Below are positions 1-64,000 of a stretch of 64,000 bases of DNA, piece after piece (position 1 is the stretch's first letter; the number at the start of each line of letters is the position of its first letter). Both the position numbers and the translations under genes were made by a program. The notes beneath the pieces are model-generated. The model saw only the letters and a list, made by a program, of their open reading frames with translations, did no database searches and had not been told where the DNA came from. Source of the DNA: Chlorokybus atmophyticus (Eukaryota > Plantae > Mesostigma and Chlorokybus algae); the NCBI GenBank assembly GCA_009103225.1, contig RHPI01002048.1, positions 1,203,906 through 1,267,905 on the forward strand, written 5' to 3'.

Positions 1-926
1 AGTACAAGCAGAAGGAAGCTTCTATATCGGGCTTGCTGGAGCGCGCTGAGGCAGAAGCCCGGGAGCTGGCCACTGCACAGCAAAGCATGCAGTGTAAGCT
101 TGAAGCCAACGCGGAGCGCATTGCTGAACTGGAGGACTTGCTTCTTGAAAAAACAAAGCAGCTGCAGCGCACTGCGGTACGAGTTAAGAGGACTATTGTT
201 TGTGGAATTCTTGTCTCATGTATGCACAGTGATAAAGTAAATTACGGCACAATGTCTGCTCAAGCGCTTACATCAACTGGCTTGTGCACCAGGATGGCTT
301 GCAGAAGAAGGAAAAAGAACTGCAGGAGCAATCAAGTCAGCTGTCAGCGCAGAAATCACAAGATCAAGAGGTGCTTTCGCAGTTGCGGAAGCAGTTGCAA
401 GATGAGCAACGTGCGGCAGAAAAGGCAAACGCAGCTGCCAAGAAGGCACTAGCAGACAAGGAGGTGCGCTTGCGTCAAGCTGAGCAGTTGCTAGCAGCAT
501 TCACCGCAAAAGTCGGAGAGTTGGAAAATAGCGTAAATACCACTCGAGTGGTGATGGAGCGCTTGCGGACGGAGTCTATCGTTAAAGATCAAGCTACTGC
601 TGCAGCCAACGCCAAAGCATTGCAGGTTCGTCACCAACTTGGCTCAACGACAGCTTACATGCGCACTGTATGCATGGAATGTGATAGTCGTGGTCTCTAA
701 CAGTTGATGTGCCAGCCATAGCAAATGTAACAGAAGTTGCCTCTGTTTGCAGGCAACAGCAGAGATCAATGCTCTGCGTAGCAAGGAGGCAGAGCTGGAA
801 GTGACACTGGAAGAGCTGGAACAGGTTCGAGAAGTGGTGCGGGAAAAAGACAATGCTTTGCAGCTGCAGCGGGAGGTACTGCAGGACATGCTGGCACAAG
901 TGGAGCAACTCGGTGTGACGACATAA
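1..926 (+). CDS. 3' part of a spliced coiled-coil protein gene of unknown function (exons <1-176, 293-625, 753-926)
   Basis: Phase-0 GT..AG introns 177-292 and 626-752 join E/K/Q/L/A-rich frames (LERAEAEARELATAQQ / DGLQKKEKELQEQ / ATAEINALRSKEAELE) ending at TAA 924-926. Confidence 0.6.
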
Positions 927-1457
927 AGCGCGGGTTAGCTCAAAATCTGAGCCACGCCATGCACGTCCCCACGTACAGGTGGCACAGCACAAGGTTGAAC
1001 GCGCCAATGAGGACAGGTTTGCTTGTCTACTGGTGGAGTTGTAACGTATTGCACTAGCTAGCAATAGGGTTAGGGTGCCAGCACATACTCCATTGCCCGT
1101 ACTCATAGCAAGGGTAGCACGCACTACCTGCGTGGCTTGTAACTGTCTTGCAATGCTTACAGGGTCAGGCAGTGTACATGTCAGGAAGTTAATGATTGGA
1201 CAGCTAAGGTCCCTGCCATGCCATCGAGCAATTCCCACTGGCCAGGCGCGACATGTGAAGCATTGCATCACGGCATGCATCATATGAGACGTAGATGCAT
1301 CAGTGGTAGCATCTAAGCGCTGTTGGTCTATCCCACCGCAGACGTGGACATGCTGTTCCAATATGACGTGGTTTGGCTGTGCATTTGTTGTGATGTTTAC
1401 TGGTGCAAAGCAGCAATTGATGTACATGCGACAACAAAGGACAAAGTGCCCTTGTAG

Positions 1458-2330
1458 TTAACCATAGCTAGCAGTCCGATCTTCTTGCATCGGAAGATCC
1501 AATTCCAACGAATCATGGTCAGAATCCCAGTCAATGTCTGTCGGAATTGCAAAGGCGCTTCTGTTCGCTTGTTGCATAGCCAGCATACTGTGCATGGCCC
1601 TTGGGCTGGTGGGAGAAGCCGAAGGGAAGCTTGGTGATGATGCACCCACTGCCTGCTGAACTGTACTCGAGGGTGGCCCAACATCCTCAAACTCAGCCAC
1701 ATCAAGACTTGGCTCTTGCCGCGTGTTGCTATAATTGTTGTGATGCGTTGCAAACTGCGCAGCAATGCGTTGCACCGTTGCGGGCGGCTTGTCGGGAAGA
1801 ACGTCTTGCATCTGCCATGCTGCCGGTGCAGAAGGCAATGCGGCAATAGTGCCCTGTTCTTCTTTTTCACCCTTCTTTCCCCCCATCTTAGAGTTTTTCC
1901 TGGGGGTTTCAGGTGGCGGCAGGCTGACGGCACGTATGGACCGCGAGCCTATCGCAAGGCCTCTGTCTGAGGTGGGCACGCTCCTCGACATCACCTCCTC
2001 AACAGCCACAACGCTTGTGCCTGGGTCCAACCCTTCAATGCCAGTGAAGGGCTTGTCACGTCTGGCGCAACAGAGCCGCCCATTCTTCCTGCAATCAGCA
2101 GAGACAACAGTCCTTGTTGAAGAATTGCGCTTGTCATACATATGGTAGCATAGAAGTTCCACGAAGGAAGCAAGCAAGCGCAGCAGATTAGGGCAGCCCG
2201 CACAAATGCACCAACAGAGCAAGGCGATACATGTAATTGTGTGACCACTCATTCACGCAGCTTACCATGAGTCATACGCAATGTAGACTACCAGTAGGAG
2301 AACGGACATTCCGACAACAACAGAAATAAC
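1458..2330 (-). CDS. Possible spliced gene with a hydrophobic (TM-like) exon and a low-complexity S/P-rich C-terminus
   Basis: Minus-strand exon ~2270-2329 (VVISVVVGMSVLLLVVYIAYDS) lies between CAG| and |GTAAGC; open frame 1458-2252 downstream; no recognisable domain; splice pattern uncertain. Confidence 0.25.
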
Positions 2331-2876
2331 CACCTGCACGCATCCGCAGTGGTCAAACACCTGACCCAACAACACAAAGAATGCAAGCGACACAACGCAG
2401 CCTGCATGGGCGCCAATTGCAAGTCAATGCTTCAAACCACAGTTCAACGTGACAACTCATGGTGGCTGAGCCTATGTATTCAAATGGTAGCGTCATGTAC
2501 CGGAACCACGACGCTGGAGCGCTGCCCTGCTGCCACGACAAGTGGTGGTGGTGGCGAAGTAGCCACAGCCAAAGCACGTTCTGCCGCAGTGCTGGCGTAA
2601 GCCATTGTGAGATGTCCGACAAGGTCTGTCTTTCTGAATTCTCTCACTTACTCGCACTGCATGACGGAGCTAATTAGCATGATGCCGCCGTTCCTGCCGC
2701 CGCCGCCGGTGCCGCCGTCAATGACGGCCGGACTGAGATCACGTGGCGCCTGCTGCACAACTTGTCTCACGTGACCGTGACCGTGACCGAAGACCCGACG
2801 GAGGGGAGTAACTGACGCAGCATTCAATCGTGACGCTCATTGCGCACGGCGCGGGGAGGGAGCCTCCCTCCCTCGC

Positions 2877-2878
<2 letters not shown>

Positions 2879-2928
<50 letters not shown>
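2879..2928. repeat. (GA)25 microsatellite
   Basis: Perfect dinucleotide run. Confidence 0.98.
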
Positions 2929-2933
<5 letters not shown>

Positions 2934-3782
2934 TCTCTTACTATTGTTCATTTGGTTACATATGATTGCGGAAAAGATCATAATAGTACGCGCTTTGCGT
3001 AGGTAACCGTTGTTTGTAAGGCGCGTAAGCTTTATGCATTGGTACTCGTTTACGTGTGCGTAGAGAATGTATGTTATATATGAGCAAGTAACAATCATTT
3101 CGAAGCGAAAGCAATCTCTCGCGAGATATAAAGATGTCAGTTGCATGTGTACAATAAGCGTGATCATGAATGATCAATATGTATACGCCGTCTGGAATTA
3201 AGGGCAAGTACGGCGGCGCTTTCACGTGTATTTTTGTACAATGCTTATCGGATCAATGTCCGTCAAGTATGAGTGCTTGTTTATAACAAAGTGCTACCTC
3301 TATAGAGGTTCCTCGCGCTTATTTAAGATTAAATATGAGTCCCAACGGGGATATACAGCCAATTAAGCCGTATCAAAGCCGTTAACCTAGTGTTAAGGCC
3401 CTAATGTAATGTTACTTATCTGCAACACTGATATCGACATCGAGACATGAGTCTCGATGTCGATATCAGCTGTATGGCGGCACTGCTAAAGCAGCGGCCG
3501 CCATAGCCAGGGAATCCTTTGCTCCGGCAGTTGCCCCTCGCGGCGGCGGTGTCAACGGCCTGGCTTGAGGCGGTGTTGGGGTAGGGGAGTAGGGGGGGCT
3601 TTGGCACCCCTCCTTTACATTGGGACCGGAGTACGTGCGGCGAGGGGCCTGTGGGAGGGGCGGCGGCAGGCGGCAAACGGCAAACGGCAGGCGGTAGCAA
3701 CTGCAGCGGCAGCGGCGGCGGCAACTAGTGGTAATCAATTGGATAGTTGTGAATGTAACCAGCGATGCTGCTGGTGCTTAAC

Positions 3783-3890
3783 TTGCCTAGCCTAGTTTGC
3801 TTTGCCTTGCCTTGCCTTGCCTAGCCTAGCCTACCTTGCTTTGCTTTGCCTAACCTAGCCTAGCTTGCCTTGCCCTGCCTAGCCTAGTTT
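3783..3890. repeat. Pentamer microsatellite (CCTTG/CCTAG)n in the chromovirus A leader; homologue (AGGCA/AGGCT)n at ~44320-44390 in element F
   Basis: Direct inspection. Confidence 0.85.
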
Positions 3891-4413
3891 GCTGTTAGGG
3901 GAGGCGGCCACTCAGGCAGTTTAACCCCCCAAGTAGTGCATCTCAGCACATCACCTAGTGAATAACATATTTTGCTTCACTTGTGTGTGCTTGCCACCAC
4001 GTGGATATGTGGTGGTGAAGGGTTATATATCTTTAAAGTAATACAAATCCCTTGGGGGCAGTTTGGTGGCAACATCGGCTGTTCCAACCGCCAGTAAGTG
4101 CGGTGAGGCTGCCAGAGTCATTCTGAGCGGCCGATATTCAATGCACGACTCACAACTAGTTGATTGGCTTACAAGGTCGATCTGACGAGATCTTGGCACC
4201 CCGTGTGTAAATTACAATTGTGAGTTGAACTGGGTTGTACACAATGAAAACTTTGAGCAGCCATAGGTCGTGAACCGTCGCATGGATTCGTGTGCGGTTT
4301 GTTGCAAAGTAAGCGTGTAGTTGAGAGGTGTGTGGAGAGCTCTTGTTTGGGTTGTATACCCCTTGTTAACCCCTCAACACTGGACGAGACAAAATCACTA
4401 GCATTTACCAATC

Positions 4414-5935
4414 TTGCAATGCACAATCCGTGTATTCGTGCACTTGCTAACGCGAATCCTTGAGTCGATGGCTGACCAAGGAGAGGGAGGTGACAAGTAC
4501 TTCGCCGTCCCGGTCTCATCGTCATCATACGAACCATTGAGTGATGACAAAGTGAGAGACTCGGATACGAGTGAGAGCTACAAACTCACTGGTAGTGACA
4601 AGGAGGAAGCTGAGCAGGATAGCGAAGCTTCTCCCAACCAGTCTACTCAAAGTGGACCAGCTACAAGGGACACACAGAGTGTCATTGGCGGGGCCATTGA
4701 GAGTTATGCCTCAGAGCGCAAGGCTCTACTCGCTGCCCACCCTCACCTTCGTCAGGAAACGTGGGATGCCTGGGCGCAGAAAATTCGTGATGGGTATGAG
4801 ACAAACTTTGCTACACTCCCTCGCGCAAGCAAGGAGATGGTGATCCGCATGCTTCAGCACGAGTTGACGAACAACATCCCGCCACTCGTACGAGGTGATC
4901 CAAGAGTGGCTGCTTTTATGACCATATATGATAAGCCACTTCCATATGAAGGGAAGCGCATGGCGTCTGAGGCTTTGGCCAACTTGGTTGTAGAAACCCT
5001 CACAGCGTTGCAAGGTAGATACTTAACCTGGGACCTGACTTGGACAACTAGTTGACAGCTCAAGTGAAGTTGGCGGCACGCCTCGATGATATGCAATCTG
5101 AGTTGGTGGCGCTGCGCCAACAGGTGGTGGGTGCTACTTTAGCAGCTGGTGCATCAGCGGGGCTGCGAATTACAGCGCTGAACAAACCAAAGAAGTTCAA
5201 GCCCAACGGCAGTGTCAGCCTCCATAGCTGGGTGGTCACTGTTGAGCACTACTTGACAGCACTTAAGTGCCGAGTTGGTGAGCATATTATTGTTGCTGAG
5301 TTGCTCATGCCCTCTGACGCTCTCGCCGAGTGGGCGAGGCAAGTAGAGGAGGTGCGGCCAAGAAAGTGGAAGCGCTAATTGAATTCCTTGTGGAGCGCTA
5401 TGGTGGCATGGATCCCGCTATTCAGGCTCGCAACAAGCTCAACAACTTGCGACAGAATGGCCAGGCGGCTTCAATCTATCTGCAGGAGTTTCAAGCATTG
5501 ATGGGTCGCATGAACAATGGCCTCATGCCCATGGACAAGGCTGAGCAGTTTTATACAAGCGCGGCTTGGATGGGCGTGTACGCGATCAACTGCAATACAA
5601 CACGGCAACGGGACTTCCGTTGATTTCTGAGAACTTGGCCAACCTGCAGAAGTTGAGCGTGTATCTGTACAGTGATGACACAGTGCAGGAGAAGACACAT
5701 GTGGCAACTGTGGCTAAGAAGCAGGGGGTGGGAGGAAATTGTTACCCTTAGCCGAGTTCGCACACGGCAAGAAAGGCGAAGACATTCACGCCTTATACTG
5801 GTGGCACATCTGCAGGTGCTGCACCTGCTGCGGCTCACACTTGTTGCGTCTGTCATCAGTCGGGCCACACGGCAAAGAAGTGCCCTACTAAAGCGAAGGG
5901 CAAGGCCAAGGAGGTTGATTAGGATTACGCCGTAA
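4414..5935 (+). pseudogene. gag: gag of chromovirus A (frameshifts and stops), CCHC knuckle near 5850
   Basis: ALNKPKKF..SWVVTVEHYL and RNKLNNLRQNG..YLQEF retrotransposon-gag motifs; C-x2-C-x4-H knuckle (tgttgcgtctgtcatcagtcgggccac); homologous to element F gag. Confidence 0.8.
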
Positions 5936-6185
5936 CCGGTGTAGAGATTGTTGAAAGCCAGTTGCTTGAGATGCATGCAGCAAACTGGTTTGTTGATCTG
6001 TCCCAAGTGCATGTAATAACACACGTATGGCAAGCACATGATAAGTTGCCACTTTTTTAAGTTGGAAAAGTGGAAGAGAATGCTTGTTTGCTGGTACATG
6101 TGGAATTCAACATGCTGACCGATGTGTTGCATGCATTGACTGAGTTGTTTTTTTTTGTGCAAAGAAGCACAACGCTTTGAGTTAG

Positions 6186-8640
6186 GTGGTAATGGTGCCA
6201 AAATATCATGGCCTATGGTTCGAGCATACTCTGGGGGGTAATGTGCTAAAGCAATGTAGCAAGCGTGAAGCAGGGACAGTACGATTGTCGGCGTTATTAA
6301 GTACCCCTCGCGTTAGTCATAGACTCTTGGCTACATTTCAAGGACGGGTGGTACCCCTGTTGTGGACATTCAGTGGCACAATGCAGGGTGTAAACAGTTC
6401 TTTCTTGAGTGACATTGGTGCAACACACAACTTTGTTGAGGAACAATGGGTTGTGCGAAGAAGATAGCGTGTAAACCCTCAGCATTTTTGGCTGCCGGTG
6501 CGGGGGGTGCGTTGCCAGTTAAAGGGGAGATAAAAATGAAAGTAAAAATCGGTAATTATCATGCCACTCTTACTTTCATAGTGGTATCCATCAACATATC
6601 AGGTGTTGATGTGGTATTAGGACAAGAATGGCAGGAAAATGTTAAAATGACATTTGATGCAGGCGCACGCTTGTGCACAGTAAAGAAAGATCGTAAGCGA
6701 GTAACATTGTCTGTAAAAGGGTCACATAGCTTAGAGCACAAGCAGCCCGACCCTGCGTTACTCACTGCACTGCAAGTGAACCTTTAACGCTTTGAAGTGA
6801 AACTTTGAAGCTTTGACTTCGGCTCCAGTCCGAACTGGGACAAGCACTTCACTGTGGTTAGCGATGCGTCCACCCTTGGGTGTGGTGCAGTACTGTTGCA
6901 AGATGGCAGACCGTGTGCTTATGAGACTAGCAAGTTCATCTCGGCACAAGTGAACTACACTACCACTGAATAGGAGTTGCTTGGCATAGTACATGCTCTA
7001 AAACATGGCGATGTTACATGAAGGGGGTTCCGTTTACAGTGGTGACTGATAATAATCCATTAGTGTACTTCTCAACACAGCAAAACTTGTCACGTAAGCA
7101 AATTCGCTGGAATGAGTTTTAATCCCGGTTTACTTCAGAGTGGGTATACCGGCCAGGCAAAAGCAATGTTGTTGATCCTTTAAGTCGCCGTCCGTCATGG
7201 TTGGCACTTATGCGTGCGCAATTGCTTGCAAAGCGCGGTACATTGTATCCAAACGATAAAGTTGTGCAAGCTGTTGTGCAAGGTGTTGCGCAAGAGCTTG
7301 ACAAACGACATTTTGTATTACGTGGGCACCAGTTTGGTGATACCTAACCATGTCGAATTGCGTGCGAAATGCATAGCTGACGTACACAATCCACTATACT
7401 CTGGGCACTTTCGCAAGACTGTCAAGGCAGCGCAACAGTTGTATTGGTGGCCATCGTTGCCTGTTGACGTAAAGCATTATGTGGACATGTGTGACAAATG
7501 TCACCATGACAAGCCACTGCGTCAGAAACCCGCTGGGTTGCTGCGACCATTGCCTGTTGCTGATGGCAAATGGGAAAGTGTGAGTATGGGCCTAATTACT
7601 GAGCTCCCAGAAACAGCATTAAGTCACGCTGCGGTTGCAATTTTTGTGCACCGTTTAACTAAAATAGTTCACATTGTCCCTTGTCGCACGAAAATAGGCT
7701 CTCATGAGTTAGCGATAGTTTTTGTCGCGTCTGTGGTTAAGTTGCATGGCTTGCCCCGCAATTTTGTCTGTTCGCGATCCGCGATTTGTGGCTCGTTTCT
7801 GGAAGTCGCTATGTTGCTTCTTACAGATTTAACGGAATTCGAGCACAGCTTATCATCCGCAGACGGATGGTCAGACCAAACGCGCCAATCGAGTGATTGA
7901 GGAAACCATTCGGCATTATGTGAATCCGAACCAAAGTGATTGGGATGTCTATCTTGCAATGGCTGAGTTCGCGATCAATAGTGCATGGCAAGAGAGAGTG
8001 AAGGACTCCGTTTTTCTTGAATCACGGAGTGCATCCACTAAGTCCCACACATATCAAGTTGCCCGCTACTGGCATACTCACGTACCTGCAGCGCCCAAAA
8101 TGGCTTCGGCCATGCAAGATAGCTTAGCATTGGCAAAACACTGTTTGCACGCAGCGCGAAGACAGACAAAAAGCCCAAGCTGATGCGCATCGTCGAGAGG
8201 CCAACTACGATGTGGGTTGTTCGGTGCTTCTGAACACCAAAAACATATCCATCAAGGGAGTGGGTACCCGCAGTTTTTCCCGCATTGGATAGGCCCTTTC
8301 AAAGTGGCTGATTGGGTCGGCACTTACGCGTATCGTTTGGACTTATTAAAGTCAATACGCATTCACAATGTGTTTCATGTGAGTGTATTTAAACCGTACC
8401 GTTCTGATGGTCGAGTTCAACCTCCTCCACCCCCCATTGCAGTGAATGGCGATGATACTCTTGAGTATAAGGTTGAAGCAATCTTGAGTCACCATAAGCC
8501 TCGACGCGGACGCGCGCCGTCTTACTTGGTGAAATGAAAAGGCTATGGTGTTGAGCACAACACGTGAGAGCCCGAAAGAAATCTTACCAGCTGCCAACAG
8601 ATTCTTCGGGGGTATTGCAGTGCTGTGTCCATACGCGGAC
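6186..8640 (+). pseudogene. pol: pol of chromovirus A: aspartic protease, [RT missing], RNase H, integrase, chromodomain
   Basis: FLSDIGATHNFV protease site; VVSDASTLGCGAVLLQDG RNase H; HNPLYSGH..CDKC zinc-binding and core integrase; EYKVEAILSH..YLVK*KGYG chromodomain. Confidence 0.85.
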
Positions 8641-8918
8641 AATAAAAGGGTGCTGGCAGACATCTTTACCGTTTCGGCTCTGTTTTTCTCACTGCTTTGG
8701 TTTTCAGTGCTCATGTTGGGACTTTGCTAACCCTTCAATGACGACATTAAAACCCAAGCGGGGGGGGGGGGCATGTAACGGAGTGCTCCTAAATAACCTC
8801 TATAGAGGTTTCCCGCCCTTATTAAGGATGAATAAGGTCCTAAAAGGTATATACAACTAATTAAGCCGTATTTGGGCCGTTAACCTAGTGTTAAGGCCCT
8901 AATGTAGTGTTACTTATC

Positions 8919-11737
8919 GGTCGTGCCTGCCATGGTCGCGGATTACGCCGTCTCGGGCACACTGCAGACGACCGCCCATGCCGTGGGCATGCTGGTGCTA
9001 AGCGCAGCATTAGAGCAACACAAACAAAGACAACCCCCCAGACATAGGCGTAGTCTCGGGGATGAACTTATGTGAGGATCCAATCAGTTGAAGAGCTGGT
9101 GACACTCTCCTTCTTACTGTACCTACTGTGCTTTAGTACACACAATCAACAAGCCACCCCCATTGAGAATCTGGGGTAGCCTCTTGCTCCAGAACTTATC
9201 TTCTACCGACTGTGTGGGGGATCGTTAATGCGGCAGTCATCACACCAATACTCCCACAGCGGCACCTTGTCTAATGGAGGGTCATGATAGTAATTGTGCA
9301 TGCCTTGGTTGCAGCCTTCGCATAACAACATCACCGGGTTGTCGTCGGCACTGCCACATTTCTCGCAGCGGGTGCTGCGCAGCGGGCGCGGGTGCTGGAT
9401 CTTGCCGAAGCCAGCAACGTGGGGAAGATGACATGGCGCGCAGTTCACCATGTAGTCCTTTATGCGCTCGCCTTGTTGTCAGAAGGTCCTACCCATGTGG
9501 GATACACCTTCAATACCTTATAGGCAGCGCGCCCGACGGAGGTGTCGAGGGTGTCGTGTGTGGTCGCCATGCGGTAGATGAAGTCTCCTGGCTGCAAGCG
9601 GCGTTCTCGCTCCTTGTAGAAACCGCTGCGCACACGCATGTAACGAAGCGTGTCGCGGTGCTGAGCGATGCGCAAGTTGTTGAAGGCCATGGGGACAGTG
9701 TGCTCTGACAGTGCGATGCGCACTGTCAGATCATACAGCATCTCGTCGGGGTTGGCGAGGTTGTCCACCACTCTGTCGACCTCTTGCTATGCGCGAAAAC
9801 GGAGCAACAGCCGCCTTTCAAACAGCAAACAGTATGGGCTGTACTCCTACAGTGCTACCTGCTTGGACAGCCGGTACCCCAGTGCTACCCATGGGAGGTG
9901 GTCATCCCATGTGCTCTTCTCATAGTCGAGGACGTACTTGCGCAAAGCCTTCTTGATAGTCTGCACGGTACGCTCAACAAGACCATGGGCTTGTGGATGG
10001 TCGCGTGAAGTATGGCGATGGTCGATGAAGCATCTACCTACGAGCTTGTTGAAGGCTCCTCTAAACTTCGTACCTTGGTCGGTGATAACTTCAGCACAGC
10101 TGCCGAAGCGTCTGAGTACATGGGAGAGGAAAGCCTGGGCTACTCCCTCGCTGCTCTTGTCGGGCAGGGGCATTAGCTCCACCCACTTGGAGAAGTGCTC
10201 GGTCATAGCGAGGATGTAGCGGTTGCCTCGTCCTGAGGGCGATAAGTCCCCGAGGATGTCTGGTCCTCAGCGATAGAACAGTCCTGAGATGGGGAGGGGA
10301 TGCAAAGTGGCGTTGCGTGTGTTGAGGCTCGCGCGGACCATGTCACACTGCTGGCAGTCGCTGACGAACTCGCGCACCTGTTTGTGCACCCCATACCACC
10401 AGTACTGAGTCTTGACCAGACGGGCCGTGCGCTTGACATCGAAGTGTCCGAGCTCGGTGTGAAGGGCAGCGATGATGCCTTCTCGCGCAGCTGGTGTTGG
10501 GACCTCCTTGTCCTCACTCTACATCCGTTGATACAACTTGTTGTCGGCCTAGCGATAGCGCTGAGTGCGCTAACCGACGCGGTCCCCCTCTCGCGCGCGC
10601 TCATGCCTGCTGAAAATTGTCCAGTCCGGAGCAGTGCGAGGGATGGCTTGTCAAGCCAGATGTCTTGTCGTGTGTTGGTGGGTGCCAACTCCTCATAATC
10701 CACCGCAGGGTCGGCGGCGAGCGTTTTCTCTGATAAGGGGACGGTGACGGTGGGCCCGAGAGAAGGTACGTCCTCGTCTGCTGCTGCCTCAATAACCTGG
10801 GTCTTGCGTCCTGAATGTAGCGCAGCGACAGCAAACACTGGCCGCTACACCTCGAGGTGCGGCTGCAGGACCCAACTCGTGTCGGGCTCCTGTCGCATCG
10901 TTGGTGTTGAGGTGGGGGGTGCAACTAAGGCCGTCTGCGTTTTGGTTGAACAGGCCTGCCCGATGCTCCACCTCAAAGGTATACTCCTGCAATGGTATTG
11001 CCCACCGTGCCAGCTTGCCTGTTAGGTGCTGGTTGGTTACCAGCCACTTCAGTGGTTGTAGTCGATGATCACTTAGAACTGCCTTCCAAACAGAAAGGGG
11101 CGAAAGAAGGAGATGCCCATACTGCGGCAAGACACTCCCCCTCGTAGCTGCTTTAGTTGGCTTTAGCGATGTTGTTGCTGCGGCTGGCACGACACTACGC
11201 GCTCCAGCTTGTTTTCATCGTGCTGCACGAGCACTGCTCCCATGCCAAGCTTGCTCCAATCTGTGTGCAGGACGAATAACTTGTCGTAGTCAGGTCGCCG
11301 AAGAATGGGAGCTGTGATGAGTTGGAGCTTCAGCTCCTCGAAGGCCTTTGGTTGTGCCTCCGTCCACAGGAACTCCGTGTCCTTCCTCAGCAGCTCGTCG
11401 AGTGGCTGCGGGATCTTCGCGAAGTCCTTGACAAACCGTCTGTAGTAGTTGGCAAGGCCGAGGAAAGCACGCAGTCGCGTGAGATTTGTGGGGGCAGGGA
11501 TGGCCACCAGTGCCTTCACCTTGGCCTGCTGTACATACACACCGTGGGGCACAATCATGTGCCCTACGTAGGGTACCTTGTGGGTAAAGAAGGTGCACTT
11601 GTCGGGGCGCATTGTCATCCCTACTTCCTTCAGTCTCTGTAGCACCTCCTCGATGTGCCTGAGATGCTCCTCGTTGCTGCGATTGACGATGAGGATGTCG
11701 TCGATATAGCAGCGTGCGAAGTCGAATCCCTTGAGAG
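8919..11737 (-). mobile_element. 3' half of Ty3/Gypsy element G: RT end, RNase H, integrase, C-terminal PHD finger, PPT, partial 3' LTR (8919-9032)
   Basis: RCYIDDIL RT motif ~11690-11716; FVLHTDWSKLGMGAVL RNase H; DIWLD linker; integrase core (TEHFSKWVE..TDQG..GLVERTVQ); PPT GGGGGG 9034-9039 followed by TGTC. Confidence 0.9.
9203..9451 (-). CDS. PHD finger (C4HC3-type, slightly degenerate) at the end of element G pol
   Basis: CEKCGSADDNPVMLLCEGCNQGMHNYYHDPPLDKVPLWEYWCDDC. Confidence 0.85.
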   Translation of the reverse strand: MVNCAPCHLPHVAGFGKIQHPRPLRSTRCEKCGSADDNPVMLLCEGCNQGMHNYYHDPPLDKVPLWEYWCDDCRINDPPHSR

Positions 11738-11840
11738 CGGGTGTTGGCTCGAGGGGGCACGTGCCTGGCGGTGGCGGCGGCGGCAGGGCGAGGAGGAGAG
11801 GCAGTTCGCGGTGAGGGGGGGGGGGGGGGGGGGGGGGGGG

Positions 11841-12105
11841 NNNNNNNNNNNNNNNNNNNNNNNNNNNNNNNNNNNNNNNNNNNNNNNNNNNNNNNNNNNN
11901 NNNNNNNNNNNNNNNNNNNNNNNNNNNNNNNNNNNNNNNNNNNNNNNNNNNNNNNNNNNNNNNNNNNNNNNNNNNNNNNNNNNNNNNNNNNNNNNNNNNN
12001 NNNNNNNNNNNNNNNNNNNNNNNNNNNNNNNNNNNNNNNNNNNNNNNNNNNNNNNNNNNNNNNNNNNNNNNNNNNNNNNNNNNNNNNNNNNNNNNNNNNN
12101 NNNNN
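11841..12105. other. Assembly gap (N run) preceded by poly-G; second gap at 26009-26086
   Basis: N characters. Confidence 1.
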
Positions 12106-12239
12106 GGGGGGCAGGTTCACCATGGGCTAAGTAGCTGGCCATGGCTCCCGCTGCGGGGATGAACATCGGGGGGGACATGTATCTTTCTCGCGGTGTGGCC
12201 TAGATTATTTCTGGCTGCCAGGCTGACCGCCTGGCTCGG

Positions 12240-13118
12240 ATGGCGATGGAAGCGGAGATCAGAGCTATGGTGAGGGAGGGGGCACCCATGGACACCACGG
12301 ACGCCTCCCTCACTCTGGAGAGCACCGATCCCGCTGCATCGACACACCCTCCGCTTGCTCCAGTCAAGGAGCAGGCGCGGGCCTGGAAGACGATGCACTC
12401 GCATCATCCACTCTCGCGAGCACCTGGCCCAGCAACAGCACAGGCGATGGTAGGGGTATGACGACCACTTGCACGTCTCTGTCTATAGCGAGCACGCAGT
12501 ATGACGCATGGTCCAAGTCATTACAACAGCGCGCGCTAGTGTTTAGATTTATCTTCACCCCCTCCCAATCCTCAGTCACTGCTGTCCGCATAGCTTGGTT
12601 GAACATAGTTTGCTCGGATGGGGAAGGGGATAGCCTCCTTGCTTCCGCATATCAGTTGCAAGGAGGGGAGTTTTAATGTCTGTTCGCCTCCTCGGCAGGT
12701 GCAGCACAAAGTGCTCTCACGGGCCAAGGCAGGACGCCTTCCTCTGTGCAACGATCACCCCGTACGTGTGCAATGGTGGGAGTCCCCGAACACAACTCGG
12801 TTTTGGGTTTCCTTCACATGTGCAACGCCTGATCTGCTCCCGTTCCACCAAGCCTCTCTCCGCTGGTACGAACAGCTGGGCGATGCATTGCCTGCTGGCA
12901 GAAGCTCCCCCCAGTTCCCACCTCCATCACATGCTACCTATTCTCCCCCGTTGAGGGTGTCACGCTCTTCACAAGGATGTCTTTTGACGTGCAAGGGGTA
13001 GCTGGCTGGACGCCGCAAACGGTGGAAGTTGTCATGCCGCTAACACCTCCCACTTGCTACTCATGCAAGCAAGTTTGGCATACTCGTAACACCTGCCCGC
13101 AGCGCGTGCTGCCAGAGA
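12240..13118 (+). pseudogene. L1 ORF1-like remnant (DUF4283-like region plus CCHC knuckle); probable continuation at ~23880-24800
   Basis: LQQRALVFRF..TAVRIAWLN; FWVSFT..LG; TCYSCKQVWHTRNTCP knuckle; frame 23966-24800 rejoins after removing the solo LTR (AA|LSHISYP). Confidence 0.55.
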
Positions 13119-14165
13119 CACCGGTAGAAAGGTGTTTCGGCAAATTAAGTTGGATCCGCAACTTTTTAATGGAAGAAGCCGGACATTATTTGCGGATTTC
13201 GCAAAATTTATGATGGATCCGTATATATGGTGTAGCTGCAGCCAGAAGTTTATTGCGACCTGTCACAAACAGGCAATCCGCCGTTGACGATCGTAAGTAC
13301 TGGATCCCCAACAATGTTAAGGAGTCGGTGTTTACGTAATTAAAGGTTCAGGCCGTGAGAAAGACTTGTGTAAGTCGCAATTACAGTTGTGACCGATTCA
13401 TTAACAATGCGTCTTTTCCCTAACGCAATTGAGGACTCGACGATAACATTATAATGAACTCAGGTTGCATGCTAAAGCTGTACACATCATCATTGAAATT
13501 GTGACCGGTTCCATCAACGATACGAGACTTCACACGAACTCGGAACGCTAGGATCGATCCTTCCATTGTTACGAACCATAATAATTATAAGACCTCACAT
13601 TGCCAAATTGCCGGTTCAACCCCGCGGCCTATCTATGGCTTGCCCCGCGGCCTGCTAGTAGCAGGCCACGGGGCAAGCAAGTAGAAGGCTGCGACTTGCA
13701 TGTATAATCATTGGTAAACCGTGGTAGCACATGAGGTAAACATGTAAAGACTTGACAAGAACTCCGCAACCAACCTTGCGCCAGCAGGTGACGTAGGGCG
13801 CATAATGCAAACATTTGGCAGTAGTCTCGCGCTGTGATTGGACAAAATGGTAAGTTGAACAAAGTCTCCCTCCCCAAGTGACCTGTATAGTGGTAAAATC
13901 CGCCTTCACCTTCATCTGTTTGATACAAGTGGTATATATATTAAGATACCGCGGTATATATATATAAAATAATATATTTACATGTATGGCTATATATATG
14001 TACATGTATGGCTATATATATGTACATGTATATATATATATGTATGTATATATACATATACCGGTAATGCCGTTGTATGCAGCTGTTGGTGCATATGTGA
14101 TGCATGCATTGCGGCACGTGAGACAATCGAGGCAGCCGCTGTAAAGTTAATAATATAATTTATAA

Positions 14166-17100
14166 TGTAACGGCACCACCGTCGCCGGTGATGCCCCTTC
14201 AATCCTCTACCCCAACACCCACACCGCCTATGACAAGCCTTTCAACGGCGTGGCCGCCACTGAGCAGAGAACTGAAAAGTCCCCCACATCAGTTTGATGT
14301 GACCTTTTATATCAAGCGTATATCAAATATATACCTCTCGATAATTAACTCACAACTAGACATCGACCCTACAGACAGGGTAGTTAGGAAACCTAGCTTG
14401 AGCCAATCACAGCTTAGATAAGGTACCTATCAATAAGGTACCTATCGAAAGATACCTATCGTAAGGTACCTAACGAGATAGTGACCACATTATATCAAAT
14501 GTGACACGAAATAGGCTTGAATAAGCGGTTTCCACACCCATTGGGACTTATTTAAGCTATGACAAAGCAACATAGCCTTTAATAAGCGAAGGAACCGTAG
14601 AAAAGAGGTATAAATAAGCGCATTTAGATACTTATTCGTACGGAATGTGTTATTCAGGTAGCAATAATACCCCTATTATTATTGCTCCCGTTACATTCCC
14701 CCCCACTTAGGTTTTCAACGTCCTCGTTGAACTCAAGTTGATCAGGCTTGATTTCTAGTAATTGTAACCAGTGAGATAGCAGGAAATGACAGAGTGGTAA
14801 TGAAACTGCACTGCCAGTCCGTCATAAATCAAGCCCACAGTTTATGGGACAGGACGTAAATCCCTATAAGCTCGAAGCAACTCGCGGCAGTGCGTAAGAT
14901 GCATGTCGGGCTCCCAATTGTAATGTTCTGGGCCATACCCTTTCCATTTTACAAAATAGCGAGTTGCGCGTCCTCGACTATTTAGCTTATGGTTCTATAT
15001 AGCTTCCACCTCGTATTCGAGCTCGCTGTCCACCTCAGCTGGCGGTGGTGGAGGCTGTGTTCTACCGTCTGAGCGGTAAGGTTTCAACAAGTTCACATGG
15101 AACACATTGTGTATACGCACACTTGGGGGCAATTGCAGTCGATAAGCGTGCGTACCAACTCTATCTGTGAAAGAGAAAGGACCTAACCATCGGGGCAGCA
15201 ACTTGCGAGCACCCGTACCTTTGATGGTTATGTTCTTTGCATTAAGCAAAACTTTATCACTGACATTGAAAGTGGCCATTCTTCGATGCGTATCAGCATA
15301 TGCTTTTTGCCTGTCCTGTGCTTCTGACAGACATAGCTTAGCTCGAGCCAAATTTTCTTACATATCAGTGGCAAATTCCTTTGCAGCTGGTACAGTCAGG
15401 GCATTGCGAGGTACACGCAATGACGCTGGTGTGTTCGGGCGAATCCCATAATTCAAGATAAATGGGGTTTCCTTTACACTTTCCTGCCACGCGTGGTTCA
15501 CAGCGAACTCTGCCATTGGCAAGTACCTGTCCCAATCAGCATGGTTAGGAGCCACATAGTGGCGAAGCATTTCTTCCAGTATTTGATTTGCTCGCTCAGT
15601 TTGTCCGTCCGTTTGCGGGTGGAAAGCAGTTGACATGCTTTGTTTTACCCCCAACAATTCACAGACTTCTCTCCAAAACTTGGAGACAAACCGAGGATCA
15701 CGATCTGTGATAAGCTCACGCGGTACACCGTGAACTCGAAAGACCGTGGACACAAATAAATGTGCTAAGTCCTGTGCACTCACAGTTGTGCAACACGGGG
15801 CAAAATGCACCATTTTGGTCAAACGGTCGACAAAAATCACAATAGCAGTGTATTTGGCTGCTGTTGCAGGTAGGTCAGTAACCAAATCCATACTGACACT
15901 ATCCCACTTTTGTTCTAGATTTACCAATGGTTTAAGCAATCCCGCTTGTTTTTGTTGTAGTGGCTTGTTACGTTGACACACGTCACATGTGCGAACATAT
16001 TGATCCACATCAGCTGACACGGGCACCAGTATAACTGTTGCGTAGCTTTGAGTGTTTTTGTTTCCCCAAATGCCCACCATACGGCGGGTCATGCACTGAA
16101 TGTAAGCATTGCTTACGCAAGTCGCCCGAGTTGGGAATTGCCAACTGCTCCCCTTTATACCACAGATTGCTAACAGCAATAAGCTATTGCAAGTTGGTTT
16201 GACTGCTAAACCAATCATCTGAGTTATAACCTGTGGACACTTTCTTTAGGAAAGGATCTTCAGGCTGTTGTACATTACGCGTAGTTCGAGAGCGCGTAAG
16301 TGCCAAAAGAGCAGGGTTACGACTTAGTGGATCCGCCACATTAGTGCGACACGGACGATATTGCCAAGTGAAAGTGAAACGAGAAATGAATTCATTCCAC
16401 CCAGCTTGCCGCCTCCTTCTGTTGCGTATGAAAGAATGTGAGCGGGTTGTGATCATTAATTATTGAAAACTCCACACCTTCCAAGTAGCAACGCCATGTG
16501 CGCAGCGCGTGCACCACCCCGAGCAATTCCTGCTCAGTGGTTGTGTAATTACGTTCAGCAAGAAAGAACTTTTTGCTTTCATATGCACATGGTCTGTCAT
16601 CCTGTAGAAGGACTGCCCCACACCCAATGGTGGAAGCATCATTGATCACAAAAGGCTTGGTGTGGTCGGGGAAGGCTAACACAAGGGCTTGTGTTAATGC
16701 ATCTTTAATGCGTGTAAAAGCACTTGTGTGCCTTCGTCCACACAAATTTAACATCTTTTCTCAGTAATGATGTTGAAGGATTTGCCATGCTAGAATATGC
16801 TCGCATGAACTTGCGAAAATAATTGGCTAGCGCTAAGAAAGCACGTAACCGATGTACATCCTTGGGTGGTGGCGAATCCTTCACCGCACACACCTTTTAA
16901 GGATATGGTTTCAATCCTTCTTTGCCAATCACATGCCCTAAAAAGGGTAGTTCATCCTTTGCAAAGTTGCATTTGGACAGGTTGGCATAGAATTTGTGTT
17001 TGCGTAACTTAGCTGAAACCAATTCCACATGCCTGTGGTGGTCCTCCCGGGTTTTGCTGAACACAATAATGTCGTCCAGATGTACCATTTCAAACTTGTA

Positions 17101-20100
17101 CAATTCATTAGCAAACACCGCGTTCATTGCTGTTTGAAATGTAGCCGGTGCATTTATTAACCCAAATGGTAACACTTTATACTCAAGGTGTCCTAGTGGG
17201 GTGCCAAATGCAGTATTTTGTACATCCGACGAGTGGATTTTGATTTGATGATAACCTTTGGTCAAATCCTGTATGCTGAACACTGTTGCAACTGACAGTT
17301 TATTAAACAAATCATCAATCCAAGGCAAAGGGTATCTGGTTTTTTTAGTTACCTTGTTCAACGCACGTAATCAATACACATGCGTAGCTTGCCATTCTTT
17401 TTGGGCACAAACAAAGTTGGTGCACAAAAAGGAGATATGCTCTTTGTTATTAAACCTTTGTCCAATAACTTTTTGAGCTGTTTTTCCATTTCCGCGTGTT
17501 CTAAGGGACTTAGCCTATAGATAGGCCGCCAAGGTGGCTTTGCCCCCTTTTCCCAACGGAATGGTATGATGTATGTTTCTATCAGGAGGCAACTCCAAGA
17601 GTTCATCCTGAAATACTTCTGCGTATTGTTCAGTAAGTGATTGCACCACAGGGTCAGATACGGCCTGTTTAATAGGTGTCTCTACCTGCAAGTGCATCAA
17701 GTATACTTCCTCACGTTTGCGCATGCAACGTTTCAGTTGCATAGCAGAGAGGAGCGGAACATTTTCGCGAGCAACACGTGCGAGTACAGGTGCGATTAAC
17801 GTCACCTTACGTTTACTCTTATGAAGGGTGCACGTATTTACTCGAGAGTCCAATTGCAAACCAGCTTCGGTGTGCCACTGTTCACCCAAAACAACATCCA
17901 CCCCGGGGATACCTATATCCACCACGATGAAAGTTGGTCGAGTCTTGTGGTTGTTAATAAAAAAACGCCCCTTCACCTCCCCAATTGCATTAAGGGTGGA
18001 ACCAGCAGCACGTTCATACGACGTGACTGGTGTGTTAAAGGTATGTTATTACGTTTCACCCAAGCATGTTCAACAAAGTTATGGTTTGCACCGGTATCAA
18101 TCAATGCTGTACATGGTGTACCTATAAGTTGACTCTCAAGTCTCCATTTGAGTGGCACTGAGTGACCATCAAATGTAGCTAATGTCGGAGTGCCGTGATT
18201 GGTAGCAGGCTTGATAAACATCACTTGTAACGGTGAAGTTCCTGTATCTTTGCGTGAGAGTTGCATAATTACTTCTCCCCCTTTCAACAATCGCGACCAC
18301 GGGCCATGATATCGAGGTATAACTACACATGCAGTGACAGCATGTTGTAATTGCAACTCGTGTAAGTGCTTAACAGCAGTTATCAATTCAGAGAATAAAC
18401 ATTAATAAAAACACAACCGTTTGCATTTGTCAACACAGGTGGTGTGCTCATATCAGTTCATACATCTGATACATCACAAAAAGAGGAAACTTTATGAAGA
18501 AATACAGAGGAAACTTTATGAAGAAATACAGAGTTTTTATAGTCGTTGTGCTCGACTAAGCCAACCACGGACGATTCCAATTTCTTGTCCTTCTGCTGCT
18601 TGGCCTTCTGTGCATTCTGCTTTGCATAGCACTTGGCCTCCGCATGACCTATCGTCTTGCAGAAATTGCAAGTGATGGTGGATTTGGCCGCGCTGTAGGG
18701 GCCAGCAGGCTGAGATGTTTTCGCCTTTTTCACAAAAGGTTTGTTGTCAGTGGCCGGGCGCTTTGCAGCTAAAACCGGGGCTGCCTCTTTTGCTGTGGTT
18801 TGCATGTTTGTGTGAGAGCGCTTCACACTGTCCACAGCAGCAACCATCTGCATCAGCATTGGTAAATCCGTCGAGGCCCACTCTTGCAAACTCGCGGGGT
18901 TGACGGCCACATGCTGCACGAGATCTGTATCCAAGCCACGCCTAAACATATCCAGCTGATCAGCATCACTGATAGGTAGATTGCCAGCATTGATCTTGCT
19001 GATAAACGACTGAAAGTTCCTGGATATACTGCTAAACCGAACACCTGTTCTGATGCAGATTGTGCAGCTGGTTGCGAGCAACCTGGGCAGGATTTGCGCC
19101 ACCATAGCGCTGCCTTGAAAGAGCACAACTGATTCACTTCCCGCCCGAGGTTCGTATACCGTTGCTTATGGCGGTACCACTCTGCCAGAGCATCGTTTGG
19201 GATCAGCAACTCAGCTACACGCAACTTCCCCTCCTCAGACATGTGAAGGGAGTTGACATAGTGTCTCAGCTTCAACCAGTCGAAAATTGCTGCTTATGTT
19301 GTTGGGAAGAAACTCGGCGGGTCGAGCAAGCGCCTGAACAGGTGGACCACTGTCAGAGCATTGAAGGCGCTCGATCATGTTCAGAACACCTTTGCCTTTC
19401 CCCATCAATCCCTCCCAATTTCGCCCCATAAAGGTGGTGAGCTTTGAGATCTTTTCTGCCACATGAAAGAGGAAGTTGACGAGCGAGACAATCGCCTCAC
19501 GAGGCTCCTTATCATAGGTGCCAAGAAAGTGGTCCATCAACTCCTGTTTTGTCAAGCGAATTGAGATTTCAGGCTGCACAAATGATGGTGGTGGTGGTGG
19601 CCCGTCTGGTTCCACCAAGCCATCCACATCCTTAGCAGCATGAGACTCATCAGGTGCATCATCCGGGTTGGAAATATCCTCCATTGATGGAAACTCCTCC
19701 TTACGGGATAATTGCTCTTTTTGCGAGCTTTCCCCTTTGAGGTGGGCACCGAGTTCTCTTCCATTTGTCTGCAAAACAGGCAAAATACAATGGTGAGAAC
19801 CTCACCAATGGACCAGGTTCCACGAGAGGATCAAAATGACCCTAAGTTGTAAAAGTCCCAAACAGAGTCCAAACCAGTTTCAAAACAGGAAAGGTTGGAT
19901 CTGGAGTGTCACCAAACAAAACACGTCTGAGTGGGACCAGATGGTCCTAACCCTGTGTTGTCTTTAACCAAGTCCCAATCTCCAGGCTGAAGCCAGAGGG
20001 GAAGGGTTTCAGACCAACAGTGTTTGGGAACAGAATGTCTTAAAAACCTCCCCCAAACTGTTCCAACCAAGTCCCGATCTCCAGGCCGAAGCCAGAGAGG

Positions 20101-21194
20101 GAGGGTTTCGGAATAGCTTGGTTCGGAACTTACGGACCCAGGTCAAGCGACCCAAAAAAGCAGCTGGCAAGCACAATGGTCGCACATACGTCACAGGCAT
20201 GCAACAGGCAAGCCACAGGCATGTAACGGGCAAGTCGTACAGTGACCAACTGTGACATGCACTGGCAAGCACAATGACAAGCACTCACCGCATGCAATGA
20301 CAGGTTATCACGGCAAGCAATGATAGTGCACTAAGTGACAAGCAGTGATGACACTAGCAAGCCGCACTTATGCACTGGCAAGTCACTGAATGATGTGCAT
20401 GAAAGTACACACATGCACCTGGCAAGCAGCTAGCAAGCTGGCAAGTCACCGACGTGTGTGATGGTACCTCACACGTGGAGAGGCCGCCTCTTTGATGGGT
20501 GGCTTCAACGTGGAGGTAGCGCAGGGAAGCTAACTTGAAGCTTGGGCTGCGTGGACGAATTGAAGGCCGCCGCCAATGCCTTCTGATTGGCCAAAAGCAT
20601 GTCGCCGCCCCCTATAAGTACCCACGTCACCCCCCCGCTCCTGGATACCAATGTAACAGCACCACCGTCGCCGGTGATGCCCCTTCAATCCTCTACCCCA
20701 ACACCCACACCGCCTATGACCAGCCTTTCAACGGCGTGGCCGCCACTGAGCAGAGAACTGAAAAGTCCCCCACATCAGTTTGATGTGACCTTTTATATCA
20801 AGCGTATATCAAATATACCTCTCGATAATTAACTCACAACTAGACATTGACCCTACAGACAGGGTAGTTAGGAAATCTAGCTTGAGCCAATCACAGCTCA
20901 GATAAGGTACCTATCGATAAGGTACCTATCGAAAGATACCTATCGTAAGGTACCTAACGAGATAGTGACCACATTATATCAAATGTGACACGAAATAGGC
21001 TTGAATAAGCGGTTTCCACACCCATTGGAACTTATTTAAGCTATGACAAAGCAACATAGCCTTTAATAAGCGAGGAACCGTAGAAAAGAGGTATAAATAA
21101 GCACATTTAGATACTTATTCATACACACTTATTCATACACAGAATGTCTTATTTAGGTAGCAATAATACCCCGATTATTATTACTCCCATTACA
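14166..21194 (-). mobile_element. Full-length but degenerate Ty3/Gypsy chromovirus B1 (3' LTR 14166-14695, 5' LTR 20652-21194)
   Basis: TG..CA LTRs ~530 bp; PBS TGGTATCCAGGAGC 20637-20650; PPT 14696-14708; gag with CNFCKTIGHAEAKC, protease ALIDTGANHNFV, RT VHLDDI, RNase H, integrase, chromodomain EYEVEAI. Confidence 0.95.
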
Positions 21195-23491
21195 TCACAA
21201 CCCGCTCACATTCTTTCATACGCAACAAAATCTGCCGAGGCGGCAAGCTGGGTGGAATGAATTCATTTCTCGTTTCACTTTCACTTGGCAATATCGTCCG
21301 TGTCGCACTAATGTGGCGGATCCACTAAGTCGTAACCCTGCTCTTTTGGCACTTACGCGCTCTCGAACTACGCGTAATGTACAACAGCCTGAAGATCCTT
21401 TCCTAAAGAAAGTGTCCACAGGTTATAACTCAGATGATTGGTTTAGCAGTCAAACCAACTTGCAACAGCTTACTGCTGTTAGCAATCTGTGGTATAAAGG
21501 GGAGCAGTTGGCAATTCCCAACTCGGGCGACTTGCGTAAGCAATGCTTACATCAGTGCATGACCCGCCGTATGCTGGGCATTTGGGGAAACAAAAACACT
21601 CAAAGCTACGCAACAGTTATACTGGTGCCCGTGTCAGCTGATGTGGATCAATATGTTCGCACATGTGACGTGTGTCAACGTAACAAGCCACTACGACAAA
21701 AACAAGCGGGATTGCTTAAACCATTGGTAATCTAGAACAAAAGTGGGATAGTGTCAGTATGGATTTTATTACTGACCTACCTGCAACAGCAGCCAAATAC
21801 ACTGCTATTGTGGTTTTTGTCGACCGTTTGACCAAAATGGTGCATTTTGCCCCGTGTTGCACAACTGTGAGTGCACGGGACTTAGCACATTTATTTGTGT
21901 TCACGGTCTTTCGAGTTCACGGTGTACCGCGCGAGCTTATCACAAATCGTGATCCTCGGTTTGTTTCCAAGTTTTGGAGAGAAGTCTGTGAATTGTTGGG
22001 GGTAAAACAAAGCATGTCAACTGCTTTCCACCCACAAACGAACGGACAAACTGAGCGAGCAATTAAATACTGGAAGAAATGCTTCGCCACTATGTGGCTC
22101 CTAACCATGCTCATTGGGACAGGTACTTGCTAATGGCAGAGTTCGCTGTGAACAACGCGTGGCAGGAAAGTGTAAAGGAAACCCCATTTTCCTTGTATTA
22201 TGGGATTCGCCCGAACACACCAGCGTCATTGCGTGTACCTCGCAATGCCCTGACTGTACCAGCGGCAAAGGAATTTGCCACTGATATGTAAGAAAATTTG
22301 GCTCGAGCTAAGCTATGTCTGTCAGAAGCACAGGACAGGCAAAAAGCATATGCTGTTATGCATCGAAGAATGGCCACTTTCAATGTCGGTGATAAAGTTT
22401 TGCTTAAGGCAAAGAACATAACCATCAAAGGTATGGGTGCTCGCAAGTTGCTGCCCCGATGGTTAGGTCCTTTCTCTTTGACAGATAGAGTTGGTACGCA
22501 CGCTTATCGACTGCGATTGCCCCCAAGTGTGCGTATACACATGTGTTCCATGTGAACTTGTTGAAACCTTACCGCTCAGACGGTAGAACACAGCCTCCAC
22601 CGCCGCCAGTTGAGGTGGACAGCGAGCTCGAATACGAGGTGGAAGCTATATAGAACCATAAGCTAAATAGTCGAGGACGCGCAACTCGCTATTTGGTAAA
22701 ATGGAAAGGGTATGGCCCAGAACATTACAATTGGGAGCCCGACATGCATCTTACGCACTGCCGCGAGTTGCTTCGAGCTTATAGGGATTTACGTCCTGTC
22801 CCATAAACTGTGGGCTTGATTTATGACGGACTGGCAGTGCAGTTTCATTACCACTCTATCATTTCCTGCTATCTCACTGGTTACAATTACTAGAAATCAA
22901 GCCTGATCAACTTGAGTTCAACGAGGACGTTGAAAACCTAAGTGGGGGGGAATGTAACGGGAGTAATAATAATAGGGGTATTATGGCTAGCTGAATAACA
23001 CATTCCGTATGAATAAGTATCTAAATGTGCTTATTTATACCTCTTTTCTACGGTTCCTCGCTTATTAAAGGCTATGTTGCTTTGTCATAGCTTAAATAAG
23101 TTCCAATGGGTGTGGAAACCGCTTATTCAAGCCTATTTCGTGTCACATTTGATATAATGTGGTCACTATCTCGTTAGGTACCTTACGATAGGTATCTTTC
23201 GATAGGTACCTTATCGATAGGTACCTTATCTGAGCTGTGATTGGCTCAAGCTAGATTTCCTAACTACCCTGTCTGTAGGGTCGATGTCTAGTTGTGAGTT
23301 AATTATCGAGAGGTATATTTGATATACGCTTGATATAAAAGGTCACATCAAACTGATGTGGGGGACTTTTCAGTTCTCTGCTCAGTGGCGGCCACGCCGT
23401 TGAAAGGCTTGTCATAGGCGGTGTGGGTGTTGGGGTAGAGGATTGAAGGGGCATACCGGCGACAGTGGTGCTGTTACATTGGTATCGGAGC
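21195..23491 (+). mobile_element. Inverted partial copy B2: end of RNase H, integrase, chromodomain, PPT, LTR (22953-23478), PBS (23480-23491)
   Basis: Reverse complement of ~14166-16430 at high identity; PBS TGGTATCGGAGC follows the LTR. Confidence 0.9.
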
Positions 23492-23991
23492 AAACGCGAT
23501 TGAGCGTGTCTCGTGTCGTCGTAGTCTAGTCGGTCGATGTCTAGGTCGTGTGCTGTTGCTTGCTACCCCATCATGTTCTCCCGCGCAGGTTCGAAACTCG
23601 ACGATAGAGACTCGCACACCTGTGCTGTGGCTCTTTTAATTTTTCGCCGCAAATTGCGGCCATAACATTTCTGGTTAGATCACGCATTAAGGTTAATCCC
23701 CTTAATACATGATCTAATAAATAAATCAGTATAGGATGTGGCCATTATTAAGTTCAAGAAAATACGGACCGAACTTAATACACACCAGCTAGTTGACCTT
23801 AATGGCAGCTCGATAATCTCGATAATCTCGATAATGGTTGACCTTAATGGCAGCTCGATAATCTCGATAATGGCAGCTCTTGCTGACGGACATTGGGCAA
23901 GCGTCCGGCCTGCACATCGGGACATGTAACACGCATACGGAGTCGCACACCTCCCCGGAGCAGTCTTGCGCTGCAATCTGCGTGCTGCATT

Positions 23992-24461
23992 TATTGAGAT
24001 TTGGACACTACTAATCATGCATGGAGTTGGTGCAAGCACAAGCACACACACTCTACCAGAGCATACACTCAAGGCTGATCCAAATAGGCTTTCAAAGGAT
24101 GACAACAAAGTCACACCACGGGCTTTTATACCCGCCAGTTCTGCACCTGTCTACTCTAAAAGTTACCACGACTTTTACACTCAATCGATTCCTGCGCTTT
24201 AAGTTGCACCACGCAGCTACTTTAAAGAGCTTTCCAACAAGCTATGACACGCGCCATACAATGATGTAACCACTGAGCTACAACGTTTCTTCTATAGCGC
24301 CTGGAAGTCTCCAGACTCCGGACTCAAATCCGCGCCTGGAACCTTCTCGACTGAAGTCCTCGCCTGGACCTTTCTCGACTGGCACCTTCTCGAGCCTGAA
24401 TCTTCTCGCGGCTACTTTTATCCGCAGGGCGAGCTAAGCGGATACAAGAATGTCCTGAACA
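23992..24461 (-). mobile_element. Solo LTR of Copia family D with 5-bp TSD GCATT
   Basis: 470 bp, homologous to LTR 51562-52032; GCATT at 23987-23991 and 24462-24466. Confidence 0.92.
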
Positions 24462-25549
24462 GCATTGTCACACATCAGCTACCCGCTTGACTCACCCACG
24501 GAGGAGCTGGAGTTACACTTCGCCATTTTCAACGTGCTGGCAGTTCGAGGGAAAGGCCAACGCTTCTCAACCGTCTACCTGCTATGCATCGTTCCCCCGA
24601 AGAATGGCAGGTACCCAGCGAGTGCACGTCTTCAGAGGTGGTGCAAACTAACGGAATGGGGAGCACATGTTGCTTCTCAGCGCAATGCCACGGGCTCATT
24701 AGCGCCGCAGCTGTGGCACGCGCTGGAAGAATGGCGCCTGAATAAGTATGAGGAAGAGAAGGAGCTCCTCTCCTCACCGCTGCAGCAACAACAGCAGTAG
24801 TCTGAGGCAGGTCTAAGGTCTCCACCCCGGCTCAGTTCGGCTGTTCGGTCGGTGGCTAAACGTCTGTTTCCCCAATCTCCGGACCATATGGTTGAGTCAC
24901 CGCGGCCATCCGGATGGCCGGATATCCCCTTCAGTTTCACGGCCGTCGCTGACAAGGACACGCATGCTGTCGCCCTTCAAGACTGAGGAAGCAGCCTCCA
25001 CCTCCCTTGTTTTGGGTTGCACAGCAGGCCGCTGGTGGATAGGGGTAGCTCGCACGCGCACCCTGGGTCTAGCCCCGTTCGCTCTCCCCATGAGCTGAGC
25101 AACCTTGAGGGGGGGGGGGGGAAGAGCAGGCGCGCTCTGCAACTACTCAGGTGATGGGCATTCCCCCCACATCAGCAATGGCTCTGGTGGGAAGAGGCTA
25201 CCAGTCTTCTCACGTCACCACAATCTGAACGAAGGATCTGGGTTTTGCTGGTCCAATCCCCGGACGAACCAGATATGAGCGGGTTGAAGGTTGGGGCGCA
25301 GACGGACGTGGTCTGGCTGGACGTGGCTCTCCTCCCTCGAGTAGTGGATGAACCGGAGACGTTGCTGGACCCGCACACGTTGCAAGTGTGGCATTCAGCG
25401 CATAGTTACCTTCGCCAACTTGGCAATCTGCCTGCTGGCGCTGATACGTCTCTCCTGCAAGCTCTTGTGCAGGGCGCCGCTATCACACCTCAGGTTCCAT
25501 TGAATGCGGTGTAGGGCCTGCTTCCTCAATGACTTCATGCATGCGCCCC

Positions 25550-28500
25550 CTGCGTCTAGCGTCATGGAACATTCACGGCTGCATGGGTAGCGTGCAGCTT
25601 TTGGCATGAGCAAACGCGCCATGCTCATGTTGAGAGTACAGTCATGGAGCAGCAGTACCAACTAGGCTCTCTTTCTGCAAGAGACGAAGCTTGGCACTAT
25701 GAAGGAAGACATGATCTTAAGAAAATTCTGAAAAGGGCGTTTTGTTTGGGCACCTGCACAGGGTAGCAAAAGAGGAGTTGCCATCCTCTACCCGACTGCC
25801 TGGGCACCCAACGTCCTCGACTCTGGCGTGGCTTTCCCATCACGTTGCTGTTGGCTACGGTTGAAGTGGGAGGAGGGCACGCTCTTATTGGTCAACGCAT
25901 ATGCGCGCAACGCATCTGGTGAGAGAGAACAATTTTTCTCCACATTGGAGAGACGATTGCCGGAGGCGGATTGGTGCATTGCGGGGGGGGGGGGGGGGGG
26001 GGGGGGGGNNNNNNNNNNNNNNNNNNNNNNNNNNNNNNNNNNNNNNNNNNNNNNNNNNNNNNNNNNNNNNNNNNNNNNNNNNNNNNGGAGGCATCGCTAA
26101 TAACAGTGAAGGGGGGGGGGACTGGAATTGGGTGGAGGATGAGCTCGCAGCATCTGAACGCTTATCGGGCAGGTATGAGTGGGAGGATACCTTTCGCAAC
26201 TGCCACCCCGCCTCTCGTGTATACACGTGGGCGAACAGTAGAGAAGGGGAAGATAGGCACGCAGCACGCCATGACCGCTTCAACTGCTCACAAAGCCTAC
26301 GCACCTCCCTCATGAGCTGAGCGTGCGCACAGGTGAAGTGTTGTCCAATCACAAATTAGTAGCAGCAACTATACGACCGGCCTTGGCGTTGAGGAAGGGA
26401 CCTGGGCTATGGAAGCTAGATCCAGCATTATTGCAGGACGCGCGCTTCTGTACAGATGTTGAAGAACTCTGGTCGCACCACCAAGGCGGCAAGCCTGAAG
26501 GGCAAGCGCTGATCCACTGGTTTGAAGCCGAGCTTAAACACGTCGCACGGCAGCATGAAGAGCGCAGAAGGGAGCTCCGCCACTGCGAAGCCAAGGTTCC
26601 TCGTGCTTTGCTTGAAGATGCGAAAGCATCACTGGTGCACTCTCCTAAGATCCAAGGCTGCAAGCGGATGCACACGCAGTCACGGAGCCGCTGCACACGC
26701 TAGAAGCCAGGCGGGTGGAAGGTGCGTTTACTCGCCACAGCAGCCGTTGGCGGCTAGAAGGCGAGAGGATGCCGAAGCTCTTCTTCTCCATGAGCAAGCA
26801 AGCCAAAGTATCCTTTGTTTTGCACTCAGTGTCCCATTCCGTTGGCCCACACATGCCTCCGCTGTTGGACCCAAAGGCAATTCTTGAATCCACAGCTGCG
26901 TTTTCACAAGCACCTCCTATCTTCTTCGGTGGTGGACGGCAAGGCCAAGCGCGCAGCCCTACAAGAATGCGTGGCGGTCACACCGCTGTTGGTAGACGAG
27001 GCCACATCTTCTGATACCAATCGTGACATCACAAAAAAATGAGCTGCACGCAGGCTTGCGTGCCAAGGCCCCGCACAAGACACCTAGGGAAGACGGACTC
27101 ACCACCTACTTCTGGCATCACATGTGGCCAGCCTTGGAGACGACTATACGGAGTATTGTCTGCAAGTGCTGGCGATGGGGTCCATGGGAGAGTTGCAACG
27201 CAAAGGGTGATTGTCATGCTCCATAGATAAGGGGAGGTGTCTGACTTGCGGAACTGGCGTCCCATCACTCTTTTGCCCACTCACCATAAAATCTTGGCTA
27301 AGGCTCTCTCCTTACGGTTGGCACCCATTCTCCCGGAAGTGCTTGCGGAAGAGCAAACAGGCTTCGTGCAGCACATGTACATACTTGACAATGTCTAGAC
27401 AGCCCTCGACGCTCTCGCACATGCACGCAGCTCTCGTCAACAGGCTGCGCTGCTTCTGCTTGACTTTAAGAAGGCATTCGACAGATTGGATTGGGACTTC
27501 CTTGATGCCATCATGTATAAGCAAGGATTTGGTCCCCGCTTCTGTCGTTGGGTTCGCTGCCTTAACGGGGGAGGGGTTAGTCCGGTTTCAGTCAATGGTC
27601 ACGCTTTAGAACCGTTCTCTCTCCAGCGCAGCGTCCGGCAAGGATGCGCGATGGCACCCTCTTTGTTCATGTCGGCCACAGAGGCGTTGGGAGCTCTCTT
27701 GCGCAACAACCCCGACATCCGTGGCCTGCAGCTACCACCGCAAGCTCAGGGTGACGTGGCCGTGGTGCACGAGATCAAGTACTTTGCATCTGCGGACGAT
27801 ACCTCGGTGCTCCTTCAGCTTACCCCCGAGTGCTTCGCGGCGTTCAAGCAGGTGATTGCAATGTACTGCTTGGCGTCAGACTCGCTTCTAAATCTGCACA
27901 AGAGTGTGGGGATGCTGCTTGGTGACGACCCCCCCTCTTCTCCTGATTGGGGAGTGCGCTGGCTGCAGCCTGGTGACGCCACCACATTGCTGAGGATTCT
28001 CATGGGCGTTACCATCTGCCAGCAGCAACTCTTCAATGGCGTTCTAAAGAAGATGCAGGGGCGCTTGAACCTCTGGTCGAAGCAGTATCTCTCGCTTTTG
28101 GGGCGGGCGCTGGTGGTGATCCAGTCCGTCCTCGCTTGCTTGTGGTATATAGCAGCGGTTGCTATCCCTTCGGCAAAGGACATGAGGGCACTGCGTGCAT
28201 CGTGCACCTCACTCCTATGGCGTTCGTCAAGAGACGGGGCTCCCCCTGCCGTGCATGGGGCGTGTCGGCTGGAAGGTAGCATATCTCCCACGTCACGCCG
28301 GCGGCTTGGGGGTGTTGGACCCCGCCACTCAAATGAAAGCTCTCCATGCCAAGTGGGCAGCTCGGCTGAGCGACCTGGCCTGGGCGCCGTGGAAGGCGTT
28401 GGGATTTGCCCATTTGCAACAGTGGGCAACTGATCCGCGCAACCCTGAGGTGCAGTGGCTCCCTGCAGCTGCCACTCTGCACGCGGAAGGTTTGCCTTTA

Positions 28501-30254
28501 CATGTTAGGGTTCCTCGGCACTGGCGTTTTGTGCTTAAGAGCTGGCAGGAGGTTCGCCCGACCTTCCACAGGGCCGCCACCAACCGTGTTGAGATTGTGC
28601 GGCAGCTGTAACAATTGGGGCCTGACCACTAGGCTATGGTAGCAAAAATCACTACCATGAGTGAGGTCTGTCACAATGTATCCCAATTCGTGACATTCCT
28701 CCCCAATTTAACCCATGAGTCCCTCATAATCCAATGAGGCACTAGCCCACGTCGCGGTTTTCGCGGCCGTACCACAATCGGTCTGCCCGCGGCCTGTTGG
28801 ATCCGGCCCACGAATGGTCCTGACCGACCGAACGGCCATCCTCACCGCGCGACCTGCCATTGCAGAGCGACCGCTCACGCGGCCTTAGGTTGAACTGGCT
28901 CGGCGCGCAGGTCATGATTCCGCGCCCAGCTTAGGGCAAGCCGCCCCAAATGTTTTTGTTTTTGCCTTGGATCTGCCTCAGTCCCCTACGGGAATTGAAC
29001 CTGAGACGTCATGCTCCGATACCAATGTAACAACCACTAGGCCACAAAATGTCACGAATTGGGATAGATTGTGACAGCAGCACATCTTTGACAATGGGCA
29101 CATCAAGGGCCCGCATGGAAAAGTGCTGGGCAGTGGCGAGACATAAGCACTATCTGCAGTGGGCGGCCATCGGCTTCCATAGGGTAGCCAACTTGTGGGA
29201 CGAGCTGCTACGCCGTCCATACACGGCGGAAGAGCTCTTCAGCTAGGTTCCCACACGAACGGCAACCAGGCTAGCCACTATCTGGGCTTCTATGCCGAGC
29301 ACGTGGCTCCCGCTGCTGCAGGCGGGGCCAAGACGCCTGGTGCTAAAAAATGGTGGGCTCCCATCGCTTCAGATGGGACTATCATTGCGGTGGTGTGGAT
29401 CACAGCCATCACCGCCTCCTCGTGCTCAGGAGTTGTCTGTCCGCGAGTCGAACTTTCGACTCGCGGGTTCCGAGGCAATGACCTTGGAGGCGGGAGAAGA
29501 GCAAGCCCACATTCCCGTCTTCGCCCTTATTCGTGTGCGCGTGCTTCCTGCTCCAGCGTGCTGGCGCCACACACCGGAACCCTACACTGCAAGCTGGCTG
29601 CAGCTGCCGATTTCTTCTCGCTTTTAAGGGTGGGTAGTTGCGGGTCGCGCTCCTCTTTCTACTCTTCACCTTAACCCGACCTCAATTGACTAGGGGGCCA
29701 TCGCTCCTCCCGGCACAAAGCTGTGTTCGCTGTGGGACTACTCTGCAAAACTAGGCTATCATGTTCTTAGCCTCCGCTTTTGCTCCAAGCTTGCTGCTCC
29801 GCAGCGTTGGCACTGGCTGCGCCCTGAGCTCCCGTGGGATAAGGTGTGGAAGTCCTTGCACAAGCTTCAGGTTCCAGGAAAGCACCGCTTCTTGTTGTGG
29901 ATGTTGTGTCACCAAGTCTGGTACACCGGAGACAAGCTCCAGTTCCTCGGCGCTAACTCTTCGTGCTTCACATGCTTGAGCTGCGAGGTAGAGACCCCGC
30001 TACACCTGTTTGTCAGGTGCTCGGCAGCTGAAGAGATGTGGTCGGCAGTGGGATCCTTCTTCGCGCAGCTACAGGGCTCGGTAGACCTAGGTCCTCTTTC
30101 GCTAGTGTTTGGCATTGGCCAGGCAGTACGGCCCTCCTTGACCGCTGTCTGGGCGGTGGTGCGCCCTCTTGCTATGTGGTCAATGTGGTGTTACAGATGC
30201 ACCTTGCGGTACGGGGATGCGCGCCTCCTACTGTTTTCCTTCTTCGTACTTTAG
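25550..30254 (+). pseudogene. L1 ORF2: APE endonuclease, reverse transcriptase, zf-RVT-like CCHC region
   Basis: SWNIHG / FLQETK / GVAIL / NAYARN endonuclease motifs; LRNWRPITLL, LLLDFKKAFDRLDW, VRQGCAMAPSLF, SADD RT motifs; CFTCLSCEVETPLHLFVRC. Confidence 0.9.
28607..29076 (-). mobile_element. 470-bp TRIM (miniature non-coding LTR retroelement) inserted in L1 ORF2
   Basis: TSD GCAGC at 28602-28606 and 29077-29081; 5' LTR 29026-29076, PBS TGGTATCGGAGC 29013-29024, PPT GGGGAGGAA 28696-28704, 3' LTR 28607-28695. Confidence 0.88.
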
Positions 30255-30615
30255 TCAACGGCATCATGCAGCTGGCCCGAGAGGAGTGGGGAGCCGTATG
30301 CACCTCCCCCGTGGTTGGTGAGAAGCGCCTAAAAGCTCTTTAACGATTCTCCTCCAGTTGGGGGCGGACCTCTTTGCTTTGCACCGTTGTCTCGCCTGGT
30401 ATGCACTCCCCGCAAGTTGTTTGGCACTTGCTGCAACTATAGCATGTGGTTGCTATGAGTTCTGTACTTTCTTTGGCTGACTGTTTGTACACGCTGTTTT
30501 ATGCATAGCTTTGCACTTGTTAAGCTAGGCAAGCTGCTGGTTAGCTACATACCATGCTGCTTGAACTCTTGTGCTTTTCCTTATTGCAATTATCGGTTTT
30601 CTTTTAAAAGGAAAA

Positions 30616-30811
30616 GAAGTCCAATCGCTTGAGGGCTTTGTCCATGACGCGCTAGAATTTGGCAGGAGCATTCTTCAGACCGAAGGGCATGACTTTCCAC
30701 TAGTATAGCTGCCGGTTGCCCCAGAAAGAGGTCTTGTGATCTGGTTGTACCCTTGGCGCATGTCCAGGATAGTACAGACTGTACGGTCTCCTACATCATA
30801 AAATATACCTT
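30616..30811 (-). pseudogene. pol: RT fragment of Gypsy G lying between the L1 and element C copy 2
   Basis: ILDMRQGYNQI..KVMPFGLKNAPAKF*RVMDKALKRLDF, which continues as ARCYIDD at ~11717. Confidence 0.85.
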
Positions 30812-31208
30812 CACCGGTAGAATTGGGTTTCGATAAGTCTGACCGGATCCCCAACTTTATTACAGATCCAGCACACCTTTGTTACGGATTCGCAAGATCC
30901 CTAATTAATATATGGTTAGATCTCTATATGGGTTGGTGCATGTCACAAACGGCCATTGGCCGATCGCATAATATGTACAAAATCCCTAACAATGTTGAGA
31001 ACCGGGCGTCACAATTGTCAACAAATACGGTCATGACAAAGACCTGTATGGATGTTCATGCAAATGTTGACCACTTCCATGACACCGTTGGGGACACAGT
31101 GGTTACGTCACAATGCATTTATGTTGGAAAATTGGCCGGTACGAATCTTTGTCATGTGCTTAACTGGTTCCGTCAATAATGCATGGATCTAGCCATCAGC
31201 CTGATTAA

Positions 31209-31669
31209 CAGCTAGGCACCGGTAGGTGTTTCTAAATAACTTGTCCGCTTGCGCGTGGCCTGGGGACTCAAACCTGGCTTAGCGGAGTCAAGTATCCATC
31301 CACCCACAACATTGACGGTAGGGCAGGCTGTTGCCATAAACTCCCTTGATCACCTCGTAAATCGCGCCGGTGTATTGATATAGTAGCTGCGTGATCACTA
31401 GTAACGTTGTTAAAGTAGGCCGCGAGCACGCGAATGCTTGAACCGGCAAGATATTAATGATTAGACTGCAAATGATTGAGACTATTGTACTATTGCGGTG
31501 CAACGACCGACGTTATAGCTTTATGATGGCAAGGGACATTATGGCAACAGCCTGCCCTACAGTCTACGTTGTGGGTGGATGGATGCTTTACACCGCTAAG
31601 CTTAGTTTGAGTCCCCAGGCCACCCGCAAGCGGACCAGTTATTTAAACACACCTACCGGTGCCTAGCTG
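31209..31669. mobile_element. Foldback MITE with ~140-bp imperfect terminal inverted repeats, TTAA-flanked
   Basis: 31209-31346 is the reverse complement of ~31530-31669 (cagctaggcaccggtaggtg...); TTAA at 31205-31208 and 31670-31673; absent from C copy 1. Confidence 0.75.
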
Positions 31670-34600
31670 TTAATCTGGGTGTCTATATTGGTTTAAGATG
31701 CATGATTACGTATATATATATATAAAACATATCTTTTATCATATTGTTCTGTATGTATTGATAATTTGACAATGATGACAATGCTACCACATAACGATGT
31801 ATCTTTACAATATATATACATTATCTACATATAATGATAATGTCATACAACTACTAGTATAAATATATATACACATATATATATACACCTGTTAGTATTG
31901 TTTAACGATTGTGGGGTAGGGGTAGCCTAGTGCTGTTGTATGCAGGTGTTGGTACATACATTGCGTACCGGTAATACATGAATGCGATACACCTGGCATG
32001 AATGCATTGCGGCACTTGAGACAATTGAGGCAGCCGCTGTAAAGCATATCATTTTTGCAGACGCGTTGCAGGGTGCCTCGTGTCGTCGTCGTCGTCTAGT
32101 CGGTCAGTCCTTAAGTCGGGGGCTATTACTTGCTAACCTGACAGGTTCGTCCGTGTAGGTTCGAACCTCGGCGATCGAGCAGCGAGCTCCCCTGCGTTGC
32201 GACTTTTTGGTTTCTTGCCGCGAAATGCGGCCATAACATTTCTGGTTAGATCAGGCATTAAGATTAATCCCTTGAAATACATAATCTAACCAAAAATTAG
32301 TGTAGGATGTTGTAAGAAGGGGGGTGCTACCGCCCCCTTTAATCCCCTACCCCAACACCACCACCACAGCAACGTCGCTGCGCCGTGGCTGCCGCCGCTG
32401 GCAGCCAGGGAATCGAAAGATCCACTGGCTATGGCGGTTGCTGCGTTAGCAACATGAGTCTCGAGTCGATATCGGTGTTACATAACATAACACCTTGTGA
32501 GGGCCTAAAAAGGCCCTCATACGACTCTAATGGCTGTGTTTATCCCGTTGGGACCCTTATCTCTCATTAAACAATGGGGGGGGGGGGGGGAACCGNGGGA
32601 ACCGCATAGCGGTAGCACTCCATTACATTCCCCCCCACTTTAGTTTCAATGTCCTTATTAAAGGGTTAGCAAGGCCCCACCGTGAGCACTGAAAACCTGA
32701 GTGAAAAAAGAACCAGGGCCGAAGCGGTAAAGATGTTTGCCAGCACCCTTTTACCGTCCGGGTGCGGACACATCACTCCAGTACGCCCGAAGAATCTCAT
32801 GGCAGTTGGTAAGATTCCTTTCAGGTTCCCACGTGTCGTGTTCAACACCATACCCTTTCCATTTCACCAAGTAAGTCGGCGCGCGTCCGCGTCGGGGCTT
32901 ACGGTGACTCAAGATTGCTTCCACCTCATACTCGATAGTATCAACGCCATCCACTGCGACAGGGGGTGGAGGAGATTGAACCCGACCATCTGAACAATAC
33001 GGTTTCAGTACACTCACATGACACGTTATGTATACGTGTGGATTGTGGTAACTCCAAACGATACGCGTGAGTGCCGACACGATCAACCACTTTGAAGGGG
33101 TCTATCCAGCCAGGGAAAAACTCTCGGGTACTCACTCCCTTAATGGATATGTTTTCAGTGCTCAAAACCACCGAATTGCCCACATCATAGTCAGCCTGCC
33201 TGCGATGCTTATCAGCTTAGGCTTTTTGTCTGTCTTGCGTTGTGCGCAGACAGCTCTTTGCCAACGCTAACCTGTCTTGCATGGCTGCAGCCATCTCGCG
33301 CGCTGCAGGCACGCGAGTCAAGTCGTTAGCCGGCAACTTAATATATGCAAGCCTTTGTGGATGCACTCCGTTATTTTAAGAAAAACGGAGTTTCCTTGCA
33401 CACTCTCTTGCCATGCATTGTTAATTGCGAATCCAGCCATTGGAAGATAAATATCCCAATCAGACTGATTCGGATTCACATAATGCCGAATGGTTTCCTC
33501 TATCACTTGATTGGTGCTTTTAGTCTGACCATCAATCTGCGGATGATAAGCGGTACTCATGTGCTGCTGTATCTGCAGGAAGTTGCATAGCAACTTCCAA
33601 AATTGAGCCATAAACCTCGTGTCACGGTTAGAGACAATGTTGCGAGGCAAGCCATGCAACATGAACACTGACGCGACAAAAACCATCGCTAGATCAAGGA
33701 GCCTATCTCCGTACGGCAAGGAACAATGTGAATCATTTTGGTCAAACGATCCACAAATATTGCAACCGCAGTATGACCCAACGCTGTCTCAGGGAGCTCA
33801 ATGATGAGGTCCATACTCACACTTTCCCACTTACTGTCAGGAACTGGTAACGGCCGCAGTAGCCCAGCGGGCTTTTGACGTAAACGGTTTGTCACGTTGA
33901 CATTTGTCACATGTGTCCACATACCGCTTCACATTAGCAGGCAACGATGGCCACCATTACAACTGTTGCGCTGCCTTAGTAGTCTTGCGACTACAAAATT
34001 GCCCAGCGTAAGGTGGATCGTGTATATCCGCTATGCCTTTTACACGCGGTTCAGCATGGTCAGGTATGACAAAACTGTTGCTCATGTAACACAGATTGTC
34101 ACGTTAGTCAAACTGTGGTAAGTTGTCTGCAATAGAAAACCACGGGTCCAAAGTGTACCCCTATACAACAATTTGCACAAACTTATCATCGGGAGACAAT
34201 GTGGTGCGTATAGCAAGTAATTGCGCGCGCATCACCGCCAGTAATGACGGGCAGCGACTAAAAGGGTCAGCCACATTGGTTCTGCCCGGCCGATACACCC
34301 AATTAAAGGTGAACCTGGACAAAAACTCATTCCAGCGCGCTTGCCGTCTCGACAAATTTTGCTGTGTTGAAAAATACACCAACGGGTTGAGATCAGTCAC
34401 AACAGCGAACTGAACACCCTCTAAGTGACATCTCCATGAACTATACCCAATAGTTCTTGCTCTGTCGTAGTGCAGTTCACCTCTGCAGGAATGAACTTCC
34501 TACTCTCGTAAGCAAAAGGTCTGCCATCTTGCAACAGTACCGCACCACACCCAAGTGTTGATCGTCACTAACCAATGTGAAGTGTTTGTCCCAATCTGGC

Positions 34601-34853
34601 AGTGCTCACACCGGCGCCGATGTTAAAGCCAACTTCACCTTTTGCGTAGCAGCTTCTTGTGCTGTTGTCCAAGTGAACGGGGCATCTTTACGCAACAGTT
34701 TGGTCAAAGGCATGACAATTGTCGAGTACCCCATCATGAACTTGCGAAAGTAGTTTGCCAACCCTAGAAATGACCTTCGTTAATGGACATTCTGAGGTTG
34801 GGGCCACTCTTGCACAACCTGTACTTTGCGAGGGTTAGGCTTGATACTCGCAC

Positions 34854-35203
34854 TGTCAGGAGAGGGGGTGCTCCCTCCTCCCTTCAGTCCCCTACCCCAA
34901 CACCAGCCACGTCGCCCACGCCGCCGCCGCTTGGGGCAATCGCCGAAGCAGAAGATCCCTTGGCTATGGCGGCCGCTGCGTTAGCAGCGCCGCCATGCGG
35001 CTGATATCGATATGAAACTCTGTCTCATGTCGATATCAGTATTACAGATATGTAACACTACATTAGGGCCTTAACATAGGTTAACGGCCCTAATACGGCC
35101 TAATAGGCTGTATCATCCCGTTGGGACCCTTATTTAATAGAGGTTCCCCGCCCATTTTCCTAAAATGGGCGGGGAGCCTCAATGAAGGTAGCACACCGTT
35201 ACA
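34854..35203 (-). repeat. Internal LTR of a sister F copy (F2), inserted in the RT region of F1
   Basis: TG..CA, homologous to but distinct from the flanking LTRs; followed by PPT and a second chromodomain-integrase-RNase H set. Confidence 0.85.
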
Positions 35204-36945
35204 TTGCCCCCCACTTAGGTTTCAATGTCCTCATTAAAGGGTTAGCAAACCCCCCCCACGAGTAAAGGAATGAAAGTAGTAAGAGAATCAGGGCCGAAGC
35301 GGTAAAGATGTTTGCCAGCACCCTTTTACCGTCCGCGTGTGGACACAGTACTCCAGTACCCTCGAAGAATCTCCTGGCAGTTGGTAAGATTCCTTTCGGG
35401 CTCCCATGCATTGTGCTCAACACCATACCCTTTCCATTTCACCAAGGAAGACGGTGCGCGTCCGCGTCGAGGCTTACGATGACTCAGATTGCTTCCACCT
35501 CATACTCGAATGTATCGTCGCCATCCATTGCAACGGGGGGTGGAGGAGGTTGAACCCGATCGTCAGAACGGTACGGTTTCGGTACACTCACATGAAACAC
35601 ATTGTGAATGCGTATCGATTTTAGCAAGTCTAAACGATACGCGAACGATACGTGAGTGCCGACCCGATCATTCACATTGAACGGGCCTATGCAGCGAGGG
35701 AAAAACTTGCGGGTACCCACTCCCTTGATGGATATGTCTTTAGTGCTGAGAAGCACCGAACAGCCCACATCGTAGTTGGCCTCTCTACGATGCGCATCAG
35801 CATGGGCTTTTTATCTGTTTTGCGCTGCGTGTAAATAGTCCTTTGCCAACGCTAACCTATCCTGCATGGCCGAAGCCATCTCGCGTGGTGCAGGTACGTG
35901 AGTTATGTCGGTAGCGGGCAACTTAATGTTTGCAGGACTCAGTGGATGCACTCCATAATTCAAGAAAAATGGAGTTACCTGCACACTCTCTTGCCATGCA
36001 TTGTTAATCGTGAACTCAGCCATTGGGAGATAAACATCCCAATCTGATTGGTTCGAATTCACATAATGCCGGATGGTTTGCTCAATCACTTGATTGGCGC
36101 GCTCTGTCTGACCATCCGTATGTGGATGGTAAGCTGTGCTCGTGTTCTGTTGAATATGTCAGAAGCTGCATAGCGACTTCCAGAACTGAGCTACAAATCG
36201 CGGATTGCGATCAGACACGAAGTTACAAGGCAAGCCATGTAACTCAAACATAGAGGCGACACAAACCATAGCTAACTCACGGGAGCCTATTTCCGTGCGG
36301 CAAGGGACAATGTGAACCATTTTTGTTAAACGCTTCACAAAAACTGCAACCGCAGTGTGCCCTAATGCTGTCTCCGAGAGCTCAGTAGTTGGGTCCATTC
36401 ACACTTTCCCATTTGCCATCAAGAACAGGCATAGGTCGCAGCAACCGAGCGGGTTTCTGACGTAACGACTTTACGCTGACATTTGTCACATGTGTCAACA
36501 TAATGCTTCACGTTAACAGGCAACAATGGCCACCAGTATAACTGTTGCGCTGCCTTAGTAGTCTTGCGACCCCCAAAGTGCCCAGCATACGGTGGATCGT
36601 GTACTTCAGCTATGCATTTTATGCGCAACCCAGCATGATCAGGTATCACCAAGCTGGCGCTCAATAATACAAGTTATCTCTTTTGTCAAGCTTTTGTGCA
36701 TTCTCTTGTATAGAGAACCATGGGTCAAATGCATACCCCTGTAAAACAGCTTGCACAAACTCATCATCGGGAGGCAATGTACCCTGCGTTGCAAGCAACT
36801 GCGCACGCATAACTGCCAACAATGACGGACAGCGACTCAGAGGATCTGCCATGTTGCTTCTGCCCGGCCGGTATACCCATTCAAAGGTAAACCGCGACAG
36901 GAACTTATTCCAGCGAGCTTGCCTACGCGACAAGTTTAGCTGTGT

Positions 36946-38451
36946 TTAGAAGTACACTAACGGGTTGTGATCAGTCACCACTGTGAACTGAACTCCCTCC
37001 AAGTAACATCGCCATGTTTCAAGAGCATGCACTATACCAAGCAATTCCTGCTCAGTGGTAGTGTAGTTCACCTCTGCTGGGATGAATTTCCTACTCTCAT
37101 AAGCACATGGTCGGCCATCCTGTAGCAATACTGCACCACACCCAAGGGTGGAGGCATCGCTAATAACAGTGAAGTGTTTATCCCAATTTAGCAATGCCAA
37201 TACTGGTGCCGAAGTCAAAGCCAGCTTCACTTGTTGCATAGCAGCCTCTTGTGCTGCTGTCCAAGAAAATGGGGCATCCTTTCGCAACAGTTTTATCAAA
37301 GGCACCACAACTGTAGAGTACCCCATCATAAACTTGCGAAAGTAGTTTGCCAACCCCAAGAATGATCGCAACTGATGGAAATCCTTAGGTTGAGGCCAAT
37401 CTTTTACCACTTGCACTTTGCGAGGGTCAGGTTTGACACCCGCACCACTCACAGTATGCCCTAAGAATGGCAACTCTGTTCTGCAAAAGTCACACTTTAA
37501 CAAGTTGGCAAACAAGCGATGTGTACGCAGCAAGGCGAACACCGCTTCCAAGTGCTGCTTATGCTCTTCCTTGGTTTTACTAAAGACAATGATGTCATCC
37601 AAGTAAACCATAACATACTTGCCAAGTATGCCACCAAAAATCTTATTCATTTCCTTTTGAAACACTGCGGGCGCATTAGTCAATCCAAAAGGTAACACTT
37701 TGTACTTATAATGGCCCGAAGGTGTTCGGAATGCTGTCTTATAAACATCAAAAGGATGAATCCGGATTTGATGATACCCACTTGTCAAGTCCATCGTACT
37801 AAAGTACGCATTTCCCGACAGTTTATCAAACACATCATCAATCCGGGGCAACGGGTATCGATTCTTTACCGTGATCTTGTTCAAAGCACGGTAATCCACA
37901 CACATGCGTAGCTTTCCATTCTTTTTCATCACAAACAAGATGGGCGCGCCAAAGGGTGAAGAACTCGGTTCAATCAATCCCTTTTCTAATAACTCTTTGA
38001 TTCGAGTTTCCATTTCCCCCCTCTCTCGGGGGCTCAGCCTATATATAGGCCGAAACGGAGGCTCACTACCAGGAAGTAATGGTATTGTGTGTCCGACACC
38101 TCGATTAGGGGGTAAGCCTGGCAACTCTTTTGTGAATATGTCCTGGTGTTTCTCAATGATGTCTGCAACACCTTCCGTACTGCCTGGCACAAAGTCATCA
38201 GACGATGTTAAGTGCACAAAAAAAGCCGGTGTGTTTTTACGCAACGCACGCTTCACTTGCAGTACAGTGAGAAGCGCGGGGTCAGATTGCTTATGTACCA
38301 AGCTATGGGACCCTCTCACAGACAGCGTCACTCGCCTACAACCCTTGTTAACTGTGCACAATCGTGCACTAGTATCCGATGTCATATTGACACTTTCCTG
38401 CCATTCCTGTCCGAGTACCGCATCAACACCAGTTATGTTGATGGACACCAC
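36946..38451 (-). CDS. pol: Largest intact pol segment of F: protease end, RT, RNase H
   Basis: 501-aa ORF with PFRPIYRLSP, LRMCVDYRALN, YKVLPFGLTNAP, VYLDDII, SDASTLGCGAVL. Confidence 0.92.
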   Translation of the reverse strand: MVSINITGVDAVLGQEWQESVNMTSDTSARLCTVNKGCRRVTLSVRGSHSLVHKQSDPALLTVLQVKRALRKNTPAFFVHLTSSDDFVPGSTEGVADIIEKHQDIFTKELPGLPPNRGVGHTIPLLPGSEPPFRPIYRLSPRERGEMETRIKELLEKGLIEPSSSPFGAPILFVMKKNGKLRMCVDYRALNKITVKNRYPLPRIDDVFDKLSGNAYFSTMDLTSGYHQIRIHPFDVYKTAFRTPSGHYKYKVLPFGLTNAPAVFQKEMNKIFGGILGKYVMVYLDDIIVFSKTKEEHKQHLEAVFALLRTHRLFANLLKCDFCRTELPFLGHTVSGAGVKPDPRKVQVVKDWPQPKDFHQLRSFLGLANYFRKFMMGYSTVVVPLIKLLRKDAPFSWTAAQEAAMQQVKLALTSAPVLALLNWDKHFTVISDASTLGCGAVLLQDGRPCAYESRKFIPAEVNYTTTEQELLGIVHALETWRCYLEGVQFTVVTDHNPLVYF

Positions 38452-40972
38452 TATGAAGGTGAGGTTGGCATGATAGCTACAATCTTTATCTTCATTTCAA
38501 CTTGTCCTTTCACTGGCAACGCACCCCCCGCACCGGCAGCTGAAAATGCAGAGGGTTTACACGCTATCTTGTTGCGCACAACTCATTGTTCCTTAACGAA
38601 ATTGTGTGTTGCACCAGTGTCAACCAAGAACAAACTATTACGAACTATTTACACCTTGCATTGTGCCACTAAATATCCACAACAGAGGTACAACCCGTCG
38701 TTGAAATGTAGCCAAGAGTCCGTGACTAATGCGAGGGTTGAGTAAAATCGCTGACAATCGCACTGTCCTTGTTTCACGCTTGCTAAGCTGCTTCAACACA
38801 GTTCCCCCTTGAGTGTGTTTTAATCATGGGCCATGATATTTAGGCACCATCACTACCACACTTAAGGTTGTGTGCTTACTTTGCAACTCAGTCAAAGTGT
38901 GCAACACATCGGTAAGCATGTTAAACTTTACATGTACCAACACACAAGCATTCTCTTCCAATTTTTCAACATCACAAAGTGGCAACTTGCTATGTGCTTG
39001 CCATGCATGTGTCATTACATGCACTTGGAACATCTCATCAAACCAGTTTGCTACTAGTACAAGCAACTGGGTATCAACCACTTCAACATCAGTCACGACG
39101 TAATCGATTCAACCTTCTTGGCCTTGCCCTTCCCCTTGGTTGAGCAGTTCTTCGCAATGTGACCTTGCTGATGGCACACGTAGCAGGCGCGTGCCGCAAT
39201 AGGCGTAGCACCACTCGCAGGTGCGTATGAGGTCTTGGCCTTTTTCGCCGCATGCAAACTTGGTGGAGGGAACCGCTTCCCCCCTCCCCTATGTGGCTTG
39301 ACTGAAGCCACCACCTGAGACTTGTCCTGCACAGCCGCAGCATCGTCGTTGAACCGATACACACTCAACCTTTGCAAGGTTGCGAGGTCCGCGGGAACCC
39401 ACGGTTGCCCCGTCGACGTGTTGTATCGCAACTGGTCGCGCAAGCGCGCATCTAAGCCGCGCTTGTACAAGTCGAACTGCTTAGCCTTGTCCATGGGCTT
39501 GAGCCCACTGTTGACACAGCCAACAAGTGCCTGAAACTCCTGCAAGTACACTAAAGCCGCTCGACCATTCTGTCGCAGCTTGGTAAGCTTGTTGCGAGCA
39601 GCAGTAGCCGGGTCCATGCCACCGTAGCGCTCCACCAAGAACTGAAACAATGCCTCCACATCCTTGAAAGCCATTCTCTGTTTGACGTGCCCACTCGGCC
39701 AAAGCGTCAGGTGGCATGAGCAACTCAGCAACAAATGTATGCTCACTAACTGGTCGCTGAAGTGCAGCCAAGTAGCGCTTCACATTCACCACCTGATCAC
39801 GAATGTTCACAGCCCCATTGGGCTTGAACTTCTTGGGCTTGTTCAGCGCTGTGACGGGTAGGCCAACTGATGTCCCTGCCACAATTGTGGTAGCCCCGGC
39901 CATTTGCTGGCGTAATGCCACCAACTCGGACTGCATAGCATCGAGTGAAAACAAGCGCTCTTCGCGAGCGAACTTCTCCTCCAGCTCAGGCCCCAAGTAC
40001 CCGAAGAGGTCCTTGCAACGCTTCTGAGTTTTCACCGTTAATAAGGTGAGAGCCTCGAACGCCATCCTCAGGAAAGGATACGGGCCTAATTTGTTAACAA
40101 GTCCATCTCATATGCATTACAAACTTGCTGCGCCCACTCATCCCACACTTCCTTGCGAAGCTGGGGGTGTGCGGCAAGAAGAGCCTCACGCTCTGATGCG
40201 TACTTTGCTATGGCCGCCCCAATGATGCTCTGAGCGTCCATAGATTGTTCATCATGAGAGGACTTCTTTGAAAAAGCTTCGCCACTCTTGAACTTGGCTT
40301 CTTCCTCCTCACTGACATTGTAACTACCACTTGTTTTCGAGTGCTTCACTTCCTCATCACTTGATGGCTCATAGGATGAATCCTCAGGAACGGGAAACAT
40401 CCCGCCTTCCTCTCCTTGGTAACACAGCTGCCCAAGGAGACAAGCCGTCAATAAGTTGCAAGTGCACGAGTGCACAAGCACACGAGTTGAGCACTCAAAA
40501 AGTGTTAAAATGTTTTGTTTATTTCTCGTTTATTTCAAGGTGCTATACTCGGGCTAAGCAGCACGTACAATGACTGCCCAACACCTTTCAACAAGACGCT
40601 TGCTTGTAAACAAACCGTACGCGAATCCACGCGACGGTTCACAAGCTACAACAACTCAAAGTTTTTACTTTGTACAACCCTGCTCAACTCACAATTGTAA
40701 ATGACACAAAAGGTGCCAAACTCTTGTTGAATCAGCCCTACAGGCTAATATCAACAAGTTGTGAGTCGCGGGTTTGATATCAATTACTCAAAATAAATAT
40801 GGCGGCCCTACCGAACTGAATGGCGGCCAAACCGCCCAAGTTGGCATTAAATTGCTTTCTTGGGGTGGGAGAAGTGTAAACAACCACACACCCCCCCCCC
40901 TTACACCACCACGAATTCACGTGGTGGCAGCCCCAACCACGAGCACACTCACAAGTAATAATGTGATAATTA

Positions 40973-43902
40973 CAGTCAGACGCCGATATAAGCATCCCTT
41001 ATATTCTGAGCAGTTGTATGCTTCTAAACGTCTTATGCAACTACTGACATAAGCATATTATATGTTACTATCAGGCAAGCGGGACTATTACGAGCATAAT
41101 ATATGCTCTTATCGGCGCAGGCTTTTACAGGCAAAAGCTATGCTTTTCAATGTAAATATGTCATATGCGTGCACACATGAAATAATGCATGAATAAGCAA
41201 GCTATGTGCTACATTACAACAAGCAATGTGCTTATCAATTCTTAAATAGAGGCTGTTTCGATTACACGTCCTCCTCCTCGCTCATAATCGCATTATCATT
41301 AACAACGAAGAAGTTATCTAAAGTAGTTTGCTGTCGTGCGTCGCGTGCGCCAAACACCTGGATATGGATGAGCTTAGAACGCAGTTTACGCAATGCCAAC
41401 TGCTCGATTTCTGTAAAGTTCTCCGCGTGAGAGACGAGATAAGCTTCAAACTTGTTGAGCGCATCCATGCCCTCTTCAAGCGAAACAGGCGGAGGTGGTA
41501 CACTGTCAAAGTCCTCGTCATCTGCTTGCAAACGCAATCAACTTTGCCACAAGCACCAAGCATTACAATGTGCACGCAAGACAGGCCTGTTATTACCTTC
41601 TCCAGCAATCACATTATCATTAGTTTCCTCAGGCTGCAGCTCCACCCCCACACTAGCAAGAACTGCCTCATCAGAGTATTCTGGCTCTGTGGGGAAATGA
41701 GCATCAGCTGCCAAGTACTCCTCAACTGTTGGCAAGTCATCAGCTGGAAGTTCAAGCCTGCTCATCAAGTCCCAAAGGTCGTCAAGGTCCTGCATTTGTC
41801 ACTCCTTTCTGTTAGGTGGGGCATATGCGCGCATGAGCATTGTCATATGCATGCGTGTACCGTTGATGATGCAGCTATTGTTGAAGGCTCGCTATAAGCA
41901 CGCGTCTCAGATGCCCATGCTTGAGGAATGATACGTGTATGGCGCCAGCGATTGCGTATGGTTGAGGGAGTGACTTCGCCCCATGCCTCCTTGCTCCACA
42001 TGATTGCATCACGTGCATTGACCGGCACTTTCCTTAAGTCCATGGTGGGGTCAGCTTCGTGGTGCTGAAGCATGTGTGCTAGTAGCTTGCGCTTGTACCT
42101 AAGATGAGCTTTACACTGTTCAGTGTGAGCGTATGACAGCACCATGCATGTCGTCTTACCTCATCTTGTACGCGGCAATGATGCCGGCATCAAGCGGTTG
42201 CACCTCTGAAGTTGTGTTTGCTGGCAAGAACAAGCAAGTCAGGTGCGACAACTTCAAGGTCTTGAAACCTTTGTTGTTGCCTGTCACGGCGTTCGCGCAC
42301 TGATTTGTTGACGAGTTGTCCAACAGCAACAGCACCTTGCGCTTGGCCTGCTCCATCTCATGGTTGAAGCCAATCAACCAAGTCGTGAACACCTGCAAAC
42401 AGCACAAGCGTGAGTACATAATGCACCACCACCATGGTGATGCACACCTACACTCAACAACTTTCCGCTTGCGCTAGCTGCAAAGCACAAGCGCTTATAA
42501 CACGAGTGCAGCACGCGCGCACGCACGCACACACAACACAAGTGCTGCACACGCACAATACAAGTGCAGCACGCACATGGATGCGCACAATGTAAGTGCA
42601 GCAGCACGTGTGCATGCACACACAATAAGTGTTGCACACACAGCCATGCACATACAATACAAGTCATGTGCAGCTCGCGCACAAGCACAGTTGCTGTGCA
42701 GCATGCATATTACGTTTGCTACACACCTTGTTGTTCATCCACGCGGTCTTGTTGTGCGTGTATAGAACGCCTATCTGGCTGGGACGCCATGCTCCAAAGC
42801 ATTGTGGCTTCTTAGAGTTCCCAATCACAATCATAGGGCGCTTGTCGCTGCCTGAAGCGTTGCAGCACAGCATGATCGTGAAGCGAGTGCGAGCTTTCTT
42901 GTAACCTTTGACCTTGTTGCCTATCTTTGCCAACGTTCTCGATGGGCGCAGCCGAATGTATAGTATTGTCTCATCCATAATATAAACGTCCTCTGAGTCG
43001 AACTCAGCCAGAACTGCCATGAATTTGCTTGGTTACATGATGCATGCATGGCGCATTAGCAAAGGTATGTGTGCACGTGACTGAACTTACCTTAAGGCAG
43101 ATCCGTCAACGCATGCATGACTCCCGCTTGATCGGCATCTCCGCTTTCACCATGAGCGGTAAAGGGTTTGATGCCAAAACGACCCTTCCATCCCCGCAAC
43201 CAACAGCTGGATACTGCAAATGTGTCTGGCAGCTTCATAAGGCTTGCGAAATTGCGCGCCTTCTCCGTCACGAGCAAGTCCGAGATGCATGCGTTGTTGG
43301 CCATTGCACGCTCAAACCACACATTCAAGGCATTGTCAAGCTGTGGATGGTGGCCTAAACGCATGCGTTTGCTGCTAGTTGCCATGGGTCCCGCAGTGTT
43401 GGCACGCTCAATGATTGAATCACCATCCTTTAGCAAGCGAGAAAGCACAGACTGGCATAGCTCAACATTAAGCTCTTTCCTAACCAATGCAAGCTGATCA
43501 GCCTGTTTCTTCACATGTTGATTGTTCCTGCACCATTCTACAATGTGTTTTTTATCTCCCAAACTCAATGCCGTACGTTTAGACGCCATGCCACCTGCTG
43601 TGCATTCTATGATCAGTGCCAGCATGCAAACTTGATGGTACAAACACGTGCACTCCACAACATACACACACAATAGCCTTGGTGTTATTAACGAAAGAGA
43701 CACACATGTATGCACATCAATGCACGCAATTGCAAGCACACATTGCAAGCACACTGACTGTGAGTGCAGCGCAGGCCATTGCGCTCACAGTCAGTTTGTA
43801 CAACATACAACATATACATTGCACATACACACAAATGCACACAGTAAGGTGCAATGTCAGCGTCTTTGTTAGTTACCTTTGCTGCCTATAACGCCTCTCG
43901 TC

Positions 43903-43935
<33 letters not shown>

Positions 43936-44252
43936 AATGTTTGGACGCCACAGGCTGACGACACAGGCCGCCGCCAAAGTCACGCAACAGGCAAGAGAAG
44001 ATATTGGTTAGAGGCATTCGTTATCCATAGTAACTGCCTATTGCAATTGATTGTGGCAGAATCTCACTGATACAAGCATATACAGCCGGTATTTAGGCTT
44101 TTAGAACTATGTTACTACCGATAGTAACATTGCTTATATCGGTCATTGAGTAGTTGGAGGGACGTTGGTGACGCGGAAAATTATGCAAATAATTATGCAA
44201 ATAATAATGGCGATATGTTTCTCACGGTCATGCTTATATCAGCATCTGACTT
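40973..44252 (-). mobile_element. pogo/Tigger-like (Tc1/mariner) DNA transposon in the F leader
   Basis: TIRs CAGTCAGACGCCGATATAAGCAT / ATGCTTATATCAGCATCTGACT; TA TSD at 40971-40972 and 44253-44254; flanks rejoin to match the element A leader. Confidence 0.9.
41262..43589 (-). pseudogene. Spliced pogo/Tigger transposase: CENP-B-type HTH plus DDE_1 domain
   Basis: MASKRTALSLGDKKHI..HPQLDNALNVWF..WLRGWKGRFGI..HGESG; MDET; KTAWM; LLLLDN; FLPANTTSEVQPLDAGII; GT-AG introns near 43020-43090, 42395-42720, 42070-42155. Confidence 0.88.
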
Positions 44253-45153
44253 TACAAGTGATGTGCTGGGATGCAATACTTGAGGTGAGGCTGCCTGAGT
44301 GGCCGCCTCCCCTTCACACTAACAAGCTAGGCTAGGCCAGGCAAGCTAGGCTAGGCTAAGCAAGCAAGGCAAGGCAAGGCAAGGCTAGGCTACACCAACA
44401 GCAGCACTATACAACTATACAACAACAACAACTAGCTAACAACTACCACTACCCACCCTAGTGGGTAGCGGCTGCTAGCTGCCGCCGCTGCCGCCGCTGT
44501 CAAGCCGCCGGCCTGACGTCGGCACTGAGCAGTGCCGACTGCCGCCTTTGCGCCCCGCCGCCGTCAAAGCCGTCGCCGCCCCCCCGGGCCCCCACGCCCT
44601 CGCTCCGATACCAATTGTAAGAAGAGGGGTGCTACTGCCCCCTATCCCCTACCCCAACACCACCACCACAGCAACGTCGCCGCCGCCGCTGGCAGCCAGG
44701 GGATCGAAAGATCCCCTGGCTATGGCGATCGCTGCGTTAGCAGCGCCGTCATGCGGCCGATATTGATTTGAGACATGAGTCTCAAGTCGATATCGGTGTT
44801 ACATAACATAACACCTTCTGAGGGTCTAGAAAGGCCCTCATACGACTCTAATGGCTGTGTTTATCCCGTTGGGACCCTTATTGCTCATTAAATAAGGGCG
44901 GGGAACCGCATAGCGATAGCACTCCCTTACAGATGTGGCCATTATTCAGTTCGAGAAAAGACGGCTACGACACTTAATTTGCACCAACAACTTTTTTTTC
45001 AAGGCAGCTGGCTACTAAACTAAGTTGTGGCTGCAGCAGGAAAAAGTGCAAAATTGATATGTTGCTTACATGTGGATCCATAAATAAGTTATAGCTGACT
45101 CTCCATTTAAGTCGTGGGCAAGGCCGAACTGTTTAGGGGCCATTCCACCGGTG

Positions 45154-46919
45154 CTTCTGCAGTAGGCATTGAATACCTTCCCCTCTTGGTCTTGTTGAGG
45201 GGGAGATAGTCACCGCACACGCCGGTCTGTCCAGTAGCTTGTTGAATTTTTCTTTGGGGGCATAACGATCGCGGCCGCAAAGTCCGATGTGGACTCCTTG
45301 ATCAGGCCTGCATCTGACAGAGCCTTGCACCTTTGCTCCACCGAGTCTTCTTCCAACTTGGAGAGTCTGCACTGTCGTCGGAACACCGGTTCGGTGTCCA
45401 CCAACTCGATGTCCATTTGGTAGACTAAACAGCTACCCAGCTCCTTCACGCTGAAGCTGAGCTGGCTCCTCCACTTATTGAGGAGAGCCTCGAGTTGTTC
45501 TTATGTCTGGCCTGTAGCCAGCGGTCTAATGGCATGGGACCAAGAGGTAGCGTTGGCGACCACTGAAATGTCATCCATAGTGACTACTGCCTACTCCTGA
45601 ATGTGGGCGGTCTCGAGGGCAGTGTGTGCCGCTTTGGTCTCTCGAACGCAATCAGCCNTGCTAAAGACGGTGCAGTATCCTACATCATAAAAGATACCCT
45701 CTGCAGTAGGCATTGGAAACTTGTTTTGTTTAGTCTTGTTGTTGAGGGGGCGATAGTCGCCGCACATGCGCCGGTCTGTCTAATTGCCTGCTGAATCCTT
45801 TTTTAGGGGCATGACGGTCGCAGCCGCAAAGTCCGACGTGGACTCCTCAATCAGGCCTGCATTCAGCAGAGCCTTGCACCTCTGCTCGACCAAGTCTTCT
45901 TCCAACTTAAAGAGTTGGTACTGTCGCCGAGACACCGACTCGGTGTCCACCAACTCGATGGCCATCTGATAAACTGAGCAAACACCCAGTTCCCTTACGC
46001 TAAAACTGAACTGGCTTCTCCACTTGTCGAAGAGAGCCTCCAGTTCTCGCGTCGGGCCTGTAGCCAGTGGTCCAATGGCATGGGATCAAGAGGTAGCGTT
46101 GGCGACCACTGGGATGTCCTCCACAGTGACTGCTGCCTGCTCCTCCATATGGGCAATTTCGAGGGCGGTGTGTGCCGCTTTGGTCTCTTGCACGCGATCG
46201 GCCCACCCCCCTGCCAGGTGTTCAAGCTCTTGGAAGGACACATGGCGGTCTTGGAGAGCAAAGCACATCTCTAACAACCACACCATGCTGTTCTGTTTCA
46301 TGGCGCGCCCATACAACTGACACTACTACTGACTATTGGTCAGCATGAAACTTGTGATACTGCCTGAACAGAAACCCACGACGACGGCATTCGCGCTCAC
46401 GAGCATTGGGTTCCTCCAGCCGGCCTGTGTTGAAATCCAACACCATGTCGTCGTCTTTGTCGGAAAGCGTATGAAGTTGGGTAAGACACAAGAGCTGGGA
46501 GTGCACGGCGCAGTTGACCAGGCTGATTGCAATGGTAGAAGTGCTGGTGATTGTGTCGCATGACCGGTTGTGCTGTGCGCTCAGTGTCCAGGATGGCGTC
46601 GACGGTGAGATGAACGATTGCTATGCAAATGCTCAGCAGCGAAGAGATCCTCCATTGTGGCCAGGTTGGTCCATTTGGCGCGGACACAATGAGCACGGGA
46701 TCCACGACGCGCTGCATTGATTTTAAGAGGATGCCCCAGCAAGGAGCACAGCTGTTGAAAGCTTTTGGCCATGTGATGACGGTTATCGTCCTCGGAGTGC
46801 ACGTTCTCGATGATGTTCCCCATAGGCCTACAAAACTGGTTGATTTGCAGGAGTTTTATGACGCGCATCAGCTCCCAAAATAGTTGCGAGCAAGAATCAA
46901 GAAGTCCTTGGCCTCTGCC
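45154..46919 (-). pseudogene. 5' part of Gypsy G: gag remnant, degenerate zinc knuckle, two tandem diverged copies of the protease-RT linker and RT start
   Basis: FYHCNQPGQLRRA knuckle remnant ~46500; IELVDTE..LEED.VEQRCKAL..AGLI.ESTSDFAAA.VMP.KK present twice (45154-45660 and 45661-46240). Confidence 0.75.
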
Positions 46920-49900
46920 TGTTGAAGGACTAGCATGCACATGCAGCTGAGGCAAGCATGGACACACAGAGACAGAGCTACCGCCACCAGAGCATACACA
47001 AGCCACATCACATTCATCTATTACAAGTTGTCCGCTGGTTCTTATACCAGCCAGTTACATACACGGCTACATTTGCAAGCACTGCGTAAGCTATACTCAG
47101 CCTTTTTACGCGCTCTAAGCTGTGCTGTCTTCCTTACAACTAGAGCTTTGCAACAAGCTTTTACACGCTTAATATGAGTAAGTATACGCGGAGATACGAA
47201 GCAGTTAGTAAGGCTCTAGTCTGGAGTCCGGAGTCTGGTCCGACGGTGCTGTCTTGCTAAGTCCGGACCTAGTGCTCGTCTCTACAAACTTCTACTCCTG
47301 TGTGGAGGGTCGATACTGATCGTATGTAGGAATACTCTCAACACTCCCACGCGAGCAGCTTGACCTCCAATGCTTGCTTTTATTGTTAAACAGATGCCAA
47401 GTCCTGCGCAACAAGTCTTGAACTCGAGCGGTGACAATGGCTTTGTCATGAAGTCCGCCAGCATGTCTTCAGTATTACAGTACTGGAACTCCACTACTCT
47501 CCCGGTCTCGCACAAAGTGATGCATAAAATCAATGTGCTTCGTCCTTGCCGAGGCAATGGAATGCTTTAACAACTTGATGGCTCCTTGGTTGTCACAGTT
47601 GATGACGACGCACGCAATAGGGTGCTCCAGGTCGACCATAAGCTTGCGAAGCCAAAATGCCTTTTTCACATCTGCTGCCATGAACTCAGCCTCTGTTGTA
47701 GATGCTGCAGTAGTGGGTCGTAGCCTGCTGTTCCAGCTCACTTCACTTCCGTCTAACTTGAACAGGTGGCCTATTGTGGACTTCCTGCTGTCGAGGTATT
47801 TAGCAAAATCCGAGTCGCAGTACCCCTCCACCGGAGTGCTCCCGCTCCCAAACTTGATTCCAATTGTTGCGCTTCCGGCAACATAACGTAGTACTCCCTT
47901 TGCAGCTTTTCAGTGCTCGGTGCTTGGTGCAGACATGTAGCGTGCAAGTACTCCCGCAGCATGTGCAACATCGGGACGTGTGCACACTACCAGATAGAGC
48001 ATGCTGCCTACCAGTTCACCATACGGATACAGAGCCCTGTCGCGTACCTCCTGATTCTTTGCCTTAATGAGGGCAATGCCAAGTGCCAGCCGTGTGGTCT
48101 TGGTCTTTGTTTCGGTGAGCCCGAACTTGGTGACGAGTCTTCTCACCATCTGCTCCTGATCAATCTTGATTATGTGTGCCGCTTTGTCGAGCTCAATCAC
48201 TATGTCAAGAAACCACTTGGCCTCTCCAAGATTACAAAATGAGAATGCTTGTTGTGGAGCAAGCTTCGTCTCCTGCGGGTGGTGCACTTGCCTGACGGTG
48301 ATGATAATATCATCAACATGCACGAACAGCCAGACCTTGTTGTTTGCATGGATGAAGAGTTCAGGATTTGCAGAGGATGCAGTGTAGCAGAGTGTCTCTA
48401 GCTCCTGGGTTAGCTTGATGTGCCACGCAGTGCCTGTCGCAGCCCGTATAGTGCCTTCATCAGCTTGCACGCTGTGCCTCTCTCCCTCTTCATACCCAGG
48501 TGGTTGCTCAGTAAAGATCTCCTCCTCTAGTTCTTCGTAGAGAAAGGCAGTCTTCACGTCAAGATGATGCAGCTTTCGGTCCTCAGCAGCAACCATAGCT
48601 AGCAGCGCGCGAAAGGTGGTATGCCTACTTGTAGGTGCAAATGCTTCATTGAAATCCACACCTTCCTGTTGCAAAAAGCCCTTTGCCACCGGTCTTGCCT
48701 TGTAGCGCTTGATGTTGCCCTGACCATCACGCTTCGCTCTGAAGACCCACTTTACTGGAATGGTCTTCACTCCTTGCGGTAACTGCTCCAGTGATCAAGT
48801 GTTGTTGGCATGGAGTGACGCAATCTCCTCGTCCATAGCACGCTGCCATTGCTCCGCATCTGGTGCTAACAATGTCTCCTCATATGTGCTTGGTTCTTCA
48901 CTCTGTATACTGGTGACGTATGCTTTATGATAGATGTCAGGTGCTGATCTCTGCCTCCCAGGGTATCTCCGAGCTGCGTGCTCCTACTGTAGGTGCGACT
49001 GCTTGTCTGCTATAGTAGAGTCCTGCTCACTCTTGTCATCGATGATGGCCTTGCCTGCAGCTCCCCCTGTCGTAGGAAGTTCCTCCGGCTGTGCTTCATC
49101 TGCATCTCGAGGAAAGAAGCTTGCTTCTGGTTGTGATAATCCCTCGTGAAAAACCACCTCTCTGCTCACGATGATCTTTTCAGTGTCCTCCAGCAAGATC
49201 CAGTAAGCCTTGGAACCCGGCTCATAGCCAACGAAGATGCCCTTCTTGCTGATTGGCTCCAACTTGTGCCTCAGCTGTTCAGGCACTAGTGCATATGCTG
49301 TGCATCAAAATACACGCATACCACTCACATCTGGTGTGGCTCCGTAGAAGAGCTCCCATTGCGTCTTCTGCTTCGAGCTCATTGGAGACCTATTGCGGAT
49401 GTAGTTGGCAGTGAGTACTGCCTCTTTCCACAAACTATCTTCAATCCCTGCATCGTTGAGCATGGCTCGAACACGCTCCAGGAGTGTTCTGTTAAAGCGT
49501 TCAGCTGCTCCATTCTGCTGCGGGGTGTAGGGTGCCGTTGTCTCGTGGTGTATGCCCTTGCTGGCGAAAAACTCCTTCAACTCCTTGTTGATATACTCCC
49601 CTCCTCGGTCACTCCTCATTGCCATCATTTTGTTGCCAAACTGCGTCTCCCACAAGGCCACAACTGTGCGCACAACTCCAGCAACTTCTGACTTGAGCGT
49701 CAATGGAAAGATGATGGACAGCTTGCTGTAGTCGTCGAGAAATGTAGCAAAGTACCTGGCCCCTCCCTTTGCCACAATGCGCTTAGGGCAACAGACATCC
49801 ATGTGCACAAGCTCGCATGGATGCTGATTACTAAAAGAGGATAATGGGAATGGCATAGCATGCTGCTCTGCAACCAGGCATGGTTCACAAAGTGCACCTG

Positions 49901-51561
49901 ATGCATGCTTGAGTTTCAGTGTCGAGATGGATGCCGTTAACCATCTTCTCAGTAACAAGGCGAGTAAGGTTGACGTAGCTCAGATGCCCAAACCTCTAGT
50001 GCCACAATGTTGGCGACTCCTTATTCATCACCATGGCTTGAATATCGATGTCTTGAGGCTGCTCCACGTGGTAGAGCCCTCCCGGACCAGTGATTCCAAC
50101 AATGTGCACGACCCCATCTAGAATGACTGAGCAGCCACCGTTTAAAAATAGGATCTCCGCGCCTAAGCGCTCCGCAACCCTTACAGAGAGTAGACTCGCC
50201 TTATATACATGCAAGACGTTGCGTAACACCTCGCTAGTGTGTTACCAACCTTGCACTGGAGTCGTACGTTGCCAACTCCCTCAGCCACCAGTACTTAGCC
50301 ACCGAAGCCCGCAACCTTCACTATAGACGTCAGCTTCTTGTAGCTCTCCGTCTCCTCCTTGTTGGGTGTGTGATGACGATTGCAGCCAGAGTCCACCACA
50401 CCCAAAAAGCTGTATTCTCCCTTGAACCGGATGCGGTGAAGGCGACATGTTTCTGCTCGTGATGATGCCTGTTGTTGCTGCTGCTGGTGCTTGCTCTAGG
50501 TTGCCCCTGTTGTTTCTTCCGACAGTCTCGCTCGATGTGACCCGTCCAACCACACCAATGGCATGTGAGGTCTTTGTAACGAGGGTTGCCCGGCTTGTTG
50601 CCCTTGTACTTCTCTTCATGGTTGCTCTTCTTTGCGTGCTTGCCGGTGTAGAAGGCGACGGCATCCGCTTGCTCGTCCTTCTGCACGACTGTCTCCTCCA
50701 CGGTGAGCAGCTTCAGTAGCACATCGTCTAACGCCAACTCCGATGATGACGTCTCCAACAGGGTTGCGACGACCTCGTACTCTGCTGGTAGCCCTGCAAC
50801 AATGGCCAGCACGACCACCATCTCCCCCATGTTGTGGCCGACGTTGATGAGGTCCGCCCATAGCTCTCTTGCGCGTGCAACATACTTCGTAATGGGTTCT
50901 GCTGCCTCCTTCATGAGTGCGCTGAGCTGCTTGCGTAGATGCAACTTTCCGGCATTATTGTTGGCTCTGAAAATGAGTGATAGCTTTTCCCAAGCTTGCC
51001 TACCATTTTCACATGCAGTGAGCACGGGAAAGTGATGCGGTTTGCAGTTCAACACAAGCAAAGAGTGTGCTTCTACCGAGTGCTCTGACCACACAGTGTT
51101 TGCTCTTGGTGTTGGTGGTGGTGCCTTTGGATTAACATACTTCCACACCTTCTTAAGGATGAGCAAGGCCTTCATCTCCACGCACCATGTGTTGTAGTTG
51201 TCGGTGTCCAGCTTTGCAATCTGCCCCTTGTCGTAGGTCGCATCCATCTCTGTCGTGCCTCCCTTTTCTTTCAGTTGACACCCAAGGCTCTGCTACCAAC
51301 AAGCTACCGTAGTGTAGAACTACTATGCACACAAGCTAGTCTCACACTCCTCAAGCGTAGTGTGGGCCCATAACCTGTTAAAGGAGTAGCATGCACATGT
51401 AGATGAGGCAAGCATGGACACACAAAGACAGAGCTACCGCCACCAGAGCATACACAAGTCACATCACATTCATCTATTACAAGTTGTCCGCTGGTTCTTA
51501 TACTAGCCAGTTACATACACGTCTACATTTGCAAGCACTGCGTAAGCTATACTCAGCCTTT
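46920..51561 (-). mobile_element. Ty1/Copia element H (3' LTR 46920-47343; 5' LTR from 51376, interrupted at 51561)
   Basis: gag MDATYDKG..NYNTW, CHWCGWTGHIERDC; integrase VHMDVC..RSDRGGEY..TAPYTPQQNGAAER; RT HLDVKTAFL..VHVDD; RNase H GYCDSD..NCDNQGAI; PBS GGTTATGGGCCC 51364-51375. Confidence 0.95.
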
Positions 51562-53029
51562 TGTTGAGATTTGGACACTAATGATCATGCATGGAGTTGG
51601 TGCAAGCACAAGCACACACACTCTACCAGAGCATACACACAAGGCTGATCCAAAAAAGGCGTTCCAAGGATTACACCAAAGTCACACCACGGGCTTTTAT
51701 ACCCGCCAGTTCTGCACCTGTCTACTCTAGAAGTCACCACGACTTTAACACTCAACAGATTCCTGCGCTCTAAGTTGCACCACGTAGCTACTCTCAAGAG
51801 CTTTTCAACAAGCTATAACACGCGCCATACAATGATGTAACCACAAAGCTACAACGTTTCTTCTATAGCGCCTGGAAGTCTCCAGTCTCCAGACTCGAAT
51901 CCGCGCCTGGAACGTTCTCGACTGAAGTCCTCGCCTGGACCTTTCTCGACCGGCACCTTTTCGCGCCTGAATCTTCTCGCGGCTATTCTTATCCACAGGG
52001 CAAGCTGACCGGATACAAGAATATCCTCAACACTCCCATGCGGGCAGCTTGGCCTTTAACACCTCTAAATGCCAACTCCTTGCGTACTCATGCGCGACGA
52101 ACTCCCACGCTATCCTTTGCTCTTTCAACCATCTTGAAGACACTTCCCGCACCTCTCATAAGTGCCTCCTTGAAGCTTTTCACTTGCACACCCTTGTTGC
52201 AACTCTCATGGTCGTTTGCATGTGTCCCCACGTGCTCACTCTTGGCAACGTCCTGCACAACACCACCACTATACTGCTCCTTCTTGTCCTTGCTGATGCC
52301 AATGCTTGCTTCAGCTCCCACGGGCACCGGGACTGCATCTTCAGTCTTCTTGACACCTTCAGCAACCTCCACACGTGGAATCACTCCACCACTCGCATGT
52401 GACGCGCTCACCATCACTTGAGCTCCCGCTCCCTTTTCAGTAACAGGCACAATATGCGCCTTCTTCTTCATCTTCTTCACATCTGGTGCTAACTTGGACA
52501 CCTCCACCTTGGTCTTCTTGTGCATCTCCGCACCCTTGACCTCCTCGATGATGTAGAGCCCTCCAACATTGATGCCAACCAATTCTGCGATACCACGCAG
52601 CACTACCCTTCCTATGTCCCCACTAAACACTGTCACAGCACCAACTCTCGCCGCGATGCGCATAGAGAATAGGCTAGCCTCTAGTCCTAGGACATGTAGC
52701 ACCTCTCTCAACAACACTTGCCTCGTCTTTCCTCCAACCTGGGATAGGATCTTCGCTTCTCCTACACTAACTACGAGCACCTCCGTCTTGCCAATCTTCA
52801 CCTTGATTGGCTTCTCTAAGACCTTGTACTTTGCCTTCTCACGATCACTCGTCATATGCCTCGTGCAACTCGAGTCCAGCACCCAACTAGCTGCCTCACC
52901 ATCCGTTGTTGCATGAAAGGCGATAGGCGTCTCTTGAACACGTCCCGTCATGGCATGATGCTTCTCTCCACCACGCTCCTCTTCGTGCTGCTTCCTCATT
53001 GAGCACTGCACCCTGATGTGGCCCTTCTT
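51562..53029 (-). mobile_element. Internally deleted Copia D: 3' LTR 51562-52032 plus gag-end/protease/pre-integrase ORF fused to the pol terminus; truncated by the CACTA terminus
   Basis: WVLDSSCTRHMTSD protease motif and GGLY pre-integrase motif in ORF 52088-53032; no integrase or RT; PPT before the LTR. Confidence 0.8.
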
Positions 53030-53074
53030 CACCGGTCATTTTGAGACCCCCGCATGGAGATTCATGGCAAACGC

Positions 53075-53645
53075 ACTGAATATTCGTATGATTTACCTTT
53101 CAGCTTTTTATCGAGTGAATAATCAAGTGTTTTCGTACATTCTGTGCGAGTGAATCATCAAGACATTTCGTACATTCTGTGGTGCCAAAACGAAATTGCG
53201 ACATTCACATATAAATCGCGTAAATATCTACACAATAAATCAATGCCACCTGTACAAACCCATATACCTTGTATATTCAGTTGAAATCGATTGAATGTTC
53301 AAGGGCATGCAATTGTGAATGGACACAGCATGTGCTCTGCTAAATATTCAGCTATACATTGCCTGAACATTCATGAAGGGGCATAAGCTTGTGGCTATAA
53401 CAGACAGCTTAAACTCACCAAGTCCCAACTGCTCGTGAATAATCAATTGATCAGCTTGTCACACATGTATATTCATAACCTTCATCAGTTTCATGCCACA
53501 GATGTGAGTGAACATTCAACACCAATCTAAAACTACGCAATACGATTCACACTAAGTTCTAGCTTTGAGTGAATTTCCAACACCATTCTAAAACCAAGCA
53601 ATACGATTTGCACTAACTCCTAGCTGTGAGTGAATATTCAACCCC
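53075..53645. repeat. Subterminal repeated motif ~GTGAATWWTCAA, as typical of CACTA ends
   Basis: Copies near 53113, 53147, 53432, 53505, 53568, 53626, plus degenerate ones. Confidence 0.6.
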
Positions 53646-53851
53646 ACACGAATAAACATATACTCTCATTTTGGCTAAGTCCCGAATGTGATTGAAAACC
53701 AAGTAGATTGCACTGCTAATTCTAATATACAGTCCAATATATGTTAAAGCCAGAGTTGCTCAGCAATTCTACACAGCTGGTTTGAGTGGATGGTGGGGGA
53801 CAGCTCTGATATGGACTACAGCATTGCTATGCGACACACCACCTGCTACTA

Positions 53852-54975
53852 CTAGCTCAACTCATGTCTTTGCTGTGCTAACATACTGTCCATGAGTGTT
53901 CGCAATCGTCTTCTCAACCTGTCTGCCACTTGAGGATGAAACCAACTCCTTTGCATCTGCACACAACCACACAGCAATAACATGTGGTTACTAAGCACGT
54001 GTCGGCCTACACGACAGTGCCACTGAAGCACCTTCCACTTGTAAACATTGCAGTGCACATGCATGAACTGTACATGTTGAAATATCCATATGTTTGGGTC
54101 AATTTGACCAGCTTGTACCCCATCTACAAACTTGTCAAGATAAAGCATGACAAACAACCCGCACGCAACTCCATCCTTCTGCTGAGGGACCTGCACAAAC
54201 ATGTGTCAATGCTTGCAAACCAAATGCATGTGCATGCATCCAATCAGTGCTTGTGACAGAATGCATGCAAACTCATCACTAGTGCAATGCAACGTGTGCT
54301 ACCTGTGGTACAAGAAGCTGTACGTTTTCGGGAGAGAAGTGTCGTTGTGAGTCACTTCCATGCTTTCTGCCCCATATGTAGTTAAGGTAAGCGCGCATAG
54401 GTCCATCAACGTTGCGATGCAGGCCAAGGGAGTCGAGATGGACGAGTAAAGGCGGCGTGTCACTTCCAAGTTGGCCTCCAGGATTGCACACAAGCAGCAG
54501 ACTCCAGTGAGTCCTGTGTACACAATCAAATAATTCCAGTTTGCAAATACAGCAGCAATTCAGCAAGATATTCTTGGCGCTTATTCTCACCGCTTGTCTG
54601 GGTGACAATTACTCCCCGCAAGTCTTTGGCAAATGATCACTCTCCCACCTGTCTATCCTATGATTGATCGTGTGCCAGTCATTTTGTCTATGGCAGCGCA
54701 CGATCCTGGTGTAGATATGCGGGTGGAACAGCTTCACCTGAATGCCATCTGCTCTGCCTAAGATTTCCTCTTCCTTGTATCTGCATGTGCATCCCACGTA
54801 CATATGAGATACACTAATAACACAAACGCAACAAATCGTATACCTGCAAAAGAAGTGGAGGATGGTGTCATTGAGCTCTTGTCTGCCATCTAGTAACCTC
54901 CTGTCCGTTTCAAGCACTGGCACCGCATCACGTGCACTTGCACTAGGGTAAATGAACAGTGGTTGCGGTGTTGAC
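53852..54975 (-). pseudogene. Ulp1/C48 SUMO-protease domain (ULP2/SENP6-like), spliced
   Basis: LFIYP..LNDTILHFF; HWSLLLVCNPG (His); LVHLDSL (Asp); VPQQKDGVACGLFV (Gln, Cys); WF.P..RRRLR terminus. Confidence 0.88.
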
Positions 54976-55319
54976 GGCTGCGGGTTGCTGACTGGATCGT
55001 CCAGCACCATGATATCATCATCACTGCCCGAGGTCCACAACTGCCGCAGCCGTCGTGGGTTGCTAATTACAACCCTCTTCGTCTTCATTGTCAACTTCCA
55101 TCTTGACTGCCTCTGCAGCCATAAATGGTTCAATTGGGTAAGAACCACAACACAAATCAACAAGCTCAAGCACACAGCAGCTTACCAGTGTTAGCCTCAT
55201 CCCCACTCTCTTCAACGTGTTGAACCCCACTCTGCACATGTTGTGAAACCCTACCGCAACTGCCCAGTCGAGAACGACGAGCAAGGCTCTCCCTTGGGAG
55301 CTGCGCTGGAGCACCACCT

Positions 55320-55720
55320 TCTTCGTACGCAGCGCATCGCGAGCACGTAACCTCAACCATGCTACCCACAGCGTGCCGTCGACAGAGGCTGTTTGGACAC
55401 GTCGCGCAGACTTGAAAAGCTGCTTCGTTGCAGTTCTTCACATGGCACCTGTGTTTTGGTTCAGTACAAGTGATGATGGTTCTAGGAGTGAAGTTCCTCA
55501 CAACAAGATGCCAAGCATTTGCTGCAATGAAGTCCACTTACTCATGCCTTGGGCACTCCCGATATTCATCCTCCGCAGGTGGCATAGAGACACAGTGCGC
55601 GTGGTAGCTTTTTCAGCAACCTTCCACATCGCAGCCAGATATGGTGCCCCCATCCTTGCAGACAAAGCAGTAGTCTTCATGTTCCCGATGTTCCAACGCA
55701 TCCAGCTCCAGTCTCGGTCT
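55320..55720 (-). pseudogene. NSD-type PHD-C5HCH tandem zinc-finger module (intron 55449-55541)
   Basis: Manual splice: EDYCFVCKDGGTISGCDVEGC*KSYHAHCVSMPPAEDEYRECPRH E|CHVKNCNEAAFQVCATCPNSLCRRH; one TGA at 55613-55615. Confidence 0.8.
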
Positions 55721-55834
55721 CATCCTGTGAACAAAGGTTCAGTGGCCAGGTCTACAGTCTCACAGTAGGGATATGAGGCATCACAATCGCAAACAGTACC
55801 TCTTGTACTTAAAATGCCAGTCGCGGCGTGTGGT

Positions 55835-58800
55835 CTATGACACCTTGCTCGAGGCGCTATTGGTTTCGCTTCGGGCACCCTGCACCAAGTACACAAGATG
55901 GTTGTATGTGATGCTAAAACCCAGGATATATGAGGACATCCAGATTCTAATGGACAACGTTGTCAACTCTCCTCTTACCGAAGTTTCCCGGTGCATGCCT
56001 CGACGCATGAGACTGCGCCTGTCTTTAACAAGCGCTACTACTGTTACTTTGTTGTCATGGGGATCAATTCCCTCAAACCACTGGCCCTTGACCTGCCAGC
56101 AAGAAGGGATATTCATCAGCCATTTTCATACTACTATTTCAATTTACTATCATCACACCAAGCACACGCCAAAACGATTGCAACACAGCCACTTACCAGG
56201 TTGCAATCAAGGTAGGTTTGTTGTGCAAAGCAGGGCTTGTCTTTTCTTAGGATTGCAAATCCTCCACTGTGCTAGACTTGGTTGCTCATGTACCACCTAG
56301 CTCTGAGCAGCTGGTGCTCCCAACCAGCTATCACCACAACATCAAAAGATTGCACCCTGCCATACCAATGGGTCTTCTTGGTTGGGTCATCTGAGTCACG
56401 CCCAACGGTAAACACGCCACAGTCCATGGTGTGGAGTTTCTTCTCCATTTCCTCTACTCTGAACTGACCGATGTCCTTGTAGCGTGCTCTGAAATATCGC
56501 TTGATGTACTTTGGAAAGATTGGACCGCTCAACAGCTCTATCTCGTGCTTTGTAAGCTCCCTAGCAGGTCCACGCCAGTGATGCAGCTTAGTCATATGCT
56601 CCATGTCCTTTGCCACGACATGTCCTTGTTTTGAGCCCTTTCCCTTGCCATCCTGCGTTTGTTCACCTCCCGACTGAACTCTCTGTGTAGCAGCAACCCA
56701 TAAATAAGTCATATTGTGTGCGCGTTGGACATCACGTAAAAAACAGCAACTCCCAAAGCAACTTACTCTTTTAACAGCCTGTATTCATCATCATTTTCAG
56801 CCAACCACCACTCGAGCTCCTGCCTTGTCTTACTATCTTTATCCCCAACCTCAATACGGTGTCTCCGTCCGCAGAGCACATAGTCGTCATCATCTCGTTG
56901 CTTGCCCGATCGCAAACTGATGTCGGAGAAATGTCACTTTAAGGTGTCCATGTAAGTGTTCAGCATGAGCTGGATAGAGTATCTGCAGATGCAACTGGCA
57001 CTTGAACAAGGCAAACAATGTGGAAAGTTTGCACGTAACTCTCAGTGGGCTCACACAAAACTTGCCTTTTGCAGATGCTTGCTTCCACATGCTGCCTTGC
57101 AAATATCATGCGCTTCACCCACTGCATAAAGCGTTCATGTGCCCACTCCCAGTGGTCACGCGTCGGACCAAGCCACATGCACTGCTCTGGTAGATGGCCA
57201 AGGAGGTGCAGCATCATTGTGAGAGAAGTCCGCGAGCCTCATGCACGTGCACCTGCACTAAGTAATAAGCTATGCATGCCATAGGAGCTGGGCATGCAGA
57301 GTAAAGTGTTATTAAAGCCAACCTTCAATTCTTCGAGGTGTGACTGCTTTACTTCCAATGCAGTCAGCCGTTGATAGATGTCGCATAGTTTGAAGATGGT
57401 TCTCTTCTGATCTTCTCCAATGTCGTGTGCAGAGCGCAGCACGTACTGAAAAACGACCGACCATAAGTTGTGCTTGTCGTGCAATTTCATCGAGCCTGCA
57501 TGCTCCATGTAAAAAGTTCCATGCATGGAGAATCATTGCTTTAGCGTAAACACAAAACGTATAACGGCTATCTCACCTAAATGCTTTGTGAAAGACTGCA
57601 GTTTCGAGCCGAAAGTGCTTGAAACCCTCACGCCGGAGAGCAATTGCTCAACCAGTCCTACATCTGTGATTGTCCATGGAGCCTGGGGTTTCACCTTGAC
57701 TGCGATTTCCTTTCCATCCTTCATCTTCATCGCTGTCTGCAGCACATAGGTTCAAGTCCTTAGTTAAATCCAACTATGGCACATGTCAACAAGGCCGACT
57801 ACATACGTACCTCTAGCCAAAGTTTAGGCATGCGGCCTTGCTGCTACAGATCTTCTCGTAACTCGATGCTGTCGCACAAGCCAGCTAGGAGATTTGCAAA
57901 GTTGGTTGCCGGGTTGGCAAAAATGTGCATAGGGCCAACCACATGACCTTTGACAGATTTTTGTAGCGGTAGCCAATATGGAAGGTCGCGATAACAGCTC
58001 AGTCCAAGGATGCCGGAGGACTTTGAAGGATGTTTCTTGGAGTGCAGTGGACGCTTGCTGTTGCGAGATGTCATAGCATACCTGATCACATGGCACCCAT
58101 TGCTGACATACCTATGTTCTGCAACCGAATGCGCAATCAACTGAGATTGCTCACCTGTACACGCTCTCTGCAGTCCGCATGGGTGGTGGAGGTCTGTATT
58201 CTGGTTGCGTCCAACGCTCATCAACTCTGTAAGGATGGTCATCCGGTAGGTACCGGCAGTGGCCTTGATAGATCACCTTTTTGAAAAGTTCCACATGTTC
58301 TCCACTGCACTCGCACTTTGAACAGCCAAAGATGGCTCCATGCGCCATCTGCAAGGCAGCTTTTGATGGAGCTGCGCAACCAACATGATGTAGTTCAGTA
58401 GCCACAACCATGGTTGCAAGGACAGTCTGATATACAGATACAGTCAGACACTGATAACAGTAAGTGCAAGCACTGCTGCTGCTTGCGTATCTGGGTAATC
58501 ATGGATTACAATCTCCAGAATAGATCTGCAACGAAAAACTGCGTCGCGGTGGCTGTCATATATGTCTATACCTACAACAAATGCCAGCAGATTACATGCC
58601 TCAGTCATGCGCATTTATCAAGCATGACTTCAGTTATGGAAGCTGCTTATCCTAGCTGCGTTGAAACCATACCTTCCAAGAGATCTCCCAACTGGTCAAT
58701 CATTGGCTTGAGATAAAGCCTGTAGATTCTCTGGCTGTTTGGGTCCAGGGATTACAGCAGCTAGAAATGTAGTGTCTGTCTTGTGCATCTTGGCAATGGG

Positions 58801-60900
58801 CAGGTTCAACACTGAGATTGTGACAACCCAAAACTCATAGTTCCCTGCAAGTCAACAAACCCTTTGCTGCCATTCGTACAGTTACACTGCAACGAGCATA
58901 CAGGAAAAAAAAAGCTCTTTTATACCTTTGTGCGGATCTTTGAACGGGCTCATCCCGTCGATGAACATCGCTAGGCGCACATTGCGTGGTTCTTTGGCAA
59001 ACCGGCTGTAGCGTTGTTCAGTGTCCTTGAACATTGGCGAATCTGACAGCAGCAAGTACACCAAGGGCTTACGACCAACTGCCCCAGCCCCACAGCACAT
59101 TTAAACATGCATATAATCGCAAGGCTGGATACTGAGGTCTTACAAACCGCCCCAGCACCTCGCCGACACACAAACAAACACAGGCAAGGACACCGAGGTC
59201 TTACATGCCGCCTCAGCGCCACGCCAACACACAAACAAACATAGGCAAGGACACCGAGGTCTTACATGCCGCCTCAGCGCCACGCACACAAAAGCACAAG
59301 GCACGGACACTGAGGGCTTACATTGGACTGCCCCAGCCGCTCACCAACACAATTATGCACACAGTCGTGCCTCATTTACCACTGAACTTGGCAATGTTAC
59401 CGTGTATAGATCGCATAATCCCATCCTGACTTCGATTTGTGTACGCCATCATCTCCGCAGCAACACTAGGTTCTAGGTACAGAGCCCTCAGCGCAGCAGG
59501 CACGTAAAAGTAACGCCCAATCTTCCATGCAACTTGTTTACCTCCTATGTTGCGGTAGCGAGGGGCCTTGCAGACTGCATAAGCAAGTCGTATGCTGATG
59601 GTACATGCTAATTAAATCCCATTGTAGTGAACATTTGCAACAATTGCTCACCTTTGCAAAGTATCCTGTTGGCATGTCGGCCACAATACAATATGTGATC
59701 ACAGCGACAGGCATCGTATGTGTGGAAGCCCATGTTGAGGCCTTCAAGGCATTTCAATAGCTCATGCGTGCTGCCTGGCATCTTATTCACCTTAGGCAAG
59801 AGGATGCCACGCAACAACCGGCACACAGTTCTGAACAGGCTGATGTTTCAGCAGTCAGCAGTATTATTTGCCCACCAACCTGAGCAATTTATTCATGAAA
59901 TTGAAGGGTATTCGATGTAGCTGCGGCAGAACCAATAGCAGCATGGAAATGCCTAGAGGGGTTGTACGAGAGCCGAAAACAACAGGGTTGCTTGCATTAT
60001 CCAGCAACGCAGCATTCACCTTGTCAAGTAGCATGGCATCATCAACGCATTTAGCCTCGTCCGGCTGCGATTCCACATCGGTTTCATAGTCTTGGTCTTC
60101 ACCGGCAACATCACCTTGCTCCGCATCACCTTGCCCCGAATTGACTTGCTCAGCAGTGGAGGTGCAGTGCACTGGTGTCTCAGGCTCTACTTGTCCATCT
60201 GTGGATTTGGTTCTGGCACCTTAATGCTCCTGCAATGTAGCATTCTCAATTCCACAAAATGCTGGGTGAGATTCGCGTTGTTCTCCATAAGCACATTGTC
60301 TTTCATGAGCACACGGATTACAACCTGCCAGCTGCAATGAGTCTAGTGGCACATGAACAATGAGAGGCACATGAACAATGAGAGGCACAGCATCAGCAAT
60401 GTCAACATGCCACGCAAGTCAGGTCGTACCTGCTGGTTGCAAGTTTGCTGCAACATTGAAAGGAGATTCAACACTCGGTTGCGACGGCGTGCCTGTGTCA
60501 ACATGTTCAGTAGCGTCGTTCCCAACTAGCTTGATTGTTCGGTGTCATGGAGAGCTTCACCTGGGGCAGGCCAGATTAATGATCAGACAGCCTGTTGTAT
60601 AGATTCACAGCTGTAGAGAAGTTGCTCTTGTACCTGACGACATGTGTAAGGATGCAGCAGCAACAGCAGCATCAACTTCTTCAAGTTCATGGGGTTGTAG
60701 TCGATCACGGTATTCAGGAGCAACAGCTTCTGGAGTGCCACACCACATGTTTTTGCCAAAGTTTTCATAATATTTAGCCCTTTAATTGTGGTTGTGTGTG
60801 AACACTTTGCTCCCTTTGCAGTCACGGCAAAAACACCTGCGAAAGTAGCTCAGCTGCTACTAACATCAAAAGCAGTCAGCCAACATACTGCAAGCAACTT
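55835..60900 (-). pseudogene. Multi-exon CACTA (Tnp2/En-Spm) transposase: transposase-associated Cys motif, Transposase_21, DUF4218- and DUF4216-like regions
   Basis: CFCRDCK (~60830); HTYDACRCDHILY; IHDSPMFK..FAKEPRNVRLAMFIDGMSPF; VLNLP..IPGPKQP; CSKC..YQGHCRYLPDDHPYR; WEWAHERFMQWVK..VEASI; WYGRVQSF..LLRARWY. Confidence 0.88.
59115..59335. repeat. ~58-bp minisatellite (~4 copies) within transposase intron 59043-59400
   Basis: Repeated cacaaacaaacacaggcaaggacaccgaggtcttacatgccgcctcagcgccacgc. Confidence 0.85.
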
Positions 60901-60997
60901 CCAATCAACTTCCATACAGCCAAAGCAAAGACCTGCAGGCACGCTGCCGCCGCTGACACCGCCGCCGTCGCCGCCGTCGTGACTGCCTACCGTAAAC

Positions 60998-61005
60998 TAG
61001 GGTTT
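60998..61005 (-). promoter_or_regulatory. Telo-box-like motif (AAACCCTA) in the short divergent intergenic region
   Basis: TAGGGTTT on the plus strand between the two divergent genes; an 8-mer can arise by chance. Confidence 0.3.
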
Positions 61006-61144
61006 AGGAGACATCCAATCCCGATTCAAAACAAGCTGGAAAGTCAATCCGGATATGCTCCACAGTTTGCGTACGTGCTCCTTTGCTTCTTCCGTCCAGT
61101 GCATTAGCTTCTAGGGTTGGTGTGCCAGGTAGCGTGGCGCCAGC

Positions 61145-62768
61145 ATGCGCGGCATCAAAGTGTGTAGCTTCTGCAAAGCATACTTGGTTAGGAATGGCAA
61201 CAACAGACGTCTGCAATAGCATGAAGAGAAGTGCAAGCTGTACAGTGAGCAGTATGGCTTCTATGAAGCCTGCTGGCACCACAAGGCAAGGGGGGACAAT
61301 GTGAGGCAATGCAGACTGCTGGCACAATGCATGAGGTCAGATTTCTTTGGGAGGAGTGCACTTGCCAGCAGTGCTCGCTTTCCAAGTTTGAGTGCGACGG
61401 CGAGCCCATGAATCACCTGCCTTGAGCACGGCCTGGAGCGTATCACGATGGGCAGATGTGCAATGTGGTTCGACGTCAGCTCGTGCGCAACGGTCGCGGC
61501 AAGTCCACTGTAATCGAAGACGATGTCAACAATAGGGTGAGTTGAACTGTCCTTGCAAACAGCAAAACAGCGCTTGCATGCATGACCAACTTACTCTTGA
61601 TTGCCAAAGGGGAACGCGGTTGTCAACGATGTCGCGACATTGGCTGCTTGGCGGAAGGAGATTGTTAATGAGGGGCAGTCTTTGGTAGCATGCCGCGGTG
61701 TGGTGTACTGGCCAGGAATGAGCTTATGGTATGCAGGCCACATCATCACTTTTTATGCCAACACAGGTATACTGCAAAGTATTAACATGCGCACGCTCAT
61801 GCAAGCACCGGCTCAGGCAAACATGTGGCTCAGGAAAACATACCATCAAGTACGACGATTTCGTTGAGGACCCATAGCTGCACCACATCTTGATAAAGAA
61901 CTAAAACATGGCAGCTGTGCGCGAGGGTTACGACGTAATGGTACGTGTTGGTGGTCAAAGCTGTCTGAAACTGCAAGACTTGCCTGGTCGAGAGCTCGAT
62001 CGGTGGCCCAAGCCCCCACCCCTTCTGATCACACGCACACCAATAGACTCAAACGGAAGACGTTGCAGGCCGCGCGCACTGGATCTCTTTTGCGGCGCTG
62101 GTGGTGTAGCCATGGGTCTGTACATGGCAGGGTTTGATGTTGAGGGCATCGACAACAAGCCACAACCATCATACCCATTCAAGTTCTGCCAGATGGATGC
62201 AATGGACGCTGACCCGACAGCATACGCTACGATGTGGGCAAGTCCTCCATGTCAAGCTCTAAGTGGGGCCATTCCCACTACACAGCGCTCCGCGTACGGC
62301 AATCGATGGGAGCACGTCAACCTGATTGACCCCATAAGAGCCAAGTTGTAGTTGAGCGGCAAGGCATGGGTGATAGAGAATGTCGCAGGCGCATCAGGAC
62401 ACATGACAACTCACCTGAAGCTGTGTGGCACCATGTTCAAGTTGGATGTGTATCGTCATCGCATCTTTGAGACAAACCCTCCACTGCACTCAGACTTGAA
62501 ATGCAACCACACTGGTTGTGCACTTGGAGAGCTGGCCACCCACCCGGAGCAGCGCCGGCAGTTGCTACCTGGGGAGAGGCAAATTTACCCGGTGTACGGC
62601 CAAGCATCTTGCCGTGGCACCATTGCAGGGTGGCGGTCTGCCATGCAGGTGGAGTGGATGGATGCGGAATCGGAAGTCAAGAATGCCATTCCACCAACTT
62701 ACTCTGATGTAGGCAGGCTGTTGCTGGAAGCAATAGGCTTCACTGTTGATCACCCTCCTTTTTACTGA
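61145..62768 (+). pseudogene. Spliced Zn-finger / Tudor / cytosine-5 DNA methyltransferase gene (introns 61537-61609 and 61767-61833), disrupted
   Basis: CSFC..HEEKC finger; Tudor VVYWPGMSLWYAGHIITFYANTG|KHTIKYDD in frame with the MTase; motifs I DLFCGAGG (62082), IV SPPCQ (62241), VI ENV (62376), VIII YRHRIFE, X NAIPP; stops at 61217, 61423, 61875, 61902, 62349 and a probable frameshift in the G-run ~61290. Confidence 0.85.
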
Positions 62769-63235
62769 AAGGTAGAGGTAGCTCTTGATTGCTGGCCACT
62801 TTGTTAGCCTGAACTTAAACCCAACAACAGAATGAGCGACCCGATAAAGTCAGCAAGAGGTCTTAATCACGAGGATGCCTCTGTTTGCCAGCACGGGAAA
62901 GACTGACCTGCTGGGCAGGGTCTCTTTCAGAGCACCTTCATGCCCAATTGCGCCGTCCGCCCACCCGAGACTAGACCTCCTGCGGGTTCACTGCGAACGC
63001 AGGGTATGGTCCAATTAAAGCTGACTCGCGAATGTCATGAACCAGAGGCTCTGAGCGTGTGCACAAAGTCTACAGTACGTCGCTGACTTGCGCGAGACGG
63101 CTCTGCAGGACCACATCCTGCGTTCGCAGTAAACCCGCACGAGGTTTTGTGTCGGGTGGGTGGGCGGAGAAGGAGAATTTCTAGGTTGCTGTGCGCATGC
63201 GTTTAGTTGCGTGCAATCTTTGGACACATGCCGGT

Positions 63236-63925
63236 TTCAGCGGTTGCCGGGGCCAGTACGAGGGCGGCATGTCAACAGCAGCAAGAGGTGTTCTCTCGGG
63301 TGGGTGGGGGGAGAAGGACTGCCAGCCTGAGTTGCCATATCACAAACAGCAACCCAACCCCAGCGGCAGGTACAACCGCCGTCCATTCAAAAGCCCTGGA
63401 GCAGATCGCGACCAACAAGTTCCCAGCAGAGGCTGGAGGTGGTTGAGAAGGTGAAATGCAATCACAGTTAGTATATGCACAAGAGCGATGCATACCTTTT
63501 GACTTACTGCGGACTTCTGTTACCACCTCCACTCTACAAGTGTTGTCACACTTACCTGTGCGCCGTGACTGCATACAAGCGGTTCAGCGGTTGCCGGGGC
63601 CAGTACGAGGGCGGCATGTCAACAGCAGCAAGAGGTGTTCTCTCGGGTGGGTGGGGGGAGAAGGACTGCCAGCCTGAGTTGCCATATCACAAACAGCAAC
63701 CCAACCCCAGCGGCAGGTACAACCGCCGTCCATTCAAAAGCCCTGGAGCAGATCGCGACCAACAAGTTCCATGCAGAGGCTGGAGGTGGTTGAGAAGGTG
63801 AAATGCAATCACAGTTAGTATATGCACAAGAGCGATGCATACCTTTTGACTTACTGCGGACTTCTGTTACCACCTCCACTCTACAAGTGCTGTCACACTT
63901 ACCTGTGCGCCGTGACTGCATACAA
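63236..63925. repeat. Near-identical 347-bp tandem duplication (2 copies)
   Basis: Units start at 63236 and 63583; only a few substitutions. Confidence 0.95.
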
Positions 63926-64000
63926 ACAGCAGCCAGCAAGGCTCCCAAGGCAGTGCGTTCGCAGTGAACCCGCGTGCAGTCGGGATGATCCTAAGCATAC

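Follow-up and report, generated by a model that had tools for sequence, protein, structure and literature searches.

The DNA at 53030-64000 of the window (the whole stretch analysed here, 64,000 nucleotides from Chlorokybus atmophyticus) is likely the left part (11 kb) of a larger CACTA/EnSpm transposon, which landed in the gag zinc knuckle of a Copia element and carries two divergent genes, with a C5 DNA methyltransferase as a passenger. The copy is decayed and is cut by the window end, and it belongs to a multi-copy, cut-and-paste CACTA family. The features are as follows:

52088-53029, minus strand: Copia fragment (end of the gag CCHC knuckle and Pol beta-barrel domain; Pol_BBD, E 3.4e-12), the insertion target
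53027-53029, no strand assigned: CTT, left member of a putative 3-bp target-site duplication, read from the sequence
53030-53045, plus strand: left terminus CACCGGTCATTTTGAG, starting exactly at the break of the Copia reading frame
53113-53642, plus strand: left subterminal repeats, six GAGTGAATATTCAAC-like motifs, including 35-nt and 61-nt tandem arrays
53846-55181, minus strand: Ulp1-like (Peptidase_C48) exons, from two Pfam pieces, with three tandem TAG stops at 53854-53846
54996-55022, minus strand: SIM-like string DDDIMVLDD, read from the translation, a single occurrence
55169-55738, minus strand: NSD-type PHD-like finger and C5HCH finger, from Pfam and NSD structure matches, with an in-frame TGA at 55615-55613
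55838-60850, minus strand: multi-exon CACTA/EnSpm transposase gene, from Transposase_21 and DUF4218 profiles, start uncertain (about 60780-60850), frameshift at 58715
60851-61326, no strand assigned: spacer between the divergent genes, with a (GCC)n microsatellite at 60942-60977
61327-61536, plus strand: Cys/His-rich first exon, from translation; in-frame TGA, 61423-61425; GT donor, 61537
61610-61766, plus strand: Tudor-like exon (first three strands), from a spliced-peptide match, followed by an intron at 61767-61833
61834-62768, plus strand: exon with the end of the Tudor-like module, a linker and the entire C5 methyltransferase in a continuous frame, true stop TGA at 62766
62953-63925, no strand assigned: repeat module 3' of the methyltransferase, with a palindrome with 60-nt arms (62953-63167) and a 347-bp tandem repeat in two copies (63236-63925)

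The left boundary of the element was convincing. The Copia open reading frame starts with ..KKGHIRVQC, the latter half of a CCHC knuckle that is severed at 53029/53030, and the left end of the transposon, CACCGGTC..., which begins with CAC, sits at this break. The terminus was unique in the window on both strands with up to three mismatches allowed. It is followed by the subterminal short-repeat arrays of a CACTA/EnSpm element; the 15-nt motif had six matches, all on the plus strand and all within 53113-53642, and none of 100 shuffled sequences reached six. Neither Copia sequence nor any other repeat of the window was found within 53030-64000, and a comparison of this interval with the rest of the window by blastn and tblastx revealed no other copies of the element there. 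Around the element, Copia, Gypsy and pogo-like fragments lie nested in the window.

The minus-strand gene, roughly 7 kb long and multi-exon, encodes a transposase of the Transposase_21 (tnp2) type. Four collinear pieces at 59100-58151 matched profile positions 8-44, 47-86, 103-136 and 144-207 (E 6e-7 to 0.013), covering positions 8-207, and the best of them reached 29.3 bits (E 6e-7) against a cut-off of 28.6. A DUF4218 match followed on the same strand at 57214-56960 (E 4.8e-6). Thus, the transposase and the CACTA identity proposed in the preliminary description both held, the latter on the collinear Transposase_21 and DUF4218 matches and the left terminus. A DUF4216-like tail was recognized by eye at 56784-55838. 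A homology search of protein collections with a transposase exon yielded no candidates.

The last conserved exon of the transposase ends about 100 nt upstream of an NSD-type reader. In this reader, a PHD-like finger (55738-55540; zf-HC5HC2H, E 0.0074, under the Pfam cut-off) is followed by a C5HCH finger (55537-55169; Pfam E 1.6e-5, 25.4 bits against a cut-off of 26.3), and the PHD5-C5HCH structures of NSD3, NSD1 and NSD2 were matched at E 7.8e-4 to 0.011, best by NSD3 (4gnd). The predicted PHD-C5HCH reader was therefore confirmed by the C5HCH match and by 4gnd (E 7.8e-4), although its PHD half, which is readable, is broken by the TGA visible in ..CDVEGC*KSYHAHC... Downstream of the reader, a putative Ulp1-like protease, in line with the one that had been proposed, was recovered as two collinear Peptidase_C48 pieces, profile positions 95-138 at 54605-54279 and 161-190 at 54199-53852 (E 0.025 and 0.0037; neither reaches the Pfam cut-off), in which the contexts of the catalytic His/Asp and Gln/Cys could be read (..LNDTILHFF.., ..THWSLLLV..LDSLG.., ..QQKDGVACGLFV..); by sequence, these exons had no match in the PDB. 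Because only about 100 nt separate the last transposase exon from the reader and protease, the three are probably expressed from one transcription unit, fused or alternatively spliced. No RNA run containing the stretch was found, all runs examined being contigs; thus, both the splicing and a fusion of transposase and Ulp1 are modeled.

The plus-strand gene starts a short distance away, head to head with the transposase gene across a gap of roughly 300-500 bp, in agreement with the earlier account. The C5 methyltransferase lies in one exon and was borne out by the conserved motifs I, IV, VI and VIII and the C-terminal motif (LDLFCGAGG, SPPCQ, IENV, RHRIFE and AIPP, aligned with 12 relatives), by 37-53% identity to relatives (tblastn, E as low as 1e-49) and by a match to PHROG 363 (4.9e-18). 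PF00145 matched the N-terminal piece at E 3e-4 (20.7 bits, narrowly missing the cut-off of 22), and an exact-protein look-up of the open reading frame returned nothing on record. The two modules upstream of the enzyme fared less well. For the Cys/His-rich exon, described previously as a Zn finger, no Pfam family was matched. The Tudor reader was recovered weakly and from the spliced peptide only, which matched LBR_tudor across the splice junction at E 0.002 (18.3 bits, below the cut-off of 22) and the 53BP1 Tudor at E 0.064, also sub-cut-off; the single Tudor-like exon had no match in Pfam or the PDB. The Tudor-like aromatic positions were read by eye only.

The preliminary description overlooked that both genes are broken. 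At 58715, one additional nucleotide puts Transposase_21 out of frame, the PHD finger contains a stop, and the Cys-rich/Tudor/methyltransferase gene has four in-frame stops, namely the TGA of the first exon and, within the exon at 61834-62768, TAG at 61875, TAA at 61902 and TAG at 62349. The last of these falls between methyltransferase motifs IV and VI, and the tblastn alignments of relatives pass straight through it; an intact reading frame for a functional C5 methyltransferase is thus missing. A genetic code with TAA and TAG read as Gln was ruled out, because TGA stops, too, break conserved domains; open reading frames bounded by TGA only were not unusually long. Owing to the frameshift in the transposase, the stop in the PHD finger, and the four stops and a codon deletion in the methyltransferase gene, the copy in the window is dead: both genes are pseudogenes, and none of the roles proposed for them, whether self-regulation, anti-silencing or marking of its own copies, is possible for this copy.

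We addressed the linkage of the two genes in other copies by using contigs about 97% identical to the window from two public runs, X1 and X2. Contigs from both runs cross the spacer between the genes (59256-61240 in X2 record 11 and 59871-61105 in X1 record 5), and the depth of the main contigs was nearly equal over the transposase, spacer, methyltransferase and downstream region (26-34 in X1 and 18-25 in X2), which supports the linkage that had been claimed. Minor variant contigs in the two runs indicated several copies. The dominant contigs of both runs lack base 58715, whose removal restores ..IPGPKQPENLQAYLKPMIDQL.., and dominant contigs carry a codon after 62706 that the window copy lacks, and with it the Glu that is conserved in the C-terminal YSE motif. 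Since both changes are closer to the conserved motifs of the family, better copies exist. A right terminus at about 60900-61145, specified beforehand as the finding that would speak against a single element, was not found, and the contigs of other copies cross 59256-61240. Throughout 53030-64000 there was no inverted copy of the terminus, no inverted subterminal motif and no ACCGGTG on the plus strand; therefore, the right terminus lies beyond 64000, outside the window. Taken together, the lack of a right end up to 64000, the contigs crossing the gap and the equal depth indicated that the methyltransferase is probably internal cargo of the CACTA element.

Not all contigs behaved alike downstream of the methyltransferase. 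An X2 contig stays collinear from 62707 to past 63200, whereas two X1 contigs diverge at 62768 and 62883, immediately past the methyltransferase stop, so the cassette may move or be captured independently. The locus could then be composite, with the Tudor-methyltransferase cassette as a second mobile unit, or as a module that repeatedly landed beside or inside transposons, and with a nest mistaken for a single element. The exact coincidence of one divergence point with the stop, the nested surroundings and a summed depth over the Tudor region (61200-61800) about 1.5 times that over the 5' part of the transposase (60000-61000) would fit such a history. However, no inverted repeats were found flanking the cassette, no listed contig breaks on its transposase side, where contigs cross 59256-61240, the main contigs are equally deep over both genes in two runs, and the gap between the genes holds no CACTA right end; we therefore regard a composite locus as unlikely. 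Much less plausible still is a methyltransferase that is an endogenized giant-virus remnant or a host gene merely adjoining a truncated CACTA fragment. Its closest relatives do occur on giant-virus-like contigs, and orphan viral DNMTs have been documented in eukaryotic genomes (PMC12344493), but the gene has eukaryotic introns, shares an exon between reader domain and enzyme, occurs in several copies at a depth matching that of the transposase, has no other viral gene beside it in the window and sits in DNA inserted into a Copia element.

A further alternative leaves the anatomy of the CACTA element as we propose it and concerns the methyltransferase itself, which would be a Pack-type captured fragment without a role, decaying in all copies. 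This is rather improbable in our judgment, though it would account for four stops and a codon deletion within 1.4 kb of the window copy, and for the lack of an RNA run containing the stretch. Against it, the catalytic motifs are still fully conserved relative to relatives at 40-50% identity, and the dominant contigs restore the Glu of the YSE motif. Moreover, the transposase of the window copy is equally decayed, and the decay thus reflects the age of the copy rather than the nature of the cargo.

Concerning the source of the enzyme, the nearest relatives (P0001 and P0004) lie on giant-virus-like contigs with topoisomerase II, ribonucleotide reductase, an intein-bearing RNA polymerase Rpb1 and PolB, and in a quick tree the window methyltransferase grouped with them (SH-aLRT 84). 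Actinophage methyltransferases were almost as similar, at about 40% identity. The window enzyme shares a core of about 220 residues and a motif set with the compact C5 enzymes that giant viruses and actinophages encode (PHROG 363; P0001, P0004). A giant-virus or phage-like source probably supplied it by horizontal transfer, with only moderate support for the giant-virus placement. In the two neighborhoods examined, those of P0001 and P0004, the relatives' gene is embedded in a dense virus-like gene set, whereas the window gene lies in a transposon. Some relatives also bear chromatin modules, namely an MBD insert (P0002, P0006 and P0028) or zf-CW (P0126), and none of 20 relatives scanned, including nearly all of those longer than 350 residues in the top 150, had a Pfam Tudor hit.

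In the passenger gene as modeled, the intron-bearing reader exons (Cys-rich and Tudor-like) would run directly into the intronless compact C5 methyltransferase. In intact copies, the Tudor-like module might recruit the methyltransferase to methyl-marked chromatin, where the enzyme would write 5mC, most likely damping or marking the element's own copies, and the reader-Ulp1 tail might strip SUMO from silencing factors at the element. We infer all of these functions, including the anti-silencing and self-marking roles, from sequence; the window copy, being dead and truncated by the window, contributes anatomy only. A bolder and quite tentative proposal is that the intact family consists of active CACTA transposons with a Tudor-guided C5 writer of giant-virus origin and a reader-coupled SUMO protease, that its writer cassette has moved into several transposon superfamilies of this genome, and that part of the alga's methylome is shaped by mobile elements rather than by host DNMTs. 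Cytosine methylation is a classic host weapon against transposons. A cut-and-paste family in which a methyltransferase of viral derivation and a SUMO protease are each fused to a reader would carry the arms-race theme over to DNA transposons, and the fusion of a histone reader with a compact DNMT would be a natural chimera with directly testable targeting logic.

Capture of Ulp1 by plant Mutator and CACTA elements is well known. With the plant CACTA/EnSpm and Mutator elements that carry Ulp1, the window element has in common Transposase_21/DUF4218, a CAC... terminus, subterminal repeats and the Ulp1-like protease; in contrast, its protease is preceded by an NSD-type PHD/C5HCH reader, it adds a methyltransferase gene, and its terminus is CACCGG instead of CACTA. 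The reader resembles the PHD5-C5HCH histone H3 tail reader of NSD1-3 (PDB 4gnd, 2naa and 9gbf) in C5HCH Cys/His spacing and in the preceding PHD half, which align at E 7.8e-4; unlike in NSD1-3, it has no SET domain and is joined instead to a transposase and a protease, and in the window copy a stop interrupts it. The listed domains are mostly present. The designation as a candidate new system was overstated: retrotransposons had already been documented to capture DNMTs (PMC5890265), and DNA transposons to capture PHD readers (bioRxiv 10.1101/2021.11.30.470311). In the literature searched, we found no description of a DNA transposon with a C5 DNMT or of a Tudor-DNMT fusion, and element-borne C5 methyltransferases have, as far as we found, been described for retrotransposons only (PMC5890265, PMC12344493). 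Fungal DNA transposons, including EnSpm-related lineages, carry TET/JBP dioxygenase genes (PMC12730594) and likewise keep a cytosine-methylation enzyme in a gene of its own next to the transposase; the cargo in these fungal hosts presumably removes 5mC, whereas the cargo here is predicted to write it in an algal genome. The retrotransposons of Symbiodinium and Klebsormidium that carry DNMTs (de Mendoza et al. 2018, PMC5890265) are also mobile elements with a C5 methyltransferase of conserved catalytic motifs, and self-methylation or interference with the host epigenome has likewise been proposed for them. However, those carriers are LINE, DIRS and Copia retrotransposons instead of a cut-and-paste CACTA element, the enzyme of the DIRS and Copia elements is a host-type Dnmt3 rather than a compact virus/phage-type enzyme, and the DIRS enzyme resides inside the Pol polyprotein, whereas here it occupies its own divergent gene with a Tudor-like reader fused to it.

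A CACTA transposon copy has its left end at 53030, as proposed in the preliminary description, and the DNA to its right carries two genes transcribed in opposite directions. The features of this interval are as follows.

53029/53030, minus strand: break in a Copia reading frame, in the middle of a zinc knuckle (gag CCHC knuckle end, then Pol beta-barrel domain, E 3.4e-12)
From 53030: left terminus CACCGGTCATTTTGAG, the first bases of the inserted DNA
53113-53642: subterminal repeats, six copies of a GAGTGAATATTCAAC-type 15-nt motif
53854-53846, minus strand: three tandem TAG codons ending the minus-strand gene, ~820 bp from the terminus
To ~55840, minus strand: DUF4216-like tail, recognized by eye
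57214-56960, minus strand: DUF4218, downstream of Transposase_21
59100-58151, minus strand: Transposase_21 in four pieces (profile positions 8-44, 47-86, 103-136, and 144-207, in order)
61327-61536, plus strand: Cys/His-rich exon
61537-61609, plus strand: predicted GT-AG intron
61610-61766, plus strand: exon
61767-61833, plus strand: predicted 67-nt intron
61834-62768, plus strand: long exon, its Tudor-like end running in one frame into a C5 methyltransferase

The terminus, which splits the Copia knuckle, occurs once in the window. The six-copy count of the subterminal motif was matched by none of 100 shuffles, and no further copy was observed on either strand elsewhere in the window. As read from the sequence, the terminus and the six subterminal repeats are CACTA/EnSpm left-end anatomy, and Transposase_21 and DUF4218 complete this identification; the CTT beside the terminus may be one half of a putative 3-bp target duplication.

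In the minus-strand gene, short introns part the four Transposase_21 pieces, and a PHD finger (CFVCKDGG...C.KSYHAHC...CPRH) starts ~100 nt past the transposase tail; because the two lie so close, their arrangement argues for one predicted transcription unit encoding the transposase, the PHD/C5HCH fingers, and an Ulp1-like protease. The proposed PHD-C5HCH reader was supported, as the C5HCH finger that follows the PHD finger was recovered by Pfam (E 1.6e-5) and its region aligned with known structures of the PHD5-C5HCH module from NSD3, NSD1, and NSD2 (E 7.8e-4 to 0.011). Downstream of C5HCH, an acidic DDDIMVLDD string precedes the protease exons. The proposed Ulp1 protease was partly supported: its three exons gave two collinear Peptidase_C48 matches, in which the His/Asp and Gln/Cys contexts are legible, but both scored under the Pfam cut-off. 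A 61-nt tandem repeat of 3.3 copies (59127-59323) was observed within an apparent transposase intron, where contigs from other copies break or differ.

The plus-strand gene starts ~300-500 bp from the transposase 5' region, which confirms the head-to-head pair. The previously proposed Zn finger was not confirmed; the Cys/His-rich exon matched no Pfam family. The peptide spliced over the second intron matched LBR_tudor (E 0.002) and the 53BP1 Tudor (E 0.064), with the match straddling the splice junction; although these scores fall short of the cut-off, they are suggestive of a Tudor-like domain, and the Tudor reader was thus retained as a candidate. The C5 methyltransferase itself was identified: it is compact, keeps every motif expected of a C5 enzyme in comparison with twelve relatives, shares 37-53% identity with its relatives (tblastn E down to 1e-49) and ~40% with actinophage methyltransferases, and scored 4.9e-18 against PHROG 363.

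We consider it likely that the methyltransferase is internal cargo of the CACTA unit, the right end of which would lie outside the window. The preliminary description had named a right terminus between the two genes (~60900-61145) as one finding that would count against it; none was found there, and neither an inverted terminus, a plus-strand ACCGGTG, nor an inverted subterminal motif was observed anywhere in 53030-64000. This interval had no match to the rest of the window; therefore, the interrupted Copia is not resumed by 64000. Contigs from two public runs (X1 and X2), which at ~97% identity to the window must derive from other copies or strains, span the inter-gene spacer at 59256-61240, and one X2 contig extends beyond 63200. 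The depth of the main contigs is nearly equal over the transposase, spacer, methyltransferase, and downstream DNA (26-34 in X1, 18-25 in X2). That the plus-strand cassette is composite, or moves independently of the CACTA unit, would agree with two X1 contigs that part from the window at 62768 and 62883, and with a summed depth that is somewhat greater in the Tudor region than in the 5' part of the transposase; however, given the bridged spacer, the near-equal main-contig depth, and the lack of inverted repeats around the cassette or of an inverted CACTA end, we regard it as rather unlikely. Downstream of the methyltransferase, 62953-63925 holds a palindrome with 60-nt arms and then a 347-bp unit present twice at 99% identity, both sharing a GGGTGGGTGGG-rich motif; this module could represent a small element inserted at this site or belong to the structure of the transposon itself.

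The window copy is dead, with both genes broken. Base 58715 is absent from the dominant contigs of both runs, and without it Transposase_21 regains its conserved ...IPGPKQPENLQAYLKPMIDQL... stretch, which identifies a frameshift in the window copy; an in-frame TGA (55615-55613) also lies within the PHD finger. The methyltransferase gene contains in-frame stops at 61423, 61875, 61902, and 62349, the last of which is crossed uninterrupted by the alignments of relatives, and lacks one codon after 62706 that is present in the dominant contigs and brings back the Glu conserved in the YSE motif. A genetic code with TAA/TAG as Gln did not account for the stops. The window copy is a degenerate example of its family, truncated by the window's end.

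The methyltransferase was searched against 1.84 billion representatives, and its top matches were 42-48% identical. Two of the closest relatives (P0001 and P0004) sit on contigs dense in giant-virus-type genes, one with topoisomerase II, ribonucleotide reductase, and a U-box gene, and the other, of 245 kb, with an intein-containing RNA polymerase Rpb1 and PolB. A quick tree placed the window enzyme and both of these within a 14-member group with moderate support (SH-aLRT 84). Chromatin modules were gained more than once in this group, namely an MBD insert in P0002, P0006, and P0028 and a zf-CW in P0126; none of 20 relatives scanned had a Pfam Tudor match. Because an intronless enzyme is joined to intron-bearing reader exons, the structure fits a methyltransferase core that was probably acquired horizontally and then fused to host-type exons. 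The MBD (methyl-CpG-binding domain) is set between the catalytic halves, and the zf-CW is N-terminal. P0003 and P0014 carry two methyltransferase cores in tandem, and P0010 shows an apparent circular permutation.

Methyltransferase capture by retrotransposons has been described (PMC5890265), fungal DNA transposons carry TET/JBP genes (PMC12730594), and transposon capture of PHD and Chromo readers is general (bioRxiv 10.1101/2021.11.30.470311); orphan viral DNMTs in eukaryotes are reported to be generally without companion domains (PMC12344493). In the literature searched, we met no account of a CACTA element that carries a viral-type DNMT fused to a Tudor domain. An intact copy would be excised and reinserted as a whole unit by its transposase. 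Its methyltransferase would be held at methylated histone tails through the Tudor-like module, and SUMO would be stripped from silencing factors by the PHD/C5HCH-Ulp1 tail, which would also recognize H3 tails. As a proposed role, we favor self-marking or self-limitation by 5mC, together with local anti-silencing, over the methyltransferase being a neutral passenger. CpG observed/expected is 0.74 across the whole window (moderate depletion), with its minimum in the transposase gene (0.58), and TpG/CpA is in excess (1.35), a pattern consistent with CpG sites being methylated and deaminated in this genome.

The window (G+C ~50%) is eukaryotic and rich in transposons, and constitutes a transposon nest. 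A second, fuller Copia occupies 46870-51560 on the minus strand (gag 51292-50333, RVT_2 48794-47913); its LTR-like ends (51374-51562 and 46918-47106) are 95.8% identical, and its reading frame is split over several frames. A 473-bp repeat is present at 51560-52032 and 23990-24461 (92% identical), with one copy between two Copia pieces. Also observed were a Gypsy-type RT/RNase H ORF of 501 aa (36949-38451), a pogo/Tc5-type HTH (43095-43754), and an integrase core (15361-16218).

Follow-up and report, generated by a model that had tools for sequence, protein, structure and literature searches.

Results

A 22-exon gene model on the minus strand

The window, by which we mean the whole 64,000-nucleotide stretch of Chlorokybus atmophyticus DNA that was analysed, carries on its minus strand a gene that we model as 22 exons (60220 to 53852) separated by 21 introns of 49-358 nt, all of which begin with GT and end with AG. 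A single frame runs from 60220 to a TAG stop at 53854-53852, at the end of the last exon, once six frame-breaking length differences relative to the X1 contigs are bridged with placeholders (N/X; the surplus T at 58715 was skipped for frame tracking only). The X1 contigs are about 97.5% identical to the window and come from the only public run found; introns are present in the contigs, so the run is unspliced and thus DNA-like, and four "joints" that it contains are not introns because they lack GT..AG ends. The search gave no RNA run that contains the stretch. Indels of X1 were used in drawing parts of the exon model, and agreement between the model and X1 is to that extent circular. Leave-one-out testing of codon usage placed the model frame first in 19 of the 21 pieces. 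All protein searches described below were made with unmended, unjoined pieces of the gene.

Frame continuity through GT..AG introns assigns exons N2 (60220-59880), N3 (59830-59652) and X0 (59574-59401) to the N-terminal part of the transposase. No Pfam family matched these exons; their region carries a "C-x2-C..PRY" motif, typical of Tnp2-type proteins. A preliminary description of this DNA had set the 5' start near 60900, a position that our model does not establish: a TAA at 60223-60221 stands directly before its 5' limit, the frame is open only from 60220, and the N-terminal end given here is provisional. The 358-nt intron between X0 and A houses a minisatellite of 3.3 copies of a 61-nt unit (59127-59323).

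The catalytic region, of Transposase_21 (Tnp2) type, is encoded by exons A (59042-58926), B (58844-58673), C (58571-58474) and D (58348-58155). It was recognised by Pfam in four collinear pieces between 59100 and 58154, which in genomic order correspond to positions 8-44, 47-86, 103-136 and 144-207 of a profile 213 positions long, the best of them reaching 29.3 bits (cut-off 28.6). Downstream, DUF4218 was detected at 57238-56963 (30.1 bits; cut-off 27), in exon I (57252-57002), one of a series that also comprises F (58081-57811), G (57736-57577), H (57495-57323) and J (56900-56767). The last transposase-type exon, E1 (56682-56197), had been described as DUF4216-like, a label that Pfam does not support: no match was obtained on E1 or on the following exon E2 at any E-value tried, up to a maximum of 10, and only the position fits. 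The Atlas look-alikes of E1 are clusters of fungal hypothetical proteins, one of which carries DUF6830 and may serve as a lead only, and a word-indexed protein search with a 170-residue piece of E1 gave no match.

A PHD-C5HCH and Ulp1 tail in the same frame

Two linker exons placed by their GT..AG sites and phases, E2 (56092-55979) and E3 (55879-55800), join the transposase part to a tail that begins with a PHD finger in exon E4 (55724-55542). The three introns from E1 to E4 measure 104, 99 and 75 nt. The PHD-like finger (55738-55616) matches Pfam zf-HC5HC2H with an E-value of 0.007. Exon E5 (55448-55186) encodes an NSD-type C5HCH finger and an acidic linker, and the exact exon (55447-55187) scores 26.6 bits with C5HCH (PF17982; E = 6.9e-6), just above the cut-off of 26.3. 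The E4/E5 splice recreates a "CPRH-E-C" bridge, which aligns with "CPWHQC" in the structure of the NSD3 PHD5-C5HCH module (4gnd; E = 7.8e-4), and among solved structures the best sequence matches of E5 are chains of NSD3, NSD1 and NSD2 (4gnd, 2naa and 9gbf).

Exon E6 (55112-54844) contains two SIM-like motifs, VVDL and IMVL, the latter flanked by runs of Asp, and, with "LNDTILHFF", the beginning of the C48 domain. The remainder of the Ulp1/C48 protease is encoded by E7 (54780-54591), E8 (54513-54303), E9 (54190-54074) and E10 (53956-53852). Two collinear pieces match Pfam Peptidase_C48, over positions 95-138 and 161-190 of the profile, with 14.8-17.8 bits each, below the cut-off of 20.7 bits; the Atlas clusters nearest to the region are Peptidase_C48. 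The catalytic residues are present, with the His in "HWSLL" and the Asp in "HLDSL" (E8), and the Gln and Cys in "QQKDGVACG" (E9). We take these to be the Ulp1 His and Asp motifs and the motif of the oxyanion Gln and the Cys, respectively. The order of domains on the minus strand is therefore Transposase_21, DUF4218, PHD, NSD-type C5HCH, two SIM-like motifs and Ulp1 (C48).

When the PHD-C5HCH piece was used in an exhaustive profile search, four matches came back; the top one, to a protein of tandem repeats, is spurious, and the remaining three are weak and fall on very long proteins. Scans of metagenomes (queries E1 and E5) and of viral contigs gave no relatives, and across the protein, profile, metagenome and viral-contig searches no homologue with the transposase-PHD-C5HCH-Ulp1 architecture appeared. 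The exact products of two open reading frames of the window were looked up and are not on record.

The window copy is broken at many sites

Five premature stops interrupt the model: a TAG at 57846-57844 in exon F, which belongs to the transposase core but has no match in Pfam; a TAG at 56274-56272 in E1; a TAG at 55837-55835 in E3, between the transposase and the PHD finger; a TGA at 55615-55613, which cuts the PHD finger in E4; and a TAG at 55065-55063 in E6. Six frame-breaking length lesions relative to X1 add to these. Exon B has a 1-nt insertion in a run of T (58715-58717), both X1 contigs being one T shorter; exon I has lost 25 nt at 57233-57236, where the 2 and 23 extra letters of the X1 contig restore the frame; 1-nt deletions lie at 56628 in E1 and at 54633 and 54602 in E7; and 2 nt are missing at 55028 in E6. 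In the window copy the frame of the C48 domain is thus broken by three deletions (55028, 54633 and 54602) and by the TAG at 55065. The window copy is dead: the product of the transposase-PHD-C5HCH-Ulp1 gene cannot be made from it.

The preliminary description had located the stops at 56272, 55835 and 55063 correctly. Its picture of isolated stops and one frameshift falls short of the damage, however, as it omitted the TGA in the PHD finger and the TAG in exon F, the latter outside the stretch that it had spliced. As to whether the TAG at 55063 would be CAG in another copy, X1 has CAG.

All exonic indels between the window and X1 either restore the frame of the model or are multiples of three, as is the in-frame difference of 3 nt at 56035 in E2; the remaining indels of other lengths are intronic. 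Among the differences listed, 7 exonic substitutions are synonymous and 18 non-synonymous (one more, potentially the eighth synonymous one, has no class because its codon is a placeholder), and 72 transitions have A or T in the window, against 24 in the opposite direction. The pattern is neutral and biased from C to T, which fits decay; being neutral, the selection test carries no information about constraint on the tail.

This neutrality, and the frequency with which plant MULEs and CACTA elements capture Ulp1, often without a known function (PMC13317346, PMC2528002), could suggest that the PHD-Ulp1 part is a passenger, a fragment of a host gene acquired by transduplication that was at no time part of the transposase and contributes nothing to transposition. 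We regard this as very improbable, because the tail shares its strand, intron style and codon usage with the transposase, because its catalytic residues and most of its zinc ligands are still legible despite the decay, and because X1 is in frame at each of the indel sites in the tail.

One product or two

Whether transposase and tail form one protein turns on the TAG at 55837-55835, the stop that is decisive between a fusion and two genes. It had been proposed that splicing at GT-AG sites keeps one frame from the transposase-type region through the PHD-C5HCH module toward the protease. The junctions on which this was based (DCNL/VKGQ, RETS/GARSE, KYKR/MRPR and EANT/EAVK) are all present as GT..AG introns that keep the frame, and the single frame extends to the stop of the protease. 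The spliced architecture of the proposed fusion thus fits the sequence, whereas the copy in hand is broken and has a stop between the two parts.

The modelled frame continues past the TAG at 56274 and the TGA at 55615, both in conserved modules, and past the TAG at 57846; the three are therefore lesions, and a fourth such stop at 55837 is unsurprising. The same TAG could nevertheless be the natural stop of the transposase. The element would then make two products, the transposase ending there or within the intron that follows E1, if this is retained, and a PHD-C5HCH-Ulp1 protein starting at an ATG at 55723 or 56116, by way of alternative splicing or an internal promoter. Suitable starts exist: the ATG at 55723-55721 lies directly after the acceptor of E4 and has an A at -3, and the one at 56116 lies shortly before E2, in frame. 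E2 itself is clearly coding in the model frame in the leave-one-out test; in E3 the model frame scores no better than another frame, and the coding score of this exon is inconclusive. In En/Spm, TnpA and TnpD are produced from one transcription unit. Moreover, Peptidase_C48 is found in ORF2 of plant (Chenopodium) CACTA elements (PMC8978399). We nonetheless consider two products unlikely, though worth keeping in view. The E1-E2 and E3-E4 junctions both keep phase across well-formed GT..AG introns, for which the chance would be about 1/3 each if the parts were unrelated; the gap between the TAG and the ATG, of only about 110 nt, is too small for a terminator and a promoter; and the window copy has four further stops that likewise derive from transitions, all of them certain lesions. 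Thus, it is likely, judging from the sequence, that in intact copies the transposase and Ulp1 belong to a single fused open reading frame.

Ends and surroundings of the element

Downstream of the gene lies a non-coding 3' subterminal region (53074-53700) with tandem 35-nt and 61-nt units, which occupy 53112-53646 and hold all of the copies (4/4) of GAGTGAAT in the window. The element may end at a CACTG at 53074. Inverted-repeat and pattern searches of the window gave no inverted partner for it and no terminal repeat pair, and the other end of the element probably lies beyond 64000. A methyltransferase gene neighbours the transposase gene and may, like the tail, lie within the mobile unit. Self-comparison showed no second copy of the element within the window, and Rfam had no match over 52900-64000.

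Discussion

We interpret the locus, with reasonable though not full confidence, as a transposase pseudogene from a Tnp2-type (CACTA/EnSpm) DNA transposon, in a part of the algal genome that is rich in transposons, and as a member of a family whose intact copies would encode transposase, PHD, C5HCH, SIM-like motifs and Ulp1 in one spliced product. This architecture is favoured because of the frame arithmetic and because the other stops are demonstrable lesions. The intact gene would most likely be spliced into one product, of about 1,430 codons or more, in which a DDE-type core (Transposase_21 and DUF4218) would be followed by an NSD-type PHD and C5HCH pair, two SIM-like motifs and a Ulp1/C48 cysteine protease.

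How such a protein might work can be pictured only by analogy. Possibly, the pair of zinc fingers would dock it on the tail of histone H3, as in NSD3, and the protease, guided by the SIM-like motifs, would act like Ulp1 and strip SUMO, at the element, from proteins of chromatin, silencing or repair. Removal of SUMO may then favour excision and integration or work against silencing, an idea discussed for Ginger1, MULE/VANDAL-KIU and plant CACTA-ULP elements that bear Ulp1. That intact members do combine a DDE transposase, an NSD-type reader of the H3 tail and a SIM-guided SUMO protease in one protein, with which the element would choose or remodel chromatin, for example by deSUMOylating silencing factors at its own locus, is a speculative and rather doubtful extension of the sequence likeness. 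If the tail does belong to an active transposase, an early-diverging streptophyte alga joins the hosts of transposons with an attached SUMO protease, a domain that, sometimes together with a PHD finger, has been attached independently in unrelated superfamilies of DNA transposons. The case for removal of SUMO from chromatin as an aid to transposition or to escape from silencing would be stronger if this were true, with the NSD-type C5HCH finger as a specific candidate reader. As a fossil, the window copy itself is of use chiefly for comparison, in dating and in the study of mutation spectra.

A transposase with a PHD-Ulp1 tail is not new in kind, and comparable arrangements have been published (PMC2836005, PMC2528002, PMC8978399). 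A literature search on the NSD-type PHD-C5HCH module in transposons found no instance. The Chlorokybus module shares with the PHD5-C5HCH reader of H3 in NSD1/2/3 the tandem finger with a CPxH-x-C bridge, but it lacks a SET domain or other NSD context, its last ligand is a Cys where NSD proteins have a His, and a stop interrupts the PHD finger of the window copy. Its binding to H3 is predicted by analogy. A transposon-borne Ulp1 domain is also found in the VANDAL/Kaonashi (KIU) MULEs of Arabidopsis, where it has been tied to the evasion of epigenetic silencing, although what Ulp1 itself does there is not known (PMC13317346). In these elements, in contrast, the fusion partner of Ulp1 is the anti-silencing factor VANC and not the transposase, and PHD-C5HCH is absent. 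Ginger1 and Mutator-like transposases carry a C-terminal Ulp1 and in some cases a PHD finger, as in Ginger1-9_HM of Hydra, in genes with introns (PMC2836005). As is likely for the Chlorokybus element, Ulp1 and, where present, the PHD finger lie in the C-terminal part of the transposase; however, their transposase is Gypsy-integrase-like or of the MuDR type, and not CACTA, and no C5HCH finger has been described in them. The CACTA-ULP elements of plants include Cactavine-2, -3, -4, -5 and -13 of grapevine and Tnp2+ULP1 proteins of rice, and predicted proteins of Chenopodium, Vitis and Citrus combine Transposase_21, DUF4218, DUF4216, Transposase_24 and Peptidase_C48 (PMC2528002, PMC8978399). They belong to the same Transposase_21/DUF4218 superfamily as the Chlorokybus element and likewise have C48 downstream on the same strand within the element. 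The Chlorokybus element differs from them in having neither Transposase_24 nor a DUF4216 detectable by Pfam, in its algal host, and in the PHD-C5HCH module and SIM-like motifs that lie between its transposase and its protease.

Results

The minus strand of the window carries, from about 60220 to 53852, the pieces of a single gene, for which we derived a model of 22 exons: N2, N3, X0, A to D and F to J, which make up the transposase part; E1, the last transposase-type exon; the linker exons E2 and E3; the PHD exon E4; the C5HCH exon E5; and E6 to E10, for SIM-like motifs and a C48 protease. The junctions were located in the sequence and their phase arithmetic checked. All 21 introns (49-358 nt) start with GT and end with AG, and a single frame of about 1,430 codons leads from 60220, just behind a TAA at 60223-60221, to its final TAG (53854-53852), with premature stops read through and length lesions bridged by placeholders (the first exons lie outside the model). 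The junctions listed in the preliminary description (DCNL/VKGQ, RETS/GARSE, KYKR/MRPR and EANT/EAVK) were all found, and all are in phase. Once E4 is spliced to E5, the sequence reads CPRH-E-C and aligns with CPWHQC, where PHD passes into C5HCH in NSD3; this speaks independently for a real intron. In a leave-one-out test of codon usage, with the score trained on the remaining exons, the model frame came out best for 19 of 21 pieces; E2 scores clearly as coding in that frame, and for E3, of only 80 nt, the score does not single it out. The intron between X0 and A, unusually long at 358 nt, contains a 61-nt minisatellite (59127-59323; 3.3 copies, 86% matches).

The spliced model was searched one exon at a time. 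In Pfam, Transposase_21 was found from 59100 to 58154 in four pieces (profile positions 8-44, 47-86, 103-136 and 144-207, in genomic order), followed by DUF4218 (57238-56963), a PHD-like finger (55738-55616), the NSD Cys-His-rich finger C5HCH (within 55537-55169) and Peptidase_C48 in two pieces in profile order (54608-54282 and 54205-53855), all on the minus strand. The domain content described earlier is therefore real, except for a "DUF4216-like" region, a label without Pfam support at any threshold. The Tnp2-type transposase core is present. The exact C5HCH exon scores 26.6 bits against a gathering score of 26.3, and its top matches among solved structures are the PHD5-C5HCH of NSD3 (4gnd, E 7.8e-4), NSD1 and NSD2; the zinc-finger pair has the NSD-type ligand pattern, with Cys instead of His as the last ligand. 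Two motifs of hydrophobic-acidic type are SIM-like (VVDL, and IMVL between Asp runs), and the His, Asp, Gln and Cys motifs of C48 are all present. In protein-language-model features, the last transposase-type exon (56275-56628, minus strand) most resembles clusters of hypothetical proteins from Basidiomycota and Mucoromycota, of which one has DUF6830, and not plant DUF4216. As a lead only, this may place the C-terminal part of the transposase nearer to CACTA-like families of fungi.

The window copy is dead. It has premature stops in the transposase core (TAG, 57846-57844), the last transposase-type exon (TAG, 56274-56272), E3 (TAG, 55837-55835), the PHD finger between zinc ligands (TGA, 55615-55613) and upstream of the protease (TAG, 55065-55063). 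The preliminary description had raised the possibility that its TAG codons stand for CAG, and at the last of these sites CAG is indeed read in X1, the only one of the public runs checked for the gene stretch to hold related sequence, in unspliced form. Compared with the X1 contigs, the window has one surplus T (58715-58717), a 25-nt deletion (57233-57236), 1-nt deletions at 56628, 54633 and 54602 and, at 55028, a deletion of 2 nt. All six length lesions break the model frame, and placeholders for the X1 letters keep it, although some X1 indels guided the drawing of E1, E6 and E7, where frame agreement is not independent. Other indels of lengths not divisible by three are intronic; one more exonic difference, at 56035 in E2, is of 3 nt. 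With five premature stops and six frame-breaking length lesions, the disabling lesions number at least 11, and the "one frameshift" first reported was an undercount.

The X1 contigs are about 97.5% identical to the window copy. They retain introns and lack GT..AG joints, and so behave as DNA rather than RNA; since X1 holds 0.49 of the sampled words, close to the expectation at 2.5% divergence, it represents a relative of the window copy and not the copy itself. Differences are not rarer in exons than in introns, and in the tail, among the differences listed, 7 are synonymous and 18 non-synonymous, a pattern that is, judged from the sequences, neutral. Between 53700 and 59699, 72 transitions have A/T in the window and G/C in X1, against 24 in reverse; 12 of the 21 placeable changes to window A/T lie in a CpG or CHG context in X1; and each of the five premature stops, being TAG or TGA, is a single transition from CAG, CGA or TGG. 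The window copy looks like a silenced copy in C-to-T decay, and the asymmetry fits deamination of methylated cytosines.

The window, which has two N gaps, is a transposon nest with ORFs of Gypsy, Copia, LINE-like and pogo-like type. In head-to-head orientation to the transposase gene lie plus-strand ORFs (61908-62768) with the C5 DNA-methyltransferase motifs DLFCGAGG and PPCQ (Pfam DNA_methylase, 20.7 bits, just below the cut-off of 22); divided between two ORFs, the methyltransferase sequence is probably broken too. In the region 62950-64000, a 347-bp unit is tandemly duplicated with 99% identity (63236-63925) and copies of the 20-nt motif TGCGTTCGCAGTGAACCCGC at 62982-63001 and 63954-63973 have opposite orientations; these repeats may be a subterminal structure near the other end of the element, an end that lies beyond the window. 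The element's 3' end (about 53040-53074) adjoins a minus-strand Copia-type Pol beta-barrel/protease ORF (52088-53032; Pol_BBD, E 3e-12) whose upstream gag part is absent; either the CACTA element inserted into this ORF, or the ORF is 5'-truncated. A 220-aa ORF with a Tc5/pogo transposase DNA-binding domain (43092-43754, minus strand; HTH_Tnp_Tc5, E 6.6e-10) reveals another DNA transposon family.

Discussion

The transposase, PHD-C5HCH and Ulp1 parts probably belonged to one ancestral ORF, as the preliminary description had proposed. The site that decides between a fusion and two genes is the TAG at 55837-55835. E1 to E2 and E3 to E4 join in phase across good GT..AG introns, the 80 nt of E3 supply exactly the two bases needed by the PHD frame of E4, and the four other stops, which are of the same type, are lesions beyond doubt. 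Production of the transposase and of PHD-Ulp1 as separate products is unlikely, even though ATG 55723, which has A at -3, lies directly behind the acceptor of E4, an in-frame ATG (56116) is found just upstream of E2, and C48 is usually placed in the second ORF of plant CACTA elements (PMC8978399); besides the phase kept at both joints, only about 110 nt separate the TAG from the next ATG. No homologue of the same architecture was retrieved from protein, metagenome and viral collections.

In the fused protein, the zinc-finger pair would dock on the H3 tail, by analogy with NSD3, and the protease, like Ulp1/Ulp2, would remove SUMO near the element; together, these activities might aid transposition or work against silencing. 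This proposal had already been put forward for Ginger1 (PMC2836005) and for VANDAL/KIU elements that carry Ulp1, where Ulp1 has as yet no known role (PMC13317346).

Grapevine has CACTA elements with ULP domains, and rice has proteins with both Tnp2 and ULP1 (PMC2528002). Single predicted proteins of Vitis combine Transposase_21, DUF4218, DUF4216, Transposase_24 and Peptidase_C48, and those of Citrus have the same list without DUF4216 (PMC8978399). Ginger1 and Mutator transposases also carry Ulp1, in some cases with PHD (PMC2836005). Our literature search for C5HCH together with transposons turned up no publication that reports such a finger in a transposon. The window copy is thus a fossil of a family whose transposase and Ulp1 architecture is already known in kind, and whose one distinctive feature is the C5HCH finger.

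Follow-up and report, generated by a model that had tools for sequence, protein, structure and literature searches.

A pseudogenised gene for a probable Tudor and a C5 methyltransferase with giant-virus relatives, located beside an EnSpm/CACTA-type transposase of an alga-like eukaryote

Eukaryotic DNA methylation is usually credited to a few ancient DNMT families. The locus analyzed here, positions 61145–62768 of a 64,000-nucleotide stretch of DNA (hereafter, the window), raises the question of whether a C5 methyltransferase of phage kind may have been joined to a eukaryotic histone reader and, if so, whether the copy at hand is still a working gene, where its catalytic part came from, and what carries it.

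The methyltransferase portion of the locus is composed of the following parts:

61908–62348, forward strand: methyltransferase N half (PF00145, phrog_363, and tblastn), with motif I DLFCGAGG at 62082–62105 and motif IV PPCQ, containing the catalytic Cys, at 62244–62255.
62352–62765 (ORF; the feature extends to 62768), forward strand: methyltransferase C half (tblastn against phages and family alignment).
62376–62384, forward strand: motif VI ENV, in the C half.
62454–62471, forward strand: motif VIII RHRIFE, in the C half.
62682–62702, forward strand: motif X NAIPPTY, in the C half, followed by the tail GFTVDHPPFY.

The catalytic core comprises about 235 residues, in which motifs I, IV, VI, VIII, and X (i.e., DLFCGAGG, SPPCQ, IENV, RHRIFE, and NAIPPTY, the motifs of a C5 methyltransferase) follow each other in linear, unpermuted order, and the target-recognition region (TRD) is short, with about 25 residues and no methyl-CpG-binding domain (MBD) insert between motifs VIII and IX. 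A preliminary description of this DNA had recognized the same compact design. The window copy retains every one of the 47 columns that are conserved at 85% or more when 105 family members are aligned. When the halves were scored separately in Pfam, the first reached 20.7 bits against PF00145, which is below the gathering cut-off of 22, and the second had no match. Searches of Pfam together with NCBIfam, performed with the halves and with the exon ORFs, returned only the sub-threshold PF00145 and generic SAM-methyltransferase noise. The PHROGs search indicated phrog_363, described as "DNA methyltransferase" (E 1.2e-17), and with tblastn each half matched about 300 actinophage genomes (37–42% identity, E 1e-9 to 1e-15). 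Moreover, both halves are colinear within one annotated actinophage gene (phage Bobby, 68543–68842 and then 68846–69187), and the C half showed an Atlas score of 0.96 to Uroviricota methyltransferase clusters. The PDB sequence search with both halves revealed no DNMT or bacterial methyltransferase structure among the relatives. A canonical eukaryotic DNMT (DNMT1/MET1, DNMT3/DRM, CMT, or DNMT5) was rejected, as none appeared among the PDB matches and the closest sequences belong to compact enzymes of viral or metagenomic origin; the low PF00145 score and the phrog_363 match point the same way, and the earlier exclusion of DNMT1, CMT, DRM, and DNMT5 is upheld. Sequence comparison thus supports the assignment of the catalytic part to compact C5 methyltransferases of the phage/actinophage kind.

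Upstream of the catalytic part, the gene was read as follows:

61145–61536, forward strand: exon 1, encoding a Cys-rich N-terminal region (CxxC...HxxxC and further Cys), beginning at ATG 61145 (three-frame translation).
61537–61609, forward strand: putative intron 1, 73 nt, GTGAGT...AG, phase 0 (sequence reading).
61610–61766, forward strand: exon 2, encoding the N-terminal three strands of a Tudor domain (...LVACRGVVYWPGMSLWYAGHIITFYANT), matched from the spliced product only.
61767–61833, forward strand: putative intron 2, 67 nt, GT...AG, phase 1, within the Tudor (sequence reading; Tudor alignments cross the junction).
61834–61907, forward strand: start of exon 3, with Tudor strand 4 (GKHTIKYDDFVEDP) and a linker; two stops fall here.

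The putative splice of intron 2 joins ...GVVYWPGMSLWYAGHIITFYANT to GKHTIKYDDFVEDP, i.e., FYANT is followed by GKHTIKYDD. Pfam gave zero matches for either Tudor-exon ORF by itself. For the spliced 66-aa product, both listed Pfam matches are Tudor families, PF09465 LBR_tudor (19 bits versus a gathering cut-off of 22) and PF09038 53BP1 Tudor (E 0.063), both of them sub-threshold. The top PDB match of this product is a plant PDS5C-type Tudor (7de9_A), with a marginal E of 1.1e-3; LBR and 53BP1 Tudors follow, and Tudors are PDB matches 1, 2, and 7. The Tudor alignments span residues 21–62 and cross the junction at 52/53, which indirectly supports the splice of intron 2. The aromatic positions (YWP, WY, F, and YDD) align with those of the PDS5C Tudor, and the positions conserved versus 7de9 are WP, (W/Y)Y.G, and (I/V).YDD. 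We grade a Tudor of the PDS5C/MSH6-like kind as probable, since all of the scores are sub-threshold. The claim that a 67-nt intron completes a Tudor is supported by its GT...AG borders and by the contrast between the spliced product and the exon ORFs alone. An ESM Atlas search with Tudor exon 2 alone was uninformative.

From these readings we infer the splicing of both putative introns. The 73-nt intron that had been proposed to link the Cys-rich exon does have its GTGAGT...AG borders and phase 0, but exon 1 itself is broken (TAG 61217, TGA 61423, and a 1-nt deletion). In a Pfam search with X placed at the breaks, the Cys-rich N-terminus was assigned to no known family; a weak match to a LUC7 finger (E 0.014) was dismissed.

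Both methyltransferase halves match one phage gene, end to end, which makes TAG 62349 a nonsense codon within one methyltransferase frame, in agreement with the preliminary description. That description had counted only one stop, and here it did not hold, as three-frame translation and comparison with near-identical contigs from public runs revealed the following lesions:

61217–61219, forward strand: stop TAG, in exon 1.
61423–61425, forward strand: stop TGA, in exon 1 (TGG in the public-run contigs).
61875–61877, forward strand: stop TAG, at the start of exon 3 (CGG in the contigs).
61902–61904, forward strand: stop TAA, at the start of exon 3 (TGG in the contigs).
62349–62351, forward strand: stop TAG, splitting the methyltransferase (CAG in the contigs).
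After 61345, forward strand: frameshift by a 1-nt deletion, in exon 1 (extra T in the contigs).
After 62706, forward strand: 3-nt deletion, in the methyltransferase C half (extra AAC in the contigs).

Five in-frame stops, a frameshift, and a 3-nt deletion, i.e., at least seven disabling lesions, make the window copy a pseudogene; it is non-functional and encodes no fusion protein. Its methyltransferase frame alone is interrupted by TAG 62349–62351 and altered by the deletion after 62706. It is the only copy of the gene within the 64-kb window, and what it contributes is only a dated, decayed member of a gene family.

The comparison set consisted of short contigs from two public runs, of different studies and samples, 95–99% alike to the window. 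These contigs overlap and tile positions 60900–62900 in the same order as in the window, and they also contain the flanks of the gene, on both sides, at similar depth (a measure that does not separate paralogues from another strain's allele). At the four window stops that are resolved there (61423, 61875, 61902, and 62349) they have sense codons, and both indels are repaired. In them, a single frame runs uninterrupted through Tudor strand 4, the linker, and the methyltransferase; it is open from the acceptor at 61834 on, i.e., 24 codons upstream of ATG 61908. Judged from these contigs, intact or near-intact versions of the gene exist, in which Tudor strand 4, linker, and methyltransferase share one frame. 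The statement that the Tudor is in frame with ATG 61908 is correct for the contigs, but not for the window, where TAG 61875 and TAA 61902 fall between the two.

Within the methyltransferase, contigs and window differ by seven synonymous changes and by six that are non-synonymous or indels. For four of these six (in GLYR, GKPW, TVDYPP, and YSEHVG), the contigs follow the family consensus, from which the window departs, the changes from window to contig being M>R at 62125, A>P at 62364, H>Y at 62751, and D>EH at 62706. Altogether, 28 coding differences were found between the window and the contigs, including 16 G:C>A:T changes in the window (12 of them in CG or CHG context) and four in the reverse direction. 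According to this comparison, the window stops came about by G:C>A:T transitions, for the most part in CG and CHG contexts, which is what a methylated and silenced transposon would be expected to show; the overall substitution pattern, albeit in a small sample, is consistent with the deamination of a methylated repeat.

The contigs bear on two alternative explanations. According to the first, the prokaryotic or viral look of the catalytic part would merely reflect an assembly chimera or a contaminant, i.e., phage or viral DNA joined to eukaryotic DNA. This is extremely improbable, because overlapping contigs of two independent studies and samples reproduce the order of the region, its GC content resembles that of the remaining window, and its lesions are of the kind that decay in place typically leaves.

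The second alternative assumes that Tudor and methyltransferase do not form a single protein: the methyltransferase would be translated alone, either from ATG 61908 or, unspliced, from ATG 61731, at which a same-frame ORF begins, and the Tudor-like exon pair would belong to another gene fragment or resemble a Tudor by chance. The marginal Tudor scores speak for such a reading, as do the contigs of both runs, which read through both introns and show no joints, including those of one run listed as RNA (the runs behave as DNA, since their contigs run through both introns). Against it stand the frame of the intact contigs, already open at the acceptor ahead of ATG 61908, and the Tudor alignments, which appear only after splicing and extend across the junction. 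Moreover, two contig differences within the Tudor (from window to contig, G>V at 61698 and Y>D at 61754) bring the residues closer to the PDS5C Tudor. We consider separate proteins quite unlikely.

As for the origin of the catalytic part, 1.84 billion representative proteins were searched exhaustively with HMMER, which found 2943 relatives of the methyltransferase, the best with 55% identity and none near-identical; most of them are metagenomic proteins of about 210 aa with PF00145 present. A full-length Tudor-methyltransferase fusion protein, of the same species or any other, was not found in the protein databases searched. A subset of the relatives (P0005, P0012, P0019, and P0165–P0172) contains an MBD (PF01429) between motifs VIII and IX. 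Three contigs encoding such MBD-insert enzymes are giant-viral: L001 has genes for an mRNA triphosphatase (capping), TBP, topoisomerase II, kinases, and YqaJ, L011 for a D5 primase-helicase, and L010 (with a Chromochloris-labelled gene) for an mRNA capping enzyme.

In the maximum likelihood tree of 105 rows, the window enzyme was placed in a clade with the giant-virus MBD-methyltransferases (SH-aLRT 98), and the tree of 58 rows gave the same placement (UFBoot 99, SH-aLRT 95); four actinophage enzymes and other compact enzymes remained outside this giant-virus/alga clade. By the AU test, a placement as sister to the viral clade was not rejected (p 0.70); a nested position would mean that the MBD had been lost, and a sister position that the viral enzymes gained it later. 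The window enzyme and the giant-virus MBD enzymes also have several segments in common, i.e., the lead-in P..G.RRRP, IIP..R..YGH.W.H.NLI after motif IV, CGTMF, FPVYG, and the C-terminal tail G[FYW]T[VL][DN][HY].P..Y. The phylogeny suggested earlier as a check thus places the methyltransferase within the phage-type radiation, together with the giant-virus clade; in the sequence searches, it matched no canonical eukaryotic DNMT. A likeness to phage and actinobacterial enzymes, as first proposed, is real at the level of 37–42% identity to actinophages, but the nearest relatives are the giant-virus enzymes. The tree is unrooted, and the direction of transfer is read only from the contrast between a very large diversity in prokaryotes and phages and a small clade of viruses and algae; read in this way, the likely route was from a phage-type enzyme to a giant virus and from there to the alga, not directly from a prokaryote. 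The idea of a horizontally acquired writer combined with a eukaryotic reader is consequently retained, with a phage-type enzyme behind a PDS5C/MSH6-like Tudor, but its direct prokaryotic route is not.

What carries the gene is suggested by its neighbourhood, for which the following features were distinguished:

50330–53032: Copia gag-pol remnant.
53085–53621, no strand assigned: probable left element end, CACTG and then subterminal GAGTGAA-type repeats, adjoining the Copia remnant.
53852–60220, reverse strand: decayed EnSpm/CACTA-type transposase gene (Pfam), divergent from the methyltransferase gene.
53852–54202, reverse strand: Ulp1 protease (C48) remnant (Pfam).
55166–55537, reverse strand: C5HCH finger (Pfam).
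56963–57238, reverse strand: DUF4218 (Pfam).
58885–59100 and 58154–58498, reverse strand: tnp2 domain PF02992, in two pieces (Pfam).

The remaining window contains Gypsy, Copia, and Tc5 debris.

The methyltransferase gene lies head to head with the EnSpm/CACTA-type transposase pieces, which are located 2–7 kb to its left (the tnp2 and DUF4218 pieces within 2–4 kb), and is thus adjacent to a transposase of the superfamily, as cargo of an EnSpm/CACTA (Plavaka-like) element would be. The left CACTG end lies within the window and the right end of the element beyond it. Membership in a multi-copy family and the position beside an EnSpm/CACTA transposase make it probable that the gene is cargo of a transposon and not a host gene.

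The giant-viral character of the sister or parent clade could also mean that the gene is a remnant of an endogenised giant virus, or a host gene that was domesticated from such a virus, which merely adjoins the transposon and is not its cargo, and the position of the right transposon end outside the window would allow for this. However, no other giant-virus genes flank it, and its neighbours are transposon genes, namely the CACTA transposase and Copia, Gypsy, and Tc5 remnants. Furthermore, the introns of the gene are of the spliceosomal type and its Tudor is eukaryotic, and the run contigs contain both of its flanks at similar depth. A viral leftover or domesticated host gene is therefore rather unlikely in our estimation.

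The explanation that we favour, and consider probable, is that the window holds a pseudogenised copy of a multi-copy Tudor-methyltransferase gene which travels with, or inside, an EnSpm/CACTA (Plavaka-like) transposon of an alga-like eukaryote. In intact copies, three exons would encode a protein consisting of the Cys-rich N-terminus, the PDS5C/MSH6-like Tudor, a linker of about 50 residues, and the C5 methyltransferase of about 235 residues. The latter would belong to the giant-virus clade, itself apparently nested within a large radiation of phage and bacterial orphan methyltransferases of about 210 aa, and the algal lineage would have the enzyme without the MBD insert and with an N-terminal Tudor instead.

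For such intact copies, we infer the function of the Tudor, the activity and target motif of the enzyme, and the status as cargo. By analogy, the Tudor may dock on nucleosomes marked with methyl-lysine of the H3K4me1 type, a preference that we take to be that of the PDS5C and MSH6 Tudors and transfer to the window Tudor. Once docked, it would tether a compact C5 methyltransferase, probably of short-motif specificity, and 5mC would be written locally. In this way, a histone mark would direct where a mobile element methylates DNA. In the viral sisters, this scaffold is combined with a reader of 5mC, which by analogy may hint at CG-containing targets and a read-write mode. That active intact copies amount to a transposon-carried giant-virus C5 methyltransferase, devoid of the MBD, provided with an H3K4me1-type Tudor, and writing 5mC at the histone mark, is a tentative and rather doubtful proposal. 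If it is true, a mobile element could shape the unusual methylation landscape of its host, and the gene would represent a three-step relay from phage to giant virus to transposon, with a swap of the reader module.

Amongst known systems, the closest are the giant-virus MBD-insert C5 methyltransferases (P0005, P0165–P0172, the L001 gene pair, and Chromochloris P0019), which fall in one clade with the window enzyme, with up to 54% identity. They have the MBD inside the TRD and no Tudor, whereas the window enzyme has a short linker at that place, and its gene is distinguished by the N-terminal Tudor, the Cys-rich region, the introns, and the transposon context. The actinophage orphan methyltransferases (phrog_363; e.g., Mycobacterium phages Bobby and PP and Streptomyces phage Success) share the compact architecture of about 210–250 aa and the motif order, but, unlike the window family, they are single-domain proteins without a reader module and lie outside the giant-virus/alga clade. 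The best solved match of the spliced Tudor is that of Arabidopsis PDS5C/RDM15 (7de9), although its sequence significance is marginal.

A parallel had been drawn with the bdelloid rotifer N4CMT, which Rodriguez and colleagues reportedly described in 2022 as a bacterial N4-cytosine methyltransferase fused to a chromodomain. As an analogy it is apt, since a horizontally acquired DNA methyltransferase of prokaryotic type is combined there with a eukaryotic methyl-lysine reader. The differences are the modification (N4C, not C5), the reader (a chromodomain, not a Tudor), and the setting, i.e., a host gene acting on transposons versus a transposon-linked gene.

A reader of the Tudor family on an algal C5 methyltransferase is also found in diatoms, whose DNMT5b bears N-terminal LBR/Tudor or MBD domains (PMC9998398). 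DNMT5, however, is a large SNF2-coupled family, while the window enzyme has no SNF2 and its similarity is limited to generic motifs. As regards mobile elements with their own DNA-methylation writer or eraser on board, fungal Plavaka/KDZ transposons carry TET/JBP (PMC12730594) and the red-algal Plavaka PAG2 carries a PF01555 DNA methylase and SET (bioRxiv 10.1101/2025.02.11.637652), both within the same EnSpm/CACTA-Plavaka superfamily. Similarly, retrotransposons of Symbiodinium and Klebsormidium carry the writer DNMT3 (PMC5890265). The window enzyme differs from all of these in being a giant-virus/phage-type C5 methyltransferase, not TET, an N6/N4 methylase, or a host-derived DNMT3, and none of them has been reported with a Tudor. 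In literature searches whose coverage lay outside subscription journals, no account was found of giant-virus methyltransferases that have an MBD in the TRD, or of a Tudor joined to a C5 enzyme of this giant-virus/phage type. Surveys at Pfam thresholds would miss the window enzyme, because its score is below the PF00145 cut-off.

The gene family is unusual, and its fusion architecture is real for the family, not for the window copy. If the proposed explanation is true, a virus-derived, transposon-borne C5 methyltransferase with a histone reader would be a new case of mobile elements bringing epigenetic writers, and the comparison with its giant-virus relatives would reveal a natural exchange of reader modules, MBD versus Tudor, on one catalytic scaffold.

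Relative to the near-identical run contigs, the window copy of the Tudor-C5 methyltransferase gene (61145-62768) carries 16 G:C>A:T changes versus four in the reverse direction, 12 of the 16 lying in a CG or CHG context. All stop-creating changes visible in this comparison, which covers four of the five stops of the window copy, are likewise G:C>A:T transitions. This bias fits 5mC deamination of a silenced repeat. Shortly 3' of the gene (62953-63167 and 63232-63925 region), a palindrome with 60-nt arms (85% complementary) and two tandem repeats of 347 nt each (99% alike) have a motif with GGGTGGGTGGG in common and are possibly transposon subterminal or binding-site repeats. Mobile-element remnants in the window include:

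53852-60220, minus strand: neighbouring CACTA-type transposase gene, C5HCH finger and Ulp1 (C48) remnant, all decayed
50330-53032, minus strand: Copia gag and Pol beta-barrel remnant

Behind the transposase gene, and in the same orientation, an NSD-type C5HCH finger is followed by the Ulp1 protease remnant. Given that the Copia remnant stops about 50 bases short of the terminal CACTG at 53085, a Copia element seems to have been the insertion target of the CACTA-like element.

P0002, P0003 and the 19-member cluster of P0003 (P0151-P0164) are proteins of about 450 aa, in which the same compact methyltransferase occurs twice as a tandem, head-to-tail fusion.

In a clade of giant-virus C5 methyltransferases (P0005, P0012, P0019, P0035, and P0165-P0172), a methyl-CpG-binding domain (MBD) is inserted within the target-recognition region; no published description of this clade was found in the literature searched. 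Its loci are:

L009-L011: MBD-insert methyltransferase clade
L001:9239-10534 (giant-virus metagenome contig): MBD-insert methyltransferase, one frame with a single in-frame stop
L002:1064-2359 (giant-virus metagenome contig): MBD-insert methyltransferase, one frame with a single in-frame stop

L001 and L002 come from separate samples, and in both the gene was called as two, since the single stop (L001:10019-10021, between motif VIII and the MBD) breaks the frame; the gene could be a pseudogene, a read-through gene or a deliberately split enzyme. By its predicted domain arrangement, the MBD-insert giant-virus enzyme is a reader inside a writer.
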